Shown here: in pieces, positions 1 through 64,000 of the stretch
Layout: each line of letters opens with the position of its first letter
How positions within the stretch are numbered: position 1 is the first letter of the stretch
Source of the DNA: a virus
Taxonomy: Duplodnaviria > Caudoviricetes
Length of the DNA: 64,000 nucleotides
Virus record (IMG/VR): IMGVR_UViG_3300042474_001076
Span: 24,142-88,141 of that record
Direction: 5' to 3' (one strand)
Notes under the pieces: generated by a model
Seen by the model: the letters and a program-made list of their open reading frames with translations, nothing else
What the model was told of the DNA's origin: nothing
Databases searched by the model: none
Program-made: the position numbers and the translations under genes

Positions 1-578
1 ATTATTCTTCTTTGTATATTAATTTCTTGCATTCTTAATAACATATCAAACGCTGGCATCATAAAGTAACTACCCGCCATGTTACCCATTTGAGTAAATC
101 CACCCGGTCCTCCTAATCCTCCACCGGCAATTCCACCAAAAGTCCACGGATCTATTAACGTATTATTTAATTCTGCGGGAGAAAACCACAGTAATTCGTT
201 AAGTTCTCTACACGCAGGTATTTCATATATTTGTTGGTTACCAACTAATTGAATGTAATCTTTCTTTAAAACATAGTCACCGCCAGCTTGTAATCCTACA
301 ATTTTAGAATAGGCATATGTGTATCTTGTTTCATAATCTAAACTTTTAGAGATAAATGCTTTTGCTAATGATTGTGTTTCAACATTTAAACCCCAAAGAT
401 TAGACCATTGTGATTCTATTAACCAATCTTGTATATATTGTGAATAATCATCAATAGAAAATTCTAACAATGTATCCATTTGTTCGTCTTCTAACTCAAC
501 ACTACGAAGAGGAGCACCTAATAGGTGACGAATTCTTGTATATAATTTACTTCTTTCTGGTTCTGAAATTATTGACAT
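1..578 (-). CDS. Neck/head-completion protein (T4 gp13-like), truncated by window edge
   Basis: Not in the ORF track. Hand translation from ATG at 578: MSIISEPERSKLYTRIRHLLGAPLRSVELEDEQMDTLLEFSIDDY..., matching the gp13-type 'LGAP.I.VE....Q' N-terminus. Open to position 1; TATTTAT motif 11 nt upstream. Confidence 0.75.
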   Translation of the reverse strand, partial: MSIISEPERSKLYTRIRHLLGAPLRSVELEDEQMDTLLEFSIDDYSQYIQDWLIESQWSNLWGLNVETQSLAKAFISKSLDYETRYTYAYSKIVGLQAGGDYVLKKDYIQLVGNQQIYEIPACRELNELLWFSPAELNNTLIDPWTFGGIAGGGLGGPGGFTQMGNMAGSYFMMPAFDMLLRMQEINIQRRI

Positions 579-598
579 AGTTTTTATTTATAAATATC

Positions 599-1693
599 TT
601 ATTTTTTAGTTCTCAACAAATATAACTCATTAACAAATTCCCAATTTACATAATTCCAAAAATTTCTAATGTATTCATCTCTTTTATTTCTATATCTTAA
701 ATAATATGCGTGTTCCCAAACATCAAGACCTAATAAAGGATAACCACCGTCTTTAACAACACTCATCATTGGATTGTCTTGGTTGGGTGTTGACATTATT
801 TTTAAAGTATTTTTTTTTGTTAAAATTAACCAAACCCATCCAGATCCAAATCTATCTTTGGCGGTTTGATTAAATTCATCTTTCATTTTTTTTATATTAC
901 CATATTGTTTTGTGATCTCGTCAAATATTTCACCACTTGGTTTTTGTTTTTTTGGTGATAACATTTTCCAAAACAAAGCATGGTTAAATGCTCCTCCGGC
1001 ATTATTTCTAATTACCGTATCATATTTTCCAATAGATTTAACAATATCTTCTAACTCAACATCACCATAATCTTTTTTTGATAAAGCGTCATTTAATTTT
1101 TTAACATACCCTTTATAATGTTTATTATAATGAATGTTCATTGTTTCAGGGTCAACAAATTTATTTATTGATGAATATGAATAAGGTAGTTTATCAATAC
1201 CAATTTTTTTCATCTCTAATATAAAATTTTCACGTATATTTTCTTTTTCAGATAATATAATTTGTTCATTTATTAAATTTATTTTTTTTCCAATACCAAC
1301 TAAACCTTCATACATAAATTTTTCATATTTAGGGAAGTCACGTTCAAATTTTTTAATAACCGATCCGGCTTCAGAATTAGCTTCATCTTCATTTTGACCA
1401 CCAATATCTTGACCTCTTTCCATACCTTTAGTTGTTCGTTGCCATTCGTGTACCCATTCATGAGCCAATGTCCTACAAACATCACGATTTAATCGACCTT
1501 TAGTTAAAATTTTAAGTTCTGAATTTTCTGTTCTACTTCCAGTTGACATTTCACCATTTCTTTCCCCTAAAAACATAATTGTAATATTGTTTTTAATTGG
1601 GTATTTTTTTTGTAAATATTTTATAAAATCTTCCATTAAAGTTTTATCTTCTTTGGACATATCACATTTAATGTGTTTAATTGTTGCTTTCAT
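599..1693 (-). CDS. sodA: Fusion: N-terminal HExxH zinc-metallopeptidase-like domain plus C-terminal Mn(Fe) superoxide dismutase
   Basis: RTLAHEWVHEWQ...EDEANSEAG zincin-like motif. SOD motifs LPYSY, TMNIHYNKHYKGYV, NNAGGAFNHALFW, FGSGWVWL, TPNQDNP, DVWEHAYY. The GG and NQD residues point to a Mn-type or cambialistic enzyme. Confidence 0.9.
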   Translation of the reverse strand: MKATIKHIKCDMSKEDKTLMEDFIKYLQKKYPIKNNITIMFLGERNGEMSTGSRTENSELKILTKGRLNRDVCRTLAHEWVHEWQRTTKGMERGQDIGGQNEDEANSEAGSVIKKFERDFPKYEKFMYEGLVGIGKKINLINEQIILSEKENIRENFILEMKKIGIDKLPYSYSSINKFVDPETMNIHYNKHYKGYVKKLNDALSKKDYGDVELEDIVKSIGKYDTVIRNNAGGAFNHALFWKMLSPKKQKPSGEIFDEITKQYGNIKKMKDEFNQTAKDRFGSGWVWLILTKKNTLKIMSTPNQDNPMMSVVKDGGYPLLGLDVWEHAYYLRYRNKRDEYIRNFWNYVNWEFVNELYLLRTKK

Positions 1694-1716
1694 TATTTAT
1701 AAATATCATATAAAAT

Positions 1717-1742
1717 AAAAAACCCACCTGTGTGGTGGGTTT
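1717..1742 (-). terminator. Rho-independent terminator
   Basis: Perfect stem AAACCCACC-5 nt loop-GGTGGGTTT, followed by a T-run on the minus strand, downstream of the 1770..2318 gene. Confidence 0.8.
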
Positions 1743-1769
1743 ATAATATTATTTTTACTAATACGGTTT

Positions 1770-2318
1770 TTAATCTAAATAACCTAATATAGTTGCTTCA
1801 CCATTTAAACATTCAATTAACGAATCAACTTTTTCTGGATCCATGTTTGGTTCCATTTCTTCATAAATATCATCTATACATGTATTAAATTCTTCTTTAT
1901 TACTAATTAATTGACAACTTTCAGGTACATACTCTTTATCAAATTCAGATAAAGTGTTAAAACATTCTTTAAGCCCATCAGTAAAAGAATTATTATTATC
2001 TTCTGATGATAAAAACCCTAAACTTGATGCTTTTCCCTGTAAACAATTAAATAATTTGTCAAACTCAGATACCTTACTTCCCATTCCCTGTATTGCTAAA
2101 TTTATTTCATTTTTACATTCTATAAATTCATCCCTATTTGTAACTGATTTACAACTTTCAGGTATATTTTCATTAGTTAAACCAAATGAATCAAAACATT
2201 CTTGAAATTCCTCAATATTTTCAAATAATAAACCTTTTTGTTTTAAATATCTTTGTTCAACAAGTAAATTAACTTGTTGAGTTTTTCTAATTTTAGTTTG
2301 ACTTCTACTATTTGACAT
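1770..2318 (-). CDS. Hypothetical protein: basic leader plus two tandem 4-Cys helical repeats
   Basis: Internal duplication ECF...PESC...EF..C...L..CL.G.A..LG[FY]L occurs twice. The N-terminal leader ends in LLVE/LLFE. Confidence 0.75.
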   Translation of the reverse strand: MSNSRSQTKIRKTQQVNLLVEQRYLKQKGLLFENIEEFQECFDSFGLTNENIPESCKSVTNRDEFIECKNEINLAIQGMGSKVSEFDKLFNCLQGKASSLGFLSSEDNNNSFTDGLKECFNTLSEFDKEYVPESCQLISNKEEFNTCIDDIYEEMEPNMDPEKVDSLIECLNGEATILGYLD

Positions 2319-2661
2319 TAATTCTTCTTTTATTTTCCTTAAGACTTGCGTTCATAACTGGGTTACTTATTTTATTAGCAACACAAGTAAAAAATTTCAC
2401 AGCGTCTTCAGGTTTTTTATTTAATCTTACTAATTCAGACGCACATTTAAACCCTTTCATGAGATCTGTTGGTATTTTTCCATTAGTAATTACCTCCATA
2501 CCTAATTCCAAACAAGTTGGAAGATTAGCCATATCACTTAATGTTAATACTTCTGTTGCACAACTCATAATTTCTTGGGGAATATCACCGTCAATTTCCT
2601 TAATAACTCTTCTAATTAATTTAGATAAATCAGCTTCGGTTAATCTTATTGTTTTTTTCAT
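2308..2661 (-). CDS. Hypothetical protein with LTE[AS]DL leader and 4-Cys domain
   Basis: MKKTIRLTEADLSKLIRRVIKE leader, then a domain with four Cys; own TATTTAT motif upstream. Confidence 0.75.
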   Translation of the reverse strand: MKKTIRLTEADLSKLIRRVIKEIDGDIPQEIMSCATEVLTLSDMANLPTCLELGMEVITNGKIPTDLMKGFKCASELVRLNKKPEDAVKFFTCVANKISNPVMNASLKENKRRINVK

Positions 2662-3063
2662 AATATATTTGTTTTTTTATAAATATAACGACAATTGTAA
2701 AAAATTTTTATTTATTATAAATACACTTTGCTGTTTCAGTTGTAAGATTTGTATAATATCTAGCTTTATCAAAAAAGTCCATGTTTTTAGTTTTTTCGTC
2801 TATTATACTTTTAGCCCCTGCAAGACAACTTTTAAGATTTGTCATTGTTTGTCCTGATTCTGTATTTAATGTTTTACAAGAACTAATTTTTTCAAGGTCA
2901 GTTAACTTTAATTGTGATGCTGTTGCAACACACGATAAAACACCACCAATCTTTGAATTTTCTTCTCTTATTACTCGTCTAACAATACGAGCTAAATCAG
3001 ATTCCGTTAATCTTATTGTTTTTTTCATAATATATTTATTTTTATATAAATATAACAACAACA
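2627..3063 (-). repeat. Two near-identical ~65-bp promoter+leader cassettes (about 2627-2694 and 2994-3063)
   Basis: AAATCAG.TTC.GTTAATCTTATTGTTTTTTTCATAATATATTT.TTTTT.TATAAATATAAC..CAA appears twice on the + strand. Confidence 0.85.
2708..3028 (-). CDS. Hypothetical protein with LTESDL leader and 4-Cys domain (start corrected to 3028)
   Basis: MKKTIRLTESDLARIVRRVIRE begins at ATG 3028, paralogous to the start of the 2308..2661 gene. The track's extension to 3064 runs through the promoter region. Confidence 0.75.
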   Translation of the reverse strand: MKKTIRLTESDLARIVRRVIREENSKIGGVLSCVATASQLKLTDLEKISSCKTLNTESGQTMTNLKSCLAGAKSIIDEKTKNMDFFDKARYYTNLTTETAKCIYNK

Positions 3064-3069
3064 ATAATA

Positions 3070-4833
3070 TTATCTTTTTTTATTTATAATGTCTAAAATT
3101 TCTTCAACAACGTCTCCACTATTCTCAGGATTTTCATCCCCCATTACAGTTCTGATAATTTTTTTTTTACGATTTAGGATATCATATATTGCTCCTTCAA
3201 TTGTGTTTTCATATAATGGATAATACACAAGTACATTAGATTTTTGACCATAACGATATGCTCGATCTTCTGCTTGAGCATGTTCTGCAGGAACAAAAGA
3301 TAAGTCATTCATAATAACAACCTCAGCGGCGGTCAAAGTTAAACCAACACCTGCAGCTTTTAAGTTACCAACAAATACTCTAATCTTTTCGTTATCTTGA
3401 AATTCATCAACAGCATGTTGACGATGAGGTTTAGAACAACTACCATCCAAATAAACCGCTTGTTTACCAAAATGTTGATAAATCGTTTGTAATGTGTCAG
3501 TAAAGTTTGTGAAGATAATAACCTTTTTACCTTGTTCAATAATATTTTCGGCAAACTCGATTGTTTGTTTTGTTTTTTCGTTTGAAATAACTTTTCTAAC
3601 TTTCATTAATTTAGAAAATTGAACAGTAAGAGAAGACGATTCATCTTTTTTATTATCAAACCAATTATAATATTCCCCCATCAGTTCTTCATATTCTTTT
3701 GATTTCAAACGAAGATATACAGGAGAAATAATTTTATCAGGAAGATCCAACACATCTTCTTTTAACCTACGAAGAATTTGTTTTGAAGTTCTATCTCTTA
3801 ATTCCTCCAAATTAGATGCTCCCGTTACATTCCAAACTTTTCTTCTACCTGCCATAAATTGATATCCTTGACAATAACGAATAGCGTAAGCCATCCAATT
3901 TTGAGCAACAGGAGATTCAATAATATTTAATAGGTTATAATAGTTCATTGGTCTAGAAGTCATTGGAGTTCCCGTTAATAACCAAACCCTTTTAATGTTT
4001 TTAACAAAATGATTTATGATTTTTGTTCTTTGTGCTTGAGGATTTGAGATCATGTGAGCTTCATCTAAAATAACAAGGTCAAAATTTGATTGATCTAATA
4101 AAGACTTATTTTTATCCGTTGTATTGTGAAAATTTTTTAGGATATCATAATTAACAATAACAAAATCAGATTCAGTTGAAAATTTCTTACCTTCCGAGAT
4201 ATAAACAGGTCTATCTGAATAATTTTCAATTTCACGTTGCCAGTTAATCTTTAATGATGCGGGACATATAATTAATATTTTTTTCGCACCAGTCTCTAAC
4301 GCAGCAATGATTGTACAAGTTGTTTTACCCAACCCCATATCATCAGCAAGAATAAATCTTCTTGATCCTGCTAATTTTTCTATTGCTTCTTTTTGATGTT
4401 GTAGTGGGGGTCTATGACTGTATTTAGAATAATCTACCTCAACTACCTCAACATTGTGAGTCTTTATTAATGATGATTTAGGAACCCAAAATTCTGTTAA
4501 AGGATCATTTTCAAAGAACTTACCCCAAATATGATACGATTTTTCTTTCTCAACTAATAATTTCTCAATGTAAATTTTTTCAGGAGTTTCCATAAAATAT
4601 CTTTCCTCAGCAAACTTCTTCGCAAAATAAGTATCAAGATCAACCCACTTACGAGCAACCTTAGGAACTGTGTCAAAATAATTTATAATGTAATCTGATT
4701 GAGTTCTTGTTGGGTAAAACTTTTTATTATTCTCTTTTTTGGTTTTTAGATACAATATATGATTATTGGCCCCCGAGTATGAGTCTAATAATTCTAACGC
4801 TTTATGTTCTATCAATGATTGATTAATATCCAA
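3070..4833 (-). CDS. SNF2-family (SMARCAL1/HARP-like) DNA helicase/translocase
   Basis: LADDMGLGKT (motif I), DEAH (II), LTGTP (III), QAEDRAYRYGQ (VI). Start uncertain: TTG at 4833 preferred over the track start at 4878. Confidence 0.9.
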   Translation of the reverse strand: MDINQSLIEHKALELLDSYSGANNHILYLKTKKENNKKFYPTRTQSDYIINYFDTVPKVARKWVDLDTYFAKKFAEERYFMETPEKIYIEKLLVEKEKSYHIWGKFFENDPLTEFWVPKSSLIKTHNVEVVEVDYSKYSHRPPLQHQKEAIEKLAGSRRFILADDMGLGKTTCTIIAALETGAKKILIICPASLKINWQREIENYSDRPVYISEGKKFSTESDFVIVNYDILKNFHNTTDKNKSLLDQSNFDLVILDEAHMISNPQAQRTKIINHFVKNIKRVWLLTGTPMTSRPMNYYNLLNIIESPVAQNWMAYAIRYCQGYQFMAGRRKVWNVTGASNLEELRDRTSKQILRRLKEDVLDLPDKIISPVYLRLKSKEYEELMGEYYNWFDNKKDESSSLTVQFSKLMKVRKVISNEKTKQTIEFAENIIEQGKKVIIFTNFTDTLQTIYQHFGKQAVYLDGSCSKPHRQHAVDEFQDNEKIRVFVGNLKAAGVGLTLTAAEVVIMNDLSFVPAEHAQAEDRAYRYGQKSNVLVYYPLYENTIEGAIYDILNRKKKIIRTVMGDENPENSGDVVEEILDIINKKR

Positions 4834-4892
4834 AATTCTCTTTTTATTAAAAATAACAATAAAAAAGATATTTATCAATAAAAACCGTAATT

Positions 4893-5405
4893 ATGGCTAA
4901 TAAAATTCCTATTACAAGATTGGGTAAATTTTTCGGAGAGAACGATTTTGACCTTGATATTTCAATGGGAGAAGAGTGGTTGATTGGTGATATGAATTTC
5001 ACTTGTGTGTTATATCGTATAGATAGGCAAAAGACAAAAACAGATGATGTCTATGGTGAAACCGTTTCGGACGGTATTAAATTTTTACCTCCAATTGAAT
5101 TTAATGCGTTTGTTCAAGTATCGGCACCTGAAAATAAAATGATGGGGTCAACAAGAATGGATCAAATGGAGCCAGGGAATATTAGAGTTTCTGTTTATCA
5201 AAAAACTTTAGATAATTTAAATGTTGATATAAATTTTGGGGATTACATTGGTTACTATGAAACTGAAACTTTGGTAAGGTACTATACGGTTAATAATGAT
5301 GGTCGTGTTGTGTCAGATAATAAACATACCTATGCAGGATATAAACCATTTTATCGTACAATAAGTGCGTCTCCTGTTGGGCCAAATGAATTTAAAGGAT
5401 TATGA
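4893..5405 (+). CDS. Head-closure/neck protein (T4 gp14-like)
   Basis: 'LYRID...TDDVYGE' segment and 'GDYI' typical of gp14-like proteins; sits before the tail terminator and sheath genes. Confidence 0.6.
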   Translation: MANKIPITRLGKFFGENDFDLDISMGEEWLIGDMNFTCVLYRIDRQKTKTDDVYGETVSDGIKFLPPIEFNAFVQVSAPENKMMGSTRMDQMEPGNIRVSVYQKTLDNLNVDINFGDYIGYYETETLVRYYTVNNDGRVVSDNKHTYAGYKPFYRTISASPVGPNEFKGL

Positions 5406-5842
5406 AAATACTATTAAAAGAATCACAAACTAATGAATTAATATCTTTTATAAAAAAAGACCCTAATTTATTAATAAAAAAACAAGTTAAAGTTTATTAT
5501 GATATTACAAGACATATGTTTTCTGTTACATTTTCTGGTATTGTTGTATTAAAGGCAGATTACGTTAGATTAAAAAATGTTAAATTTTTAGTGGGGGAAA
5601 AGGGAAAAGAAAAAGTTAGGTCAGTAAAACAAAAAAATGTTCATGCTTATGTTACTGGAACATTGATTGATTATTGTGAATATCCTTGTGAGGATATACC
5701 AAGTCCTGAAGGAAATGTTGTTATTAAATATAATCCTTATTTTGACGACTCATTTCTCATAAAAAAAACAAAAGAACCAATTTTTAGTGCTGATGAGGTT
5801 GAAATGATAAATTTAGATGATAAAATATTTTTAGTTAATTAA
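5402..5842 (+). CDS. Conserved phage hypothetical protein (KNVHA[YF]V.G family)
   Basis: VYY.....FSV and V.EKG.EKV....KNVHAYVTG motifs recur in phage hypothetical proteins; ATGA overlap with the upstream gene; N-terminal KILLKESQ leader. Confidence 0.6.
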   Translation: MKILLKESQTNELISFIKKDPNLLIKKQVKVYYDITRHMFSVTFSGIVVLKADYVRLKNVKFLVGEKGKEKVRSVKQKNVHAYVTGTLIDYCEYPCEDIPSPEGNVVIKYNPYFDDSFLIKKTKEPIFSADEVEMINLDDKIFLVN

Positions 5843-5844
5843 TT

Positions 5845-6906
5845 ATGGGATTTCCAAAACAAATAAAAAAGACAATTCCTCTTATTAATAAAAAAATCTT
5901 GACACCAAGAAGACATGAGATTGCGGAGATGATTTCAGAGGATGGAACCTACCTTCCAAAATCTTTGTTACATGCAGATTTAGATCGTGGATTTTTAGAT
6001 TTTGTTAGAGATGAATTAAGATGTGTTGTTGATGGAAAAGTTATTCCCGCAATTGATATTTTAATTACAACACAAAATTGGTCTCAGTTTGTTGAAACTT
6101 GGGATTTCCAAAATATTGATAAAAACGCAGAACCCCCCTTTATAACAACAATTAGAACCCCTGAAGTTAAGTTTGGTACAAATCCGGCATTAAGGTACAA
6201 TATACCAAATAGGAAACAATATTATTATGCTAAGGTTCCAACATGGGATGGACAAAGACATGGTATGGACATTTATAAAATACCACAACCTGTTCCTGTT
6301 GATATAACATATACAGTAGTTATACTATGTAACAGAATGAGAGAATTGAATAAATTAAATCAAATTATTCTTGAAAAATTTTCTTCTCGTCAAGCGTATC
6401 AAGTAATTAAAGGTCATTATATTCCAATTGTTATGAACGATATTACTGATGAATCAACATTAGATTTAGAAAAAAGAAAGGTTTATATCCAAAAATACAC
6501 ATTTACTTTATTGGGATTTCTTATTGATGAAGATCAATTTGAAATATCTCCAGCAATTACAAGAGTTTTTCAAATATATGAAACCGATGTAAAAATAAAA
6601 AAGAAAAAACAAAAAAAGGAAACCCCTAATCCACCATCAGTAAAAAGATATGATTTTGCCACAGGTATTACATCAAACGAAGTCACTGAAGTTTTTGATT
6701 ACACTGTTAATTTAAAATTTGTTGATAGTGATAACGTATCAAACGGAACTCCTCCGTCAGGATATGACGTTTATATAAATGGTCTTTATTATGGTAATGA
6801 TGTAAGAGAGATACAAATTAATACTGGAGATACACTAAAAATAATTATTTATAAACAATTCCCAAATGATACATCGTTTTTAATTTTTAATCAGGAATTA
6901 CTATAA
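5845..6906 (+). CDS. Tail terminator/sheath stabilizer (T4 gp15-like)
   Basis: 'PQPVPVDITYTV....N...LN.LNQ.IL..F' gp15-like core; position between the neck and sheath genes. Confidence 0.65.
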   Translation: MGFPKQIKKTIPLINKKILTPRRHEIAEMISEDGTYLPKSLLHADLDRGFLDFVRDELRCVVDGKVIPAIDILITTQNWSQFVETWDFQNIDKNAEPPFITTIRTPEVKFGTNPALRYNIPNRKQYYYAKVPTWDGQRHGMDIYKIPQPVPVDITYTVVILCNRMRELNKLNQIILEKFSSRQAYQVIKGHYIPIVMNDITDESTLDLEKRKVYIQKYTFTLLGFLIDEDQFEISPAITRVFQIYETDVKIKKKKQKKETPNPPSVKRYDFATGITSNEVTEVFDYTVNLKFVDSDNVSNGTPPSGYDVYINGLYYGNDVREIQINTGDTLKIIIYKQFPNDTSFLIFNQELL

Positions 6907-7071
6907 TTAGTCTTCACCGTATACATCTTTTTTTTCTTTACATTTTTCCATAATTAAATTTTCTAAAAATCGATACATTTTTATTCCTCGTTTATCACAA
7001 TATTTTTTTAACACATTGTGGACCTCGGGGGAAATCTTTAAATTTTTTATCTTCTTAGTGTCATTATCCAT
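6907..7071 (-). CDS. Small ribbon-helix-helix (CopG/Arc-like) DNA-binding protein, 54 aa
   Basis: Missing from the ORF track. Hand translation: MDNDTKKIKNLKISPEVHNVLKKYCDKRGIKMYRFLENLIMEKCKEKKDVYGED. Alternating beta-strand KNLKI, helix, G-turn, helix. Confidence 0.75.
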   Translation of the reverse strand: MDNDTKKIKNLKISPEVHNVLKKYCDKRGIKMYRFLENLIMEKCKEKKDVYGED

Positions 7072-7093
7072 AGGTAGAATAAAGGTAGAATAA
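7072..7093. promoter_or_regulatory. Perfect 11-bp tandem direct repeat (AGGTAGAATAA)x2, candidate RHH operator
   Basis: Directly abuts the RHH start codon, between it and the minus-strand TATTTAT motif at 7107-7113. Confidence 0.55.
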
Positions 7094-7149
7094 AATCATA
7101 CCAATTATAAATAGTTTCAAAGAAGTAAAGTTTTTGCGAAAAAAACTAA

Positions 7150-7156
7150 TATTTAT
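7150..7156 (+). promoter_or_regulatory. TATTTAT late-promoter-like motif (example upstream of sheath)
   Basis: Same 7-mer on the coding strand 5-36 nt upstream of about 18 genes. Plus strand: 4869, 7150, 11462, 13091, 14993, 26975, 31660, 36558, 38924, 48399, 55861, 57958. Minus strand: 590, 1699, 2679, 3046, 7107, 62735. Confidence 0.65.
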
Positions 7157-7189
7157 ATAGAAAATAAAATAACTAAATAAAAAAAGACA

Positions 7190-10100
7190 ATGGCAAACAG
7201 TAAAGTATTTGTATCGCCGGGAGTATACACTTCTGAAGTAGATTTAAGTTTCGTAGCACAAAGTGTTGGTGTTACAACCTTAGGTATTGCGGGAGAAACA
7301 TTAAAAGGACCCGCTTTTGAACCAATTTTTGTAAGAAATTACGATGAATTTCAAAACTATTTTGGGGGTACTTCACCCGAAAAATTTATTAACACACAAA
7401 TCCCTAAATATGAGGCGGCATACATTGCGAAATCATATTTACAACAATCTAATCAATTATTTGTAACAAGAATTTTAGGTCTTTCAGGTTATGATGCTGG
7501 ACCATCTTGGTCAATCTTAACTGAAGCAAATGTTAATTGTTCAACAATTGATGTTAATTGTTTTAGTTCAGTGACCGTAAATTGTGAACAACAATGTGTT
7601 ATTCCTTTGGAGTTACCATATTCTGTTGATTTTACGGGATGTACGGATTCAACTTCTAGTATTGAATATATGACACACTTCCCTCAGGAAATATTGGATT
7701 TATTGGATGTGAGTTATGAAACTCCACAAGGAGGAACATCAACTTTGGATAGTAATATAAAAGAATTAATTTTTAATGTAATAACAAATTCAAACCCATT
7801 AATTGCGGAAGACCAATATATTAGTTATTTTGGTAGTGTTGATGATAATGATTATAATGCGTTAACGGTTAATGGATCATACACCGCAACAACAAACGTT
7901 TATGGTGTACCGTCAATACCTTTTAGTGGAAATAATTTATGTGATGGAGCAAACACATCGTGGTATTATTCATTATTTGATAATGTTGGTGGCGGAAGTT
8001 ATACAGGATTCTCATTTTGGTCAATTGTTACTGGTGTAACTAATATTACTCCAATTACAACAACCACAACCGCACCAACAACAACATCAACAACAACCGA
8101 CCCTTGTGTTATTCCTGTTCCAACAACAACAACAACAACAACAAGTCCTATTCCTGTTGAGTGTTTTTCAGGATCAGTAATGGGCGTAATTTATTATTAT
8201 ACAGGAACATCATATACAGAATATGATGATATGGTTGTGGCAACATTTAGATCAAGAGGTATATCAACATATTCAAATGGTAATAACCCAATTTATGAAG
8301 TATCTAATTTGGCAGACGTAGTTTTAGATATGACAGGACAATATTCTGGTGTATTACAAAACCCATATCTACCATTTGGTGTTAATGTTACTAATAAAGA
8401 TGGTGTTAATTTTAACTTTGAAACGTCTTTTGCAACAAGTGACTCACAATATATAACAAAAGTTTTTGGTACGGATAATTTTGGTAAACCAAGAACAGTG
8501 GTTCCTTTATTTGTTGAAGAAAGGTTTCAGGCTTTATTAAACTATGGTTGGAGAAAAGGATTTATTAGAGGATTAAATCCAACATTAGTAGATTTAAATT
8601 CTGCACAAAGTAATGCTTCGGATTCTATTGGTTGGTATTTAGATAAATACCAAACACCAAGTTCTCCTTGGGTAGTATCTGAACTTAGGGGTACAAAAGT
8701 TTATAACCTATTTAAATTTTACACAATTTCAGATGGTGATTCAGCTAATTATGAAATAAAAATATCAATTGGTAATATTTCGTTTTCAAATCAAACATTT
8801 GATGTGTTTATTCGTGATTATTATGATACGGATTCAAATCCAGTTGTGATTGAGAAATTTACTAACTGTAGTATGGATCCAAGTCAAAATAATTTTATTG
8901 CAAAAAAGACAGGTTCATTAGATGGTGAATACCAACTTAATTCTAAATATGTTATGGTAGAAATGAATGAAGATGCTCCTGTTGATGCACTTCCTTGTGG
9001 TTTTGATGGGTTTAATTTTAGAACTTATGGTACCGCAACATCACCATTTCCTGTTTATAAAACAAAATACGATTTTCCTGGAGAAGTTATCTTTAATCCT
9101 CCATTTGGAACACCAATTCAAAGTGGTGGAGATAATGTTAGAAGAACCTATTTAGGTATTTCTAATAATAATAGTTGGGATGGTAATTATTTTGAATATA
9201 TTGGTAAACGAAATACAATCTCAACTTGTGATATTGAAAGTGTTGATTGGAATTATAAATCAAAAGGTTTCCACATGGATAAGGATGCTTCAGGAATAAC
9301 TATTTCAGATGCCTTTACAACATCAGGAACATCTAAATTTAATGTAGGGTCGGCAAATTTCTCATCTGAACCTAATAACCCAACAAGTCCTTATTATAGA
9401 ATTTATTCAAGAAAATTCACTTTATTAGTACAAGGAGGTTACGATGGTTGGGATATATATCGTGAACATAGAACTAACAGTGATAGATATGTTTTAGGAA
9501 GAACTGGTTATTTAAATGGAGCGTGTCCTGATAACAGATATCCAAATGCAGTTGGTTGGGGAGCATTCAAACAAATTGCTGTTGGTGATGGTACTCAAGA
9601 TTTTGCAAATACTGACTACTATGCTTATTTATTAGGAATTCAAACATTCTCTAATCCTGAAGCGGTTAACATTAATGTGTTTGTTTCACCGGGTATTGAT
9701 TATGTTAATAATAGTGACTTAGTTGAATCAACAATAGACATGATTGAAAATGAAAGAGCGGACTCACTTTATATTACAACAACTCCCGATTATAATATGT
9801 TTTTACCAACAACTACAGGTAATGATGGTATTATTTATCCTCAAGAAGCGGTAGATAATTTAGAAACAACAGGAATTGATTCTAACTATACCGCAACTTA
9901 TTATCCTTGGGTGTTAACTCGTGATAGTGTAAACAATACACAAATATATATACCGGCAACTGCTGAGGTAACTAGAAATTTAGCCTTAACAGATAATATT
10001 GCGTTCCCTTGGTTTGCAGCGGCAGGTTACACAAGAGGTATTGTAAACTCAATTAAAGCACGTAAAAAATTAACTCAAGAAGATAGAGACACTCTTTACC

Positions 10101-10501
10101 AAGGAAGAATTAATCCAATTGCAACCTTCTCTGATGTAGGAACCGTAATTTGGGGTAATAAAACTTTACAAGTAAGAGAGTCAGCTCTTGATAGAATTAA
10201 CGTGAGAAGATTGTTATTACAAGCTCGTAAATTAATCTCAGCAGTATCTGTAAGATTATTGTTTGATCAAAATGACGAACAAGTTAGACAAGACTTTTTA
10301 AACTCCGTAAATCCAATATTAGATGCTATTAGAAGAGATAGAGGTTTATATGATTTCCGAGTTACAGTTTCTTCTGACACAGCAGACTTAGATAGAAATC
10401 AAATGACAGGTAAAATTTATATTAAACCAACAAGATCCTTAGAATTTATAGATATTACATTCTATATAACACCAACTGGAGCATCATTTGAAGATATTTA
10501 A
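7190..10501 (+). CDS. Contractile tail sheath protein (T4 gp18-like) with Cys/Thr-rich insertion
   Basis: N-terminal SPGVYTSEVDLS; C-terminal YYPW, PWFAAAG..RG, LYQGRINPI, WGNKTLQ, DRINVRRLL, IYIKPTRSLEFI. Confidence 0.95.
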   Translation: MANSKVFVSPGVYTSEVDLSFVAQSVGVTTLGIAGETLKGPAFEPIFVRNYDEFQNYFGGTSPEKFINTQIPKYEAAYIAKSYLQQSNQLFVTRILGLSGYDAGPSWSILTEANVNCSTIDVNCFSSVTVNCEQQCVIPLELPYSVDFTGCTDSTSSIEYMTHFPQEILDLLDVSYETPQGGTSTLDSNIKELIFNVITNSNPLIAEDQYISYFGSVDDNDYNALTVNGSYTATTNVYGVPSIPFSGNNLCDGANTSWYYSLFDNVGGGSYTGFSFWSIVTGVTNITPITTTTTAPTTTSTTTDPCVIPVPTTTTTTTSPIPVECFSGSVMGVIYYYTGTSYTEYDDMVVATFRSRGISTYSNGNNPIYEVSNLADVVLDMTGQYSGVLQNPYLPFGVNVTNKDGVNFNFETSFATSDSQYITKVFGTDNFGKPRTVVPLFVEERFQALLNYGWRKGFIRGLNPTLVDLNSAQSNASDSIGWYLDKYQTPSSPWVVSELRGTKVYNLFKFYTISDGDSANYEIKISIGNISFSNQTFDVFIRDYYDTDSNPVVIEKFTNCSMDPSQNNFIAKKTGSLDGEYQLNSKYVMVEMNEDAPVDALPCGFDGFNFRTYGTATSPFPVYKTKYDFPGEVIFNPPFGTPIQSGGDNVRRTYLGISNNNSWDGNYFEYIGKRNTISTCDIESVDWNYKSKGFHMDKDASGITISDAFTTSGTSKFNVGSANFSSEPNNPTSPYYRIYSRKFTLLVQGGYDGWDIYREHRTNSDRYVLGRTGYLNGACPDNRYPNAVGWGAFKQIAVGDGTQDFANTDYYAYLLGIQTFSNPEAVNINVFVSPGIDYVNNSDLVESTIDMIENERADSLYITTTPDYNMFLPTTTGNDGIIYPQEAVDNLETTGIDSNYTATYYPWVLTRDSVNNTQIYIPATAEVTRNLALTDNIAFPWFAAAGYTRGIVNSIKARKKLTQEDRDTLYQGRINPIATFSDVGTVIWGNKTLQVRESALDRINVRRLLLQARKLISAVSVRLLFDQNDEQVRQDFLNSVNPILDAIRRDRGLYDFRVTVSSDTADLDRNQMTGKIYIKPTRSLEFIDITFYITPTGASFEDI
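8057..8143 (+). repeat. Poly-Thr (ACA-rich) tracts inside the sheath gene
   Basis: Encodes TTTTTAPTTTSTTTDPCVIPVPTTTTTTT; (ACA)7 at 8123-8143. Confidence 0.9.
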
Positions 10502-10521
10502 TTATTAAAATGTAAAAAAAT

Positions 10522-10552
10522 AAAAAAAAGGAGGCTAGTTCTCCTTTTTTTT
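10522..10552 (+). terminator. Rho-independent terminator after the sheath gene
   Basis: AAAAAAAAGGAG-GCTAGTT-CTCCTTTTTTTT hairpin with flanking A and T runs. Confidence 0.8.
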
Positions 10553-10554
10553 AT

Positions 10555-10562
10555 TACCTTTG
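10555..10562 (+). promoter_or_regulatory. Bacteroidota-type -7 promoter element TACCTTTG
   Basis: Matches the TAnnTTTG consensus; 26 nt upstream of ATG 10589 and immediately after the terminator. Confidence 0.5.
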
Positions 10563-10588
10563 TGTTTATAAATATAAAAATAAACACA

Positions 10589-11389
10589 ATGAAAATTAAA
10601 CCTATTGATTTAATTCCGGCAGTAAAATATTATTCATTTGATTGGGATGATAATTTAATGTATATGCCAACAAAAATTTATCTTTTGAATGATAAAGGTA
10701 ATAAAGTAGGTATGACCACAAAAGATTTTGCAGAATTTAGAGATATGGTCGGTAAAAAATTATTTAAATATAATGGACATACCATTGTTGGACCAGCAAA
10801 AGATGCTTATATCGAGTTCGGTGTTACTTATGACGATCAATTTTTAATTGATGTTATGGTCTCACCAACAGGACCAGTATGGGATGATTTTGTTGAAGCA
10901 ATTAATAATGGATCCATTTTTTCTATAATTACTGCAAGAGGTCACACACCATCAGCAATTAAACAAGGTATATATAAACTAATTAAATCAAACAAAAATG
11001 GTATTGATTCAAATAAGTTGGTTAAAAATTTATTAAAATATAAAGATTTGGCGGATGAGGATATCTTAACTAAAGATAAACTTATAAAATCATATTTAGA
11101 TTTGTGTCGTTTTCACGCAGTTTCTTTTGGTATGAGTTCTGAAACAAATCCAGAGCCAGGAAAAATTAAAGCTATGGAAGAATTTATTAAATATGTTAAA
11201 GAAATTTCTATTCAGTTACAGAAAAAGGCTTTAATAAAAAATAAAATAAATAATTATATTAAGCCATTTATTGGTTTTTCAGATGATGATGTAAAAAATG
11301 TATCTAGTATGAAAGATTATTTTAAAGATAAAGAAGATAATATACTACAAACTTACTTAACATCAAGAGGAATAAAAACAAAATATTAA
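10589..11389 (+). CDS. HAD-superfamily phosphatase-like protein
   Basis: Motif I FDWDDNL, motif II IITARG, motif III K, motif IV FSDDD..N. ATG 10589 preferred over the track's GTG start at 10562. Confidence 0.75.
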   Translation: MKIKPIDLIPAVKYYSFDWDDNLMYMPTKIYLLNDKGNKVGMTTKDFAEFRDMVGKKLFKYNGHTIVGPAKDAYIEFGVTYDDQFLIDVMVSPTGPVWDDFVEAINNGSIFSIITARGHTPSAIKQGIYKLIKSNKNGIDSNKLVKNLLKYKDLADEDILTKDKLIKSYLDLCRFHAVSFGMSSETNPEPGKIKAMEEFIKYVKEISIQLQKKALIKNKINNYIKPFIGFSDDDVKNVSSMKDYFKDKEDNILQTYLTSRGIKTKY

Positions 11390-11503
11390 TAATAAATGCT
11401 AGTACTAGTATATTTTATTTAAAAAAAAATAAAAGTAAATAGAAAAATTTTATTTATCGTATATTTATAATGAAAATAAACATAAAATTAAAAATTAAAA
11501 ATT

Positions 11504-11992
11504 ATGGCTGATTTGTTAATGAAAATGCCAGTTCCGTACGAACCCAAAAGGCAGAACAGGTTTATTATAAGGTTTCCTTCAGATTTGGGTATCAACGAGT
11601 GGTTTGTGGAAAGTGCTTCAAGGCCATCAATAAAAATCGGTTCAACCGAAATACAATTCTTAAATACATCAACATTTGTTGCTGGTAGATTTAATTGGGA
11701 TCCAATCACAGTTAAATTCCGTGACCCAATTGGACCATCTGCAGCACAAGCTTTAATGGAATGGGTTCGTTTATGTGCTGAGTCCGTTACAGGTCGTATG
11801 GGTTATGCTGCAGGATACAAAAAAAATGTTGATCTTGAAATGTTAGATCCAACAGGAGTTGTTGTAGAAAAATGGATATTAGAAGGCACATTTTTAACTG
11901 ATGTTAATTTTGGAACATTATCATATTCTCAAGATGCTTTGGCGGACATTAGTGGAACACTTCGTATGGACCGTTGTATATTAGTTTATTAA
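11504..11992 (+). CDS. Tail tube protein (T4 gp19-like)
   Basis: EPKRQNRF, W.PITV.FRDPI, YKKNVDLEMLDPTG.VVEKW.L.G.F; 162 aa, downstream of the sheath gene. Confidence 0.9.
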   Translation: MADLLMKMPVPYEPKRQNRFIIRFPSDLGINEWFVESASRPSIKIGSTEIQFLNTSTFVAGRFNWDPITVKFRDPIGPSAAQALMEWVRLCAESVTGRMGYAAGYKKNVDLEMLDPTGVVVEKWILEGTFLTDVNFGTLSYSQDALADISGTLRMDRCILVY

Positions 11993-12040
11993 TTTCTTTT
12001 AAATAAAACTAAAATATATCTATTCATAGATACGATATTT

Positions 12041-12077
12041 AATTCCCATATATTAATATGTATGGGAATTTTTTTTT
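12041..12077 (+). terminator. Rho-independent terminator after the tube gene
   Basis: AATTCCCATATAT-TAAT-ATGTATGGGAATT stem followed by a T-run. Confidence 0.8.
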
Positions 12078-12179
12078 ATTAAAATAACAAAATATATTAA
12101 TTATTAAGATTTTAACTAAAAAAAAGAAATATATTTACAAAAAATATAAGTAAAGTATCTTTATAATAAAAAAACAATT

Positions 12180-12944
12180 ATGGAAAACGATTCAAAACAG
12201 TATGGTCAAATGGATTTTAATTTACCTCACGATGTTGTGTCTTTACCTTCGGGTGGTAAATATTATAAATCTAAAAAGAAAAGTGTTAAAATTGGTTATT
12301 TAACTGCTGCCGACGAAAACACTCTTTTAAGTATGAACCCAAATAAAACAATTAAGGAATCAATTGTATTACCGTTATTAAGAAATAAATTATACGAAAC
12401 GGATATTAGACCTGAAGATCTTTTAGATGCGGACATTGAGGCATTATTAATATTTTTAAGAAATACATCTTTTGGTCCTGAATATGTTATAAGTGTTACT
12501 GATCCACAAACAAATAATGAATTTAATGCAACAATATTACTTGATGAATTAAATATTAAAAAAATTAATATTGAACCTGATGATGATGGGTATTTAAAAA
12601 CAACATTACCAAGAACAAAATCTAATGTTAAGTTAAAATTTTTAACTATGAGAGATTCTGTTGATATTGAAAAAACTTTAAGTGGATATCCATCAGGAAT
12701 AATACCACCTATTGCAACTCTTAGATTAAGTAATATGATTGTTGATATTGATGGTAATACTAATAAGGGAGATATTGTTAAGTTTATTGATAATATGCCA
12801 ATAATGGATTCAAAACATATTAAAAACTTTATGTTAGAAAACGAACCAAGATTAGATTTAATAAAAGAAGTTATCGCCCCGTCAGGAGAAAGAGTAATGG
12901 TGAACATTGCTTTTGGGGTGGAATTTTTTCGGCCTTTCTTCTGA
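12180..12944 (+). CDS. Baseplate hub/tail assembly chaperone (T4 gp26-like)
   Basis: LPSGGKYY...YLTAADENTL...LL..D..ALLIFLR..SFGPEY pattern; ends EFFRPFF; lies between the tube and tape measure genes. Confidence 0.7.
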   Translation: MENDSKQYGQMDFNLPHDVVSLPSGGKYYKSKKKSVKIGYLTAADENTLLSMNPNKTIKESIVLPLLRNKLYETDIRPEDLLDADIEALLIFLRNTSFGPEYVISVTDPQTNNEFNATILLDELNIKKINIEPDDDGYLKTTLPRTKSNVKLKFLTMRDSVDIEKTLSGYPSGIIPPIATLRLSNMIVDIDGNTNKGDIVKFIDNMPIMDSKHIKNFMLENEPRLDLIKEVIAPSGERVMVNIAFGVEFFRPFF

Positions 12945-13086
12945 TTACTCAAAATTTATATTAGACGAATTTTATTTATTGGCAAAGATGTTAAGAACAT
13001 CTTATTCCGAGTATTTAAAAATGCCAACATATGTGAGAAGATATCTTATTGATAAAATTATTGAGGAGCACAAAAAAAATAAATAA
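12931..13086 (+). CDS. Unannotated +1-frame extension of the chaperone (gp51/GT-like C-terminal segment)
   Basis: Hand translation: GLSSDYSKFILDEFYLLAKMLRTSYSEYLKMPTYVRRYLIDKIIEEHKKNK*. The 'MP..RR..I' motif is typical of chaperone C-terminal extensions. Overlaps the chaperone stop, with no ATG at the head of the frame. Confidence 0.65.
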   Translation, partial: GLSSDYSKFILDEFYLLAKMLRTSYSEYLKMPTYVRRYLIDKIIEEHKKNK

Positions 13087-13117
13087 TCTATATTTATTAT
13101 AAAAATAGTTTTATTAT

Positions 13118-14989
13118 ATGGGACCGCCAAAAGGAAAAGTTGAGATAAAAGATCCAGATGTTGTTGTTGATACTAAATTATCAGATGATTTATTAAATAT
13201 AAAAACTATATTGGATGCGACTTTAGAAACTGTTCAAAGTCCTACAACTTTATTTTCCAATTTAGCTGTAATAACTAAAGAGGTTTTAGGAACTATAGGT
13301 CCTTTGGGATGGTTAGAAGCATTACAAAATTTAGATACAGAAGCAACTAAATTAGTTAGAACTTTTGGAATCAGTAAAGATAGAGCTGGAGAATTAACCC
13401 AAACCATTGCCGATGCAATACCCCAATTTGTTGGTATTGGTCTTGATGTTGGTGATGTTGCGGAAACTTTAAAAGGTTTGGGAGAAACCATGAAGGTTAA
13501 TATTATGTTAAACGCTGAGTCTTTAACTAGTTTTGCGGCAACCGCAGAAGTAACTAAAGTAAAACAAAGCGAATTAGCTGAAAAATTTAGGGATGTCGGT
13601 GTTAGTATTGCAAGTATTGAACCTAAAATGTTGGATGTTGTTAAAATTGCAAGACAAGCAGGAGTAACAGTTCAAGCTGTTTCTGCCGGTGTTGTTACTA
13701 ATTTAGATAAAATGAACCTTTATAATTTTGAGGGTGGGATTAAAGGATTAGCAAAAATGGCAGCACAAGCTTCAAGATTGGGGGTTGAGATGTCAGCAAT
13801 ATTTACTGTTGTAGATAAAGTATTTAATCCTGAAGGGGCAATTGAATTTGCTGCATCACTACAAAGATTAGGTGTAACATCAAGTCAATTACTTGATCCA
13901 TTAAGATTGATGGATTTAGCTCAAAATGACCCAACAGAACTTCAAAACCAAATTGTAAACATGACAAAAGAGTTTACAAGATTCAATAAGGAGAATAATC
14001 AAATAGAAATATTACCTGGAGCTAAAAGACGTATTGACGAAATTGGTAAGGCGATGGGATTACCTGCCGGCGAATTACAAAAAATGGCAGTAAATGCGGG
14101 GATGTTTGAAATGAAATTAAAACAAATTAAATTCCCAACCGATATTGCAACCAAAGGAGATAGAGAACTTATTGCAACAATGGCACAAATTGGTAAGGAT
14201 GGTATTGCCAGAGTAAGGATAGAAGAAACACGTATAGGTAAAGATGGTAAAGAAGAAGGAACGGGAGAATATATAGATAAATTAGTTAGTGAATTAAATA
14301 CTGATGATGTTACAAAATTGGCACAACAACAAAAAAGTAATGACGCATCAATGGAAGAAATTGCGAAAGATCAATTAACTTATTTGAAACGAATATCTGC
14401 AAATATAAACGAAGTTGTTGCGGCAGCTAAATATGGTCCCGCAAGTTCTAAAACAATGCAAGATTTATACTCAGGAGCGTTAGGAGGATTTGAAAGATTA
14501 CTAAATAATAATATACCAGAGGATGCAAGGGAATCCAAAAATTATAGAACATTTACTGATATAGCCGCACCATATGTGAAGGATCTAGTGAAAGAATTTT
14601 TAGATTCAGATACATTAAAAGAGTTGGGGGCAGAAATTAAAACAAAAATTAATGATGGTTTTTCATTTGTAAAAGATTTTGTGATTAGTTCAAGCTTTGG
14701 TATGGGAGGAAATGATACTCCTTTAATTCAATCATTAAATAACCCAAACTTGAATATTTCTTATGAACCAATGACAATAACAACTGATAATAAATTCGCC
14801 GTTGATTTTAATGTTATTGCTGATGATAAAATTAGTGGTCAGGCAATTCAAGATATTAATACTGCTATATCTAATTATTTTAATGGTCCTGATGGAACAA
14901 AAAATATGCAAGCTTTACTTAGTAGAATTGATAATATTAGAGCATCAAATGGTCAAAAACCAATTTTTAAATCCAAAAAAACCGACTAA
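13118..14989 (+). CDS. Tape measure protein (probable)
   Basis: Ala/Leu/Lys-rich helical protein immediately after the chaperone pair and before the baseplate genes. Confidence 0.7.
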   Translation: MGPPKGKVEIKDPDVVVDTKLSDDLLNIKTILDATLETVQSPTTLFSNLAVITKEVLGTIGPLGWLEALQNLDTEATKLVRTFGISKDRAGELTQTIADAIPQFVGIGLDVGDVAETLKGLGETMKVNIMLNAESLTSFAATAEVTKVKQSELAEKFRDVGVSIASIEPKMLDVVKIARQAGVTVQAVSAGVVTNLDKMNLYNFEGGIKGLAKMAAQASRLGVEMSAIFTVVDKVFNPEGAIEFAASLQRLGVTSSQLLDPLRLMDLAQNDPTELQNQIVNMTKEFTRFNKENNQIEILPGAKRRIDEIGKAMGLPAGELQKMAVNAGMFEMKLKQIKFPTDIATKGDRELIATMAQIGKDGIARVRIEETRIGKDGKEEGTGEYIDKLVSELNTDDVTKLAQQQKSNDASMEEIAKDQLTYLKRISANINEVVAAAKYGPASSKTMQDLYSGALGGFERLLNNNIPEDARESKNYRTFTDIAAPYVKDLVKEFLDSDTLKELGAEIKTKINDGFSFVKDFVISSSFGMGGNDTPLIQSLNNPNLNISYEPMTITTDNKFAVDFNVIADDKISGQAIQDINTAISNYFNGPDGTKNMQALLSRIDNIRASNGQKPIFKSKKTD

Positions 14990-15015
14990 AGGTATTTATA
15001 AATAAAGAAAAAAAA

Positions 15016-18000
15016 ATGCCAGAAAGTGTTTTATCATTTACATCATCATCATCTTTTAGAGATTTATTAATATCTAGAAATTTACCACCATATCAGGTAG
15101 AAGGGTCGTTTAACCCCCCATCTGGTAATGTGGTTTATGAGATTAGTCCTTTAAATGATAGTAATGTTATTGATTCACCCAATAATTTAATTTCAACAAA
15201 CCAATTAGCAAATAATTTATATCCATTAAATGAATGGGGTCCTGATGGAGGATTTATAGGTAAATATAGTGTTCCGGGAGCACCATTACCTGTTGGAAGT
15301 AATAATGGTCCTTATGATCCAACAGATTCATCCTTAGATTTAATTAATGAATTTTATATTGATGCGGCATATATTAAAAATATTTTTGGACCTGAAGGGG
15401 GATATAAAGATTTAATTATTATAACCGACCTACAATTATCTTCACAGTATTATTTACCGTATTATAATGGAGTCCCAAGTACTTTTATCCCATCAAGTTA
15501 TACCCCATACTCAATATTAATATCGAATGATCCAAGTGGGGATATGGGATTGTTATCTCAAGATTCTTATATTGCTAAAACAGGAGCGGGATATTTAAAA
15601 GGATATTTTCAAGAAAGAATTGCTCAAGAATTTTATCAAATGACTCTTGGTAGTATTAACTTAAGTACTTTACAAGATCCTTTTAGTGCCACTATGTTGG
15701 CAACTGGACAACAACCATTCTTTACTAAGAATTGGAAAATAACAGTACCTGAAAATCCATTGTTAGCTGCTGTAAGTTTTTTGAATCGATTAACAGGAAC
15801 TTATTTTCCTGTATCATTTATTCCTGGAGATTACTTTGATGATCCTGATCCAATATATTCACCACAAACCCAAAACGCATTAAACGTTGTAAACAATTTA
15901 ACAGGTGGTGCATTAGGTTCTGTTTTAAATAATTTTAGGAGTCCTTCTGAAATATTTTTAGCAAACACTGGTAATGGTCAACAATCTGTTTTATTTAAAA
16001 GTTTAGAATATAATTTATATCGACCAAATTATGATAAACCACCATTACAACAATTTACAAGTGTTATATCTAATTTATTTGGAGCAGGACCTAATGGTGG
16101 GGGTGGTTATTATGTTGGTAGTGAAGATGTTGAACCGTCACTTATAACTCATCCCGCAAATCAAGTTGCTGTTAATTATCTTGGAAAACAACAATCAACA
16201 TTGGTGTACGGACCTTCTGAATTAGGTAAACTTTATGAGGGTAACGAAGGTAAAATTAATTTTGGTTTACAGGCGGAATCATATTCTAATCAAGGGGGTA
16301 TAAATGGAAATTTTGTATGGACATCACCAAAATATAAAGAAAATGCTGGATGGAAAGTTGGGGTTGGTGGAGAAAATAAAATTATTGACGAAGAGTTTAA
16401 CCAAATTCAAAATTCATATAATCAAAATTTATCCACGGAGATTGAATTTAGGGGAGGATCAATATTAGATAATACTCAAAGAATAATAAACGCCGCAGAC
16501 AATGTTGGTGGACAGGCTAGATTAAAACACGCAGGTAATGCTATAAATCAAGTTTCCAAAGTATTCAATGATGGATATAAAGAAATGACAAAAGGTTCTC
16601 AAGTTATTGCTTACTACGATAGTTCGACGGGAGATAGTACTATTGGTGTTGATGGAACTGAGATAGGTAGAGAATATTGTCGAGTATTCCAAAAAGATAC
16701 ACCATATTTAACATATGCTGATTTACAAAAAACTGATGGTATTACAGAGTCAGGTCGTAAATTCAATAATTCTGTTCTTGATAATACATTTAATTTAAAT
16801 ATTGCACCATTAAGAAATCCTGGATCAACTAATATTATTGATAGTAAGGTAAAAAAATATATGTTTTCATTGGAAAATTTAGCTTGGAGAACTTCAGATC
16901 AACCGGGATATACTTATGATGATTTACCAACCTGTGAAAAAGGTCCAAATGGTGGTAGAATAATGTGGTTTCCCCCATACGACATAACATTTAGTGAAGA
17001 TTCTAGTGCTAATTGGAACCCAACTAAATTTTTAGGTAGACCGGAACCAATATACACTTATTCAAACACAAGTAGAAGTGGAAGTATAAACTGGAAAATA
17101 GTTGTCGATACTCCAGCAGCAATGAATACTATTATTGAAAAACAATTATCAAATAAATCCTCAAAAGAAGTTGATTCTATTATTAATTCATTTTTTGCGG
17201 GATGTGTTAAGTACGATTTATATGATTTGGCAATTAAATTTAATACCATACCAACTAGTGATTTATATACTTATCAACAATTATTAAATGAACCAAGATT
17301 AACTGAAGAAGAATTAGGAGAAATTTATAAAAATGTTAGTGTAGATAAATCAACTAATTTATCTGACTCAGATGGGGGTGCTGACGTAATAATAACAGAT
17401 GGTAAAGTTGGTGAAGATGGTACCAATAGTACTTCTGGATCAAAATCTTCAGATGTGGAAGTAAAGTTGGATCAAGAATCAATTAATGAGTTTATAGACT
17501 ATTCTTTCTATTTTGATAATGATTATCCTGAGGGGTATACGGTTCCTAATACTACGGTTACGGCAACTAAACCATATGATTTTTGGTACAATCAATACCT
17601 TTCAGTTCAAGGGACAAATTATGTTAGTCAACCACCCGTTGATGTTTACGTTGGGACAAAAAAATATATAAATAAAAGTGCCATACCAAAATTCTTTACC
17701 GAAGTTATTATTGGTAATTATAATAAAATTCAAACCGAATTTTTAACTAAATTAAAAGAAATAATTATTGATCAAAACGGAAAAGTTAAAATTGAGTTAC
17801 AAGGATCTGCATCTGCTCCGGCAAAAATAGAATATAATAGAAGTTTATCTAAACGAAGAATTGATTCTGTATTACAATGGTTTAGATCTAAAACAATTGG
17901 AGACATAACAGTACCTGTTTTGGAAAGCCAAGGGAGATTAACTTTTATTGAAAACTCCAATGGTGAGGAAATCACAGTATTAGTGGGTAAAAACGGACCA

Positions 18001-20091
18001 TATGAAGATACCGATTGTAGGCAAGACATCAGTAGAACTTCAGGGGGAGAACCAAGTGGAACGGCACAATGGTATTCTATTCCTGCAATGTCATGTAGAA
18101 GAGTCCGTATTGCAAACATAACCATAGATCCTGCCCCAATAACAACAATAGAAACAACATTAAAAACAATACCCCTAACAGAAATTGAAATTACCACCAA
18201 AATAACCGAAGATGGTAGTACTAATACCACCAAAATAACCAACAACACACCGCCAGGACCTAAACCACTTAAAAAAGTTGATCCTCTTAAAACAGTTAAA
18301 GAAGGTATTTCTAAAAAAATATTAAGAAGTTTATTTAGTGAGTGTGATTATTTTGAGGTTATTAAAAAAGAAAACCCGATGGTTTACGATAGTATTAAAG
18401 ATAAGATAAAATATTTTAGTCCGGCATTTCACTCAACCACACCTGAAGGATTAAATGCGAGATTAACATTTTTAAATCAGTGCATGAGACCTGGACAAAC
18501 AATTCCGGTTATTGATACTGACGGTAGACCAAAATATAATGATGCGTTAAACACTTCATTTGGTGCTCCGCCTGTATTAGTTTTAAGAATTGGAGATTTT
18601 TACCATACTAAAATAATACCAAATCGTCTTGGAATAACTTACGATCCTTTACTTTTTGATATAAATCCAGAAGGAATTGGTGTACAACCTATGATTGCTA
18701 AAATTACTTTATCATTTGATTTTATTGGTGGTAATGGATTAGCCGGACCTGTTGAACAATTACAAAACGCATTATCTTTTAATTACTACGCAAACACTGA
18801 GATCTATGATGAAAGGGCGGTTGCAACAGAAGACACGTCGAAAAGGGATAACGAGATTGTCGGTAAACTTGTTCCTAATTCACCTTCTTCTCCAACTGTT
18901 GGTGACATACCAAACAATATACCTCAAAAAGGTGGAGAAACAATTGGAAAAATACTTGGAGCAAGTTCCAACGATGATGGTACTATAGAGACGGGTGAAT
19001 TAGATTATAGTGGACTTATTAGTGAGTTATCAACATCAACTAAAGATTTCTTTTCAACAATATATAACAAGTTAAAAAGTATCAATGACATTTCTAATTA
19101 CGGAATATTACAACTTGTTAATTTTAAAAGAAAATATTTTGATGGAAACATTAGTGAATTTGGAAGCCCGGCTCCATTAAAAATTTATGGTAAACCTGAT
19201 GATGTTGAAAAATTAATAAAAAATCTTGTTGACAATGCGGTAAACGATTGTAAAAATGACTTATCTCCCGTTATTAAAGATATTGTTAACGATACTGAAT
19301 ACACTAATGCAGCACAAAGACAAGTCAAAAACAAATTAGAGGATATTTTAAAAAATAGAGAAGGTGAAATAAACAATTTTGTTATTGGGTCAATTAATGA
19401 ACTCACAAGTTATCAAGAAAATTTAAACTATACTTTTAGAAAAACTGATGTGGTTATATCAAAAATTGATGGAATATTATTAGAGACTGGTAAACCAAAA
19501 GTTTATATTTTTACAGGATCTAGTGCAACAACTGTATCTGATTCAATACTTAATGTATATAAGACTAATGTTGCATCAGGAATCACCGAATTTTTTGATG
19601 TTATGTTAAACAGATATATAATAGATTCACCCTTATATAGTGAAAATATTAACGTAATGAACTTTCCGGATCTTAGTTGGTGGTTTAGACCATTTTCAAC
19701 TCCTGAACAAATAAGATTTTATATGGTAATGTCTGATGTAATGTTAGATGATAACAAATATACTTCTTTTATAGAAAGTTTAACCTCATTAGAAAAAATA
19801 AAATCTAACCCAAAATTAGTGTCTGATTTAAAAAATAGGTTTGACGACTATAGAAAACAATGTAAAACAGAAAAAGAAAATGAAAATAGATTATTTAATG
19901 ATTATGAAAAAAGTCCTGAATATGAAAAGTTTCAAAATTTTGAAATACCCCCTTTTGATGTTAAAGTAGGGTATACTACAGACAAAAATGACCCAAGTTA
20001 TTCAACGTATGAAAAAAGAATATCGGACCTATATAGTAAACAAAACTTAAATACTAATGATAAATATAATGGTAAAATAAAATTTAATTAA
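15016..20091 (+). CDS. Large baseplate/tube-initiator protein (gp48/gp54-like core) with inserted OmpA-like domain
   Basis: FPPYDITFSE.SSANW....LGRPEPIYTYSNTSRSG and PPVLVLRIGDFY....P....TLSF tube-like halves. Between them YFDND.P...IELQGSAS....YN..LSKRR..SV...RRV resembles OmpA_C. Confidence 0.6.
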   Translation: MPESVLSFTSSSSFRDLLISRNLPPYQVEGSFNPPSGNVVYEISPLNDSNVIDSPNNLISTNQLANNLYPLNEWGPDGGFIGKYSVPGAPLPVGSNNGPYDPTDSSLDLINEFYIDAAYIKNIFGPEGGYKDLIIITDLQLSSQYYLPYYNGVPSTFIPSSYTPYSILISNDPSGDMGLLSQDSYIAKTGAGYLKGYFQERIAQEFYQMTLGSINLSTLQDPFSATMLATGQQPFFTKNWKITVPENPLLAAVSFLNRLTGTYFPVSFIPGDYFDDPDPIYSPQTQNALNVVNNLTGGALGSVLNNFRSPSEIFLANTGNGQQSVLFKSLEYNLYRPNYDKPPLQQFTSVISNLFGAGPNGGGGYYVGSEDVEPSLITHPANQVAVNYLGKQQSTLVYGPSELGKLYEGNEGKINFGLQAESYSNQGGINGNFVWTSPKYKENAGWKVGVGGENKIIDEEFNQIQNSYNQNLSTEIEFRGGSILDNTQRIINAADNVGGQARLKHAGNAINQVSKVFNDGYKEMTKGSQVIAYYDSSTGDSTIGVDGTEIGREYCRVFQKDTPYLTYADLQKTDGITESGRKFNNSVLDNTFNLNIAPLRNPGSTNIIDSKVKKYMFSLENLAWRTSDQPGYTYDDLPTCEKGPNGGRIMWFPPYDITFSEDSSANWNPTKFLGRPEPIYTYSNTSRSGSINWKIVVDTPAAMNTIIEKQLSNKSSKEVDSIINSFFAGCVKYDLYDLAIKFNTIPTSDLYTYQQLLNEPRLTEEELGEIYKNVSVDKSTNLSDSDGGADVIITDGKVGEDGTNSTSGSKSSDVEVKLDQESINEFIDYSFYFDNDYPEGYTVPNTTVTATKPYDFWYNQYLSVQGTNYVSQPPVDVYVGTKKYINKSAIPKFFTEVIIGNYNKIQTEFLTKLKEIIIDQNGKVKIELQGSASAPAKIEYNRSLSKRRIDSVLQWFRSKTIGDITVPVLESQGRLTFIENSNGEEITVLVGKNGPYEDTDCRQDISRTSGGEPSGTAQWYSIPAMSCRRVRIANITIDPAPITTIETTLKTIPLTEIEITTKITEDGSTNTTKITNNTPPGPKPLKKVDPLKTVKEGISKKILRSLFSECDYFEVIKKENPMVYDSIKDKIKYFSPAFHSTTPEGLNARLTFLNQCMRPGQTIPVIDTDGRPKYNDALNTSFGAPPVLVLRIGDFYHTKIIPNRLGITYDPLLFDINPEGIGVQPMIAKITLSFDFIGGNGLAGPVEQLQNALSFNYYANTEIYDERAVATEDTSKRDNEIVGKLVPNSPSSPTVGDIPNNIPQKGGETIGKILGASSNDDGTIETGELDYSGLISELSTSTKDFFSTIYNKLKSINDISNYGILQLVNFKRKYFDGNISEFGSPAPLKIYGKPDDVEKLIKNLVDNAVNDCKNDLSPVIKDIVNDTEYTNAAQRQVKNKLEDILKNREGEINNFVIGSINELTSYQENLNYTFRKTDVVISKIDGILLETGKPKVYIFTGSSATTVSDSILNVYKTNVASGITEFFDVMLNRYIIDSPLYSENINVMNFPDLSWWFRPFSTPEQIRFYMVMSDVMLDDNKYTSFIESLTSLEKIKSNPKLVSDLKNRFDDYRKQCKTEKENENRLFNDYEKSPEYEKFQNFEIPPFDVKVGYTTDKNDPSYSTYEKRISDLYSKQNLNTNDKYNGKIKFN

Positions 20092-20092
20092 T

Positions 20093-20416
20093 ATGCAGTT
20101 ACAGTATTATAATAGATATAATTCATTTTTACTTAACGGAAAACAAACCGTTGTTCCGTATATTAATTTGCCGTCAAAATCATCAGATAAAAAATATATT
20201 TATAAGGTTGGTACGTCTAGATTAGATAAAGTGTCTCAACAACATTACAATTCACCATTTTTTGGTTGGTTAATTTTACAATCAAACCCACAATATACTG
20301 GACTTGAATTTAATATTCCTGATGGTGCGGTATTGACAATTCCATATCCGTTGTTAACTTCATTACAGGATTATAAAAACGAATTAGATAATCACATATT
20401 CTATTATGGTAAATAA
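20093..20416 (+). CDS. Baseplate wedge LysM-like protein (T4 gp53/P2 gpX-like)
   Basis: RLDKVSQQHYNSPFFGWLILQSNP...IPDGAVLTIP motif. Confidence 0.8.
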   Translation: MQLQYYNRYNSFLLNGKQTVVPYINLPSKSSDKKYIYKVGTSRLDKVSQQHYNSPFFGWLILQSNPQYTGLEFNIPDGAVLTIPYPLLTSLQDYKNELDNHIFYYGK

Positions 20417-23400
20417 CGGAGAAAATATATTAGTAGAATTTGATTACCAAAACATATCAGTAATTGACCCAAATAAAATAATTGATGAAGAAGGTAGACC
20501 AAAAGAAAGACTTATAGATCACGAAAATCTTGTGTTCTACGCTAATTTAGAATGTTCTGTATTACCAAGAACTAAATTAGCTTTAGGCGTTTCACTAAAC
20601 GAATCAGTTAAAACTATATCTGTTGGTAAAATTAATTTTTTAAATCCAGGGTTTAAAAAATTTTTAGACAATGGATGGTCAGATGAAATAACAGGAAAAA
20701 ATACTTTAACCGGAAAAGGTGTTAACCAACCAAAAAAATCTGTTAGTGTAAATCCTGATAATTCAGCAGACTTTTATTATAGTCAAAGTTTAATATCAAA
20801 TGGGGTACCTGGTGCTGTTGATAATGGATTATTAGGTATAACACAAATAAATTATAGTTGTGGTTTAGATTTTGTACCTACTATCGATATTACTCTTGAA
20901 GACGTAAAAGGAAGATCGTTGTTTGAAGGTGGTAATAATTCTCCATACGCAGCATTTTTCCAATTCCCATACCCACTTTTTCATTTAACCATAAAAGGAT
21001 ATTTGGGTAAAGCAATTAGAATACCATTAATGTTAGAAAAATTTGGATCTTCATTTGATCCAAGTTCTGGTAACTTTAGGGTAAAATTAGAACTGAAAAC
21101 ATATAAATACACAATTATGTCTCATGTTACTTTTGGAGCAATGATGGGAACACCACTAATGTACAAGTCAATTGTTACAACAAAACAAATCCAACCAAAT
21201 AATAGTTCTAATAATTCAACACCTGTTAAAAAAACATTTGCAAGTGAGGGTTATCAAAAAATGAAAGAATTATATTCTGAATATAAATCAAAAGGATTAA
21301 TTAATGATAATTTTCCTGAAATAACAATACAACAATTAAAGTACAGGTTAGATAGGTTTATTAAAAATATAATAGATAGTTTTAAAAAAACTAACTTAAA
21401 TGTTTTAAATGATTTAACAGATTACACAACCCAACTAACTGAATATGATGGGTATGTTTTTTATTATACTCCCGATTCTTGGGTAAAACAATATTTAGAT
21501 GTGAATAATATTTTTGTACTTAAAGATAGTGAAGAAATAATATACCAATGGAAAAAAGAATACAGGGACGATATTACAAAACAATCCGCACCACTAAATG
21601 AACTTGATGGTATAATTAAAAAATTTAATCTTGCTCTTGAAAAGAATAAAACATTAGGTTTAAATCAACCAAATTATATTCCGAACAAAATTGAATTAAA
21701 TACTTGTTACACTAAATCAAAGTTTATTGATGTCAACATTAATAAAACATATTTGTTAAGAACAAATAAAGAATTACCCGGAATTCCATCCGAAGTTTCC
21801 GCTTTTACAAAAACATTAGAAATCGAATTTCAGAAAAATAAAAATTTTCAATTTGATGGTAAAGGTTACTTTTTAAATCAAACAAAAGTAATGCAACAAA
21901 AATATCAAATAAATAGACAAAAAATTGAAGAATCTTTAACTGCACAATTGGCGGATCAAATGAGTAATACATCAACTGGTATTGGTTTTGAACCAACAAT
22001 GAGGAATATTTTAGCGGTATTTTTTGCTCAAGGGGAAGCTTTTTTACGTCTGATGGATGATGTACATACAAAGGCTTGGAATTTAAGAGAAGATAAGTAT
22101 AGAAAAGATGCCGTATTTGGTAGTAATTCAACGGTCCCTAGTGTTGATATAAAAAACGATGGAGAAGAAAACACCCCAATATATCCTTGGCCACAATTAA
22201 TTGTTGAAAACACAAAAAACGATGGTGGTGAGAAATATGAATTAAAATATCCTGGTGATCCGGTTTTATCGGGAAAAATAAACGCTTTTATACCTGAAAT
22301 ATGGCCTGAAGTTGAGTTTGTTGAAGAATTTATAAAGGCATATACAGAAAGAGAACTTCCAATTCCGGATCCTGAATATATTAATAATGGATTAACAAAA
22401 CCTGAAAGATTAAGTTTTAATGCTATTGAATTTCCAATTAATAATCAAGTATTTCAAAACACAGAAGAAGTAAAATTTTTTTATGAAATATATGAAAGAT
22501 TAATGTTAAATTCATTTTATAGTTTAATGTCTAGAGACTCTTCGAAATTATATAATATGGAGTTTTATTCTGCCGAGTCAGAAGTTATTAACATTATAAA
22601 AGCGTTAGGTGATGACAACCCATATCTAACTAAAAAATTAAAAGAATATAATATTAATTCAGGAGTCTATGGAGGATTTTTAAGACATATCTCAAATCAA
22701 GGAGAGGGAATATCTTGGCAAAATTTTATTAGAGGAGAATTTAATACACCATATATTAAAAATGAAACATTAAGTTCATTTGATCTTTTAGACGCTAAGA
22801 TATTAATTAATGAAATATCCCAACCAAATGTTGGAATAGAAAATACGGAATTAGTTGAAAAATATATTGGGATTGACAATGTAATTGAAAAATATGACAT
22901 ATGTGATTTGTACCCAATAACTAATTTATCTTGGGACAACAATTATTTGGCAAACGGCACAATAATACAAAAAACAGAATTGGTATATAAGACTTCTGAT
23001 GTTTTAAAATATGATTTAAATAATAAATCAATTGTTAATTTTACTGAAAATAAAATTATAAAACCAATAACTAATTTTAATTATACTGATGACATTTTTA
23101 ATCAATCAATTATAAATGGTAATTTAAAATTATTTTATAAAAATAGACAAATTAAAAATCAATATATAACAGAAGGAAATGTTTTTTATAAAAATTATAC
23201 AGACAATTTAATAGACGAACAAACAACTTCAATGTTGAACACCCCCTATTTTATAAATGCAATTCAAAAAGGAGTTTATAATTTTAGATATAATAGTGGA
23301 GATTCTTCCCCATATAAATTGGCAGCTTATCTATTTTTAAATAGTTTACCTTTAGCAACATTAAAAGAAAAATACAAATTACTTGATGATACTAATAATT

Positions 23401-26400
23401 CCACAAATGAATTAAGTTATATTATATCAACAATTAAAAAATTTGGAGCAATACATAGATTACCACACGCTTGGATTTTAAAATATGGATCACTTTGGCA
23501 TAGATACAAAACTTGGGTTGAAACTGGAAATGATATTTTAACAGAAGTTTGGAACAATTTTAATTATTCTTATAATTACGACCCCGTTAATAGTGCAACA
23601 ACAAAATCTTATAATGTTACTATTGATGGTTCACCACAAGAAATTATATTAGAGGGTAATATAACAACAAATGTTCTTGGAATTAATTATGTAAAAACAA
23701 TTATTAATAATGGTTTTTACCCAAAAACAATAGATGATTTTAATGTTTTTTATCAAGGAAAAGTTGTTTTTGATAGTGTAGTACCAATTGGAGGTACTTG
23801 TGCAATAGTTAATGATAATGAATTAGAAGTACTAACAATAAATGGAGATGAAATTATTAGTGGAATGACACTATCTGGTACTTCATTACAATATGGTACA
23901 ACAATAGTTTCTCAGATAAGTGGAACAACTGGGGGTGTTGGTAGATATATAATAACCCCTAATCAATTACCAAATGGTACAACAATTACTTTAGATCTTC
24001 TTGGTCCAACATTTAATTTTATTTTGACTAATGTTAACGCTGTTGGATATGTCAGTTCGGAAATACAATCTGCATTAAATACAAACTTAGGAATGGTTAA
24101 AACAACTGGTTCTTTAATTAATAAATCTAATGGGTTTGATTTTCCTAATGTTACACGTTCATTAACATTAACGCCTTGGTCTTGTTATGTAAAAACAACT
24201 GATCAAACTTCTATTTACCCCCTTCCTTCATTTGGGGGAATAATAAATCAAACTAAAGATGAGTGTTTTAGAATAAATGGAACTATTAAAACAGAGGTTT
24301 CAGGAAATAACTCAATGTATAATGGTTCTGTAAGATTATTTTGGAAAGCACCAAATTATGGGTATTTCAATAATAATAAAGTCGTTCCCCCAAGTCCTGA
24401 CAGTTATTTAAAAGAAATTTATAATAGTGGTACAACACAACAAAATTTTTCAATAAATGGGGATATAGGTGATTACTCTAAATTGGATGAAATGTTTACA
24501 TCATTTGATAAAAATATTTTGGACATTTTAGAGATAGAGTTTTTAAATTTTGGTAGATCGGTATATGATTATGACACATTAATTACATCTGTAACAGGTG
24601 AAGAGACAGAAAGTGAAAAAATGTGTAAAAATTTCCAATTGTTAATGAGAACAATGATGAAAATTCCGGTACCAACAGCAACAAATGGTGACTCCATTGT
24701 TTCAGAAATACAAAATAGTCAAATTACCGCATTTAAATCTTATTTAACTAAATTTATGGATTATGAGGTTGTGATGAAATATGGTAACCCGTCAAACTTT
24801 GATAAAAAATTATTTTATACTTTTTCAAATAAATATATTGAGAATCCATATACATATCAAGGGTATAAACAATCATCACCAAACACTTTACCAACTGGAT
24901 TATTAAGTCCTGTTACTTTATTACAATCAAAAACAAATAATCCAGTTACTTGGAAAGCTTTAGAGACTTATGTTGGGTTTTCAGAAATACCCGAATTAAA
25001 ATATAAAAATAATGGATCATATATTACAGATTTTTTTATTGATTTAGATGTTCAATTTAATGAAAAAAATGTTATTCAGTTTGCTCCGATAATAAAAATT
25101 TATGCAACACAGAAACTTAAAAAAAATAATATAACTAAAATTGAGTTTTATACTTTAATGAATGATTATTTAAACAAAAATGAAGATTATATTGACACAG
25201 TACTTGATTTAGAATTAACAAGATTAAGAAATAAATTACCAAACGTAATAGTTACTCCTGATAGAAATAGTGTTAAATCTAATTTACAGGGAGAACAAAC
25301 AAGATATGAAATATGGGACACATTTAAATCTATAAATGACAAATTTATTTCAGGTAATGACTATAAAACAAAAACACTATTTGAAGACATTTTATTGTTC
25401 GATAGAGCAAGTAGAGATGTTGGTCAAAAAATATATGCTGACATTTTTAAAGTAAAAGAATTAATAGAATATGGTGACCATAATAATAAAATGGTGGACA
25501 TGGTAACAACTATTTTAACTCAAAATAATTTTACATACTTTACTATGCCGGCGTACGCTAATTTTTATAATGTACAAAACGTTAGTAAAAACCCAACACC
25601 AAATCCGGAAGGGACATTAGAGTTTGCAAATTCCTTATTTGGAACATTTTTAACATTAGATTATCGGGATACAACATCAAAATTTTTATGTTTATATGCC
25701 AATAAACCTAGTGAACATTTAGCCTTAAATGATAATGTGGATTATCGTTTTAGAGATGATGCTTTTGATTTAAGAAGATCAAGTGATAATCCATTACTTG
25801 ACAATTTAAACGGAAAAACAGATTGGGATAAATCAAATAAGGTTGTTGGTTTTAATGTTGATATTGGACCTCAAAATCAACAAATATTCAAACAATTTGA
25901 TATAAGTCAAGACCCTGGACTCCCAACAACAGAAAGTTTAGAAGTGTTAAATCAGATGGCGAATTTAAATAGAAACAGAAGTGAATCAACACAGAGCGTA
26001 TCTCTTTATAACTTATATAGAAATAGAAGTTATAAGTGTAGTATTGATATGTTAGGTAATGCAATGATTCAACCAATGATGTATTTTAACTTAAGAAACG
26101 TACCTATGTTTAGTGGTCCATATATGATTACGAAAGTTAGTCATAGAATAAGTGACAATGGTTTTGATACTGAGTTTGAAGGACAAAGACAACCATTTTA
26201 TAGTATTCCGGCAATAGATAAATTTTTACAATCGTTAAGTACCACAATATTATTATCAATTAAAGAACAAATAGAAAAAGATGAAACCGCTAAACTAGAT
26301 TCTCCCGAAAATATATTACAAGAACAAAATGATATTATTAACAATACAAATAATGGTAATGGTTCTTTAACCCCAAATCAAAATTGTTCGGACAATTTAA

Positions 26401-26951
26401 ATAGTTCTTATACAAACTATACAATTGAAACCCCTACTATTACTAAAATAACATTAAAAAATTCTATTGAATTAATTAAAAAGGAAATGATAAGTGCTAA
26501 CATCACGACAGAAAATCAAACTTTAATGTTGGCATTTATATTTTCTGTGATGTATATTAATTCTTATAAATCTGATAAATTTGAGGCATATGGTCATAAT
26601 TACGGATCAATAAGGTTAGATGTTGCTTATGGGGGGTCATCATTTTTGATGGAAAACAAATATTATTGTGTAAACCAAGGATCAACCCAAAATATACCAC
26701 TTGCAATATTTAGGAGTGATGAGTACTTTGTAAAATTTGTAATAAGTAAATTCAAAGAAAAACTATCATTTATTTCAAATCAACCATTATCAACTACCGA
26801 CGAACAAATAACAGCTCTTAGTAAAGCATTTATATTAAGATGGCCGGTTAACCAACCTGACAGTGTTTATGATAAAATGACTGAACAAAATAAAAAAACA
26901 ATTGAAAATAAATTTAGAGAGTCATTTAATATTGTTAAATCAATACCTTAA
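20406..26951 (+). CDS. Giant baseplate hub protein (gp27/GpD/VgrG-like), 2181 aa
   Basis: N-terminal GITQI.......P.IDI.LEDV.GR. C-terminal CSIDMLGNAMIQPMMYF.....F.G.YMITKVSH.I....F.T.FEG.R, characteristic of GpD/gp27-type hubs. Follows the LysM gene. Confidence 0.6.
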   Translation: MVNNGENILVEFDYQNISVIDPNKIIDEEGRPKERLIDHENLVFYANLECSVLPRTKLALGVSLNESVKTISVGKINFLNPGFKKFLDNGWSDEITGKNTLTGKGVNQPKKSVSVNPDNSADFYYSQSLISNGVPGAVDNGLLGITQINYSCGLDFVPTIDITLEDVKGRSLFEGGNNSPYAAFFQFPYPLFHLTIKGYLGKAIRIPLMLEKFGSSFDPSSGNFRVKLELKTYKYTIMSHVTFGAMMGTPLMYKSIVTTKQIQPNNSSNNSTPVKKTFASEGYQKMKELYSEYKSKGLINDNFPEITIQQLKYRLDRFIKNIIDSFKKTNLNVLNDLTDYTTQLTEYDGYVFYYTPDSWVKQYLDVNNIFVLKDSEEIIYQWKKEYRDDITKQSAPLNELDGIIKKFNLALEKNKTLGLNQPNYIPNKIELNTCYTKSKFIDVNINKTYLLRTNKELPGIPSEVSAFTKTLEIEFQKNKNFQFDGKGYFLNQTKVMQQKYQINRQKIEESLTAQLADQMSNTSTGIGFEPTMRNILAVFFAQGEAFLRLMDDVHTKAWNLREDKYRKDAVFGSNSTVPSVDIKNDGEENTPIYPWPQLIVENTKNDGGEKYELKYPGDPVLSGKINAFIPEIWPEVEFVEEFIKAYTERELPIPDPEYINNGLTKPERLSFNAIEFPINNQVFQNTEEVKFFYEIYERLMLNSFYSLMSRDSSKLYNMEFYSAESEVINIIKALGDDNPYLTKKLKEYNINSGVYGGFLRHISNQGEGISWQNFIRGEFNTPYIKNETLSSFDLLDAKILINEISQPNVGIENTELVEKYIGIDNVIEKYDICDLYPITNLSWDNNYLANGTIIQKTELVYKTSDVLKYDLNNKSIVNFTENKIIKPITNFNYTDDIFNQSIINGNLKLFYKNRQIKNQYITEGNVFYKNYTDNLIDEQTTSMLNTPYFINAIQKGVYNFRYNSGDSSPYKLAAYLFLNSLPLATLKEKYKLLDDTNNSTNELSYIISTIKKFGAIHRLPHAWILKYGSLWHRYKTWVETGNDILTEVWNNFNYSYNYDPVNSATTKSYNVTIDGSPQEIILEGNITTNVLGINYVKTIINNGFYPKTIDDFNVFYQGKVVFDSVVPIGGTCAIVNDNELEVLTINGDEIISGMTLSGTSLQYGTTIVSQISGTTGGVGRYIITPNQLPNGTTITLDLLGPTFNFILTNVNAVGYVSSEIQSALNTNLGMVKTTGSLINKSNGFDFPNVTRSLTLTPWSCYVKTTDQTSIYPLPSFGGIINQTKDECFRINGTIKTEVSGNNSMYNGSVRLFWKAPNYGYFNNNKVVPPSPDSYLKEIYNSGTTQQNFSINGDIGDYSKLDEMFTSFDKNILDILEIEFLNFGRSVYDYDTLITSVTGEETESEKMCKNFQLLMRTMMKIPVPTATNGDSIVSEIQNSQITAFKSYLTKFMDYEVVMKYGNPSNFDKKLFYTFSNKYIENPYTYQGYKQSSPNTLPTGLLSPVTLLQSKTNNPVTWKALETYVGFSEIPELKYKNNGSYITDFFIDLDVQFNEKNVIQFAPIIKIYATQKLKKNNITKIEFYTLMNDYLNKNEDYIDTVLDLELTRLRNKLPNVIVTPDRNSVKSNLQGEQTRYEIWDTFKSINDKFISGNDYKTKTLFEDILLFDRASRDVGQKIYADIFKVKELIEYGDHNNKMVDMVTTILTQNNFTYFTMPAYANFYNVQNVSKNPTPNPEGTLEFANSLFGTFLTLDYRDTTSKFLCLYANKPSEHLALNDNVDYRFRDDAFDLRRSSDNPLLDNLNGKTDWDKSNKVVGFNVDIGPQNQQIFKQFDISQDPGLPTTESLEVLNQMANLNRNRSESTQSVSLYNLYRNRSYKCSIDMLGNAMIQPMMYFNLRNVPMFSGPYMITKVSHRISDNGFDTEFEGQRQPFYSIPAIDKFLQSLSTTILLSIKEQIEKDETAKLDSPENILQEQNDIINNTNNGNGSLTPNQNCSDNLNSSYTNYTIETPTITKITLKNSIELIKKEMISANITTENQTLMLAFIFSVMYINSYKSDKFEAYGHNYGSIRLDVAYGGSSFLMENKYYCVNQGSTQNIPLAIFRSDEYFVKFVISKFKEKLSFISNQPLSTTDEQITALSKAFILRWPVNQPDSVYDKMTEQNKKTIENKFRESFNIVKSIP

Positions 26952-26993
26952 AATGTTTTTTTTGTTTTATTAGATATTTATAATAAAAAAACT

Positions 26994-27218
26994 ATGAGCA
27001 CAAAATTAATTTTAGATAACTATCTTGGTAAAAACACAAGAGTAACAGAAAAAGATAATGGTAATGGATTTAAAGAGGTGTGTGATTTAGATACCGGAGA
27101 TTGTTACACAATAAGAATGAAGGATGGACTGATTGAACGTGTAGACAATACATTAAACACACATAAAAAAATCCAAGTTGAAACAAAATCTGGAATAAAA
27201 CAATTATTAAACGGTTAA
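26994..27218 (+). CDS. Hypothetical protein, 74 aa
   Basis: Clean ORF with TATTTAT motif 12 nt upstream; contains CDLDTGDC. Confidence 0.65.
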   Translation: MSTKLILDNYLGKNTRVTEKDNGNGFKEVCDLDTGDCYTIRMKDGLIERVDNTLNTHKKIQVETKSGIKQLLNG

Positions 27219-27219
27219 T

Positions 27220-27885
27220 ATGTCAATAGATAAAAAAATATTAGAAGAAATTAGAAGATATAAAAATATCAATAAATATATCTTAGAACAAGAAACACCT
27301 CCGGGTGAAGAATTACCCCCACTTCCGGGTGGAGAGGTTGCTCCTCCACCTCCTGGCGGAGAATTACCACCACCTCCGGGTGGAGAATTGCCACCACCTC
27401 CGGGTGGAGAGGTTGCTCCTCCACCTCCAACCGAACCAACACCTCAACCAGTTGATATTAAAAATGATCCTGATGTGGAAGAAGTTGGAAATGAAACCGA
27501 AGAACTTGATATTACCGATTTAATTAACACACAAAAAACATTTGCTGACAAACAAGAAGAATATTTTAATAATTTATTTAATCAATTAAATACTCTTGAG
27601 ACTAAATTAGGTGAAATGGATAATTTAGTTAATACGGTAAATAGTTTGGAATCAAAAATTGAAAAAATAAGACCAAAAACTCCTGAAGAAAAATTGGAAT
27701 TAAGAAGTTTAGATTCTGGACCGTTTAATCAAAAATTAAGTGATTTTTTTGATGACAAAATGGGAGAAATGGAAAAATCTGGAAAAAATGAATATGTTTT
27801 AACAACTAATGATGTTGAAGAATTTTCTCCAAATGAAATTAAAGGTAGTTTTAATGACTACGAAGACCAAGATGAAATGATGTAA
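27220..27885 (+). CDS. Hypothetical acidic/proline-rich coiled-coil protein (possible internal head or scaffold-type protein)
   Basis: Leader ILEEIRRY..INKYILEQE, PPPPGGE repeats, then a heptad coiled coil. Confidence 0.6.
   Translation: MSIDKKILEEIRRYKNINKYILEQETPPGEELPPLPGGEVAPPPPGGELPPPPGGELPPPPGGEVAPPPPTEPTPQPVDIKNDPDVEEVGNETEELDITDLINTQKTFADKQEEYFNNLFNQLNTLETKLGEMDNLVNTVNSLESKIEKIRPKTPEEKLELRSLDSGPFNQKLSDFFDDKMGEMEKSGKNEYVLTTNDVEEFSPNEIKGSFNDYEDQDEMM
27298..27429 (+). repeat. GC-rich 24/27-bp tandem repeat encoding PPPPGGE[L/VA]
   Basis: About five copies of CCACCTCCGGGTGGAGA-like units. Confidence 0.9.
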
Positions 27886-27932
27886 CATGTTAATTATTTA
27901 ATCAAAATCTCTATATATTTTTACTTACCTTA

Positions 27933-27961
27933 TTGACTACTATTTTTATTTAACTTATACT
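27933..27961 (+). promoter_or_regulatory. Sigma70-like promoter TTGACT-N17-TATACT upstream of SSB
   Basis: Near-consensus -35/-10 with 17-nt spacer, 33 nt before ATG 27995; heads the replication block. Confidence 0.55.
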
Positions 27962-27994
27962 TTCTATTATAAACTTTTAAAAAATATATAAACA

Positions 27995-28855
27995 ATGGCG
28001 ACAAACAATTCCTTTGATGCGGTTTTGGCTCAGTATGAGAGTTCAAAACAAAGTGGTTCTTCTTCCACTTCAAAATTTACACAAGAAGAAAGAATGAAAA
28101 AGTATTTCGCAGCAATCCTTAAGGATACCGAAAAACAAGGTCAGAGAACAATCCGTATTTTACCTACAACAGATGGGTCATCACCTTTTAAAGAGGTATG
28201 GTTCCACGAAATTAATGTTGACGGTAAATGGCAAAAGTTCTATGATCCGGCAAAAAATGACAACGAACGTTCACCTTTAAATGAGGTTTATGAAGAGTTG
28301 ATTTCAACAGGTCGTGAATCCGACAAACAATTAGCAACACAATACAAATCACGTAAGTTTTATATTGTTAAAGTAATTGATCGTGATAACGAATCTGACG
28401 GTGTTAAATTTTGGAGATTTAAACACAATTACAAACAAGAAGGAATACTTGATAAAATTATTCCAATTTGGAAGGCAAAAGGTGATGTTACCGACTCTGA
28501 TAATGGTCGTGACTTAATCCTTGAACTTACAAAGGCAAAGACTCCAAAAGGAGCAACATATACCGTAATTCAAACGGTTATGTATGATGATCCATCACCA
28601 ACACATACTGATACTGATACATCTAATGATTGGATTAATAATGAGTTAACTTGGGAGGATGTATATTCCAAAAAACCTGTTGAGTATCTTGAATCAATTG
28701 CTAAAGGAGAAACCCCAAGATGGGATACTGATGCGGGAAAATACATTTATTCCAACAGTAGTGTATCTGAAATTTCTTTGGGTGGATCAAAATCAATTAA
28801 TCAAGTTGAAGACCCTCAAACAAATAATAACGTTGATGAGGAATTACCATTCTAA
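27995..28855 (+). CDS. Single-stranded DNA-binding protein (T4 gp32-like)
   Basis: IRILP...SPFKEV.FH, RKFYIVKVIDR...DGVKFW, D...GRDL.L; acidic C-terminal tail DEELPF. Confidence 0.8.
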   Translation: MATNNSFDAVLAQYESSKQSGSSSTSKFTQEERMKKYFAAILKDTEKQGQRTIRILPTTDGSSPFKEVWFHEINVDGKWQKFYDPAKNDNERSPLNEVYEELISTGRESDKQLATQYKSRKFYIVKVIDRDNESDGVKFWRFKHNYKQEGILDKIIPIWKAKGDVTDSDNGRDLILELTKAKTPKGATYTVIQTVMYDDPSPTHTDTDTSNDWINNELTWEDVYSKKPVEYLESIAKGETPRWDTDAGKYIYSNSSVSEISLGGSKSINQVEDPQTNNNVDEELPF

Positions 28856-28867
28856 TTAAAGTTCGAC

Positions 28868-28903
28868 ATGGGCACTTGGAAATACTGAGTGTCCATATTT
28901 TTT
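28868..28903 (+). terminator. Hairpin/terminator after SSB
   Basis: ATGGGCACTTGG-AAATA-CTGAGTGTCCAT (12 bp with G-U pairs) followed by ATTTTTT. Confidence 0.65.
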
Positions 28904-28926
28904 AAAATCAAAAAAAATCAAAAAAA

Positions 28927-29154
28927 ATGAGTAAAATAGCAGAAAAAATGTATGAGGCATTGTCCTTAAAGTATCGCAGTGAAATGGCAGAATCAGAAGC
29001 GACGTTATTAGTTTATTTAACTTCATCTGTTGGTATTGGTGAACATCCACAACATTTAGAAGAAATGGATAAGTTAGTTGAAAAATTCGCAAACGCACAA
29101 GATAAACTTGAGTCATTGGAAAAAATTCGTAAATATAATTCAGAAATTTTATAA
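28927..29154 (+). CDS. Conserved small phage hypothetical protein (GIGEHP family)
   Basis: VYL...VGIGEHP....EMDK helical-hairpin motif common in T4-like aquatic phages. Confidence 0.65.
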   Translation: MSKIAEKMYEALSLKYRSEMAESEATLLVYLTSSVGIGEHPQHLEEMDKLVEKFANAQDKLESLEKIRKYNSEIL

Positions 29155-29158
29155 TAAA

Positions 29159-30142
29159 ATGGCGATAAGAAAAAGAGAAATATCTTTAGAAACAATTAAA
29201 GGTAAATATTCGACAAAAACAAAATACAAACCAGAAAGTTTCTATAATTGTGGAGAAGCTTTTATGGGATCATGTGGATTACCTGGCCCTATTATGGGTG
29301 GTATAAATATGTTTTTAGGACATTCAAATACCTCAAAAACAACGGCAATGATCCTTGCGGCAGCTGACGCTCAGAAAAAAGGTCATTTACCTATTCTTAT
29401 TATTACTGAGAAAAAATGGTCTTGGGAACATGCTATTGAATTGGGATTACAGGCGGAAAAAAACGAACTTGGTGAGTATGATGGAATGTTTATTTTTAAC
29501 GATTCATTTGATGTAATTGAACAAGCAACTGAATTTATTAATGACATTCTTGACGCTCAAGAAAAGGGAGATATTCCTTATAGTTTATTATTTTTGTGGG
29601 ACAGTATTGGAAGTATACCTTGTCAGATGACTTTTGATGGTAAAGGCGGTGGAATGCACAACGCAAAAGTATTAGCGGATAAAATTGGTATGGGAATTCA
29701 TTCAAGAATCTCAAAATCTAAAAAAGAAGACTACCCATATTACAATACTTTAGTAATCTTAAATCAACCTTGGGTGTTACTTCCTGATAATCCATTTGGA
29801 CAACCTGAAATCAAAGCCAAAGGTGGTGAAGCGGTATGGTTGGCATCATCATTAGTGTTTTTATTTGGTAATCAGAAAAAGGCAGGTATTAGTCACATTG
29901 ATGCGACTAAGAATGGTAGAAAAGTATCTTTTGCAATTAGAACTAAAATTTCGATATTAAAGAATCACGTTAATGGTCTTGGGTATAAAGATGGTAAGAT
30001 AATTGCAGTACCACAAGGTTATATTGCAGACACAAAAGAATCTTTGGATAATTATAAGAAAGACTATTCTGATTATTGGGAAACAAAATTAGGGTATTCA
30101 GATTATTCTTTAGCCGAATCTGATGATGACTCTGACGAGTAA
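29159..30142 (+). CDS. RecA/UvsX-like recombinase
   Basis: Degenerate P-loop GHSNTSKT, I.TE.K, Walker B LFLWDSIGS, ILNQ, KGGEA; start corrected to ATG 29159 (MAIRKRE). Confidence 0.8.
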   Translation: MAIRKREISLETIKGKYSTKTKYKPESFYNCGEAFMGSCGLPGPIMGGINMFLGHSNTSKTTAMILAAADAQKKGHLPILIITEKKWSWEHAIELGLQAEKNELGEYDGMFIFNDSFDVIEQATEFINDILDAQEKGDIPYSLLFLWDSIGSIPCQMTFDGKGGGMHNAKVLADKIGMGIHSRISKSKKEDYPYYNTLVILNQPWVLLPDNPFGQPEIKAKGGEAVWLASSLVFLFGNQKKAGISHIDATKNGRKVSFAIRTKISILKNHVNGLGYKDGKIIAVPQGYIADTKESLDNYKKDYSDYWETKLGYSDYSLAESDDDSDE

Positions 30143-30173
30143 AAAGTATTTTCAAACGACTTAAAAAATTTAA

Positions 30174-31184
30174 ATGGTCAAAACATTAATTGTTGATGGT
30201 AACAATTTATTAAAAATAGGATTTCACGGAGTTAAAGATTTTTATAATAATGGGGAACACATTGGTGGAACTTGGCATTTTATTAACACAATTCGTAAAT
30301 TCTTAGAAGAAACCAATTTTAATAAAGTTATGGTCTTTTGGGATAGTGACACAAACTCATCTCAAAGAAAATTAATATATCCAAAATATAAGATGAATCG
30401 TAAATCTTCTCCTAATGATGTGGAGAAGACAGATTCATTTAACAAACAAAAAACAAGAGTTAAACAATATCTTGAAGAGATGTTTATTAGACAATTAGAG
30501 ATTGAAAATTCGGAAGCCGATGATCTTATTGCGTATTACTGTCAAATCTCTTTAGATGAAGAGAAAACGATATTCTCAAGTGATAAAGACTTAACTCAAT
30601 TAATTTCAGAAAAGGTATTAATTTATTCACCAAACTTAAAGTCGTATTATAAATTTGGTGACAACATTAAATTTAAAAATTGTTCGATTCCTCATTATAA
30701 TGTTATGACATTTAAGATCCTTGCTGGTGATACTTCGGATAATATTGATGGAATAAGTTTAATGGGTGAGAAAACTTTAATTAAATTTTTTCCTGAAATA
30801 CTTGATTCAAAGATATATTTAACCGATATTTTAACAAAAGGTGAACAACTATTAAAAGAACAACAAAAAAATGTTGTTTTAGGAAATTTAATCATTGGAA
30901 AAACAAAAGAAGGTATTATGGGTGATGATTTTTTTAGAATCAATAAAAAACTCGTAGATTTATCAGAACCTTTAATTGATGAAGATGGTAAAAAAATGGT
31001 TAGAGAATATTACTCTGAGTCAATGGATCCTGATGGAAGAGGACATAGAAACCTAATTAGAATGATGATGACCGACGGGTTCTTCAAGTACCTCCCAAAA
31101 GGAGATGATGCATGGATTAATTTTTTAAAACCATTTTTAAAATTATCAAGAAAAGAAAAAACAAAATTTAGAAACAAAATTTAG
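30174..31184 (+). CDS. 5'-3' exonuclease/flap endonuclease (Pol I N-terminal or T4 RNase H-like)
   Basis: LIVDGNNL, YKMNR, EADDLIA, SSDKDLTQL, GDTSDNIDGI..MGEKT. Confidence 0.92.
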   Translation: MVKTLIVDGNNLLKIGFHGVKDFYNNGEHIGGTWHFINTIRKFLEETNFNKVMVFWDSDTNSSQRKLIYPKYKMNRKSSPNDVEKTDSFNKQKTRVKQYLEEMFIRQLEIENSEADDLIAYYCQISLDEEKTIFSSDKDLTQLISEKVLIYSPNLKSYYKFGDNIKFKNCSIPHYNVMTFKILAGDTSDNIDGISLMGEKTLIKFFPEILDSKIYLTDILTKGEQLLKEQQKNVVLGNLIIGKTKEGIMGDDFFRINKKLVDLSEPLIDEDGKKMVREYYSESMDPDGRGHRNLIRMMMTDGFFKYLPKGDDAWINFLKPFLKLSRKEKTKFRNKI

Positions 31185-31206
31185 AAACAAAAATTAAAAA
31201 AAAAGT

Positions 31207-31659
31207 ATGAAAGATCAAGATGTAACAAAAGTAGAATTTTTATTAATGTGTAATGACAATATTGTCGTACAAAGATTTTTTAATGTGAAAGGTTTAAACA
31301 AAAACTCTCACAAATCAGTTGAATTTTATGATTATTTTCGTTTATTTACGGATAAATTAAAAAATAATTTAAAAATGAGGAGTGTTATCTATATGTTAGA
31401 TAACCAATACGAAATAGGTGTAAATCCTGATATGTTAAACACATCAATTACTGATGGACCTGAAAATTTTAATGTTTATGTTAAAATTGGTGATATGACA
31501 ATATGTCAGAGAACATTTAACGCAAAACATTACCCGCCAAAAATAAGGTATACGGTAGATCTACGACCACAATTAAAAAGTGTACTTAATGATCTTACTG
31601 ACATTTTTTCAGGTAAAAATTTTAATTATTATTACCCGAATTTTAATCAAAACCAATAG
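31207..31659 (+). CDS. Hypothetical protein
   Basis: 150-aa ORF in the replication operon; no recognised motif. Confidence 0.6.
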   Translation: MKDQDVTKVEFLLMCNDNIVVQRFFNVKGLNKNSHKSVEFYDYFRLFTDKLKNNLKMRSVIYMLDNQYEIGVNPDMLNTSITDGPENFNVYVKIGDMTICQRTFNAKHYPPKIRYTVDLRPQLKSVLNDLTDIFSGKNFNYYYPNFNQNQ

Positions 31660-31688
31660 TATTTATCATTACTAACAAAACAAAAAAC

Positions 31689-33065
31689 ATGGCGACAAAC
31701 AAAAACTTTGAGTACTTAGGTAATGTATTTCAATTACAATTATTAAACCAAATTATATTAGATAAAGACTTTTCACAGTCAATTATTGATGTAATAGAAA
31801 ACAATTATTTTGAAAATAAATACTTTAAAATAATTGTTCAAATGATTAAGGAGTATTATGTAAAATACGATCATACCCCATCATTTGAAACATTGGAACA
31901 GATTACTAAATCTGAATTACAACAAGAAATTGCGTCTAAAATAGTTTTGGACACAATTAAGAAAATTAAGGATTCACCTATTGACGGTGTTAATTTTGTG
32001 CAAGAAAAGGCTTTAAAATTCTGTAAACAACAAGAACTTCAAAAAGTTATGAATAAAGCTCAAAAAATAATTGATGGAGGTGAATTTGAAAATTATGACA
32101 CTCTTGAAGAGTTAGTTAGAGGAGCATTACAAGTAGGAGAAAAAAATACTAATGCTATGGATGTTTTTTCTAATATTTATCAGGTACTTGATGATGATTA
32201 TAGACATCCAATACCAATGGGAATTCCAGGTATCGATAAACTATTAAAAGGTGGTTTAGCTAGAGGTGAAATTGGTGTTATTTTAGCTCCAACAGGAGTG
32301 GGTAAATCTACAATCTTAACTAAAATTGCTAACCACGCATTTAACTTAGGAAACAACGTACTTCAGATCTTTTTTGAAGATAACCCAAAGGTAATTCAAA
32401 GAAAACATTTTACTCTTTGGACAAAAATTCATCCTGACGAATTATCTGAAAAAAGGGATGAGGTAATAGAAAAAGTTAAAGTTATCGAAGAGTCAATGCC
32501 AAATAAGTTAATAATGAATAAATTACCTTCTGACACTGTAACTATTTTACAAATTAAAAATCAAATTAGAAAAATGGTTGCTGAAGGAACAAAGATTGAT
32601 ATGGTATTATTAGATTATATTGACTGTGTTGTTCCTGAAAAAAATTTGGGTGATGAATGGAAAAGTGAAGGTTCTGTTATGAGAGGGTTTGAAGCTATGT
32701 GTCATGAACTTAATTTAGTTGGATGGACTGCAACACAAGGTAATAGAAGTTCTATTTCTTCTGAGGTTGTAACAACTGATCAAATGGGTGGATCAATTAA
32801 AAAAGCACAAGTTGGTCACGTTATTATTACGGTTGCAAAAACACTTCAACAGAAAGAGATGAAATTAGCGACAATAGCAATTACAAAATCAAGGGTTGGT
32901 GATGACGGTGTAATATTTGAAAATTGTAAATTTGATAATGCAATGTTAGACATTGACACCGAGAGTTCTATGACTTTCTTAGGTTTAGAAGAAAAACAAG
33001 AAGAAAGACAAAGACAAAGAGTAATAGAATTGTTAGAAAAAAGACAAGAAAGACAAAACAATTAA
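31689..33065 (+). CDS. Replicative DnaB-like helicase (T4 gp41-like)
   Basis: APTGVGKS Walker A, LLDYID Walker B, WTATQGNR, KSRVG. Confidence 0.92.
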   Translation: MATNKNFEYLGNVFQLQLLNQIILDKDFSQSIIDVIENNYFENKYFKIIVQMIKEYYVKYDHTPSFETLEQITKSELQQEIASKIVLDTIKKIKDSPIDGVNFVQEKALKFCKQQELQKVMNKAQKIIDGGEFENYDTLEELVRGALQVGEKNTNAMDVFSNIYQVLDDDYRHPIPMGIPGIDKLLKGGLARGEIGVILAPTGVGKSTILTKIANHAFNLGNNVLQIFFEDNPKVIQRKHFTLWTKIHPDELSEKRDEVIEKVKVIEESMPNKLIMNKLPSDTVTILQIKNQIRKMVAEGTKIDMVLLDYIDCVVPEKNLGDEWKSEGSVMRGFEAMCHELNLVGWTATQGNRSSISSEVVTTDQMGGSIKKAQVGHVIITVAKTLQQKEMKLATIAITKSRVGDDGVIFENCKFDNAMLDIDTESSMTFLGLEEKQEERQRQRVIELLEKRQERQNN

Positions 33066-33081
33066 AAAATAATTAAATAAA

Positions 33082-34029
33082 ATGGAAAAAATATTAATTG
33101 AAAACCCCTCAAGATTCGTCATATTCCCAATTGAACATAATGACATATGGGAATTTTATAAACAACATCAAGCAGCATTTTGGACGGCAGAAGAAGTAGA
33201 TTTAACAAATGATATTCGTGATTGGGAAAAACTAACGGATAATGAAAAATACTTTGTTAAAAATTTATTATCATTTTTTGCGGCATCTGATGGTATTGTT
33301 AATGAAAACTTAGCGGAAAATTTTTATCGTGAGGTACAATATCCTGAAGCAAAATTCTTTTACGGATTCCAATTAGCAATGGAAAACATTCACTCATTGA
33401 TGTATTCGTTATTGATTGATACCTATATTAGTGATACTAAAGAAAAAGACGAATGTTTTAATGCGATTGATAGACTACCTGCGGTACAGAAGAAGGCAAA
33501 ATGGGCATTAAACTGGATTGATAATTCATCTTTCCAAGAAAGGTTAATTGCTTTTGCTGCAGTTGAAGGAATATTCTTTTCAGGTTCATTCTGTTCTATT
33601 TTTTGGTTAAAGTCAAGAGGAATTATGCAAGGACTATGTAACGCTAATTCTCTAATTTTTAAAGATGAAAATCTACATTGTGATTTTGCAATTCATTTGT
33701 TAAATAACCATTGTGAAAATAAACCATCAGAAAAAAGAATTAAAGAAATTTTATTATCCGCACTTGAGATTGAAAAAGAATTTATTACCGAATCCTTACC
33801 AGTTTCATTGATTGGAATGAACTCAAATTTAATGAAACAATATTTGGAATTTGTTGTAGATGGTCTTTTGGTAAAATTTGGTTGTAATAAAGAATTTAAT
33901 GTTGACCAACCATTTAAATTTATGGAACAAATTGCTGTTGAAACAAAAGGTAATTTCTTTGAGTCAAGAACAATGGAATATCAAAAAGCAAAATTAAATG
34001 AAAAAATTACGTTTGAAGAAGATTTTTAA
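33082..34029 (+). CDS. nrdB: Ribonucleotide reductase class Ia beta subunit
   Basis: [53 protein letters not shown]. Confidence 0.97.
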
Positions 34030-34045
34030 AAATTAAAAAAATACT

Positions 34046-36475
34046 ATGTCACTTAAAATAATAAAAAGAGATGGGGATAATGTAACATTTAACCCACAAA
34101 AAATTTACAATCGTGTTAAAAAATCTGCAAAAGGTTTGAGTGTCAATTCAGACGAGATTTTTATCAAGGTTATCACTTCAGTACCAACTGAAGGTGATAT
34201 AACAACAAAAGAATTAGATAAATTAATTTATGAGATAGCGGCGTCTTACACTGGAAGTCATCATGATTACTCAAGATTAGCATCTTCAATTGCAATTTCT
34301 TCATACCATAAAGAAACTAACCCAAGTTTTTCAGAAACAATGTTAGAGTTACATTCACATGGAATTATTAATGATGTGTTAGTGGAAACAATTCAAAAAT
34401 ACGGAGAAAAAAATATTGATGAAATTATAAATCATAATAACGATTATAATTTTGATTATTTTGCTTGGAGATCATTACAAGAGATGTATTTACTAAAAAC
34501 ACCAGAAGGAAAAGTAATTGAACGACCTCAACACATGTATATGAGGGTATCTATATGGGTTACAGATAATTTTGAAGACGCAATTGAATATTATAAATCA
34601 TTATCAAATCAACTTATTTCTAAAGCAACACCGATAATGATTAATTCTGGTACAAAAGTACCTCAATTAGCTTCTTGTGTTTTACATTATAATAATTCGG
34701 ATTCAAGACAAGGATTATTGGACACATTAAACGATATTTCAACTTACTCTTCAGATGCAGCAGGAATTGGATTATCTATGTCTAACATTAGAAGTAAGGA
34801 AAGTAGAATATCTACATCAGGGGGACACTCGGGTGGGTTGTTGAAGTATTTAAAAATTGTTAACGAATCATTAAGGTTTTTTAATCAACAAGGTCGTAGA
34901 CCTGGATCCGCAGCAATTTATTTGGAACCTTGGCATAAAGATATTATAGACTTATTGGAAATTAAAAAAAATACTGGTGCTGAAGAATTAAGAGCTCGTG
35001 ATTTATTTACGGCACTTTGGATTCCTGACAACTTTATGAGATCAGTTAAAAATAATGAAGATTGGTATTTGTTATGTCCTAACGATATAATTAAAGCGGG
35101 GATTAAACCATTACAAGAATCATTTGGTAATGAATATGAAGAAAATTACAATAAAGCTGTTTCTTTAGGGTTAGGTAAGAAAGTTAAGGCACAAGATATA
35201 TGGTCTAAAATAATCGAATCACAAATTGAAACTGGAATTCCTTATCTATGTTCCAAAGATAATGCAAACAGAAAAACTAATCATCAAAATATTGGAGTAA
35301 TTAAACAATCTAATCTTTGTAATGAGATATATCAGTATACGGATGAAGAAACTACTGCAATTTGTACCCTATCGTCTATTGTACTTAAAAACTTTATTAT
35401 TGGAAATAAATTTGATTTTCAATTATTATTTAATGAAGTTAGAAAAGTTGTGAGAACTTTAAACAAAGTTATCGATATAAATAGTTACTCAACTAAAAAA
35501 GGATTAAAAGGGGGGTTAGAACAAAGAGCAATTGCTATTGGAACACAAGGTTTGGCAGATGTTTTTTATTTACTTGATTTAATTTTTACTGAAGAAGAGG
35601 CAAAATTATTAAACAAACAAATCTTTGAAACGATATATTATGGTGCAATATACGAGAGCAATGATTTATGTAAAAAAAATAAATATAAACCATATAAATT
35701 CTTTAAAGGATCACCAATGTCGAAAAGAATATTTCAATTTGACATGTGGGGATTAACTGATGATAATTTATCAGGATATTGGGATTGGAATACATTAAAA
35801 GATGATGTAAAACAGTATGGTGTATGTAATTCATTATTTACCGCACAAATGCCTGTAGCGTCTTCAGCTAAGATTACAGGTTCATTTGAAATGACAGAAC
35901 CCGCACATTCAGCATTATTTAATCGACGAGTTGTTGGTGGTGAAATAATGATTGTAAACAAATACTTAATTACTGATTTTGAAAAAATTGGGATATGGTC
36001 TGAAGATTTAAAAAATGAAATTATTATGAATGAAGGATCAATTAAAAATATTAATTTTAATAACTATTTAGATCCTGATGACAAAAATTATAATAAAAAA
36101 GTTAAAAGAATTGAACATTTAATACCTAAATACAAAACAATTTGGGAGATATCACAAAAAGAATTAATTAATATGGCGGCAGATAGAGCCCCATTTATTG
36201 ATCAATCACAATCAATGAACATTTATATGTCAAGTCCTACATTATCTAAAATTACCTCATCACATTTCCATTCTTGGGAAAAAGGTTTAAAAACCCTTTG
36301 TTATTATGTAAGAACAAAAGCAATCTCAACGGGAGCTAAACATTTGGCGTTGGACACAAGTAAAAAAGAAAAAATAAATTTTAACTCAGAAGTACCAAAA
36401 TTTGAACATGTAAATGAAGGTTTACCATTAAAACCGGATAGTTCAGAGTTTGAATGTTTTGGTTGTTCATCTTAA
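34046..36475 (+). CDS. nrdA: Ribonucleotide reductase class Ia alpha subunit with ATP cone
   Basis: ERPQHMYMR, QLASC, QSNLCNEI, ICTLSS, MPVASS, KTLCYYVRTK, C-terminal CxxC (ECFGCSS); no intein or intron seen. Confidence 0.97.
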   Translation: MSLKIIKRDGDNVTFNPQKIYNRVKKSAKGLSVNSDEIFIKVITSVPTEGDITTKELDKLIYEIAASYTGSHHDYSRLASSIAISSYHKETNPSFSETMLELHSHGIINDVLVETIQKYGEKNIDEIINHNNDYNFDYFAWRSLQEMYLLKTPEGKVIERPQHMYMRVSIWVTDNFEDAIEYYKSLSNQLISKATPIMINSGTKVPQLASCVLHYNNSDSRQGLLDTLNDISTYSSDAAGIGLSMSNIRSKESRISTSGGHSGGLLKYLKIVNESLRFFNQQGRRPGSAAIYLEPWHKDIIDLLEIKKNTGAEELRARDLFTALWIPDNFMRSVKNNEDWYLLCPNDIIKAGIKPLQESFGNEYEENYNKAVSLGLGKKVKAQDIWSKIIESQIETGIPYLCSKDNANRKTNHQNIGVIKQSNLCNEIYQYTDEETTAICTLSSIVLKNFIIGNKFDFQLLFNEVRKVVRTLNKVIDINSYSTKKGLKGGLEQRAIAIGTQGLADVFYLLDLIFTEEEAKLLNKQIFETIYYGAIYESNDLCKKNKYKPYKFFKGSPMSKRIFQFDMWGLTDDNLSGYWDWNTLKDDVKQYGVCNSLFTAQMPVASSAKITGSFEMTEPAHSALFNRRVVGGEIMIVNKYLITDFEKIGIWSEDLKNEIIMNEGSIKNINFNNYLDPDDKNYNKKVKRIEHLIPKYKTIWEISQKELINMAADRAPFIDQSQSMNIYMSSPTLSKITSSHFHSWEKGLKTLCYYVRTKAISTGAKHLALDTSKKEKINFNSEVPKFEHVNEGLPLKPDSSEFECFGCSS

Positions 36476-36494
36476 AATAAATCACTATTTAAAT

Positions 36495-36526
36495 AAATCA
36501 CGGCAAAAGTCGTGATTTTTTATTTT
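36495..36526 (+). terminator. Rho-independent terminator after nrdA
   Basis: AAATCACGGC-AAAA-GTCGTGATTT stem followed by a T-run. Confidence 0.8.
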
Positions 36527-36569
36527 ATATCTATTTAATCAAAAATTCTTAACCTTATATTTATTAGAT

Positions 36570-37028
36570 ATGGCAAATGGAATAACATATGGTTTAACTT
36601 TCCCGTTTAGGGATTCGTTCGTTGGTAGATATTTAGATACCTCTAATGATAGTGATGAAGAAATAAGAAGTAATCTTGTACACTTATTATTAAGTAAAAA
36701 AGGAACAAGATACTTTTTACCCGATTTTGGGTCTAGATTATACGAATATCTTTTTGAACCTTTAGACGGACCAACATTTAGTGAAATTGAAAATGAAATA
36801 AGGGATTCTGTTAGTAAATATATGCCAGGGATCTTAATAACAAACATTAAGATAACCGACGCATCAACAGAAGACCAAAATCAAGGAACATATGTGAATC
36901 AATATGGGGAAAAAGAATTTACGGTACCAAATATATCACAGTTAGAACATACCGCAAAAGTTAGAATTGATTACAAAAATACTAATAATGCATTTAATTC
37001 AAGTGATTTTTTAATTATTAATATTTAA
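36570..37028 (+). CDS. Baseplate wedge subunit (T4 gp25/GPW-like)
   Basis: IRSNL.HLLL..KG.RYFLPDFGSRLYEYLFEP. Confidence 0.92.
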   Translation: MANGITYGLTFPFRDSFVGRYLDTSNDSDEEIRSNLVHLLLSKKGTRYFLPDFGSRLYEYLFEPLDGPTFSEIENEIRDSVSKYMPGILITNIKITDASTEDQNQGTYVNQYGEKEFTVPNISQLEHTAKVRIDYKNTNNAFNSSDFLIINI

Positions 37029-37034
37029 TAGTAT

Positions 37035-38873
37035 ATGGCAAATAAAAAAATATCTTACACAACTAGAGACTTCGCAGGAATAAGAACTGAATTAATAAAC
37101 TTTACAAGATCTTATTATCCCGACTTAGTACAAAATTTTAATGATGCGGGAGTATTTTCGGTATTATTAGATTTAAACGCTGCGGTAACTGATAACTTAC
37201 AATTTCAGATTGATAGAAGTATACAAGAAACAGTATTACAATACGCACAACAAAAGTCATCTATTTATAATATTGCCAAAACTTATGGTTTAAAAATACC
37301 TGGATCAAGACCTTCGGTTGCGTTAGTAGACTTTTCAATAACAGTTCCGGCTTTTGGGGATAGAGAAGATTTAAGATATTGCGGAGTTTTAAGAAGAGGG
37401 TCTCAGGTTAATGGGGCTGGACAACCATTTGAAACAGTATATGATATTGATTTTTCATCACCAACAAATGCCGAAGGATCACCAAACAGACTAAAAATTC
37501 CAAATTTTGATGCAAATAATAATATTACTAATTATACAATAACAAAAAGAGAGGTTATTGTTAATGGTATAACAAAAGTTTTTAAAAGAGTTATTACACC
37601 AAATGATGTAAAACCATTTTTTGAATTATTTTTACCTGAAAAAAATGTTTTAGGTATAACCAGTGTCTTACTTAAAGACGGGACACAATATACTTCTCCA
37701 CCGGAGACACAAGAATTTATATCGTTATTAAATAGATGGTATGAAGTAAAGGCATTGGCGGAAGACAGAGTTTTTGTTGAAGACCCGACAAAACCATCAG
37801 ATCAACCTGGAATTAAAGTTGGTAAATACATTGTTACAAATACTAAATTTATTAGTGAGTATACCCCAGAAGGTTATACTAAAATGACTTTTGGTGGTGG
37901 AAATGTTTCAGCTGATGAACAATTGAGAGAATTTGCAAGAGACGGTGTTGGATTTGATCTTAACAAATATGTTAATAATTTAGCTTTAGGTAGTGCATTA
38001 AAGCCAAATTCAACATTATTTATACAATATCGTGTTGGGGGAGGACAATCAACCAATTTAGGTGTTAACATTATTACACAGATTGGAACAGTTTCGTTTT
38101 TTGTTAACGGACCCTCAGAATCAATTAACTCAACGGTAGTTAATTCACTTAGAGTTAATAATGTTACCGCAGCAATTGGGGGAGCTAATCCACCAACAAC
38201 TGAGGAAGTAAGACAATATGTATCTTATAATTTTTCCGCACAAAACAGAGCGGTTACAATAAATGATTATGAATCGGTATTAAGAACTATGCCGTCTCAA
38301 TTCGGTGCACCGGGTAAAGTATCTATTGTTGAAGAAAATAATAAAATAAAAATTAAAATGTTATCCTACGACACTAATGGTAATCTAACAGAAGTTATTT
38401 CTAACACACTTAAAAGTAATGTTGCAAACTATCTATCAAATTATAGGATGATAAACGATTACATATCCGTTGAGACAGCTAATGTAATAGATTTAAGTGT
38501 TGATGTAGATGTTGTTTTAGACTCAAGTCAAAATCAAGGGTCAGTTGTTGCTAAAATTATTAATATTGTTACACAATATTTTAGTCCAACTGTTAGGGGG
38601 TTAGGTCAAAATGTTTATGTTTCTGAAATTAGAAGATTAATACAGAGTGAAAATGGTATTATTTCTGTTTCAGGAATATTCATTTATAATAAAGTTGGGG
38701 GACAATATTCATCTTCCCAAACTTCACAGGCGTATGAAGACCCATCAACAAAAATGATTAAATTAATTGCCGATACAATATTTGCAGAACCAACTCAAAT
38801 ATATCAAATTAGGTATCCAAACAAAGACATTACCGTTAATGTTCTTAATTTAAAAACAATTAATTTCTCTTGA
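37035..38873 (+). CDS. Baseplate wedge subunit (T4 gp6/baseplate J-like)
   Basis: YTTRDF..IR.EL, YRVGGG...N, A.GGA, QNRAVTINDY. Confidence 0.9.
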   Translation: MANKKISYTTRDFAGIRTELINFTRSYYPDLVQNFNDAGVFSVLLDLNAAVTDNLQFQIDRSIQETVLQYAQQKSSIYNIAKTYGLKIPGSRPSVALVDFSITVPAFGDREDLRYCGVLRRGSQVNGAGQPFETVYDIDFSSPTNAEGSPNRLKIPNFDANNNITNYTITKREVIVNGITKVFKRVITPNDVKPFFELFLPEKNVLGITSVLLKDGTQYTSPPETQEFISLLNRWYEVKALAEDRVFVEDPTKPSDQPGIKVGKYIVTNTKFISEYTPEGYTKMTFGGGNVSADEQLREFARDGVGFDLNKYVNNLALGSALKPNSTLFIQYRVGGGQSTNLGVNIITQIGTVSFFVNGPSESINSTVVNSLRVNNVTAAIGGANPPTTEEVRQYVSYNFSAQNRAVTINDYESVLRTMPSQFGAPGKVSIVEENNKIKIKMLSYDTNGNLTEVISNTLKSNVANYLSNYRMINDYISVETANVIDLSVDVDVVLDSSQNQGSVVAKIINIVTQYFSPTVRGLGQNVYVSEIRRLIQSENGIISVSGIFIYNKVGGQYSSSQTSQAYEDPSTKMIKLIADTIFAEPTQIYQIRYPNKDITVNVLNLKTINFS

Positions 38874-38946
38874 TAATTTATTTTTTGAATAAAAGAATTA
38901 TTTTTTGAAAATAGGAAATAAACTATTTATCAAAAAAGAGTAATTA

Positions 38947-41900
38947 ATGCCAAAATCATATAGAATACGAACTACTCCTGGTAGTGAAAAAACTATCAAC
39001 ATTCAATTGGAACAGGACTTTGAGTTTTTAGAGATATTATCTTTAAAAATCAATCAAGGCGAAATCTATAATAGAATGTGCTCCGATTATGGGGTAGTTG
39101 TTGGTAGAGTTATTGTTAATAATGGATTTGGAGTTCCAAACGCTAGAGTATCTGTTTTTATTCCTATTAGTGATTTAGATTTAGAAAATCCAATAATTTC
39201 TGAATTATATCCTTATAAAACAATTTCTGACATAAATGAAGATGGATATAGATATAACTTATTACCAAAAGAACCATCATATAATGGACACTCATCAACG
39301 GGAAATTTCCCAACAAAAAATGAAATTCTTACAGATCAATCATATGTTGAGGTATACGATAAATACTATAAATTTTCAGTAAGAACAAATGAAAGTGGTG
39401 ATTACATGATATTTGGAGTACCAACAGGTACTCAAACAATATTAATGGACGTTGATTTATCTGATATTGGATGTTTTTCGTTATCACCACAAGATTTAAT
39501 AGACATTGGTGTTGCGGTAGAGTCACAAGTTAATGGTTCTAGATTTAAAACATCAACAAATTTAAATGAATTACCGCAAATTGTTAGTTTAAATAAAATT
39601 ATTGAGGTATCACCATTATGGGGTGAACCTGAAATTTGTTTATTAGGAATAACTAGATCTGACTTTGATTTGACGGCAAATCTAAATATTAATATACAAC
39701 CAACAGCAGTATTTATGGGGTCATTAATTTCGACTACAAACGATGATGCGGTTAGAGTTAGTTGTACACCAAGAAATAATACAGGAAATTTATGTGAATT
39801 AGTTTCAGGTCCTGGAGAAATAGTAACAATTAGGCAAACTATTGGAGTTGACCAACTTGGTCGACCAATTCTTGAACCTTATGCGTTAGTTGAAGGTGGT
39901 AAGGTTATTGATTCAGACGGTACATTTTTAGTAAATGTTCCAATGAATTTAAATTATATTATAACCAATGAATTTGGGGAACAAGTTTTATCTAATGATC
40001 CTAATAAAGGTCTACCAACAAAAGGAAAATATAGATTTAAATTTAAATGGCAAAATGAACAAGGTTTACAAAACCCATTTCAAAGAGGACATTTTCTTGT
40101 TCCAAATATTAAAGAACACGGATGGATAACGCCATCAATTGACCCATTGATAAATTACCCAACTACATTACATACAATTATAATACCAAATGGTACGGTT
40201 ACTTTTACATATCCTCTAAATAACACATCAACAGGTGGATTAGCTTTAGATAATAAAATTAACGTTGAAAGTTTTACAATTTTATTAAATGGTGTCCTAT
40301 ATTTTGGTGATTTAGAAAGTATTCCAATTACCGTTATTCCTACAATTTTAACAATAAATGTTGTTCCTATAAATCCCGGCACTCTAACCCAATTTAATTA
40401 TACGTTTTATCAACAACCAACTTTTGATGCTTTAAGATCTTATGCTTTTAGTGTGGACTGGAATGATTATGGTGATAATACGACTACCACAGGTCAACAA
40501 ATGATACAAGAGGCGATAGACTGTGAAGATAAGTTTTATGAATTTAATTATAATAAAGTTTATACCACCTCAATGTTTTTGGATAGGTATAAAAGAGGAG
40601 CTGGCAGAGCAAGACATTTAGGGATTAAAGAAATTGACGACAGAAGTTGTAAGTCTACAACTAACACATTTCCAGTTAATGATATAATTAAAAATTTTGA
40701 CCCTTTATTTTTTACGTTTAATATAATACTTAATATATTAGCAATACCACTTATAATCATATTATGGTTGATGCATTTTATTGCATTTATTTGGCCTGTT
40801 TTAAAATATTTATTAATTGTTTTAGGACTTTATTTTGCTTATGAAGCGATATCAGATGGGATTCAATTAACAAATTGGATTATTTCATCGACTTCCACTG
40901 TTGCTGTTCCTGGAGGACCTGTATTTAGTGCAGGTGACATATTACAAATTGCTTTGTATTATACAAAACTTCTTTTTAAACTAGCCTTATCTTTATCTTT
41001 TGTTGCGTTTACCATAATTTATTTAATAAAAATAACGGATTTCCCAAGACTTGGATTACCAATGATGTCTTATCCAGAATGTACAAGTTGTGATTGTGAT
41101 TGCGGAAACGCAGAAATTGATGATGATATTGATGCCAACTCTGTTAATGCTGATATTGCGGCACAACAAAGTGGGTTAGATGATTCTGGTTTAGAATATG
41201 CGCAGTCAACATCATTTATTGCTCCTATAAATTTATCGGGGTCATATAACGTAATGCACCCAAATTTTGAAAACTATCCAGAGGAAGACGCGGATGCAAA
41301 TTCTAAGGGATATTTTTATTGTCCAACAAGTATTGGATTGGGTTTAGGACTGGCCCAATATAAATCATTAATAAATAGAGTTGTTGATCAACAGATAGAT
41401 GGTGATGTTGTTTTATCTGCGGTAATTGATTTTAGAAGATTATTTTCAGGTACTGATATAATAACAACAGGAACTACAGATTTTAATAAATACCACGCAC
41501 CACAACCATTCTTATTTGCTGCTGAAGAAAGTGGTGGATCTGATGAAAGATGGTTTGGGTATCCAACAAAAGAAACCTACCCACAAAAATTAAATGAGTT
41601 TAACACTAGAGATAAATATTTTGATACTACTGGTCCCGGTGGAGGACCAAATATAATAACCACTACGGTAAACCCTCAGTTGAGTGTTGCCCCATATAAT
41701 TTAGGGACTCAACAATCATTTACAGATCAAATTATTGTTGTTTTAGCAAATGCCGGAACAGCACAAACTTTAGGAATAGGAGAACTTGTGACATTTCAGA
41801 GTCCTCTATTTAACAATGGACAACTAATCCCAAGAAACATAAATTTAACTGGTGCAACAACAAATATATTTGGTAATAACTCGGTAACAGGAACAACAAT

Positions 41901-44640
41901 ATTATCTGCAGCACCAAATACTACATCTAATGTTGTTCCAATTTCAAACACTATTACATATGCTAACCCAACCAACCCAAGTATGCCACTTTTTTCAACT
42001 ATCAACATACTTCAAACTGGTGACACAATAACTGATATAAATAAAGATGATTATTTAAAATATCCAACAGATGTGGAGTATTTTCAAGTAATAACAGGAA
42101 TTTCCATTTCTAATTTTAATTTATTAGATAATACTACAAATCCAAATTTATTTCCAAAAAAATATTTAAGACACGAAATTCAATATGTTATTGCTGATCC
42201 TTGTGATTTAACTTATTTCTTGCCGGTTCCTCCATACGTATTTCCTAGTTTTAATAACTCCAGCCCTATTATCCCACCAACTTTTGTTAACGGACAAACC
42301 TATAATAATGATAGTGGAATACCTTCGATACAGGCAAATAATTTTGATTGTCTCGCTTCATTATCTAATTCAGCAAATTATGAGGTGTTAATGTTTGTTA
42401 GAGGTGTTGATCCACATACCGAAAAACAAACAATAGAATATGATATATCAAAAATATTAGGATATACAACACCACAAGCAAATTTAAAAATAAGAGGTAA
42501 ATATTATTTAAATCAACCAATAAAACCTGTTGGTCAAACACCATTGACACATAATACACCAACAAATACGTTCACCAATTTATATTTTCCTTCATTTACT
42601 TTTACAATAAATCCTAGTAATTATACAGGTTTCACGTCTACATTACCGTATTACTATTTATCAACAGATGAGACATCGTCAAACACATATGTTCCAGTAT
42701 CAGGATTCCAACAAAAACAAGCTTTAGATATAAATCTTTATTTATTATCACCAATTAGTAATTTTACTTTACCTAGATTTCAAACAGACTATATAGGTGG
42801 AGGTCCTTTTATTGCTGCGTCTTTTAGTTATTCTTATTTTACAAATGGTGTTTTTTTAGGGTCAGTGTCGAATAAGACAGACTATGGTTGGCCAACTAAT
42901 AATCTAAACGATCATTTTGCGTTATATTCTCCAGCTTATTTTACAGACCCTTCCTTGTTAGGTGTTAATTTTAATAATTCAAATAGAATTGTTATGAGAA
43001 GTGACAGATTACCTACATCCACTTGTATTGATCCCGCGCCTGGAAATAGAACTGGATATGCTTTACACCAAAACAATAAGTTCTGTTATTATAAAACTGA
43101 CGGTGTTGGTGGTCAAAACACAAGTAATTTTGCTAGTATTTATGATGTTTCTGAACTTTTAGATCAATATAGTGGTAATACTGGATTAACTCAAACACTT
43201 ACTTGTGATGGATTGGTTGCTTTAGATTGTTATTCGGGTAGTGGTACTAATGTGGGGGTAATCCCCGCTAACCAATGTTCTATTCCTGAAAATAGAGTAA
43301 CTAAAGGTTGTTATTGTTTATTAAATAAAGATAATAGTGATAATAATAAACATTATTATTTAATAAGAGATGCGTTTAGAGATGATCGTAGATTGTTTAT
43401 GGAATGGAAAACAAGATTTACATTAGTATTTGCTCTGTGTAGAGGAGTTTTTGCTCAAACTTTTCAAAATAATTGGATAAATGGTACATTATACATGCCA
43501 ACTTTTAACAAAAGATCAATATATCCAACAAGCAACCTTACTAATATAACAACACCTAATTATGTCTATTGTAAAGATATTGTTGTTTATAATAATAACA
43601 GTAATAATTTCTATTATAGAAGTTCTCCTTGGAGTGATAACAATCAAGAATTTATTGGAAAAGAAATACCACAACCACCAAATTGGTTAACATTAAATTT
43701 TAAACCAGGGTATAATGATAAAAATATAATGTTCCCAACCACAATATTAGATATGGGACCAAGAGATTCATATATAAGTGAAATTTGTAATGACCCTAAT
43801 TTTAAAGGGTATATGGCCGACCAGTTCAGATCAACAAGTTACAATGAAAATGGTGATATTATACAAATAGGATTTTTATCAAGAATACTAAACGCTAATT
43901 TTAGACAAGCACTAATACCTATTAGTACTGGTGGAAATGATAGTGAAGGAAAGGGTCTTATTCAGTTTTTCAATAGCAGTCGTGGTGGAGATAGAATTGA
44001 TGGTGATTTTGCTCAATCATTATCTATCAATTCAGAACATAAAATTAATTCATTTATAGACGAAAACTATGGTAATTTGGATATATTTATTGGCGATGAT
44101 GGACAGTCTCCTTCACCAAGTAAACCTGTTTTTGGTGTATTTTATAGATCATCCACAATTGAATATTATTACAGAAGACAATTAACACCTGGTATTGAAA
44201 TTTATAACATTTCACCTTTATTACAAGATGCTTATGGTTATCCAAAAACTCAAGAAGTACCGCATTATAAATGGATTTTACAACCATCTAGTGTAATTTT
44301 TGGGTCGGAATCTAATAATTGGTGGACAAACCCCAATCAAAGTGGTGGGGTTGGATTTTTTAAGAAAGGATATCAAGATTTAGATTATAGTGTTGATCCT
44401 TATTTTTCAACACCTTCATTAATACCTGGAAATTCTTTACCACTATTACCCCAAGGGTTTATAACTAATTTTAATGCGTCAACAGGACTTCCGTCACCAA
44501 TAATACCTGGTCAACCCCTTGCGGTAAACGGTAATCTTTATTTGGTTGGAGCACCTAGTCACTTTTATTTTGGTTTAAATAACGGAAAAACTGCGATGAA
44601 TAGATTTATAAAAAAATATGTTAATTTTACTGAGATATAA
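38947..44640 (+). CDS. Giant putative virion/baseplate-associated protein (1897 aa) with internal multi-helix hydrophobic segment
   Basis: N-terminal carboxypeptidase-regulatory-like beta motif (GVVVGRV...GVPNARVSVF...TNESGDYMIFGVPTG); long hydrophobic stretch near 40700-41030; follows gp6. Confidence 0.55.
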   Translation: MPKSYRIRTTPGSEKTINIQLEQDFEFLEILSLKINQGEIYNRMCSDYGVVVGRVIVNNGFGVPNARVSVFIPISDLDLENPIISELYPYKTISDINEDGYRYNLLPKEPSYNGHSSTGNFPTKNEILTDQSYVEVYDKYYKFSVRTNESGDYMIFGVPTGTQTILMDVDLSDIGCFSLSPQDLIDIGVAVESQVNGSRFKTSTNLNELPQIVSLNKIIEVSPLWGEPEICLLGITRSDFDLTANLNINIQPTAVFMGSLISTTNDDAVRVSCTPRNNTGNLCELVSGPGEIVTIRQTIGVDQLGRPILEPYALVEGGKVIDSDGTFLVNVPMNLNYIITNEFGEQVLSNDPNKGLPTKGKYRFKFKWQNEQGLQNPFQRGHFLVPNIKEHGWITPSIDPLINYPTTLHTIIIPNGTVTFTYPLNNTSTGGLALDNKINVESFTILLNGVLYFGDLESIPITVIPTILTINVVPINPGTLTQFNYTFYQQPTFDALRSYAFSVDWNDYGDNTTTTGQQMIQEAIDCEDKFYEFNYNKVYTTSMFLDRYKRGAGRARHLGIKEIDDRSCKSTTNTFPVNDIIKNFDPLFFTFNIILNILAIPLIIILWLMHFIAFIWPVLKYLLIVLGLYFAYEAISDGIQLTNWIISSTSTVAVPGGPVFSAGDILQIALYYTKLLFKLALSLSFVAFTIIYLIKITDFPRLGLPMMSYPECTSCDCDCGNAEIDDDIDANSVNADIAAQQSGLDDSGLEYAQSTSFIAPINLSGSYNVMHPNFENYPEEDADANSKGYFYCPTSIGLGLGLAQYKSLINRVVDQQIDGDVVLSAVIDFRRLFSGTDIITTGTTDFNKYHAPQPFLFAAEESGGSDERWFGYPTKETYPQKLNEFNTRDKYFDTTGPGGGPNIITTTVNPQLSVAPYNLGTQQSFTDQIIVVLANAGTAQTLGIGELVTFQSPLFNNGQLIPRNINLTGATTNIFGNNSVTGTTILSAAPNTTSNVVPISNTITYANPTNPSMPLFSTINILQTGDTITDINKDDYLKYPTDVEYFQVITGISISNFNLLDNTTNPNLFPKKYLRHEIQYVIADPCDLTYFLPVPPYVFPSFNNSSPIIPPTFVNGQTYNNDSGIPSIQANNFDCLASLSNSANYEVLMFVRGVDPHTEKQTIEYDISKILGYTTPQANLKIRGKYYLNQPIKPVGQTPLTHNTPTNTFTNLYFPSFTFTINPSNYTGFTSTLPYYYLSTDETSSNTYVPVSGFQQKQALDINLYLLSPISNFTLPRFQTDYIGGGPFIAASFSYSYFTNGVFLGSVSNKTDYGWPTNNLNDHFALYSPAYFTDPSLLGVNFNNSNRIVMRSDRLPTSTCIDPAPGNRTGYALHQNNKFCYYKTDGVGGQNTSNFASIYDVSELLDQYSGNTGLTQTLTCDGLVALDCYSGSGTNVGVIPANQCSIPENRVTKGCYCLLNKDNSDNNKHYYLIRDAFRDDRRLFMEWKTRFTLVFALCRGVFAQTFQNNWINGTLYMPTFNKRSIYPTSNLTNITTPNYVYCKDIVVYNNNSNNFYYRSSPWSDNNQEFIGKEIPQPPNWLTLNFKPGYNDKNIMFPTTILDMGPRDSYISEICNDPNFKGYMADQFRSTSYNENGDIIQIGFLSRILNANFRQALIPISTGGNDSEGKGLIQFFNSSRGGDRIDGDFAQSLSINSEHKINSFIDENYGNLDIFIGDDGQSPSPSKPVFGVFYRSSTIEYYYRRQLTPGIEIYNISPLLQDAYGYPKTQEVPHYKWILQPSSVIFGSESNNWWTNPNQSGGVGFFKKGYQDLDYSVDPYFSTPSLIPGNSLPLLPQGFITNFNASTGLPSPIIPGQPLAVNGNLYLVGAPSHFYFGLNNGKTAMNRFIKKYVNFTEI

Positions 44641-46409
44641 TGGGAGTAAATGATACAACAAAAATAGTTTTAGGTTCGTTAAGATATAAATCTTCACCAA
44701 ATTCCGTATTATCGGTAAATGTTGATTTAAATCAAAATGAAAAAGAAATTATTGAATTTGATAGAAATGTAGATTTAGGTTTACAACAAGTTTTTATTGA
44801 TGAAAGAGAATCAAGTACAATTTTTAGACCTGTAACAAAATATTCTATTATTTTTAAAAATGAGTATATAGGATCAACAAATTACGACCCATTTAAAAAC
44901 AATTTATATTACACTAACTCTATTGAAAATACTTTATTAACATTTCCTGGAGGAAACCAACCACCAGCAATTCCTGTACCAAATGTTCCTTGGGACGGTC
45001 TTCCACAATACTTTGAATTTGATTTTATTAGAACGGATAATAATGTTGGTGGATATACTTCACCTCCAAATAACCATATTAATTTTGTGAATAAAAGTGC
45101 TAGTACATATAATTGGACACATTATGTTAGTTATGGATATAAAAATAACTATACTAAACAAATGTATGCTATTGATACAGAAACAACAGCAAGTTGGGTT
45201 TGGATGGTTTCAGATGGAATTCCATTTATAATTAATGTTGGTAATAATAATTTTGGACCAAACATTGAATTTAGATGTCCTATGAAACATGGGTTAAATG
45301 TTGGTGAGTTTGTAAAATTATCTTTAACATACAATGGAACTAATATATTTCAAATTAATAGTTTAGGGGACGGTGGTTTTGGTAGTGAAGAATTTATATT
45401 TAACATTTATAATATTGGTTATGTTGGTACAACATTTAATAACGGAAATACAGGAACATTTAAAAGAGTAATAAATAAAAGTAATGAAATTGAAACTACT
45501 TCAGAATATTATGTTAGGGTTCATAAAATATTAACAAATTCTGAAGACGCTGTAATGGTTAAAGCTGGGTTTGAACAAAATATATATAACGCAAAAAGTA
45601 AATTTGAAAATGCGGTGTTAACACCAAACAATCTTTCAAGAACATCAATTTTAGAAGGAAGTCAGTCTTATTCATTATCCTTTAATGTTGATATAGATAT
45701 TAACCCTTTAAGAGATAATCAAAATAGACCAGTAAGTGAATTATTTTTTACAACTATATGGAAAGGGTATTTTGGGTGGACAAAAAAGTTAAAAGAAGGT
45801 TGGGATTTTAATTTATATTTAAATAACTCACTACCAAATCCTTGGTGGGATGTTTCCAATCCTTTATCGGAGACTTCAATTTTAACTAACACTTATAATA
45901 GTCTAACAACACCAATAGTGGGACCGTTTTTATACAATGAAAATCTTAAATCTGAAGATTTAATTGATGGTGATCATTGTGAATGGAATGATTATGAACA
46001 AACTGAAAGAGTAATATCTAAATACAACCATAAAATAACTTACAATCAAGCTTATTTTAGTTTGAATACTAATGCCCCACAAAATAATCAATTTGGGTAT
46101 TTTTATAAACCACATGACCCAATTGTTTTAAGAAAATATTCATCATATGTTGAAGAGGGTGATCCATTAAAGGTAACTAACATTCCTGACTATTCATTTT
46201 ACTCCAATTTATCAAATAGTTTTAGATGGAGAGATTTATATCCGTATGGTTTTATTGATAATGATGGAGTGGGGGTTGATTATCCATTTATAAATGGTAA
46301 ACATTATCCCTTTGTAAATACGATTTTTAGAATAATACCTGAAGGAAGTAATGTTGGAGTTCAGAACATAAACGTAATAGCACCACCAACTACAGATGAT
46401 TGTGAATAA
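44640..46409 (+). CDS. Putative structural protein
   Basis: Stop/start overlap with the upstream gene; contains an HGL..GE.V beta-module; in the baseplate/fibre cluster. Confidence 0.5.
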   Translation: MGVNDTTKIVLGSLRYKSSPNSVLSVNVDLNQNEKEIIEFDRNVDLGLQQVFIDERESSTIFRPVTKYSIIFKNEYIGSTNYDPFKNNLYYTNSIENTLLTFPGGNQPPAIPVPNVPWDGLPQYFEFDFIRTDNNVGGYTSPPNNHINFVNKSASTYNWTHYVSYGYKNNYTKQMYAIDTETTASWVWMVSDGIPFIINVGNNNFGPNIEFRCPMKHGLNVGEFVKLSLTYNGTNIFQINSLGDGGFGSEEFIFNIYNIGYVGTTFNNGNTGTFKRVINKSNEIETTSEYYVRVHKILTNSEDAVMVKAGFEQNIYNAKSKFENAVLTPNNLSRTSILEGSQSYSLSFNVDIDINPLRDNQNRPVSELFFTTIWKGYFGWTKKLKEGWDFNLYLNNSLPNPWWDVSNPLSETSILTNTYNSLTTPIVGPFLYNENLKSEDLIDGDHCEWNDYEQTERVISKYNHKITYNQAYFSLNTNAPQNNQFGYFYKPHDPIVLRKYSSYVEEGDPLKVTNIPDYSFYSNLSNSFRWRDLYPYGFIDNDGVGVDYPFINGKHYPFVNTIFRIIPEGSNVGVQNINVIAPPTTDDCE

Positions 46410-47217
46410 ATATAAAATAGTTTTACCTGAAAATAATCAGTATTTAAATATTCCATTAGAAATGAATTGGGATTTTCTTGGTAGAGACGATAGTATTGAT
46501 GAATATCAAGAAAAAATGGTTAAAGAAGTTATTGGGGGGGTAAATGATTTTGAGGTCTCAAGATTTTCTCACAATGAATATGTTGATAATTTAAATTTAA
46601 TGAAAACAAATATAAATTATGAATTTTATTTTTATGACAATGTTTTACCAATAACATCGCCGTTAATAAATAATACAAATTGGAATAATAGTTATTTAGA
46701 TGAAGGGTTTACTGTAGACGAAATTTATTTTTACCAAAAACCTTTTACTAAATCATTTTTTAAATTGGATTTATATGACACTACCGATGAAAAAACTCAA
46801 AATCTTTATTTATCAATAATATTACCTGTACAACAAGGGTTTACTCAACCGGTAACACTATCCTCATTATTATCAAATGTTGATATTAAAATACCAAAGT
46901 TTAGTTTAGATTTTATTGGAGATAAGGAAGGTTTTCATTTATATTGGTTAAGAAAACAAGATTATATTAATATTTCTGATTTTTATATGGGAGCTAAATT
47001 TTTTGATGCAAGATTGGGGGTTTACGTTAAAATGACAAATACTTCACAACCAAACATCGGAAATAAATTTACTTTTAATCCAAATGATTATTTTTATTAT
47101 AAACTTAAGTTAGATTACACAAATAAAACTTATGAAGTTTATGCAACTTCAAATTTAACACAAAGAGTTGGGATAGACGGATTTCCAATTCAATGGTATG
47201 AATATGTAAACCCTTAA
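46396..47217 (+). CDS. Putative structural protein
   Basis: Aromatic-rich ORF overlapping its upstream neighbour in the structural operon. Confidence 0.5.
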   Translation: MIVNKYKIVLPENNQYLNIPLEMNWDFLGRDDSIDEYQEKMVKEVIGGVNDFEVSRFSHNEYVDNLNLMKTNINYEFYFYDNVLPITSPLINNTNWNNSYLDEGFTVDEIYFYQKPFTKSFFKLDLYDTTDEKTQNLYLSIILPVQQGFTQPVTLSSLLSNVDIKIPKFSLDFIGDKEGFHLYWLRKQDYINISDFYMGAKFFDARLGVYVKMTNTSQPNIGNKFTFNPNDYFYYKLKLDYTNKTYEVYATSNLTQRVGIDGFPIQWYEYVNP

Positions 47218-47218
47218 T

Positions 47219-48391
47219 ATGGAAGAACAAAAATATTATTTTAAAATATCTCCCGAAAATATTAAGAGGGACATCGTTGGTATTACCTACTTAGGTGATA
47301 CTGAATACTCTTATTTTACTGATCCGTGTTGTTCAATTACTTCAGTAACCCCAACAACATTAACTGGATTTACTGGTGTGTACTCAGGTATGTCACAAAT
47401 ATTGTCAGGAGGAACAAATGGATATTCATTATTAACTCAACTATCGGTACCAATTCTATTAACAGAAGTGGCTACAGATATTGGTTATTACTCTATATTT
47501 GACGGAGCAATAATACAAAAAGAAGTTATTACTAACTTTTTATTTTCCGCAACAACAGGTAATCCATATACTTTTTACTTCTATAATACTTCAGACATTG
47601 AATTCAAAAAGTTTTTATCCGTATCAACTTATACTGTTGATTGGGGGGATGGATCCCCAATTCAAACAGTAACTTCACCAATTCAATATACCCATGTTTA
47701 TCCTGTTGTTAATCAAACATACACAATTACCCTTAAATCTATATCACCATGGGGAATATCAATCATAACAAAAACTGTTACCGTTCCATTTACTAATGTG
47801 ATTATTTTTAATCCTAATGGAGTTGCAACATTCACCCCTGCGGGAGGTAGTTGGGCAAATACATCATTTAATTATGATTATATTTTTACTGGTGATTCAA
47901 ATACTAACATAAATGATTACATAAGTTCAAACTATACCACTGTACCATTTATTATAACAGGATATACACAATCAAATGTAAATGATTTAACATCATATGG
48001 TCCAACATATAATTTATACGGAGGTAAATTTAAAATAGGGATACAAGTTACCGGAACATCAGAATCTGTTGGAACTTATTGGGGTCCGGATCCAACAAAC
48101 ACATATACTGCATATACAATTAATGATATTCTTTACTATGATTATAATGATGGTACCACATTATACATTATTGATTCATCAGGATTTACACAAAACGATT
48201 TAATTTTATCTGCAATAACAAAAAATGAAGCGTTACTTAATGTAATTGACCAACCAGAAATACAAACTGATGTCTATATTGAGAGAGGTAAAAATTCGGG
48301 ATTAGAAAGTATTGAAAGACTTGGAGAAGTTGATAATGTGGGAGATTTAGAAAAATATGGATATGGATTTTTTAATGTTGAAAAACAATGA
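47219..48391 (+). CDS. Putative structural protein with PKD/Ig-like domain
   Basis: YTVDWGDGS...YTHVY....YTITL PKD signature; very dense in [ST]-[GA]-x-T motifs. Confidence 0.6.
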   Translation: MEEQKYYFKISPENIKRDIVGITYLGDTEYSYFTDPCCSITSVTPTTLTGFTGVYSGMSQILSGGTNGYSLLTQLSVPILLTEVATDIGYYSIFDGAIIQKEVITNFLFSATTGNPYTFYFYNTSDIEFKKFLSVSTYTVDWGDGSPIQTVTSPIQYTHVYPVVNQTYTITLKSISPWGISIITKTVTVPFTNVIIFNPNGVATFTPAGGSWANTSFNYDYIFTGDSNTNINDYISSNYTTVPFIITGYTQSNVNDLTSYGPTYNLYGGKFKIGIQVTGTSESVGTYWGPDPTNTYTAYTINDILYYDYNDGTTLYIIDSSGFTQNDLILSAITKNEALLNVIDQPEIQTDVYIERGKNSGLESIERLGEVDNVGDLEKYGYGFFNVEKQ

Positions 48392-48441
48392 TTTTAAGTA
48401 TTTATATTTAAACAATAAACAAATTTTAAAAACTAATAATT

Positions 48442-49350
48442 GTGGCTACAGGTAATTACGGAACAATAAGAAGCTCGGATGTAAGCCCTGATGACGTAGA
48501 AATAATTTTAAATTATACACCATCAAGAGACGAAACAGACAATTTTGTATTAACAAAATTAAACGCGAGTGCGATATTGAGACCATATTTTCATAACGGA
48601 ACTACTGGTGGTAATAATAATGTTGAAATACTTGGGGGATTATATAATTTAAAATTACCCACAGATCAATTCAATCAACTTGGTATATATACGTTATATA
48701 TAAGACCAGCAGAAATAAGAACTAAAATTTTAGATTGTGGAATATTGTCCGCTTTACCCAATGTTAAAGGTATTGTTGTTGATATAAATAATGTTCCTTC
48801 TAACTTTAAAAATAAATTTATTAATCAAGGTTTAGTTGGTTTTAGGGTTGAATATTTAAATTCTGATGGGACTAAAATTCCTAATTTTTTTAGAATTATA
48901 ACCTCATCATTCTATTGTGAACCTGTTGTTGAAAATTTAACGAATACAAGTCAAAAGTCTATTAGATATAGGTATGTTGAATCATCAACAAATTTAATAT
49001 TTTGTACTTTATCTCCATCGTCATCTCCAACAAATAAACCAAATGCAACCCCATTTATTGGACAACCGGATCAAAATATAATAATATCTAACACATACTT
49101 TAATCCAACAACAGTTGAAATTGAAATTGTTGAACACGATATTTCAACACTAGCAATTGCGTTATATGGTAATCAAACTAAATCTATGGATGATGGTATA
49201 TATACCATATATGACAGTAACAACAATATTTATAAACAATACAATCTTTATGAAATTAGAGATCAATTTAATAACTTATTATATGAGGTAAGACAAGATA
49301 GGGGTATTAATATTGATTTTAGTAAAAACTTCTCAAATATAACTTCATAA
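48442..49350 (+). CDS. Putative structural (baseplate) protein
   Basis: GTG start with TATTTAT motif upstream; coupled to the next gene. Confidence 0.5.
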   Translation: MATGNYGTIRSSDVSPDDVEIILNYTPSRDETDNFVLTKLNASAILRPYFHNGTTGGNNNVEILGGLYNLKLPTDQFNQLGIYTLYIRPAEIRTKILDCGILSALPNVKGIVVDINNVPSNFKNKFINQGLVGFRVEYLNSDGTKIPNFFRIITSSFYCEPVVENLTNTSQKSIRYRYVESSTNLIFCTLSPSSSPTNKPNATPFIGQPDQNIIISNTYFNPTTVEIEIVEHDISTLAIALYGNQTKSMDDGIYTIYDSNNNIYKQYNLYEIRDQFNNLLYEVRQDRGINIDFSKNFSNITS

Positions 49351-52300
49351 TGGCGACAAACAAATATAAATGTCCCCCTCAACCTGCCAGTGGTCAGGGT
49401 ACCTTTTCAGACAACTTAGTTGGGTTCCAATTAGTTGACGGTGGAGGTTTTACGCAGGCAAATTTTGAGTTTACAACAAGCATTAGTGAAAAACAAGATA
49501 GGACATTTTCAATTGGATCGTTTTCTGAACCAATATCTTTAGATACGTTAAATATATCTAATATAGAAGAATCAAAAAAATTAATTGCCGATAATTTTAG
49601 AGTATATCCCAATTTTGATTTAAGTCAAGTTACTAATTTTACTATGTTTGGATCTTTAACCAAAAGGATGTCAACTTCAGTTACAAACATTATTAATTAT
49701 TTTCCTGCAGCATTAGACATAAACAATGTACAAACTAATTTTGTTATATCTTTAACCGCACAAAACATTTTTTATAATAGTGTTGAAGATGAAACATATT
49801 TTGAAATACCAATATCTGTTATTAGAAATCCGTTTAGTATTGATTATACTGTTAATGCTACTAGAAATATTGAATTAAGGGAAATATCTGTTTCATATTT
49901 AAGAAATTTTACAACACAGTATTTAAAATATTCACTGTTTTTAAATGATATTGAATACCCTATATCTGATTTTATTCCCGCACAAGTAACGGACACTGTT
50001 TTTAAAGTTTATGTTAATGGTGATCCGTTTTCTGGTAATACAACAACAAATAGTAATTTTATAATAAGACCAAAACAGTTATACGTTAATAAAGTATTTA
50101 ATGAAAATTTAGATCAAGTTGAAAACTTTTTGTTGAATAGAAATATGGTTCCAATATATAGTTCATATTTTAACATACCAAAAGAAAATGATGACGGACA
50201 ATTTTATTATACACAAGAAGTTGCAATATTTCCGTTAAATGGATCGTGGAATTTAGATATTATAACCCCCAAATTTACAAATTATTTAACAAAATTAAAT
50301 TCTTTATCGGAAAGTATTGATTTATATAAAACAAACTTAATAACAAGATTTTTAACTGCTGATGCTATAAAAGAATTTGATACTTCAGACCAAAAAATAC
50401 AAAAAGTATTACAGATATACGGTAGAAGTTTTGACGAAACAAGAAAATTTATTACGGCTCTTGCTAACATGAATTCTGTTAATTACAATATTAAAAATGA
50501 TATTCCATCACAATTACTTAAAAATTTGGCACAAACACTTGGGTGGAATACAAACATCTCTCCAATAACAAACGATCAATTATTAAGTTCAGTTTTTAGT
50601 AATGGGAGTAATTCATTTACGGGTTTACCAATAGGTCAAACACCTGAAGAGTTAAATTATCAATATTTCAGAAATTTAATTTTAAATTCCGCTTTTTTAT
50701 TTAAATCTAAAGGAACAAGAAAATCAATTGAAATATTATTAAGAATGGTTGGGGCTCCTGAAGCGTTAACAGAATTTAACGAATATATTTACCTTGCCGA
50801 TCAAAAAATAAATTTGAGACAATTTGATATTCAGTACGCTCAAATATCTGGTGGAACATACTCACAGGAATTACCTGTTTTGGACACAAATGACTTGTTT
50901 TCAATTATGGGGGTACAATATACTGGATTTACAACAACCACAATCACTCAAGATATTAGTTTAACGAACAATGATTACCCTATTGATAGTTACGGTTTTC
51001 CAAGTATGCCAGTTCCAAACGACACATATTTCTTTCAAATTGGGGGAGGTTGGTTTGAATCAACACCACAACACAGAATGCCCGAAAAAGTTGATTTAAC
51101 AAATAGTGTATTTACTGGATCCAACCCTAATTATCAAACAAAATTATTACCATTTAATTATGGGCAAGAATATTTAGAAAGATATCGTAGTTTTCCATAC
51201 ATGAATTTAGGATTTAATCTTAAAAAAACGGTTGACAATAAAAAAAGTTGGATAAATAATGAAAAATTTTTAAGAAAAAACTTTGATGGTAACTTTAATG
51301 CTTATTATAAGGTATCTGACGATAGATTAGTTATAAATGTTAAAAATGTTGATTTATTTATGAATCCATCACAAGGATTGGTGTATGATGTGTGGACAAT
51401 GTCTAGAAAATATAATTACCCAATTCCAGAACAAGGGTTAAGTTATATAGATCCAACATATTGTAATCCATACCCAAATGTTGAATATCCAAGTAGAGGG
51501 GGGATTGATTGGACCCAAATTATACCAAAACCAAAAGAAAAAACATTTTTTGAATTTGCCCAAACTTTTTGGAAAAATATGATAAATGTAAGAAACAGAC
51601 AATTTAATACCGATGGAAAGACAAGTGGATATCCAACACTATCTTCAATTTATTGGAAATATTTGGAATCTGGAATGGCAATAAATATTCCTAATGATAA
51701 TTTTAACTATCAAACAATGATTGACTATGTTAATGGTATGGGAGATTATTGGATAAGATTAGTTGAACAAATGATTCCAGCAACTACAATATGGAATACG
51801 GGAGTAAAATATGAAAACTCAATTTTTCATAGACAAAAATTTGTGTGGAGAAGACAAAGGGGTTGTGAAATTATACCAGTACCTTGTAAACCTTGTAAAT
51901 TAATAACACAAATATTTTCATATGATTGTCCTATACAACAAACTGTTATTGGTCTATACCCTTGGGACACAAACCCAACAATAACTTCATTTGGGGCATT
52001 ATTGGGTAGTTCATTAACCACATATGGAAATGATAATAATTTGGACATTAATAATGATTGTTTATTAAATACATTAGAGTCTGATTGGTATATCGATATT
52101 AGAATTGATGGTTCACCAATAATTATATACCCATTTTTTAATGGGGTTGGATTCTCAAACCCAACTTTAAGTACTCCAACAGAAAATAATTGGGTTGACA
52201 GTTTATATGACTCATTAACTAATTTACTTGATTATGGTTTATCTTATACTATTAATACTGATGATCAAACTATAACAATATACAATAATAACTGTTTACC

Positions 52301-52367
52301 ATTGAATACCACCCAAAATTTTGAATTGAATGTGGGAATAAACTTTACTATCCTATGTAACCCATGA
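49350..52367 (+). CDS. Baseplate wedge protein with P2 gpI/T4 gp7-like domain
   Basis: LLKNLAQTLGW...LFKSKGTRKSIE.LL motif typical of Tail_P2_I-like wedge proteins. Confidence 0.6.
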   Translation: MATNKYKCPPQPASGQGTFSDNLVGFQLVDGGGFTQANFEFTTSISEKQDRTFSIGSFSEPISLDTLNISNIEESKKLIADNFRVYPNFDLSQVTNFTMFGSLTKRMSTSVTNIINYFPAALDINNVQTNFVISLTAQNIFYNSVEDETYFEIPISVIRNPFSIDYTVNATRNIELREISVSYLRNFTTQYLKYSLFLNDIEYPISDFIPAQVTDTVFKVYVNGDPFSGNTTTNSNFIIRPKQLYVNKVFNENLDQVENFLLNRNMVPIYSSYFNIPKENDDGQFYYTQEVAIFPLNGSWNLDIITPKFTNYLTKLNSLSESIDLYKTNLITRFLTADAIKEFDTSDQKIQKVLQIYGRSFDETRKFITALANMNSVNYNIKNDIPSQLLKNLAQTLGWNTNISPITNDQLLSSVFSNGSNSFTGLPIGQTPEELNYQYFRNLILNSAFLFKSKGTRKSIEILLRMVGAPEALTEFNEYIYLADQKINLRQFDIQYAQISGGTYSQELPVLDTNDLFSIMGVQYTGFTTTTITQDISLTNNDYPIDSYGFPSMPVPNDTYFFQIGGGWFESTPQHRMPEKVDLTNSVFTGSNPNYQTKLLPFNYGQEYLERYRSFPYMNLGFNLKKTVDNKKSWINNEKFLRKNFDGNFNAYYKVSDDRLVINVKNVDLFMNPSQGLVYDVWTMSRKYNYPIPEQGLSYIDPTYCNPYPNVEYPSRGGIDWTQIIPKPKEKTFFEFAQTFWKNMINVRNRQFNTDGKTSGYPTLSSIYWKYLESGMAINIPNDNFNYQTMIDYVNGMGDYWIRLVEQMIPATTIWNTGVKYENSIFHRQKFVWRRQRGCEIIPVPCKPCKLITQIFSYDCPIQQTVIGLYPWDTNPTITSFGALLGSSLTTYGNDNNLDINNDCLLNTLESDWYIDIRIDGSPIIIYPFFNGVGFSNPTLSTPTENNWVDSLYDSLTNLLDYGLSYTINTDDQTITIYNNNCLPLNTTQNFELNVGINFTILCNP

Positions 52368-54817
52368 GTTGTGGACAAATAATATATAATCTTTATATCT
52401 CTGGTGATTGTACTAATACTAATGTTGGAGAAATTTACATTGAGATAACTGGTGGTACTTCACCCTACACTGTATATGAAATTTCCTCAACAGGTTTATT
52501 ACCAACATCAGCATCCACAACAACTTATTATTTTAGTGGTATGTCTGCCGGCACATATAGTTTGGCAATCCAAGACTCGTGTATAAATCCAACTTTTGAT
52601 ACAATATACTTAAACATACCAATATCATCGGGAACATCTATAAGTGTTGAAAATGTAATAAATACAACTTGTGGTAATGATGATGGAGAAATAACATTTG
52701 GGTTTAATCCTTTTTATGGGTTTGGATCTGCATTGCTTTATGAAACAACAAACGGGTATATAAATAGTGGGTCAACACCAACTAGTGGAATAACCTTTTC
52801 AAATTTATCGGGAGGAACTTATTATATTGTTGGTGATGATGGTGCAGGGTGTAATGGAGTAAGTTCGAGCGTACCAATTTTATCATCAACAACTTTTTCT
52901 TACGGGTTTTATGTTGTTGACGATGCAAGTTGTAATGTTGCTTTTGGTTCGGGAAAAATATTTGTTACTGGACAAACAGGAGTTGGTCCTTATACATATG
53001 TTTGGAATGATGGACAAACAGGATCTACAGCAACTGGATTAACGGTTGGATATTACACTGTTACCGTAACAGATTCAAATGGATGTTCCGTTTCCGATAG
53101 TATTTCGGTTAATAATGTTCCGCCAATTGGAATATCTTCTTTTTTAACAACAGGAAGCACTTGTTTTAATAGTGATGGTGTGGTTGAAGTCACTGTTACT
53201 GGAGGGACAGCACCATTCTTTTTTTCTGGATCTAATGGGGATACAATAGTTACATTCTCAAACACATACACATTTCAAAATTTACCTTCAGGTATTTTAA
53301 CCGTTACTGTTAAAGATGCTGGATTATGTAGTGATACTCAATCAACTTCGTTAACAACACCCAATGGATTTACTATTTCATCAATTAACACAACAAATTC
53401 TAATTGTGGTAATAATGGGTCAATAACAATAGTTGTTAATACTGGATCCCCTACGGGAACATTTACCTATACGTTACTGAATTCTTCCGGAAATACGGTT
53501 AATACAACAACTGTTGGTACTAACACAACTTTTAATAATTTACAATCAGACACATATACAATTTTGATTGATAATAATTCAGGATGTGTTTATACTGGAA
53601 CCACAACAGTTACAAATGTTAATTTGTTTACAATAACTGCGGTTACAACTAATACCACATGTGGATTAAATAATGGTACCTTACAGATATTAACAACTAG
53701 TGGGGGTACATTACCATATACTTATCAAATTACTGGATACGCAATATCTCCAATTAATTTTTATAATAATTTACCTTTTGGGTTTTATAATGTTACCGTG
53801 ACCGATGCAAATGGTTGTTCACAAACAACAACAGCATATGTTGGACCATCAAATTCCGTATTTTTTAATTTATTTGCAATACAACCTGTTAATGGAAATG
53901 ATGGTGAAATAAGTTCTTTTTTAAGTAGTGGTTATCCACCTTTTACTTATAATTGGAGTTCAAATGTAAACTCACAAACTGGATCAACAGTAACTAATTT
54001 AAGTGCGGGAACATATACATTACAAGTTGTTGATAGTTCTGGATGTACACATACTAAATCAATTGTTTTATCAGGAACTATACTTTTAGGTAATTATCAA
54101 GTTTACAATATAAGTGACACTAATTTTGTTAATACTGGAATTGATGGTATGAGAGGAATAGGACAAATGTATAGTGAGGGATTTTTTGATTTAACATACA
54201 ATGATTTAGGGTGTGTAATTAATGGTGCAGAATTTATTATTGAAACAAGTGTAAATGGGGTGATAAAACAAAACTTATTTTATACCTCAATAGGACTTTA
54301 TGATTACCCAACAGATATTGAATGGATTAATATAATAAAATTAATGTTATTATCTTATCCGGATATTGGTGAAGTTGATATAGACATTGTTAAAAACAAA
54401 ATAACTATTGTGAATGATTGTGAAGACATCAATAAAAGTTGTGTACCAACTAAATTTAATACGTTATCTGATGCAAAAGTTGTAATTAATTTAATAATAA
54501 ATTATGATATTTCTTGTGTTGAATGTGATGTCCCTACACCAACACCATCCCAAACAAATACCCCAAATTTAACACCGACCCCAACACCGACCCCAACATT
54601 TGTAAATAAATGGATAGTTTCCGATTGTTGTGGATTAGTTTCAAATATTATTTTAATATTACCTTTAGGGACTATTGCGGGTCAATTATTAGTGTACAAT
54701 AGTAATTGTTGGACCACAGTTTCAACAACTAATGGTACGGCAGTTGGTACCGCAACCCCATTTCTTTTTTCCAGTAATTGTCCAACGTGTATAGCATCAT
54801 ATCCATGTAGTGGGTAA
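52364..54817 (+). CDS. SprB-repeat adhesin/tail fibre protein with PT linker and Cys-rich C-terminus
   Basis: About seven repeats of C....G.I.....GG..PY.Y.W......L..G.Y.V.V.D..GC; PTPTP tract at 54532-54598. Confidence 0.75.
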   Translation: MSCGQIIYNLYISGDCTNTNVGEIYIEITGGTSPYTVYEISSTGLLPTSASTTTYYFSGMSAGTYSLAIQDSCINPTFDTIYLNIPISSGTSISVENVINTTCGNDDGEITFGFNPFYGFGSALLYETTNGYINSGSTPTSGITFSNLSGGTYYIVGDDGAGCNGVSSSVPILSSTTFSYGFYVVDDASCNVAFGSGKIFVTGQTGVGPYTYVWNDGQTGSTATGLTVGYYTVTVTDSNGCSVSDSISVNNVPPIGISSFLTTGSTCFNSDGVVEVTVTGGTAPFFFSGSNGDTIVTFSNTYTFQNLPSGILTVTVKDAGLCSDTQSTSLTTPNGFTISSINTTNSNCGNNGSITIVVNTGSPTGTFTYTLLNSSGNTVNTTTVGTNTTFNNLQSDTYTILIDNNSGCVYTGTTTVTNVNLFTITAVTTNTTCGLNNGTLQILTTSGGTLPYTYQITGYAISPINFYNNLPFGFYNVTVTDANGCSQTTTAYVGPSNSVFFNLFAIQPVNGNDGEISSFLSSGYPPFTYNWSSNVNSQTGSTVTNLSAGTYTLQVVDSSGCTHTKSIVLSGTILLGNYQVYNISDTNFVNTGIDGMRGIGQMYSEGFFDLTYNDLGCVINGAEFIIETSVNGVIKQNLFYTSIGLYDYPTDIEWINIIKLMLLSYPDIGEVDIDIVKNKITIVNDCEDINKSCVPTKFNTLSDAKVVINLIINYDISCVECDVPTPTPSQTNTPNLTPTPTPTPTFVNKWIVSDCCGLVSNIILILPLGTIAGQLLVYNSNCWTTVSTTNGTAVGTATPFLFSSNCPTCIASYPCSG

Positions 54818-54878
54818 TATAAGTTTTTATATTAATTAACAATATTGACTTATTACACATATACTATATTTTAGTTAT

Positions 54879-55859
54879 ATGGAAGATATTATTTTTGTGT
54901 CCGCTCAACCTGATGTTCCTTATTTTCATTGGCAAATAAAACTTTATACTCATAACTTTATTGAAAAGGGAATTAATCCTTGTCAAATTCATGTTATTTT
55001 TGGATTAACTAATGGACAAACAGAACCTTCTAAGGGAGCGTTAGAACTATGTGATTACGGGTTTAATGTACATTTTTACATTGATGATAGAATAAGTAAA
55101 AATTATATCCCAAGTATCAAACCATATTTAATATCAAGATGGTTATTTGAATATCCTGAATATGGTAAAACTTTTTTCTTACATGATGCGGATATTATTT
55201 TTAGAGTATTACCCGATTTTAATAAATTAATGAATGATGATATTTCTTATTTATCGGATACAATTGGTTATATCGGATACAACTATATAATGGATTGTTG
55301 TAACAGATATGAAAAAGCACACCCAAAATCAGAAAAAGGTCAATTATTAAAAGAAATGGCAAATATTGTTGGAATAAACGTTGACATAATTAAAGATAAC
55401 CAAGAAAACTCAGGTGGGGGTCAATATTTATTGAAAAATATGACATATAGTCTTTGGGAAAAAATATATTTGGATTGTTATCCTCTTTATAAACAAATGC
55501 ATAGTTATCACAAAAGACACCCAATAAGTCCTGGTGAAATCCAATTTTGGACGGCAGAAATGTGGTCTTTATTGTGGAATTTATGGTTATTAAATTATGA
55601 TACTAAAGTTGTTGATGATCTTAATTTTTCTTGGGCAACAGATAATTTAAAAGTATATGAAGAAAGACCTATTTTACATATGGCTGGAGTTACAGATAAT
55701 TTAAAAAGTAATAAATTTTATAAAGGAGAATATATTACAATTGACCCTATTTTAAAACTTAAAGAAAACCCATCCCACTTTGATTATATTGAAATTAATA
55801 GTACAACAATAAAATATATTGAAGTAATGAAATCATTTATTCAAAAAACAATAAATTGA
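54879..55859 (+). CDS. GT-A glycosyltransferase resembling plant peptidyl-Ser/Hyp O-glycosyltransferases (GT96 SERGT/GT95 HPAT)
   Basis: YFHWQ, YIPSIKPYL...WL, LHDADIIF (DxD), GGGQYLL, WTAEMW, ILH in the same order as the SERGT/HPAT motifs YF.WQ, Y..INKP....WL, D.D, W..EMY, I.HY as I recall them. Confidence 0.65.
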   Translation: MEDIIFVSAQPDVPYFHWQIKLYTHNFIEKGINPCQIHVIFGLTNGQTEPSKGALELCDYGFNVHFYIDDRISKNYIPSIKPYLISRWLFEYPEYGKTFFLHDADIIFRVLPDFNKLMNDDISYLSDTIGYIGYNYIMDCCNRYEKAHPKSEKGQLLKEMANIVGINVDIIKDNQENSGGGQYLLKNMTYSLWEKIYLDCYPLYKQMHSYHKRHPISPGEIQFWTAEMWSLLWNLWLLNYDTKVVDDLNFSWATDNLKVYEERPILHMAGVTDNLKSNKFYKGEYITIDPILKLKENPSHFDYIEINSTTIKYIEVMKSFIQKTIN

Positions 55860-55887
55860 TTATTTATATAGTAAAGAAATAACTTAA

Positions 55888-57948
55888 ATGGTTTATCAAG
55901 TAATAAATAGTGGTTCGGTAATTTATAATAACTTTACGTTTACTGACGACAATAACGTTATTAAAGTGGTTGATTTATCACCTGGGGTTTCTTATTATAT
56001 TAATGGTAATATTAGTGTTACAAACCCACTCTTATATATTAACTCACTTACAAAAGGAACAATAAGATATTGTTTTCAAAGTTGTTGTAATGATGATTCT
56101 TTTTATTTTGACGGACCACCTACATCAGTTTTTGGAAATTATTTAAATGGTGTTATAATTTATTTTAATGAGGCCTTACTATCTTCAAACCCTAATAATT
56201 ATAAATCTGGTTGTTATGAATTAGTTGGACGTGGTCTTTCCTCCACATATGACTGTAGTATAGTTGGATCTGAAAGTGTTACTTTAGTTCAGTTTAATGT
56301 TAATGAGTATAATAATTGTGATACCTGTGTTATAGATAATAGTTGTTGTACTAATTATTTTGTAACTAATCAATCCTCACAAAACGTTAAGACAAAGATT
56401 GAATTTACTCCATGTTGTGATGAGGGAAAAAAATCACCATATAATATGCCTTACCAAACAGGTATTTCTATATGTAGCTCAACAGGAGTAAAAGTTTTAT
56501 CGGGAGATATACAAATTATTAACAATGGTAAATGTACCCCTTGTACAATAACAACTACGACTAACCCGATTGTTACAACAACAACAACTTTTGCACCACC
56601 AAATCCACCAATTGAACCTAAAAACGAATGTGATGTTATAACAATTTTTCCTCTCGGTGTTGAATGTTTTACAGTTGACCCATTAACATCAAGTTCTTTT
56701 GACGGGTTAATTACTTTAGGTATAACAGGGGGGACTCCTCCTTATGAGGTTATTTGGGAAAACGGATCTATCTCACAATCTTTAAGTAATCTTGGGGTTG
56801 GAAAATATGATTCAATCGTTACTGATTATTACGGGGATTTTACGGCATATACCACTTGTGTTTTAGGGGTTGAAATACCAATTACAACAAGTACAACAAC
56901 TTTTAATCCTTTACCGATATACGAAGATATCTGTCTTACAATTATAAGAGGAAATAAACAACAATCTTATGTTGAATATTATGAATTTCAATATAATGGG
57001 TACATTGATGATTACCCAACTTGGGAGGATACTATAAATAGTTTAGATATTGTATGGAATCTTAATGGTAATCAATGGCAAGTATCGGGTTGGACGGCGG
57101 GACAAATAATTAATATAAACAGTTCTACCCCACCATTATTTGGGTGGAATTCGATTGGAACATCATTACCTAATCAAATATTATCAATAACCGCAAATTT
57201 AGGATTATGTAATAAACTTAGTACTCCCAACTTAACAATAAGAGTTAATAGACCCGAATGTGGTTGTGATGGAAGTATATTATTAACTCCTTTTGGGGGA
57301 ACACCACCATATGAGTATTCAATCAACGGAGGATCAACGTATCAACCTACAACAATATATAATAACTTATGTCAAGGATCATATATTGTTTATGTCAGAG
57401 ATTCTTCAGGATTTACAAGTACTCAAACGGTTGTTTTACCTCCCCCAACTTCAAGTATAAACTATATTGTTACTATGTCTTACGCTTCTACTATATTTGG
57501 TACTAATGTGTTTAATGTAAATGTCTCTCCTTTATTACCAATTGGTGTAACGATTACTTTTGATGTAATTCATACTAACACATTTACCGTTGGACCATCA
57601 GCGGCAGCTGCCACTTATAACAACATAGCAACATTAAATGTTAATGGATCACCCGTCACCGCCACTAATCAATCAATAACTCCATTCTTACCACTTCCAC
57701 AAACATTTCCTTGTCAAGCATCTTTTAAATATTCCACAACAAGACAATATAATTGGATTAATTTATCTATGACATCAGGAACTATTATAAACGGTTCTTA
57801 TACTGATACAATATCTCCCGTTTTACCAACACCAAATTGTTTTATTGCAAACAGATACTACCACATTTATTTAAATAATGTAAAAATAAATAATAATTGC
57901 GATACGGTAAGAGTAGTTAATCCTTTAGGTGTGGGGATAAAAAAATAA
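55888..57948 (+). CDS. Cys-rich fibre/adhesin protein with SprB-like repeats and poly-Thr linkers
   Basis: GGTPPYEV.W and GGTPPYEYSI...Y.VYVRDSSG repeats; TTTT tracts at about 56545-56590 and 56884-56901. Confidence 0.65.
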   Translation: MVYQVINSGSVIYNNFTFTDDNNVIKVVDLSPGVSYYINGNISVTNPLLYINSLTKGTIRYCFQSCCNDDSFYFDGPPTSVFGNYLNGVIIYFNEALLSSNPNNYKSGCYELVGRGLSSTYDCSIVGSESVTLVQFNVNEYNNCDTCVIDNSCCTNYFVTNQSSQNVKTKIEFTPCCDEGKKSPYNMPYQTGISICSSTGVKVLSGDIQIINNGKCTPCTITTTTNPIVTTTTTFAPPNPPIEPKNECDVITIFPLGVECFTVDPLTSSSFDGLITLGITGGTPPYEVIWENGSISQSLSNLGVGKYDSIVTDYYGDFTAYTTCVLGVEIPITTSTTTFNPLPIYEDICLTIIRGNKQQSYVEYYEFQYNGYIDDYPTWEDTINSLDIVWNLNGNQWQVSGWTAGQIININSSTPPLFGWNSIGTSLPNQILSITANLGLCNKLSTPNLTIRVNRPECGCDGSILLTPFGGTPPYEYSINGGSTYQPTTIYNNLCQGSYIVYVRDSSGFTSTQTVVLPPPTSSINYIVTMSYASTIFGTNVFNVNVSPLLPIGVTITFDVIHTNTFTVGPSAAAATYNNIATLNVNGSPVTATNQSITPFLPLPQTFPCQASFKYSTTRQYNWINLSMTSGTIINGSYTDTISPVLPTPNCFIANRYYHIYLNNVKINNNCDTVRVVNPLGVGIKK

Positions 57949-57971
57949 ATAAATAAATATTTATACATAAA

Positions 57972-60506
57972 ATGTCATATATAATAAAAAATACATCAGG
58001 ACTTGTTAACACCAGAATAACGGATACTGGCAGGTTAAAGATGTCACAAGGAAATTTTAATATAAGTTATTTTCAGGTAGGAGATAGTGAAGTTTCTTAT
58101 GATAAAGTTTCTGTTAGTTATAATCAAGTTAATAGTTTTGTCTTAACTCCACCGTTTGGAAGTCAAAATAGTGACGGAATACCACAATCAAATAAACAAA
58201 ATGTTAAATACCCATATTATGTGGATAATATTGGGGGAAATACATACGGAATTCCATACATGGACTCAACAGTTGAGTCTGTATTTAATCGGGCTCCTTT
58301 AAGGGGGTTTTTTAGTGGTAACACAACCGCAAGTACAATTAATTGGAGTGCGTTAACAAGTAATAATTATGTTAAAACTTCTAATTATTTGGTAAATCCA
58401 TTATCATTAAATGGTACTAATGAAATAACTTTAATTTATTCGGGATGTAACACATCTTCATTTGGAGGTTACGAGGTTGGTGATTTTATTACTATTTATT
58501 TTGATGGTTTAGGATGTGAAAATTGTTCATGTACCAATTTACCAACACCAACACCAACGGCATCACAAGGGTCCACACCCACACCTACTCCAACACCATC
58601 AGTAAGTAGTGGTTACATTAATTGTGAAAGTCCAACCCCAACACCCACCCCTACAAAAACAGAATGTTTGACACCAACACCAAGTAGACAATGTCCCGCA
58701 CCACCTGACCCCGTTTGTTTGATGTCATTATATAGTTGTTATCCAATTTTAACTTATAGAATTATTGCAATTTGTGAAAATAAAGTAACATTAGATAGAA
58801 CAACACCAGATTTTGGATTAATAAGTGACGAATGTTGTTTTAGAGCTTTAGTTTACCCTAAAAGTATGACAGATTTATATGATAGTATAACTCCAAGTCC
58901 ACATTGGGGTGATGACGTTATTAATTACGAAACATTATGTGATGTTGATAATTTTGACGTTAAAATTTGGAACATGAATATTCCTTGGACCGAAAATCCT
59001 GCTGGATTATTACCAACACAACATGAAGATTATACTTATTTTGGGTCTGTTAATTATATTGGTAGTAAAGAGTATTTTGGGTATAATTCAAACTTAGGAC
59101 AGACATTTTACGTAAATTCAGTATTAAGTGCTGAAACTACTGACACTTATTATTATAATTCATTTGATGAGGTTATTAAAGTTGAACCTGAAGAACAAAA
59201 AACAATTGCAATTATTCATTATACAAACCAAACGATTGATTTCTTTTATGGTGAAAAATTTGCGTTAGAACCATACGACACATCTAATCCTAATAATACA
59301 ACAGGTCAAGCTAGAAATTTTAAATTATATATACCATGGATTATGTGGCATAAAAATCCACAATGTTGTTTTGGATCTACTTTTTGGGTTGATCCACCTG
59401 ATTTTGAAGATAAAAACTTATTTGAAGTTCATTATATGGAATCAAATCAAAATAATGATATGAATAATCCTGGGTTAAGATATTATCACTTATGGGACAC
59501 ACACCCAAACAATGATGGATTACCAAGTAGAATTGGTAAAGTATTTCCAGATAGTCAAACAATTATTATTGATGATGAAGAAATTGTCGCAGCGTTATCT
59601 TATAAATCAAATAGAAATTGGACATTACCCGCACCACAAGTTTCTTTAATAACTCCAAATATTTGTGATACTACCTCGGGAGAAATTAATGGTATATTAA
59701 CAGGAAACAATGAAACTATGTATATTACATATAGAATTAGTAATGATTATGGTTTTACAAATTCATTACATTCTAATTATTATGTTAAAATTGTGGGTAA
59801 TAATAATGATTGTTTTCCTGATACATCTAAAAATGTTGCAATAAGATTTGGGGGAGAATTTGGATGTTTGGTTGTTCCTGGATATAATCCAACAACAACA
59901 ACAACTACATTTGGACCTATAACAACAACTACAACACTTAATCCTATTGTTACGACAACTACAACAATATGTCCTACCTGTGATATTCCAAATGGATTTT
60001 ATGGGACTAAATTTGAAGTATTGGCACAAAAAGTACCTACAGGGACAAGACCAGATTCTTCAAAATGGAAATTAATTGATTTTACTAATACTATAAGTGG
60101 ACAAACAATTAATGGTTATCTTACTGAAGATGCATTAACAGGAACTACATTTATTGTTACTGAATCGTTATATAATTCGGCACCATTCTATGATTTAAAT
60201 CAATATATTAATTTAACCCCTATTGGTAATGTTGGACCAAAATTAAATTTTGGAGATGAGTATTATTTCTACGGAGGTATTGAAACTGATATACAAGCAA
60301 CAATATATGAAATGATGTATAAGATTAATTTAAATTATACTGAATTTCAAAAAACATCAAATCCAACTTGGAAATCAGGAACTAATTCTTATATTACTGA
60401 AATAGCGTTGTTAGATGATAAAAAAGACGTATTAGTTGTCTCAAAGTTACAATCTCCTGTTTTAAGACAAGGAATTCAACAATTCTTAGTTAAGTTTGAT
60501 TTATAA
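57972..60506 (+). CDS. Tail fibre-attachment/baseplate protein with PT and poly-T insertions
   Basis: N-terminal T.ITDTGR....G...I.YF..GDSEV and C-terminal YITEIAL.D....LVV.KL..P resemble split tail-collar/fibre-base domains; PT tract 58542-58684, T tract 59890-59967. Confidence 0.55.
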   Translation: MSYIIKNTSGLVNTRITDTGRLKMSQGNFNISYFQVGDSEVSYDKVSVSYNQVNSFVLTPPFGSQNSDGIPQSNKQNVKYPYYVDNIGGNTYGIPYMDSTVESVFNRAPLRGFFSGNTTASTINWSALTSNNYVKTSNYLVNPLSLNGTNEITLIYSGCNTSSFGGYEVGDFITIYFDGLGCENCSCTNLPTPTPTASQGSTPTPTPTPSVSSGYINCESPTPTPTPTKTECLTPTPSRQCPAPPDPVCLMSLYSCYPILTYRIIAICENKVTLDRTTPDFGLISDECCFRALVYPKSMTDLYDSITPSPHWGDDVINYETLCDVDNFDVKIWNMNIPWTENPAGLLPTQHEDYTYFGSVNYIGSKEYFGYNSNLGQTFYVNSVLSAETTDTYYYNSFDEVIKVEPEEQKTIAIIHYTNQTIDFFYGEKFALEPYDTSNPNNTTGQARNFKLYIPWIMWHKNPQCCFGSTFWVDPPDFEDKNLFEVHYMESNQNNDMNNPGLRYYHLWDTHPNNDGLPSRIGKVFPDSQTIIIDDEEIVAALSYKSNRNWTLPAPQVSLITPNICDTTSGEINGILTGNNETMYITYRISNDYGFTNSLHSNYYVKIVGNNNDCFPDTSKNVAIRFGGEFGCLVVPGYNPTTTTTTFGPITTTTTLNPIVTTTTTICPTCDIPNGFYGTKFEVLAQKVPTGTRPDSSKWKLIDFTNTISGQTINGYLTEDALTGTTFIVTESLYNSAPFYDLNQYINLTPIGNVGPKLNFGDEYYFYGGIETDIQATIYEMMYKINLNYTEFQKTSNPTWKSGTNSYITEIALLDDKKDVLVVSKLQSPVLRQGIQQFLVKFDL

Positions 60507-60559
60507 CAAAAACTTTAGTTTTACAACGATATAGTTATATTATAATTAAAAATAAGTTT

Positions 60560-61168
60560 ATGCGAACATCAATTAAAAATTCACCTAAAGTCTTAGGGTT
60601 AGACATTTCCACTAAAACAATAGGTTGGGCACTTTTTGATATTAAATCACAAGAATTACTAGAATTAACTCATGTATCCCCGAGACCAAAAAATAAAGAT
60701 ACGGAAGAAAATAAAATGTTAGAATTAATATTAAAATCTGAAGTATTTAAAACTAAATTGGAAGGATATAAAAATTTAGGGATTGTTAGTGTTATAATTG
60801 AAGAACCATTATTAAACTCAAACAATGTTTATACTATTCAAACTTTACTAAGATTTAATACATTAATATGTAAAACAATTTATGATATGATAGGTATTGT
60901 TCCTGAATTCATATCTACATATAACTCAAGAAAATTTGCGTTTCCTGAATTAGTAAAAGAAAACGATAAAAAAAAACATGTTTTATTTGGAGGACTTCCT
61001 AAAGATATAGACAAAAAAATGATTATTTGGGATTTAGTTGCAAAAAAAGAACCCCAAATACAATGGCATTACACTAAAAACAATACTTTAAAGAAAGAAA
61101 ATTTTGACCAAACAGATGCTTATGCGTGTGTTTTAGGTTATATGAAAAGTAAAAAAATTTGGGATTAA
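60560..61168 (+). CDS. RuvC-like Holliday junction resolvase
   Basis: VLGLDISTKTIGWA, IIEEP, D..DA catalytic motifs of the RNase H fold. Confidence 0.8.
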   Translation: MRTSIKNSPKVLGLDISTKTIGWALFDIKSQELLELTHVSPRPKNKDTEENKMLELILKSEVFKTKLEGYKNLGIVSVIIEEPLLNSNNVYTIQTLLRFNTLICKTIYDMIGIVPEFISTYNSRKFAFPELVKENDKKKHVLFGGLPKDIDKKMIIWDLVAKKEPQIQWHYTKNNTLKKENFDQTDAYACVLGYMKSKKIWD

Positions 61169-61223
61169 TATCGTTTAATTTAACGATAATTTGAAATATC
61201 GTCTTTTTAGACGATATTTTTTT
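61169..61223. terminator. Double hairpin/bidirectional terminator between convergent genes
   Basis: TATCGTT-N6-AACGATA (61169-61188) and AAATATCGTCT-TTTT-AGACGATATTT (61194-61219) with a T-run. Confidence 0.75.
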
Positions 61224-61234
61224 GTTTTATATTT

Positions 61235-62506
61235 TTAATTTGGTGTTGGAGTTGGAGTTGGAAAACAATCAATTCCAGTATTTGTTACAGATATTGACCC
61301 ACTCAAAGAATATGGTGTTGAAAATGAATTAACTATAATACTTTGAGACACATTTAATGTTTGAGATATAATAACACCTAATAAATTTGTATAAACATAA
61401 GTTTCGGGTGATGTTGAAAGATTACTTAATAAGTATTGTACACAAATACCATTACAACAATCACCAATATTTGTAATAGTTGCAGACCCAACACCAATTG
61501 TAGGTATATTTTTAGAACAAATAATTACCTCATGATTTAACCAATTAGTCCAACGCATAGATCCAGGTCTTAACATAATGTTTTTACCAACACAATCTAA
61601 AAAACTAATTGTTGTGGTTAAAACACTAAAGTTCGAAATTCTATATGACAAACATAAACAAGGTGTTGTTGGTGTTGGTGTTATAGTAGGAGTTAATGTA
61701 GGAGTATTACTAATTGGGAAACAATTTAAACAACTACCTTCACTAGAAGGACCATATTCTGTAGTAATAACAACTTTGTCTCCACCACTTATGTTATCTA
61801 CAATTGTTTGAAAAATAAAACATGAAGATATTCCGTTTATTGTTCCACCATAAACGTCACCAACAACTAATAAATTACCAAAAGAATCAAATAATGTTTG
61901 TGTTGTATAGTATTCTATACCTGTAAAACAATCCTCAAATTTCTTACTAGTTGCACATACAATAAACCCATCAACACTATTAAATTTGGCAATACCATCA
62001 AAATTACATGGTCTATCAATTGGTGATGAAGGTGTGGGGGTTAATGTTGGTGTCGGAGTTGGTGTCGGAGAATATGTGTTTGCGGTAACATCTAAAGATA
62101 CTCCCCCACAAACATTAGTTGGTGTTGGTGTTGGAGTTAAAGTTGAGGTTGGTGTTGGGGTAGGAGTTGGGGTAGGAGTTACAAATACGTCACAATCAAA
62201 TAGTGCATCAAAATCAATAGAACAAGCTAGGGTTGGGGTTGGAGTTGGGGTTGGGCATAAACCGTCAACAAGAATTCCAGAATAAAAATCAGGACATGGA
62301 TTAACGGAATTTGTTGGACCAAATAAAATACAAGGATCTCCCAAGTTTGCAGCTAAACACCATCTACTTTCTGTTGTTGAATAAAAAATGTAATAACCAT
62401 TAGTGGCTCCCGTATAATAATCTAAACTATTATATAAACCATCTATTGTATACGTATCATCGTATATCCCCGTATTACTTATACAAATATCTATACTACA
62501 ACTCAT
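61235..62506 (-). CDS. Cys-rich, PT-repeat (mucin-like) modular protein, putative virion decoration/fibre
   Basis: Five PTPT tracts separating Cys-bracketed modules similar to those in the 55888 and 52364 proteins. Confidence 0.65.
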
Positions 62507-62507
62507 A

Positions 62508-62729
62508 TTATATATTTAACGTATCTGTAACGACACAATCATTATTATCAACCACCTTAACAATAAATTCGGTTAAACTAGAATAAACTAAAGGAATATC
62601 AAAACTATATGGAATGTCAACCGTATTAATGGTTGCGACATAAATACAAGTAGTAATTGGTGAATCACAAACATAAATATCAAATGGTTGTGCTCCCGTA
62701 ACGTTATTAATTGTTATATTTGTTGGCAT
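62508..62729 (-). CDS. Small beta protein resembling a single SprB-like unit
   Basis: ITI..VTG..PF.IY...IVKVVD.N.C pattern; TATTTAT motif 5 nt upstream; coupled to the PT gene. Confidence 0.6.
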
Positions 62730-62804
62730 ATCTTATAAATATAGAACTTATTAAAAACTTGTGTAGTTGATATGTTCTTTTATTTTGTTTATATTTTTAT
62801 AACA

Positions 62805-63704
62805 ATGGAAGAAAGTGATGCAATTGTTGAATTATTAGAGGGACTTTTAGGGGATCACGGATTACATTACCATAATCGTGGTCAAATTTCATTTAATTGT
62901 CCGGTTTGTGATGACGATAAAAATAAACACAATTTAGAAATTAACTATATAAATAATGTGTACAAATGTTGGTCTTGTGGGGACACTAATGGAACTCACG
63001 GATCTTTGGGAAAACTTTTTGATAAGTACGGAAACAAAAAATTAAAGAAATTATATAATATTTTAAAACCTGAGACGGTACAACCAAAACAAAAACGAAC
63101 AAAAAAATTAACACTTCCTGAAGGATTCACGTTATTTACCGAGTCAAGTCCGGTATACCCAGTAAGGAGACAAGCGTATAATTACTTAAAAAGTAGGGGA
63201 ATAACGGATGAGATCATTGCCAAATATAATATTGGTTTTTGTGATCGTGGTAGTCATATAGGACGTATTGTGGTCCCATCATATAATATTAATGGGGAAT
63301 TAAATTACTATGTCGCTCGCAGTTGGGACACAAAAAGTAAATTTAAATATAAAAACCCTGAGGAAGAAAAAGATAAGATTATATTTAACGAAAGATTAAT
63401 AGATTGGGAAAAAGACATTTACTTAGTCGAAGGGGTTTTTGATGGGTTTTTCTTGGACAACTCAATTCCAATGTTAGGTAAACATATGTCAGAACTTTTA
63501 TTTGAAAAAATATATAATAAAGCTAAAAGAGATATAATTATATCCCTTGATGGTGACGCTTTTAATAATGCGGTTAAATTATATCGAGAGTTAAATGGGG
63601 GTGAACTATATGATAGAATAAAAATTGTTAGATTACCTATGGATCAAGATGTTTGTGACTTAAAAGGAAACATTGAAGATTTTTTTGTAAAAATTAGGGA
63701 TTAA
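62805..63704 (+). CDS. DNA primase (zinc finger plus TOPRIM)
   Basis: CPVC...CWSC zinc ribbon, YLKSRGI, KYKNP, LVEGVFD, LDGDA; start corrected to ATG 62805. Confidence 0.9.
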   Translation: MEESDAIVELLEGLLGDHGLHYHNRGQISFNCPVCDDDKNKHNLEINYINNVYKCWSCGDTNGTHGSLGKLFDKYGNKKLKKLYNILKPETVQPKQKRTKKLTLPEGFTLFTESSPVYPVRRQAYNYLKSRGITDEIIAKYNIGFCDRGSHIGRIVVPSYNINGELNYYVARSWDTKSKFKYKNPEEEKDKIIFNERLIDWEKDIYLVEGVFDGFFLDNSIPMLGKHMSELLFEKIYNKAKRDIIISLDGDAFNNAVKLYRELNGGELYDRIKIVRLPMDQDVCDLKGNIEDFFVKIRD

Positions 63705-63718
63705 TAAAAAAAAAGTAT

Positions 63719-63726
63719 TATCTTTG
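63719..63726 (+). promoter_or_regulatory. Bacteroidota-type -7 promoter element TATCTTTG
   Basis: Exact TAnnTTTG match 20 nt upstream of ATG 63747. Confidence 0.55.
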
Positions 63727-63746
63727 TAAAATAAAACAAAAAAAAC

Positions 63747-64000
63747 ATGGATTTAAAAAAAATATCTGAAGAGATCAGAGAAATCATATCAGAAAAACAA
63801 AAAGAGTTTCAATTAACATTTGAGGAGGATGCTCACAAGTACACAATGTTGGATGTTAGTGGTAAATTAAGGGATGATTTCCCTTCTGTTTCTAAATTGA
63901 TGAAATATTTCTATACGGAATTTGATTCTGAAGGAATTTCATTTAGAAAGGCGAATGGTGATCCTTATGAACAACAACGATTGTTGGAGGAATGGGCTGC
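63747..64000 (+). CDS. PD-(D/E)XK (Cas4/lambda-exo-like) exonuclease, N-terminal part, truncated by window edge
   Basis: Hand translation: MDLKKISEEIREIISEKQKEFQLTFEEDAHKYTMLDVSGKLRDDFPSVSKLMKYF... The F.E..H.Y...SV motif is typical of phage PD-(D/E)XK nuclease N-termini; the catalytic part is not in the window. Confidence 0.55.
   Translation, partial: MDLKKISEEIREIISEKQKEFQLTFEEDAHKYTMLDVSGKLRDDFPSVSKLMKYFYTEFDSEGISFRKANGDPYEQQRLLEEWA

Follow-up and report, generated by a model that had tools for sequence, protein, structure and literature searches.

What does an uncultured jumbo phage do with a glycosyltransferase gene that lies amid genes for fibre-like proteins rich in threonine and proline-threonine tracts? 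This question is raised by the window, i.e., the whole analysed stretch of 64,000 nucleotides of an 88-kb viral contig, which contains a single copy of the gene. The answer that we consider probable is that the 326-aa DxD enzyme, a GT-A protein from a distant branch of the HPAT/SGT1 enzymes, glycosylates poly-Thr tracts in the particle proteins of its own phage. The features on which the argument depends are as follows.

8057..8143, plus strand: T5 (8057-8071) and T7 (8123-8143) runs in the tail sheath gene (7190-10501), a candidate distant acceptor.
52364..54817, plus strand: gene -1, an SprB-repeat protein of 817 aa, whose one PT linker is TPTPTPTP at 54572-54595.
54879..55859, plus strand: predicted GT-A glycosyltransferase gene, 326 aa, soluble, phrog_4417, with DAD at residues 103-105.
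55888..57948, plus strand: gene +1, a 686-aa, Cys-rich (3.6%) SprB-repeat protein, a candidate acceptor.
56551..56589, plus strand: poly-Thr tract in gene +1, with TTTT at 56551-56562 and TTTTT at 56575-56589.
57972..60506, plus strand: gene +2, a candidate acceptor, 844 aa and Cys-rich, with PT tracts and poly-Thr runs, three of each.
58542..58655, plus strand: three (PT)n linkers in gene +2, which the comparison across the family does not support as acceptors.
59892..59966, plus strand: three T5-T6 runs in gene +2, in P-x-T5 units flanked by conserved Cys.
61235..62506, minus strand: PT-tract protein, 423 aa, Cys-rich (5.4%), with five (PT)x3 repeats at 61244-62254 and no poly-Thr run.

The open reading frame that an earlier note had singled out as a DxD enzyme is present, and its motif is conserved. 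Among 52 homologues D105 is invariant, as are H267, Q222, W224, M228 and W229, and D103 is kept in at least 90%. The protein matches phrog_4417, a profile annotated as "unknown function", over its full length (E 2.5e-66; residues 6-319 against profile positions 3-290 of 293). No match was found in NCBIfam or in Pfam (E<=10), and single-sequence and profile searches of the PDB returned nothing usable, with no solved structure matched by sequence. The AlphaFold model (pLDDT 97.2, pTM 0.94) is a compact globular domain from residue 5 on, with a Rossmann-like GT-A fold and DxD motif. The fold comparison proposed in the earlier note placed glycogenin first (Z 15.1), followed by Skp1 alpha-galactosyltransferase (14.6), LgtC (14.3), UGGT (14.1) and GlyE (13.5), that is, GT8/GT24 enzymes at Z 13-15; WbbM was also among the matches, and a Foldseek search with the model gave E 1e-6. 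Judged by its model, the protein is a GT-A glycosyltransferase nearest to GT8-type enzymes.

LgtC and WbbM also lend something to a different reading, in which the enzyme alters a host envelope glycan (LPS, teichoic acid or capsule), blocking superinfection or changing a receptor, and the Thr tracts are unrelated linkers. Serotype-altering phage glycosyltransferases are well known (PMC12619734). Against such a role, the protein has no membrane segment (maximum 19-residue Kyte-Doolittle mean of 0.61), and its gene lies within structural modules and not near integrase or lysogeny genes. We regard an envelope target as very improbable, also in view of the covariation described below.

Plant GT95/GT96 enzymes transfer arabinofuranose to Hyp or galactose to Ser in extensin-type motifs, and HPAT/SGT1-type enzymes are membrane-anchored proteins of the secretory pathway with a type II anchor. 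A resemblance to these families had been proposed from motif order, and it stands as remote homology, but not as membership in PF23452. In hhalign, the phage family aligned with 24 bona fide bacterial PF23452 proteins (23 with PF23452.2 and one matched at 30.6 bits) at 95.8% probability (E 7.3e-9, 223 columns), and the Y..WQ, DxD, W.AEMW and H motifs lined up. Reversed alignments scored 0.8-2%, and GT60 and GT7C-type domains 0.2-0.6%. A single-sequence comparison reached only 34% probability. In the ESM Atlas, HPAT was the nearest named set (18 of 30 named hits), and JGI names the PF23452 relatives peptidyl Ser/Hyp transferases. The Pfam gathering threshold for PF23452 is 23.9 bits. The 326-aa protein missed it, with no match at E<=10, and scores in hmmsearch were 7-16 bits. 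Just two of the 52 homologues matched PF23452, at E 0.09 or weaker, and none of 105 further homologues did so at E<=0.01; neither the 326-aa protein nor these 105 relatives reached any Pfam glycosyltransferase family. The PF23452 and PF23741 (DUF7164) models had no match in the contig itself or in four phage records. Because the hhalign result is strong and its controls stay at or below 2%, the plant-type guess is best restated as remote homology without Pfam membership. The enzyme falls below the Pfam threshold and is soluble, and it can thus be called a relative of HPAT rather than a member. As judged by one profile-profile comparison and by embeddings, the phage family is a remote homologue of the PF23452 HPAT/SGT1 family.

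The enzyme family is large (815 cluster representatives at E<=0.001), with members in freshwater jumbo phages and in phages or prophages from lactobacilli, enterococci, staphylococci, clostridia and Bacteroidota. A diverse set of 159 IMG/VR viral loci, comprising 26 enzyme clusters at 60% identity, was used to compare the surroundings of the gene. In 127 of the 159 loci and in 24 of the 26 clusters, a run of T5 or longer is found no more than two genes from the enzyme, against 30 of 1551 genes at least four positions away; coupling counts throughout this analysis are inflated by kinship. A stricter tract measure gave a similar outcome. (PT)x3 repeats, by comparison, occur near the gene in only 7/159 loci. 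The co-occurrence with PT or Thr tracts anticipated in the earlier note is therefore found for poly-Thr and not for PT repeats. Its idea that the phage glycosylates Thr/Ser in its own virion proteins gains from this coupling, from the GT-A fold and from the HPAT homology, and it loses PT linkers as substrates. A strong Thr tract is absent from the nearest two genes on each side in 32 of the 159 diverse loci and in 45 of 79 bacterial loci, and the long fused bacterial forms all lack one nearby, with the exception of L375.

The same association is visible in isolate phages. In the four inspected, phiFL2A, phiCTP1, Iacchus and MA9V-3, the gene directly 5' of the enzyme carries poly-Thr, and homologues of the enzyme directly follow tail-tube or capsid genes with poly-Thr ends. 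Among tail-tube relatives from Enterococcus phages, the glycosyltransferase accompanies 12/12 proteins with a C-terminal poly-Thr tail and 0/15 without it, which an envelope target leaves unexplained. Among Enterococcus capsid relatives, 68 nearly identical loci have both tail and enzyme, five have neither, and none has the tail without the enzyme. Comparison of genomes thus links the family with Thr-tract particle proteins across numerous unrelated phages, and the partner common to the family is poly-Thr rather than the PT repeat. Given this recurrence, it is probable that these phages put a sugar coat on their own particles.

Could enzyme and tract simply travel together? The tracts might be unglycosylated flexible linkers within a mobile cassette, and the target of the enzyme might lie elsewhere, for example, in DNA bases. 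Siphophages have the tail right next to the gene, where a single insertion could carry both, and DNA glycosyltransferases are known from phages (PMC12619734). However, the tracts in question are found at internal sites of differing proteins, on either side of the enzyme gene and, in the sheath, up to 47 kb from it; the coupling extends across nearly all clusters, and the nearest profile relatives are protein O-glycosyltransferases. We give this explanation very little credence, and the glycosylation of poly-Thr tracts is retained as the preferred reading.

Within the window, the tracts of the four large neighbours listed in the earlier note are all in place, and so is the similar tract claimed for the sheath gene, as T5 and T7 runs. 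Chance was controlled with 2000 residue shuffles per protein, counting T5+ runs or (PT)x3 repeats. The observed counts, far above chance, were reached in 0/2000 shuffles for every protein except that of 55888-57948, whose single T5 run was reached in 20/2000. Tracts of [PTS]6+ occur in 9 of the 57 ORFs of the contig, and four of these lie 55-75 kb upstream, outside the window. The description of the neighbours as virion-type is partly borne out. SprB repeats are present in 52364-54817 (E 1.6e-21) and 55888-57948 (E 1.5e-9), a weak match to phrog_26672 ("virion structural protein") was obtained among the neighbour genes, and gp25-like and gp6-like baseplate genes lie upstream of these neighbours. 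An AlphaFold model of the 844-aa gene +2 protein, built on a 43-sequence alignment, is too poor to build on (pLDDT only 52.3); its segments below 50 include residues 190-246 (PT tract) and 638-669 (poly-Thr tract).

The own lineage of the phage, represented by 80 related loci that count as one lineage, repeats the pattern on a smaller scale. Of 74 related loci, 72% have a T or PT tract in gene +1, and of 72 loci, 78% have a tract in gene +2, against 0% for genes at least seven positions from the enzyme. At the 59892-59966 site the number of poly-Thr units differs between relatives. Two homologues lack this tract, and no glycosyltransferase was found in their records; the tract is also missing in L040, L069 and L078, which bear the enzyme. 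Four records with a conserved 1005-aa neighbour had no glycosyltransferase match, but they are fragments, 20-41% complete, and they retain short TTTT and PTPTPT tracts.

The earlier note had also read the promoter motifs as a hint that the enzyme is expressed before its substrates. The motif positions are correct: TATTTAT occurs at 55861 (before 55888) and 57958 (before 57972), none was found ahead of the glycosyltransferase gene, and TTGACT-16-TATTTT lies upstream of it at 54845-54872. The timing itself is unsupported, as it relies on consensus matches at chance frequency. Sigma-70-like sites in the region number 77 versus 74 ± 9.9 in shuffles, and TATTTAT is not enriched in total (84 sites versus 74 ± 8.6). 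TATTTAT is found within 60 nt 5' of 12/35 plus-strand starts and its reverse complement in 5/35.

In the proposed mechanism, a soluble, metal-dependent (DxD) enzyme would act in the host cytoplasm late in infection and would move a sugar from a nucleotide sugar to threonine hydroxyls in poly-Thr tracts. Its acceptors in the window would be the products of the two genes directly downstream and probably the sheath protein, and the virion would come to carry glycosylated linkers of a mucin-like kind. The fold, the remote homology and the tight comparative coupling of the family to poly-Thr are results of the analysis. The tracts as acceptors, the enzyme as starter rather than extender of the glycan, the sugar and any benefit, possibly stiffening, shielding from proteases or antibodies, or adhesion, are inferred.

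The role of starter has to be weighed against other enzymes on the contig. A 415-aa GT60 protein (PF11397, E 1.6e-71), an FkbM methyltransferase/HtrL fusion and a GT9-like fragment are encoded elsewhere on it amid PT-rich proteins. The GT60 protein is a candidate polypeptide transferase, so the 326-aa enzyme could extend a glycan that the GT60 or a host enzyme has begun on the tracts. Fusions to GT60 point in the same direction; they were found in three of 80 long representatives of the family and in seven of 79 bacterial-genome proteins scanned. Fusions as a whole count for the preferred reading: a second glycosyltransferase domain (GT60, GT7C, GT2, GT6, GT29, GT25 or O-FucT) occurs in 15/80 long representatives, and GT7C in 15 of the 79 bacterial-genome proteins. 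Small siphophages, however, show the family member as the sole glycosyltransferase-like gene beside a poly-Thr tail. At annotation level only, phiCTP1 has no further one in 66/86 features. The JGI naming of PF23452 homologues as peptidyl transferases likewise speaks against a mere extender, and we consider that role unlikely. A division of labour between two enzymes is also unlikely: the family, as viral branch of the HPAT/SGT1 superfamily, would be a dedicated "mucin-type" initiator on poly-Thr and would serve fibre-like proteins and sheath, GT60 would serve the PT-repeat proteins clustered near its own gene, and the methyltransferase/HtrL fusion and GT9-like protein would finish the glycan, giving a bacterial virus a eukaryote-like mucin coat.

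A literature search, in which subscription journals were poorly covered, found no paper that connects phage glycosylation with this enzyme family or with poly-Thr tags. If glycosylation of poly-Thr holds, an unnamed family writes a simple, recognisable tag on capsids, tail tubes, sheaths and fibres, and virion glycosylation could be predicted from sequence. Phage therapy would be concerned because of immune recognition and stability, protein O-glycosylation would gain a soluble tool directed by a tag, and the enzymes that glycosylate cell-wall proteins in plants would be connected with a reservoir in bacteria and viruses.

Among known systems, HPAT/SGT1 enzymes share about 220 columns of remote homology with the phage family, including the Y..WQ, DxD, W.AEMW and His motifs. 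A further likeness may lie in the acceptors, since the plant enzymes act, and the phage enzyme would act, on residues with a hydroxyl group in protein tracts of low complexity that resemble mucin or extensin. In contrast to the plant enzymes, the phage-encoded protein is soluble, without an anchor, and would act in the bacterial cytoplasm, on poly-Thr instead of Hyp/Ser in Pro-rich motifs. Retaining GT8-type enzymes that act on proteins, namely glycogenin, Skp1 alpha-galactosyltransferase (6mw8) and GlyE (5gvv), which belongs to the pneumococcal serine-rich repeat protein pathway, share the GT-A fold and DxD over 211-231 aligned residues, but sequence identity is just 8-13%. Another parallel is offered by mycobacteriophages, in which phage-encoded glycosyltransferases lie beside capsid and tail-tube genes and glycans are placed at subunit C-termini (Freeman et al. 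2023, Cell Host Microbe, as cited in PMC12619734 and PMC10877033). Measurements of virion glycosylation by phage enzymes are reported from mycobacteriophages alone, with an effect on recognition by antibodies. The same gene adjacency is seen for homologues of our enzyme, which directly follow tail-tube or capsid genes ending in poly-Thr; the window gene sits among fibre-like genes. The difference is that the tag here would be a poly-Thr run and that the jumbo phage tracts lie inside fibre-like proteins and the sheath, as linkers.

The window lies on contig G000:C1, a single viral contig of 88,141 bases, of which it makes up positions 24142-88141. The G+C content is about 30%. CheckV puts the contig at 30% complete, which would make the full genome that of a jumbo phage. 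Encoded in the window are T4-type baseplate proteins and a set of replication genes (a gp32-like protein, a UvsX-like recombinase, a DnaB-like helicase, ribonucleotide reductase, and a primase); after the gp6-like gene, very large ORFs succeed one another up to 60506. The nearest cultured relative of the sheath, from Microcystis phage Mel-JY01, aligns with 66% of the protein at 32% identity, and no near isolate of this phage was found. The main features are as follows.

7190-10501, tail sheath, with poly-Thr runs
11504-11992, tail tube
36570-37028, gp25-like wedge protein
37035-38873, gp6-like wedge protein
52364-54817 (+), gene -1, with (PT)n repeats
54879-55859 (+), 326-aa enzyme
55888-57948 (+), gene +1, with poly-Thr
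57972-60506 (+), gene +2, with poly-Thr runs and (PT)n repeats
60560-61168, RuvC-like resolvase, within the span 52364-62729 considered here, with no bearing on glycosylation
61235-62506 (-), minus-strand gene, with (PT)n repeats

A 364-aa Fe/Mn superoxide dismutase is encoded at 599-1693 (-); about 160 residues at its N-terminus form an extension that matches no family.

It had been proposed in an earlier note that the 326-aa enzyme is of the plant GT95/GT96 type and glycosylates PT/T tracts in the virion proteins of the phage itself. The ORF and every tract listed there were found where they had been placed. Such tracts occur in nine of the 57 ORFs of the contig, four of them outside the window, and all of the tract-bearing proteins are rich in Thr and contain 2.3-5.4% Cys. 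Tract counts were never equalled when residues were shuffled within each protein (0/2000), with the exception of gene +1, whose single T5 run was equalled in 20/2000 shuffles. Poly-Thr runs and (PT)n repeats are two tract types that should be kept apart.

The enzyme matched no Pfam or NCBIfam family, but it did match phrog_4417 ("unknown function", E 2.5e-66). It is encoded by one gene copy in the contig and has no hydrophobic segment. From an alignment of 52 sequences of its phage-type family, AlphaFold gave a model with a pLDDT of 97.2, in which the predicted fold is GT-A. The top structural matches were GT8-type enzymes, several of them with protein substrates, and had Z scores of 15.1 for glycogenin, 14.6 for Skp1 alpha-galactosyltransferase, 14.3 for LgtC, 14.1 for UGGT, 13.7 for WbbM, and 13.5 for GlyE; Foldseek returned E values of about 1e-6 and TM scores of 0.40-0.46. 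D105, H267, Q222, W224, M228, and W229 are invariant in the alignment and D103 is nearly so.

The resemblance to GT95/GT96 held at the level of remote profile homology, although the Pfam HPAT model gave no qualifying match in the enzyme or its relatives. In the ESM Atlas, HPAT-bearing clusters were the nearest named sets (18 of 30 named hits), which serves as a lead only. Bona fide PF23452 (HPAT/SGT1-type) genes were then located in bacterial genomes, and 97 relatives with the precomputed Pfam entry PF23452.2 were gathered, many of them named by JGI as "peptidyl serine alpha-galactosyltransferase" or "hydroxyproline O-arabinosyltransferase". When 24 of these were aligned and compared with the phage-type alignment by hhalign, the match reached 95.8% probability (E 7.3e-9, 223 columns), and the motifs Y..WQ, YIPSIRP/YPPYNK, DxD, W.AEMW, His, and FYKG.Y/WDKR.Y aligned in order. 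Reversed alignments gave 0.8-2.0%; for GT60 and a GT7C-type domain, both GT-A families drawn from fused relatives, the probability was 0.2-0.6%. The family is thus truly, if distantly, related to the HPAT/SGT1-type peptidyl O-glycosyltransferases, without belonging to the Pfam family. A retaining mechanism is at most suggested by the GT8-like fold of the model and by analogy with the plant enzymes.

In a Candidatus Microthrix MAG (loci L515, G009:C1:12656-16300, and L392), a bona fide PF23452 HPAT-type gene and the gene for a 1012-aa fusion protein are about 4 kb apart. The fusion protein joins the phage-type domain to F5/8-C and GT60 domains, so that a single bacterial gene cluster holds both branches of the superfamily.

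The family is widespread. A HMMER search over 1.84 billion cluster representatives gave 815 matches at E<=0.001, of which 288 also passed E<=1e-30. Among the best 150 representatives, 80 were at least 380 aa long; 15 of these 80 carried a second recognisable GT domain (GT60, GT7C, GT2, GT6, GT29, GT25, or O-FucT), and F5/8-C, methyltransferase, and radical-SAM domains were single cases. Homologues were present in 77 of 50,697 phage records, mostly from phages infecting Lactobacillus, Enterococcus, Staphylococcus, Lactococcus, or Clostridium, and in one case Chryseobacterium. The 80 best loci in bacterial genomes came mainly from Bacteroidota, Bacillota, and Acidimicrobiia, and the 79 proteins scanned from them included GT60 in seven and GT7C in 15. 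Fusions of about 570-590 aa with a GT7C-type domain recur in Chitinophagaceae/Sphingobacteriaceae (L366, L380, L383, L389, L395, L398, L399, L414, L428, and others), with no Thr-tract gene within two genes of them.

Across phages, the enzyme gene is coupled to poly-Thr. Four isolate phages have poly-Thr in the product of the gene immediately before the enzyme gene: in phiFL2A and phiCTP1 it forms the C-terminal tail of the tail-tube protein, in MA9V-3 it lies in a 428-aa protein, and in Lactobacillus phage Iacchus the upstream gene encodes gp072, a small Thr-repeat protein. At 6949-7990 of Iacchus (L004), two small proteins in succession, gp071 and gp072, are encoded just ahead of the enzyme gene, and they terminate in Thr repeats or are largely composed of them. 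The 128-aa gp072 has the annotation "major tail protein", yet Thr-rich repeat accounts for over half of it. Of the 27 relatives of the tail-tube protein of phiFL2A in IMG/VR, all 12 with a poly-Thr end had the enzyme gene next to them, whereas none of the 15 without it did, and the two states interleave across identity groups. Among relatives of an Enterococcus capsid protein, tail and gene occurred together in 68 loci, which are nearly identical and thus amount to about one event; neither occurred in five and the tail without the gene in none, while two had the gene behind a truncated capsid frame and five had flanks too short to judge. A more diverse sample was drawn from two scans that used distant members as seeds: 160 loci, one of them without a callable gene, leaving 159 in 26 clusters at 60% identity. 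T5+ runs were found within two genes of the enzyme in 127/159 loci and 24/26 clusters, against a background of 30/1551 genes four or more positions away. The proposed co-occurrence therefore stood for poly-Thr but not for PT repeats, as (PT)x3 was near the gene in only 7/159 loci (S5+ in 3/159), and PT linkers find no comparative support as acceptors of this enzyme. Such a Thr tract was nearby in 34 of 79 bacterial loci, almost all short, stand-alone, prophage-like forms; long fused forms mostly had none.

Within the window's own lineage, the best 80 IMG/VR loci have 58-98% identity and lie on contigs of up to 318 kb; in 79 of them an enzyme gene could be called, and the analysis covered these. 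T or PT tracts were present in gene +1 in 72% of 74 loci and in gene +2 in 78% of 72, and in no gene seven or more positions from the enzyme. These loci are relatives, so they show conservation of the tracts and not independent association. Three enzyme-bearing relatives (L040, L069, and L078) have no tract at the site equivalent to 59892-59966 of gene +2, and two distinct gene +2 homologues from fragmentary records without an enzyme match also lack it. At this site, one to five P-x-T5 units stand in tandem between conserved cysteines, their number varying among relatives (homologous sites in L005-L192); some relatives have long PT/ST-type tracts in place of the array, or extra Cys-rich domains that break it up. 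L354, a 5.3-kb contig assigned to a Candidatus Woesearchaeota MAG, carries a 66%-identical enzyme copy with a poly-Thr protein two genes away and is probably a misbinned phage contig of this lineage.

The motif TATTTAT occurs within 60 nt upstream of 12/35 plus-strand gene starts, mostly of structural genes, and its reverse complement in 5/35 of the same windows. It lies 12-53 nt before the starts (for example, at 7150, 11451, 13091, 14993, 38924, 55861, and 57958) and may act as a late-promoter element; its resemblance to the T4 late promoter is loose. The enzyme gene has no upstream TATTTAT, and sigma-70-like sites before it are as frequent as expected by chance.

In the mechanism proposed as most likely, a cytoplasmic, DxD-dependent GT-A enzyme would glycosylate Thr within the poly-Thr tracts of proteins of the particle, either ahead of its assembly or in the course of it. 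The analysis shows the fold, the homology, and the coupling; poly-Thr as the acceptor, the initiating role, the sugar, and any biological benefit are what we infer. A second glycan-related cluster lies upstream of the window at G000:C1:88-20321, where the following glycan proteins and PT-rich, Cys-rich proteins are interleaved.

88-576, GT9-like fragment
2952-4571, PT-rich, Cys-rich protein
4633-5880, GT60 enzyme (PF11397, 415 aa, E 1.6e-71)
7890-10280, FkbM methyltransferase and HtrL_YibB fusion, 796 aa
10319-11581, PT-rich, Cys-rich protein
11575-13413, PT-rich, Cys-rich protein with a protease domain
15384-20321, PT-rich, Cys-rich protein

The GT60 enzyme, the FkbM/HtrL fusion, and the GT9-like fragment suggest a larger glycosylation system in this phage. 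They also leave some room for a less likely rival reading, in which the enzyme elongates a glycan instead of starting it.

Plant HPAT/SGT1-type enzymes are membrane-anchored, whereas the phage enzyme is soluble. In the literature covered, which leaves most subscription journals outside, nothing was found on this enzyme family or on poly-Thr tags in phages. Phage virion glycosylation is already on record for mycobacteriophages (PMC12619734, PMC10877033).
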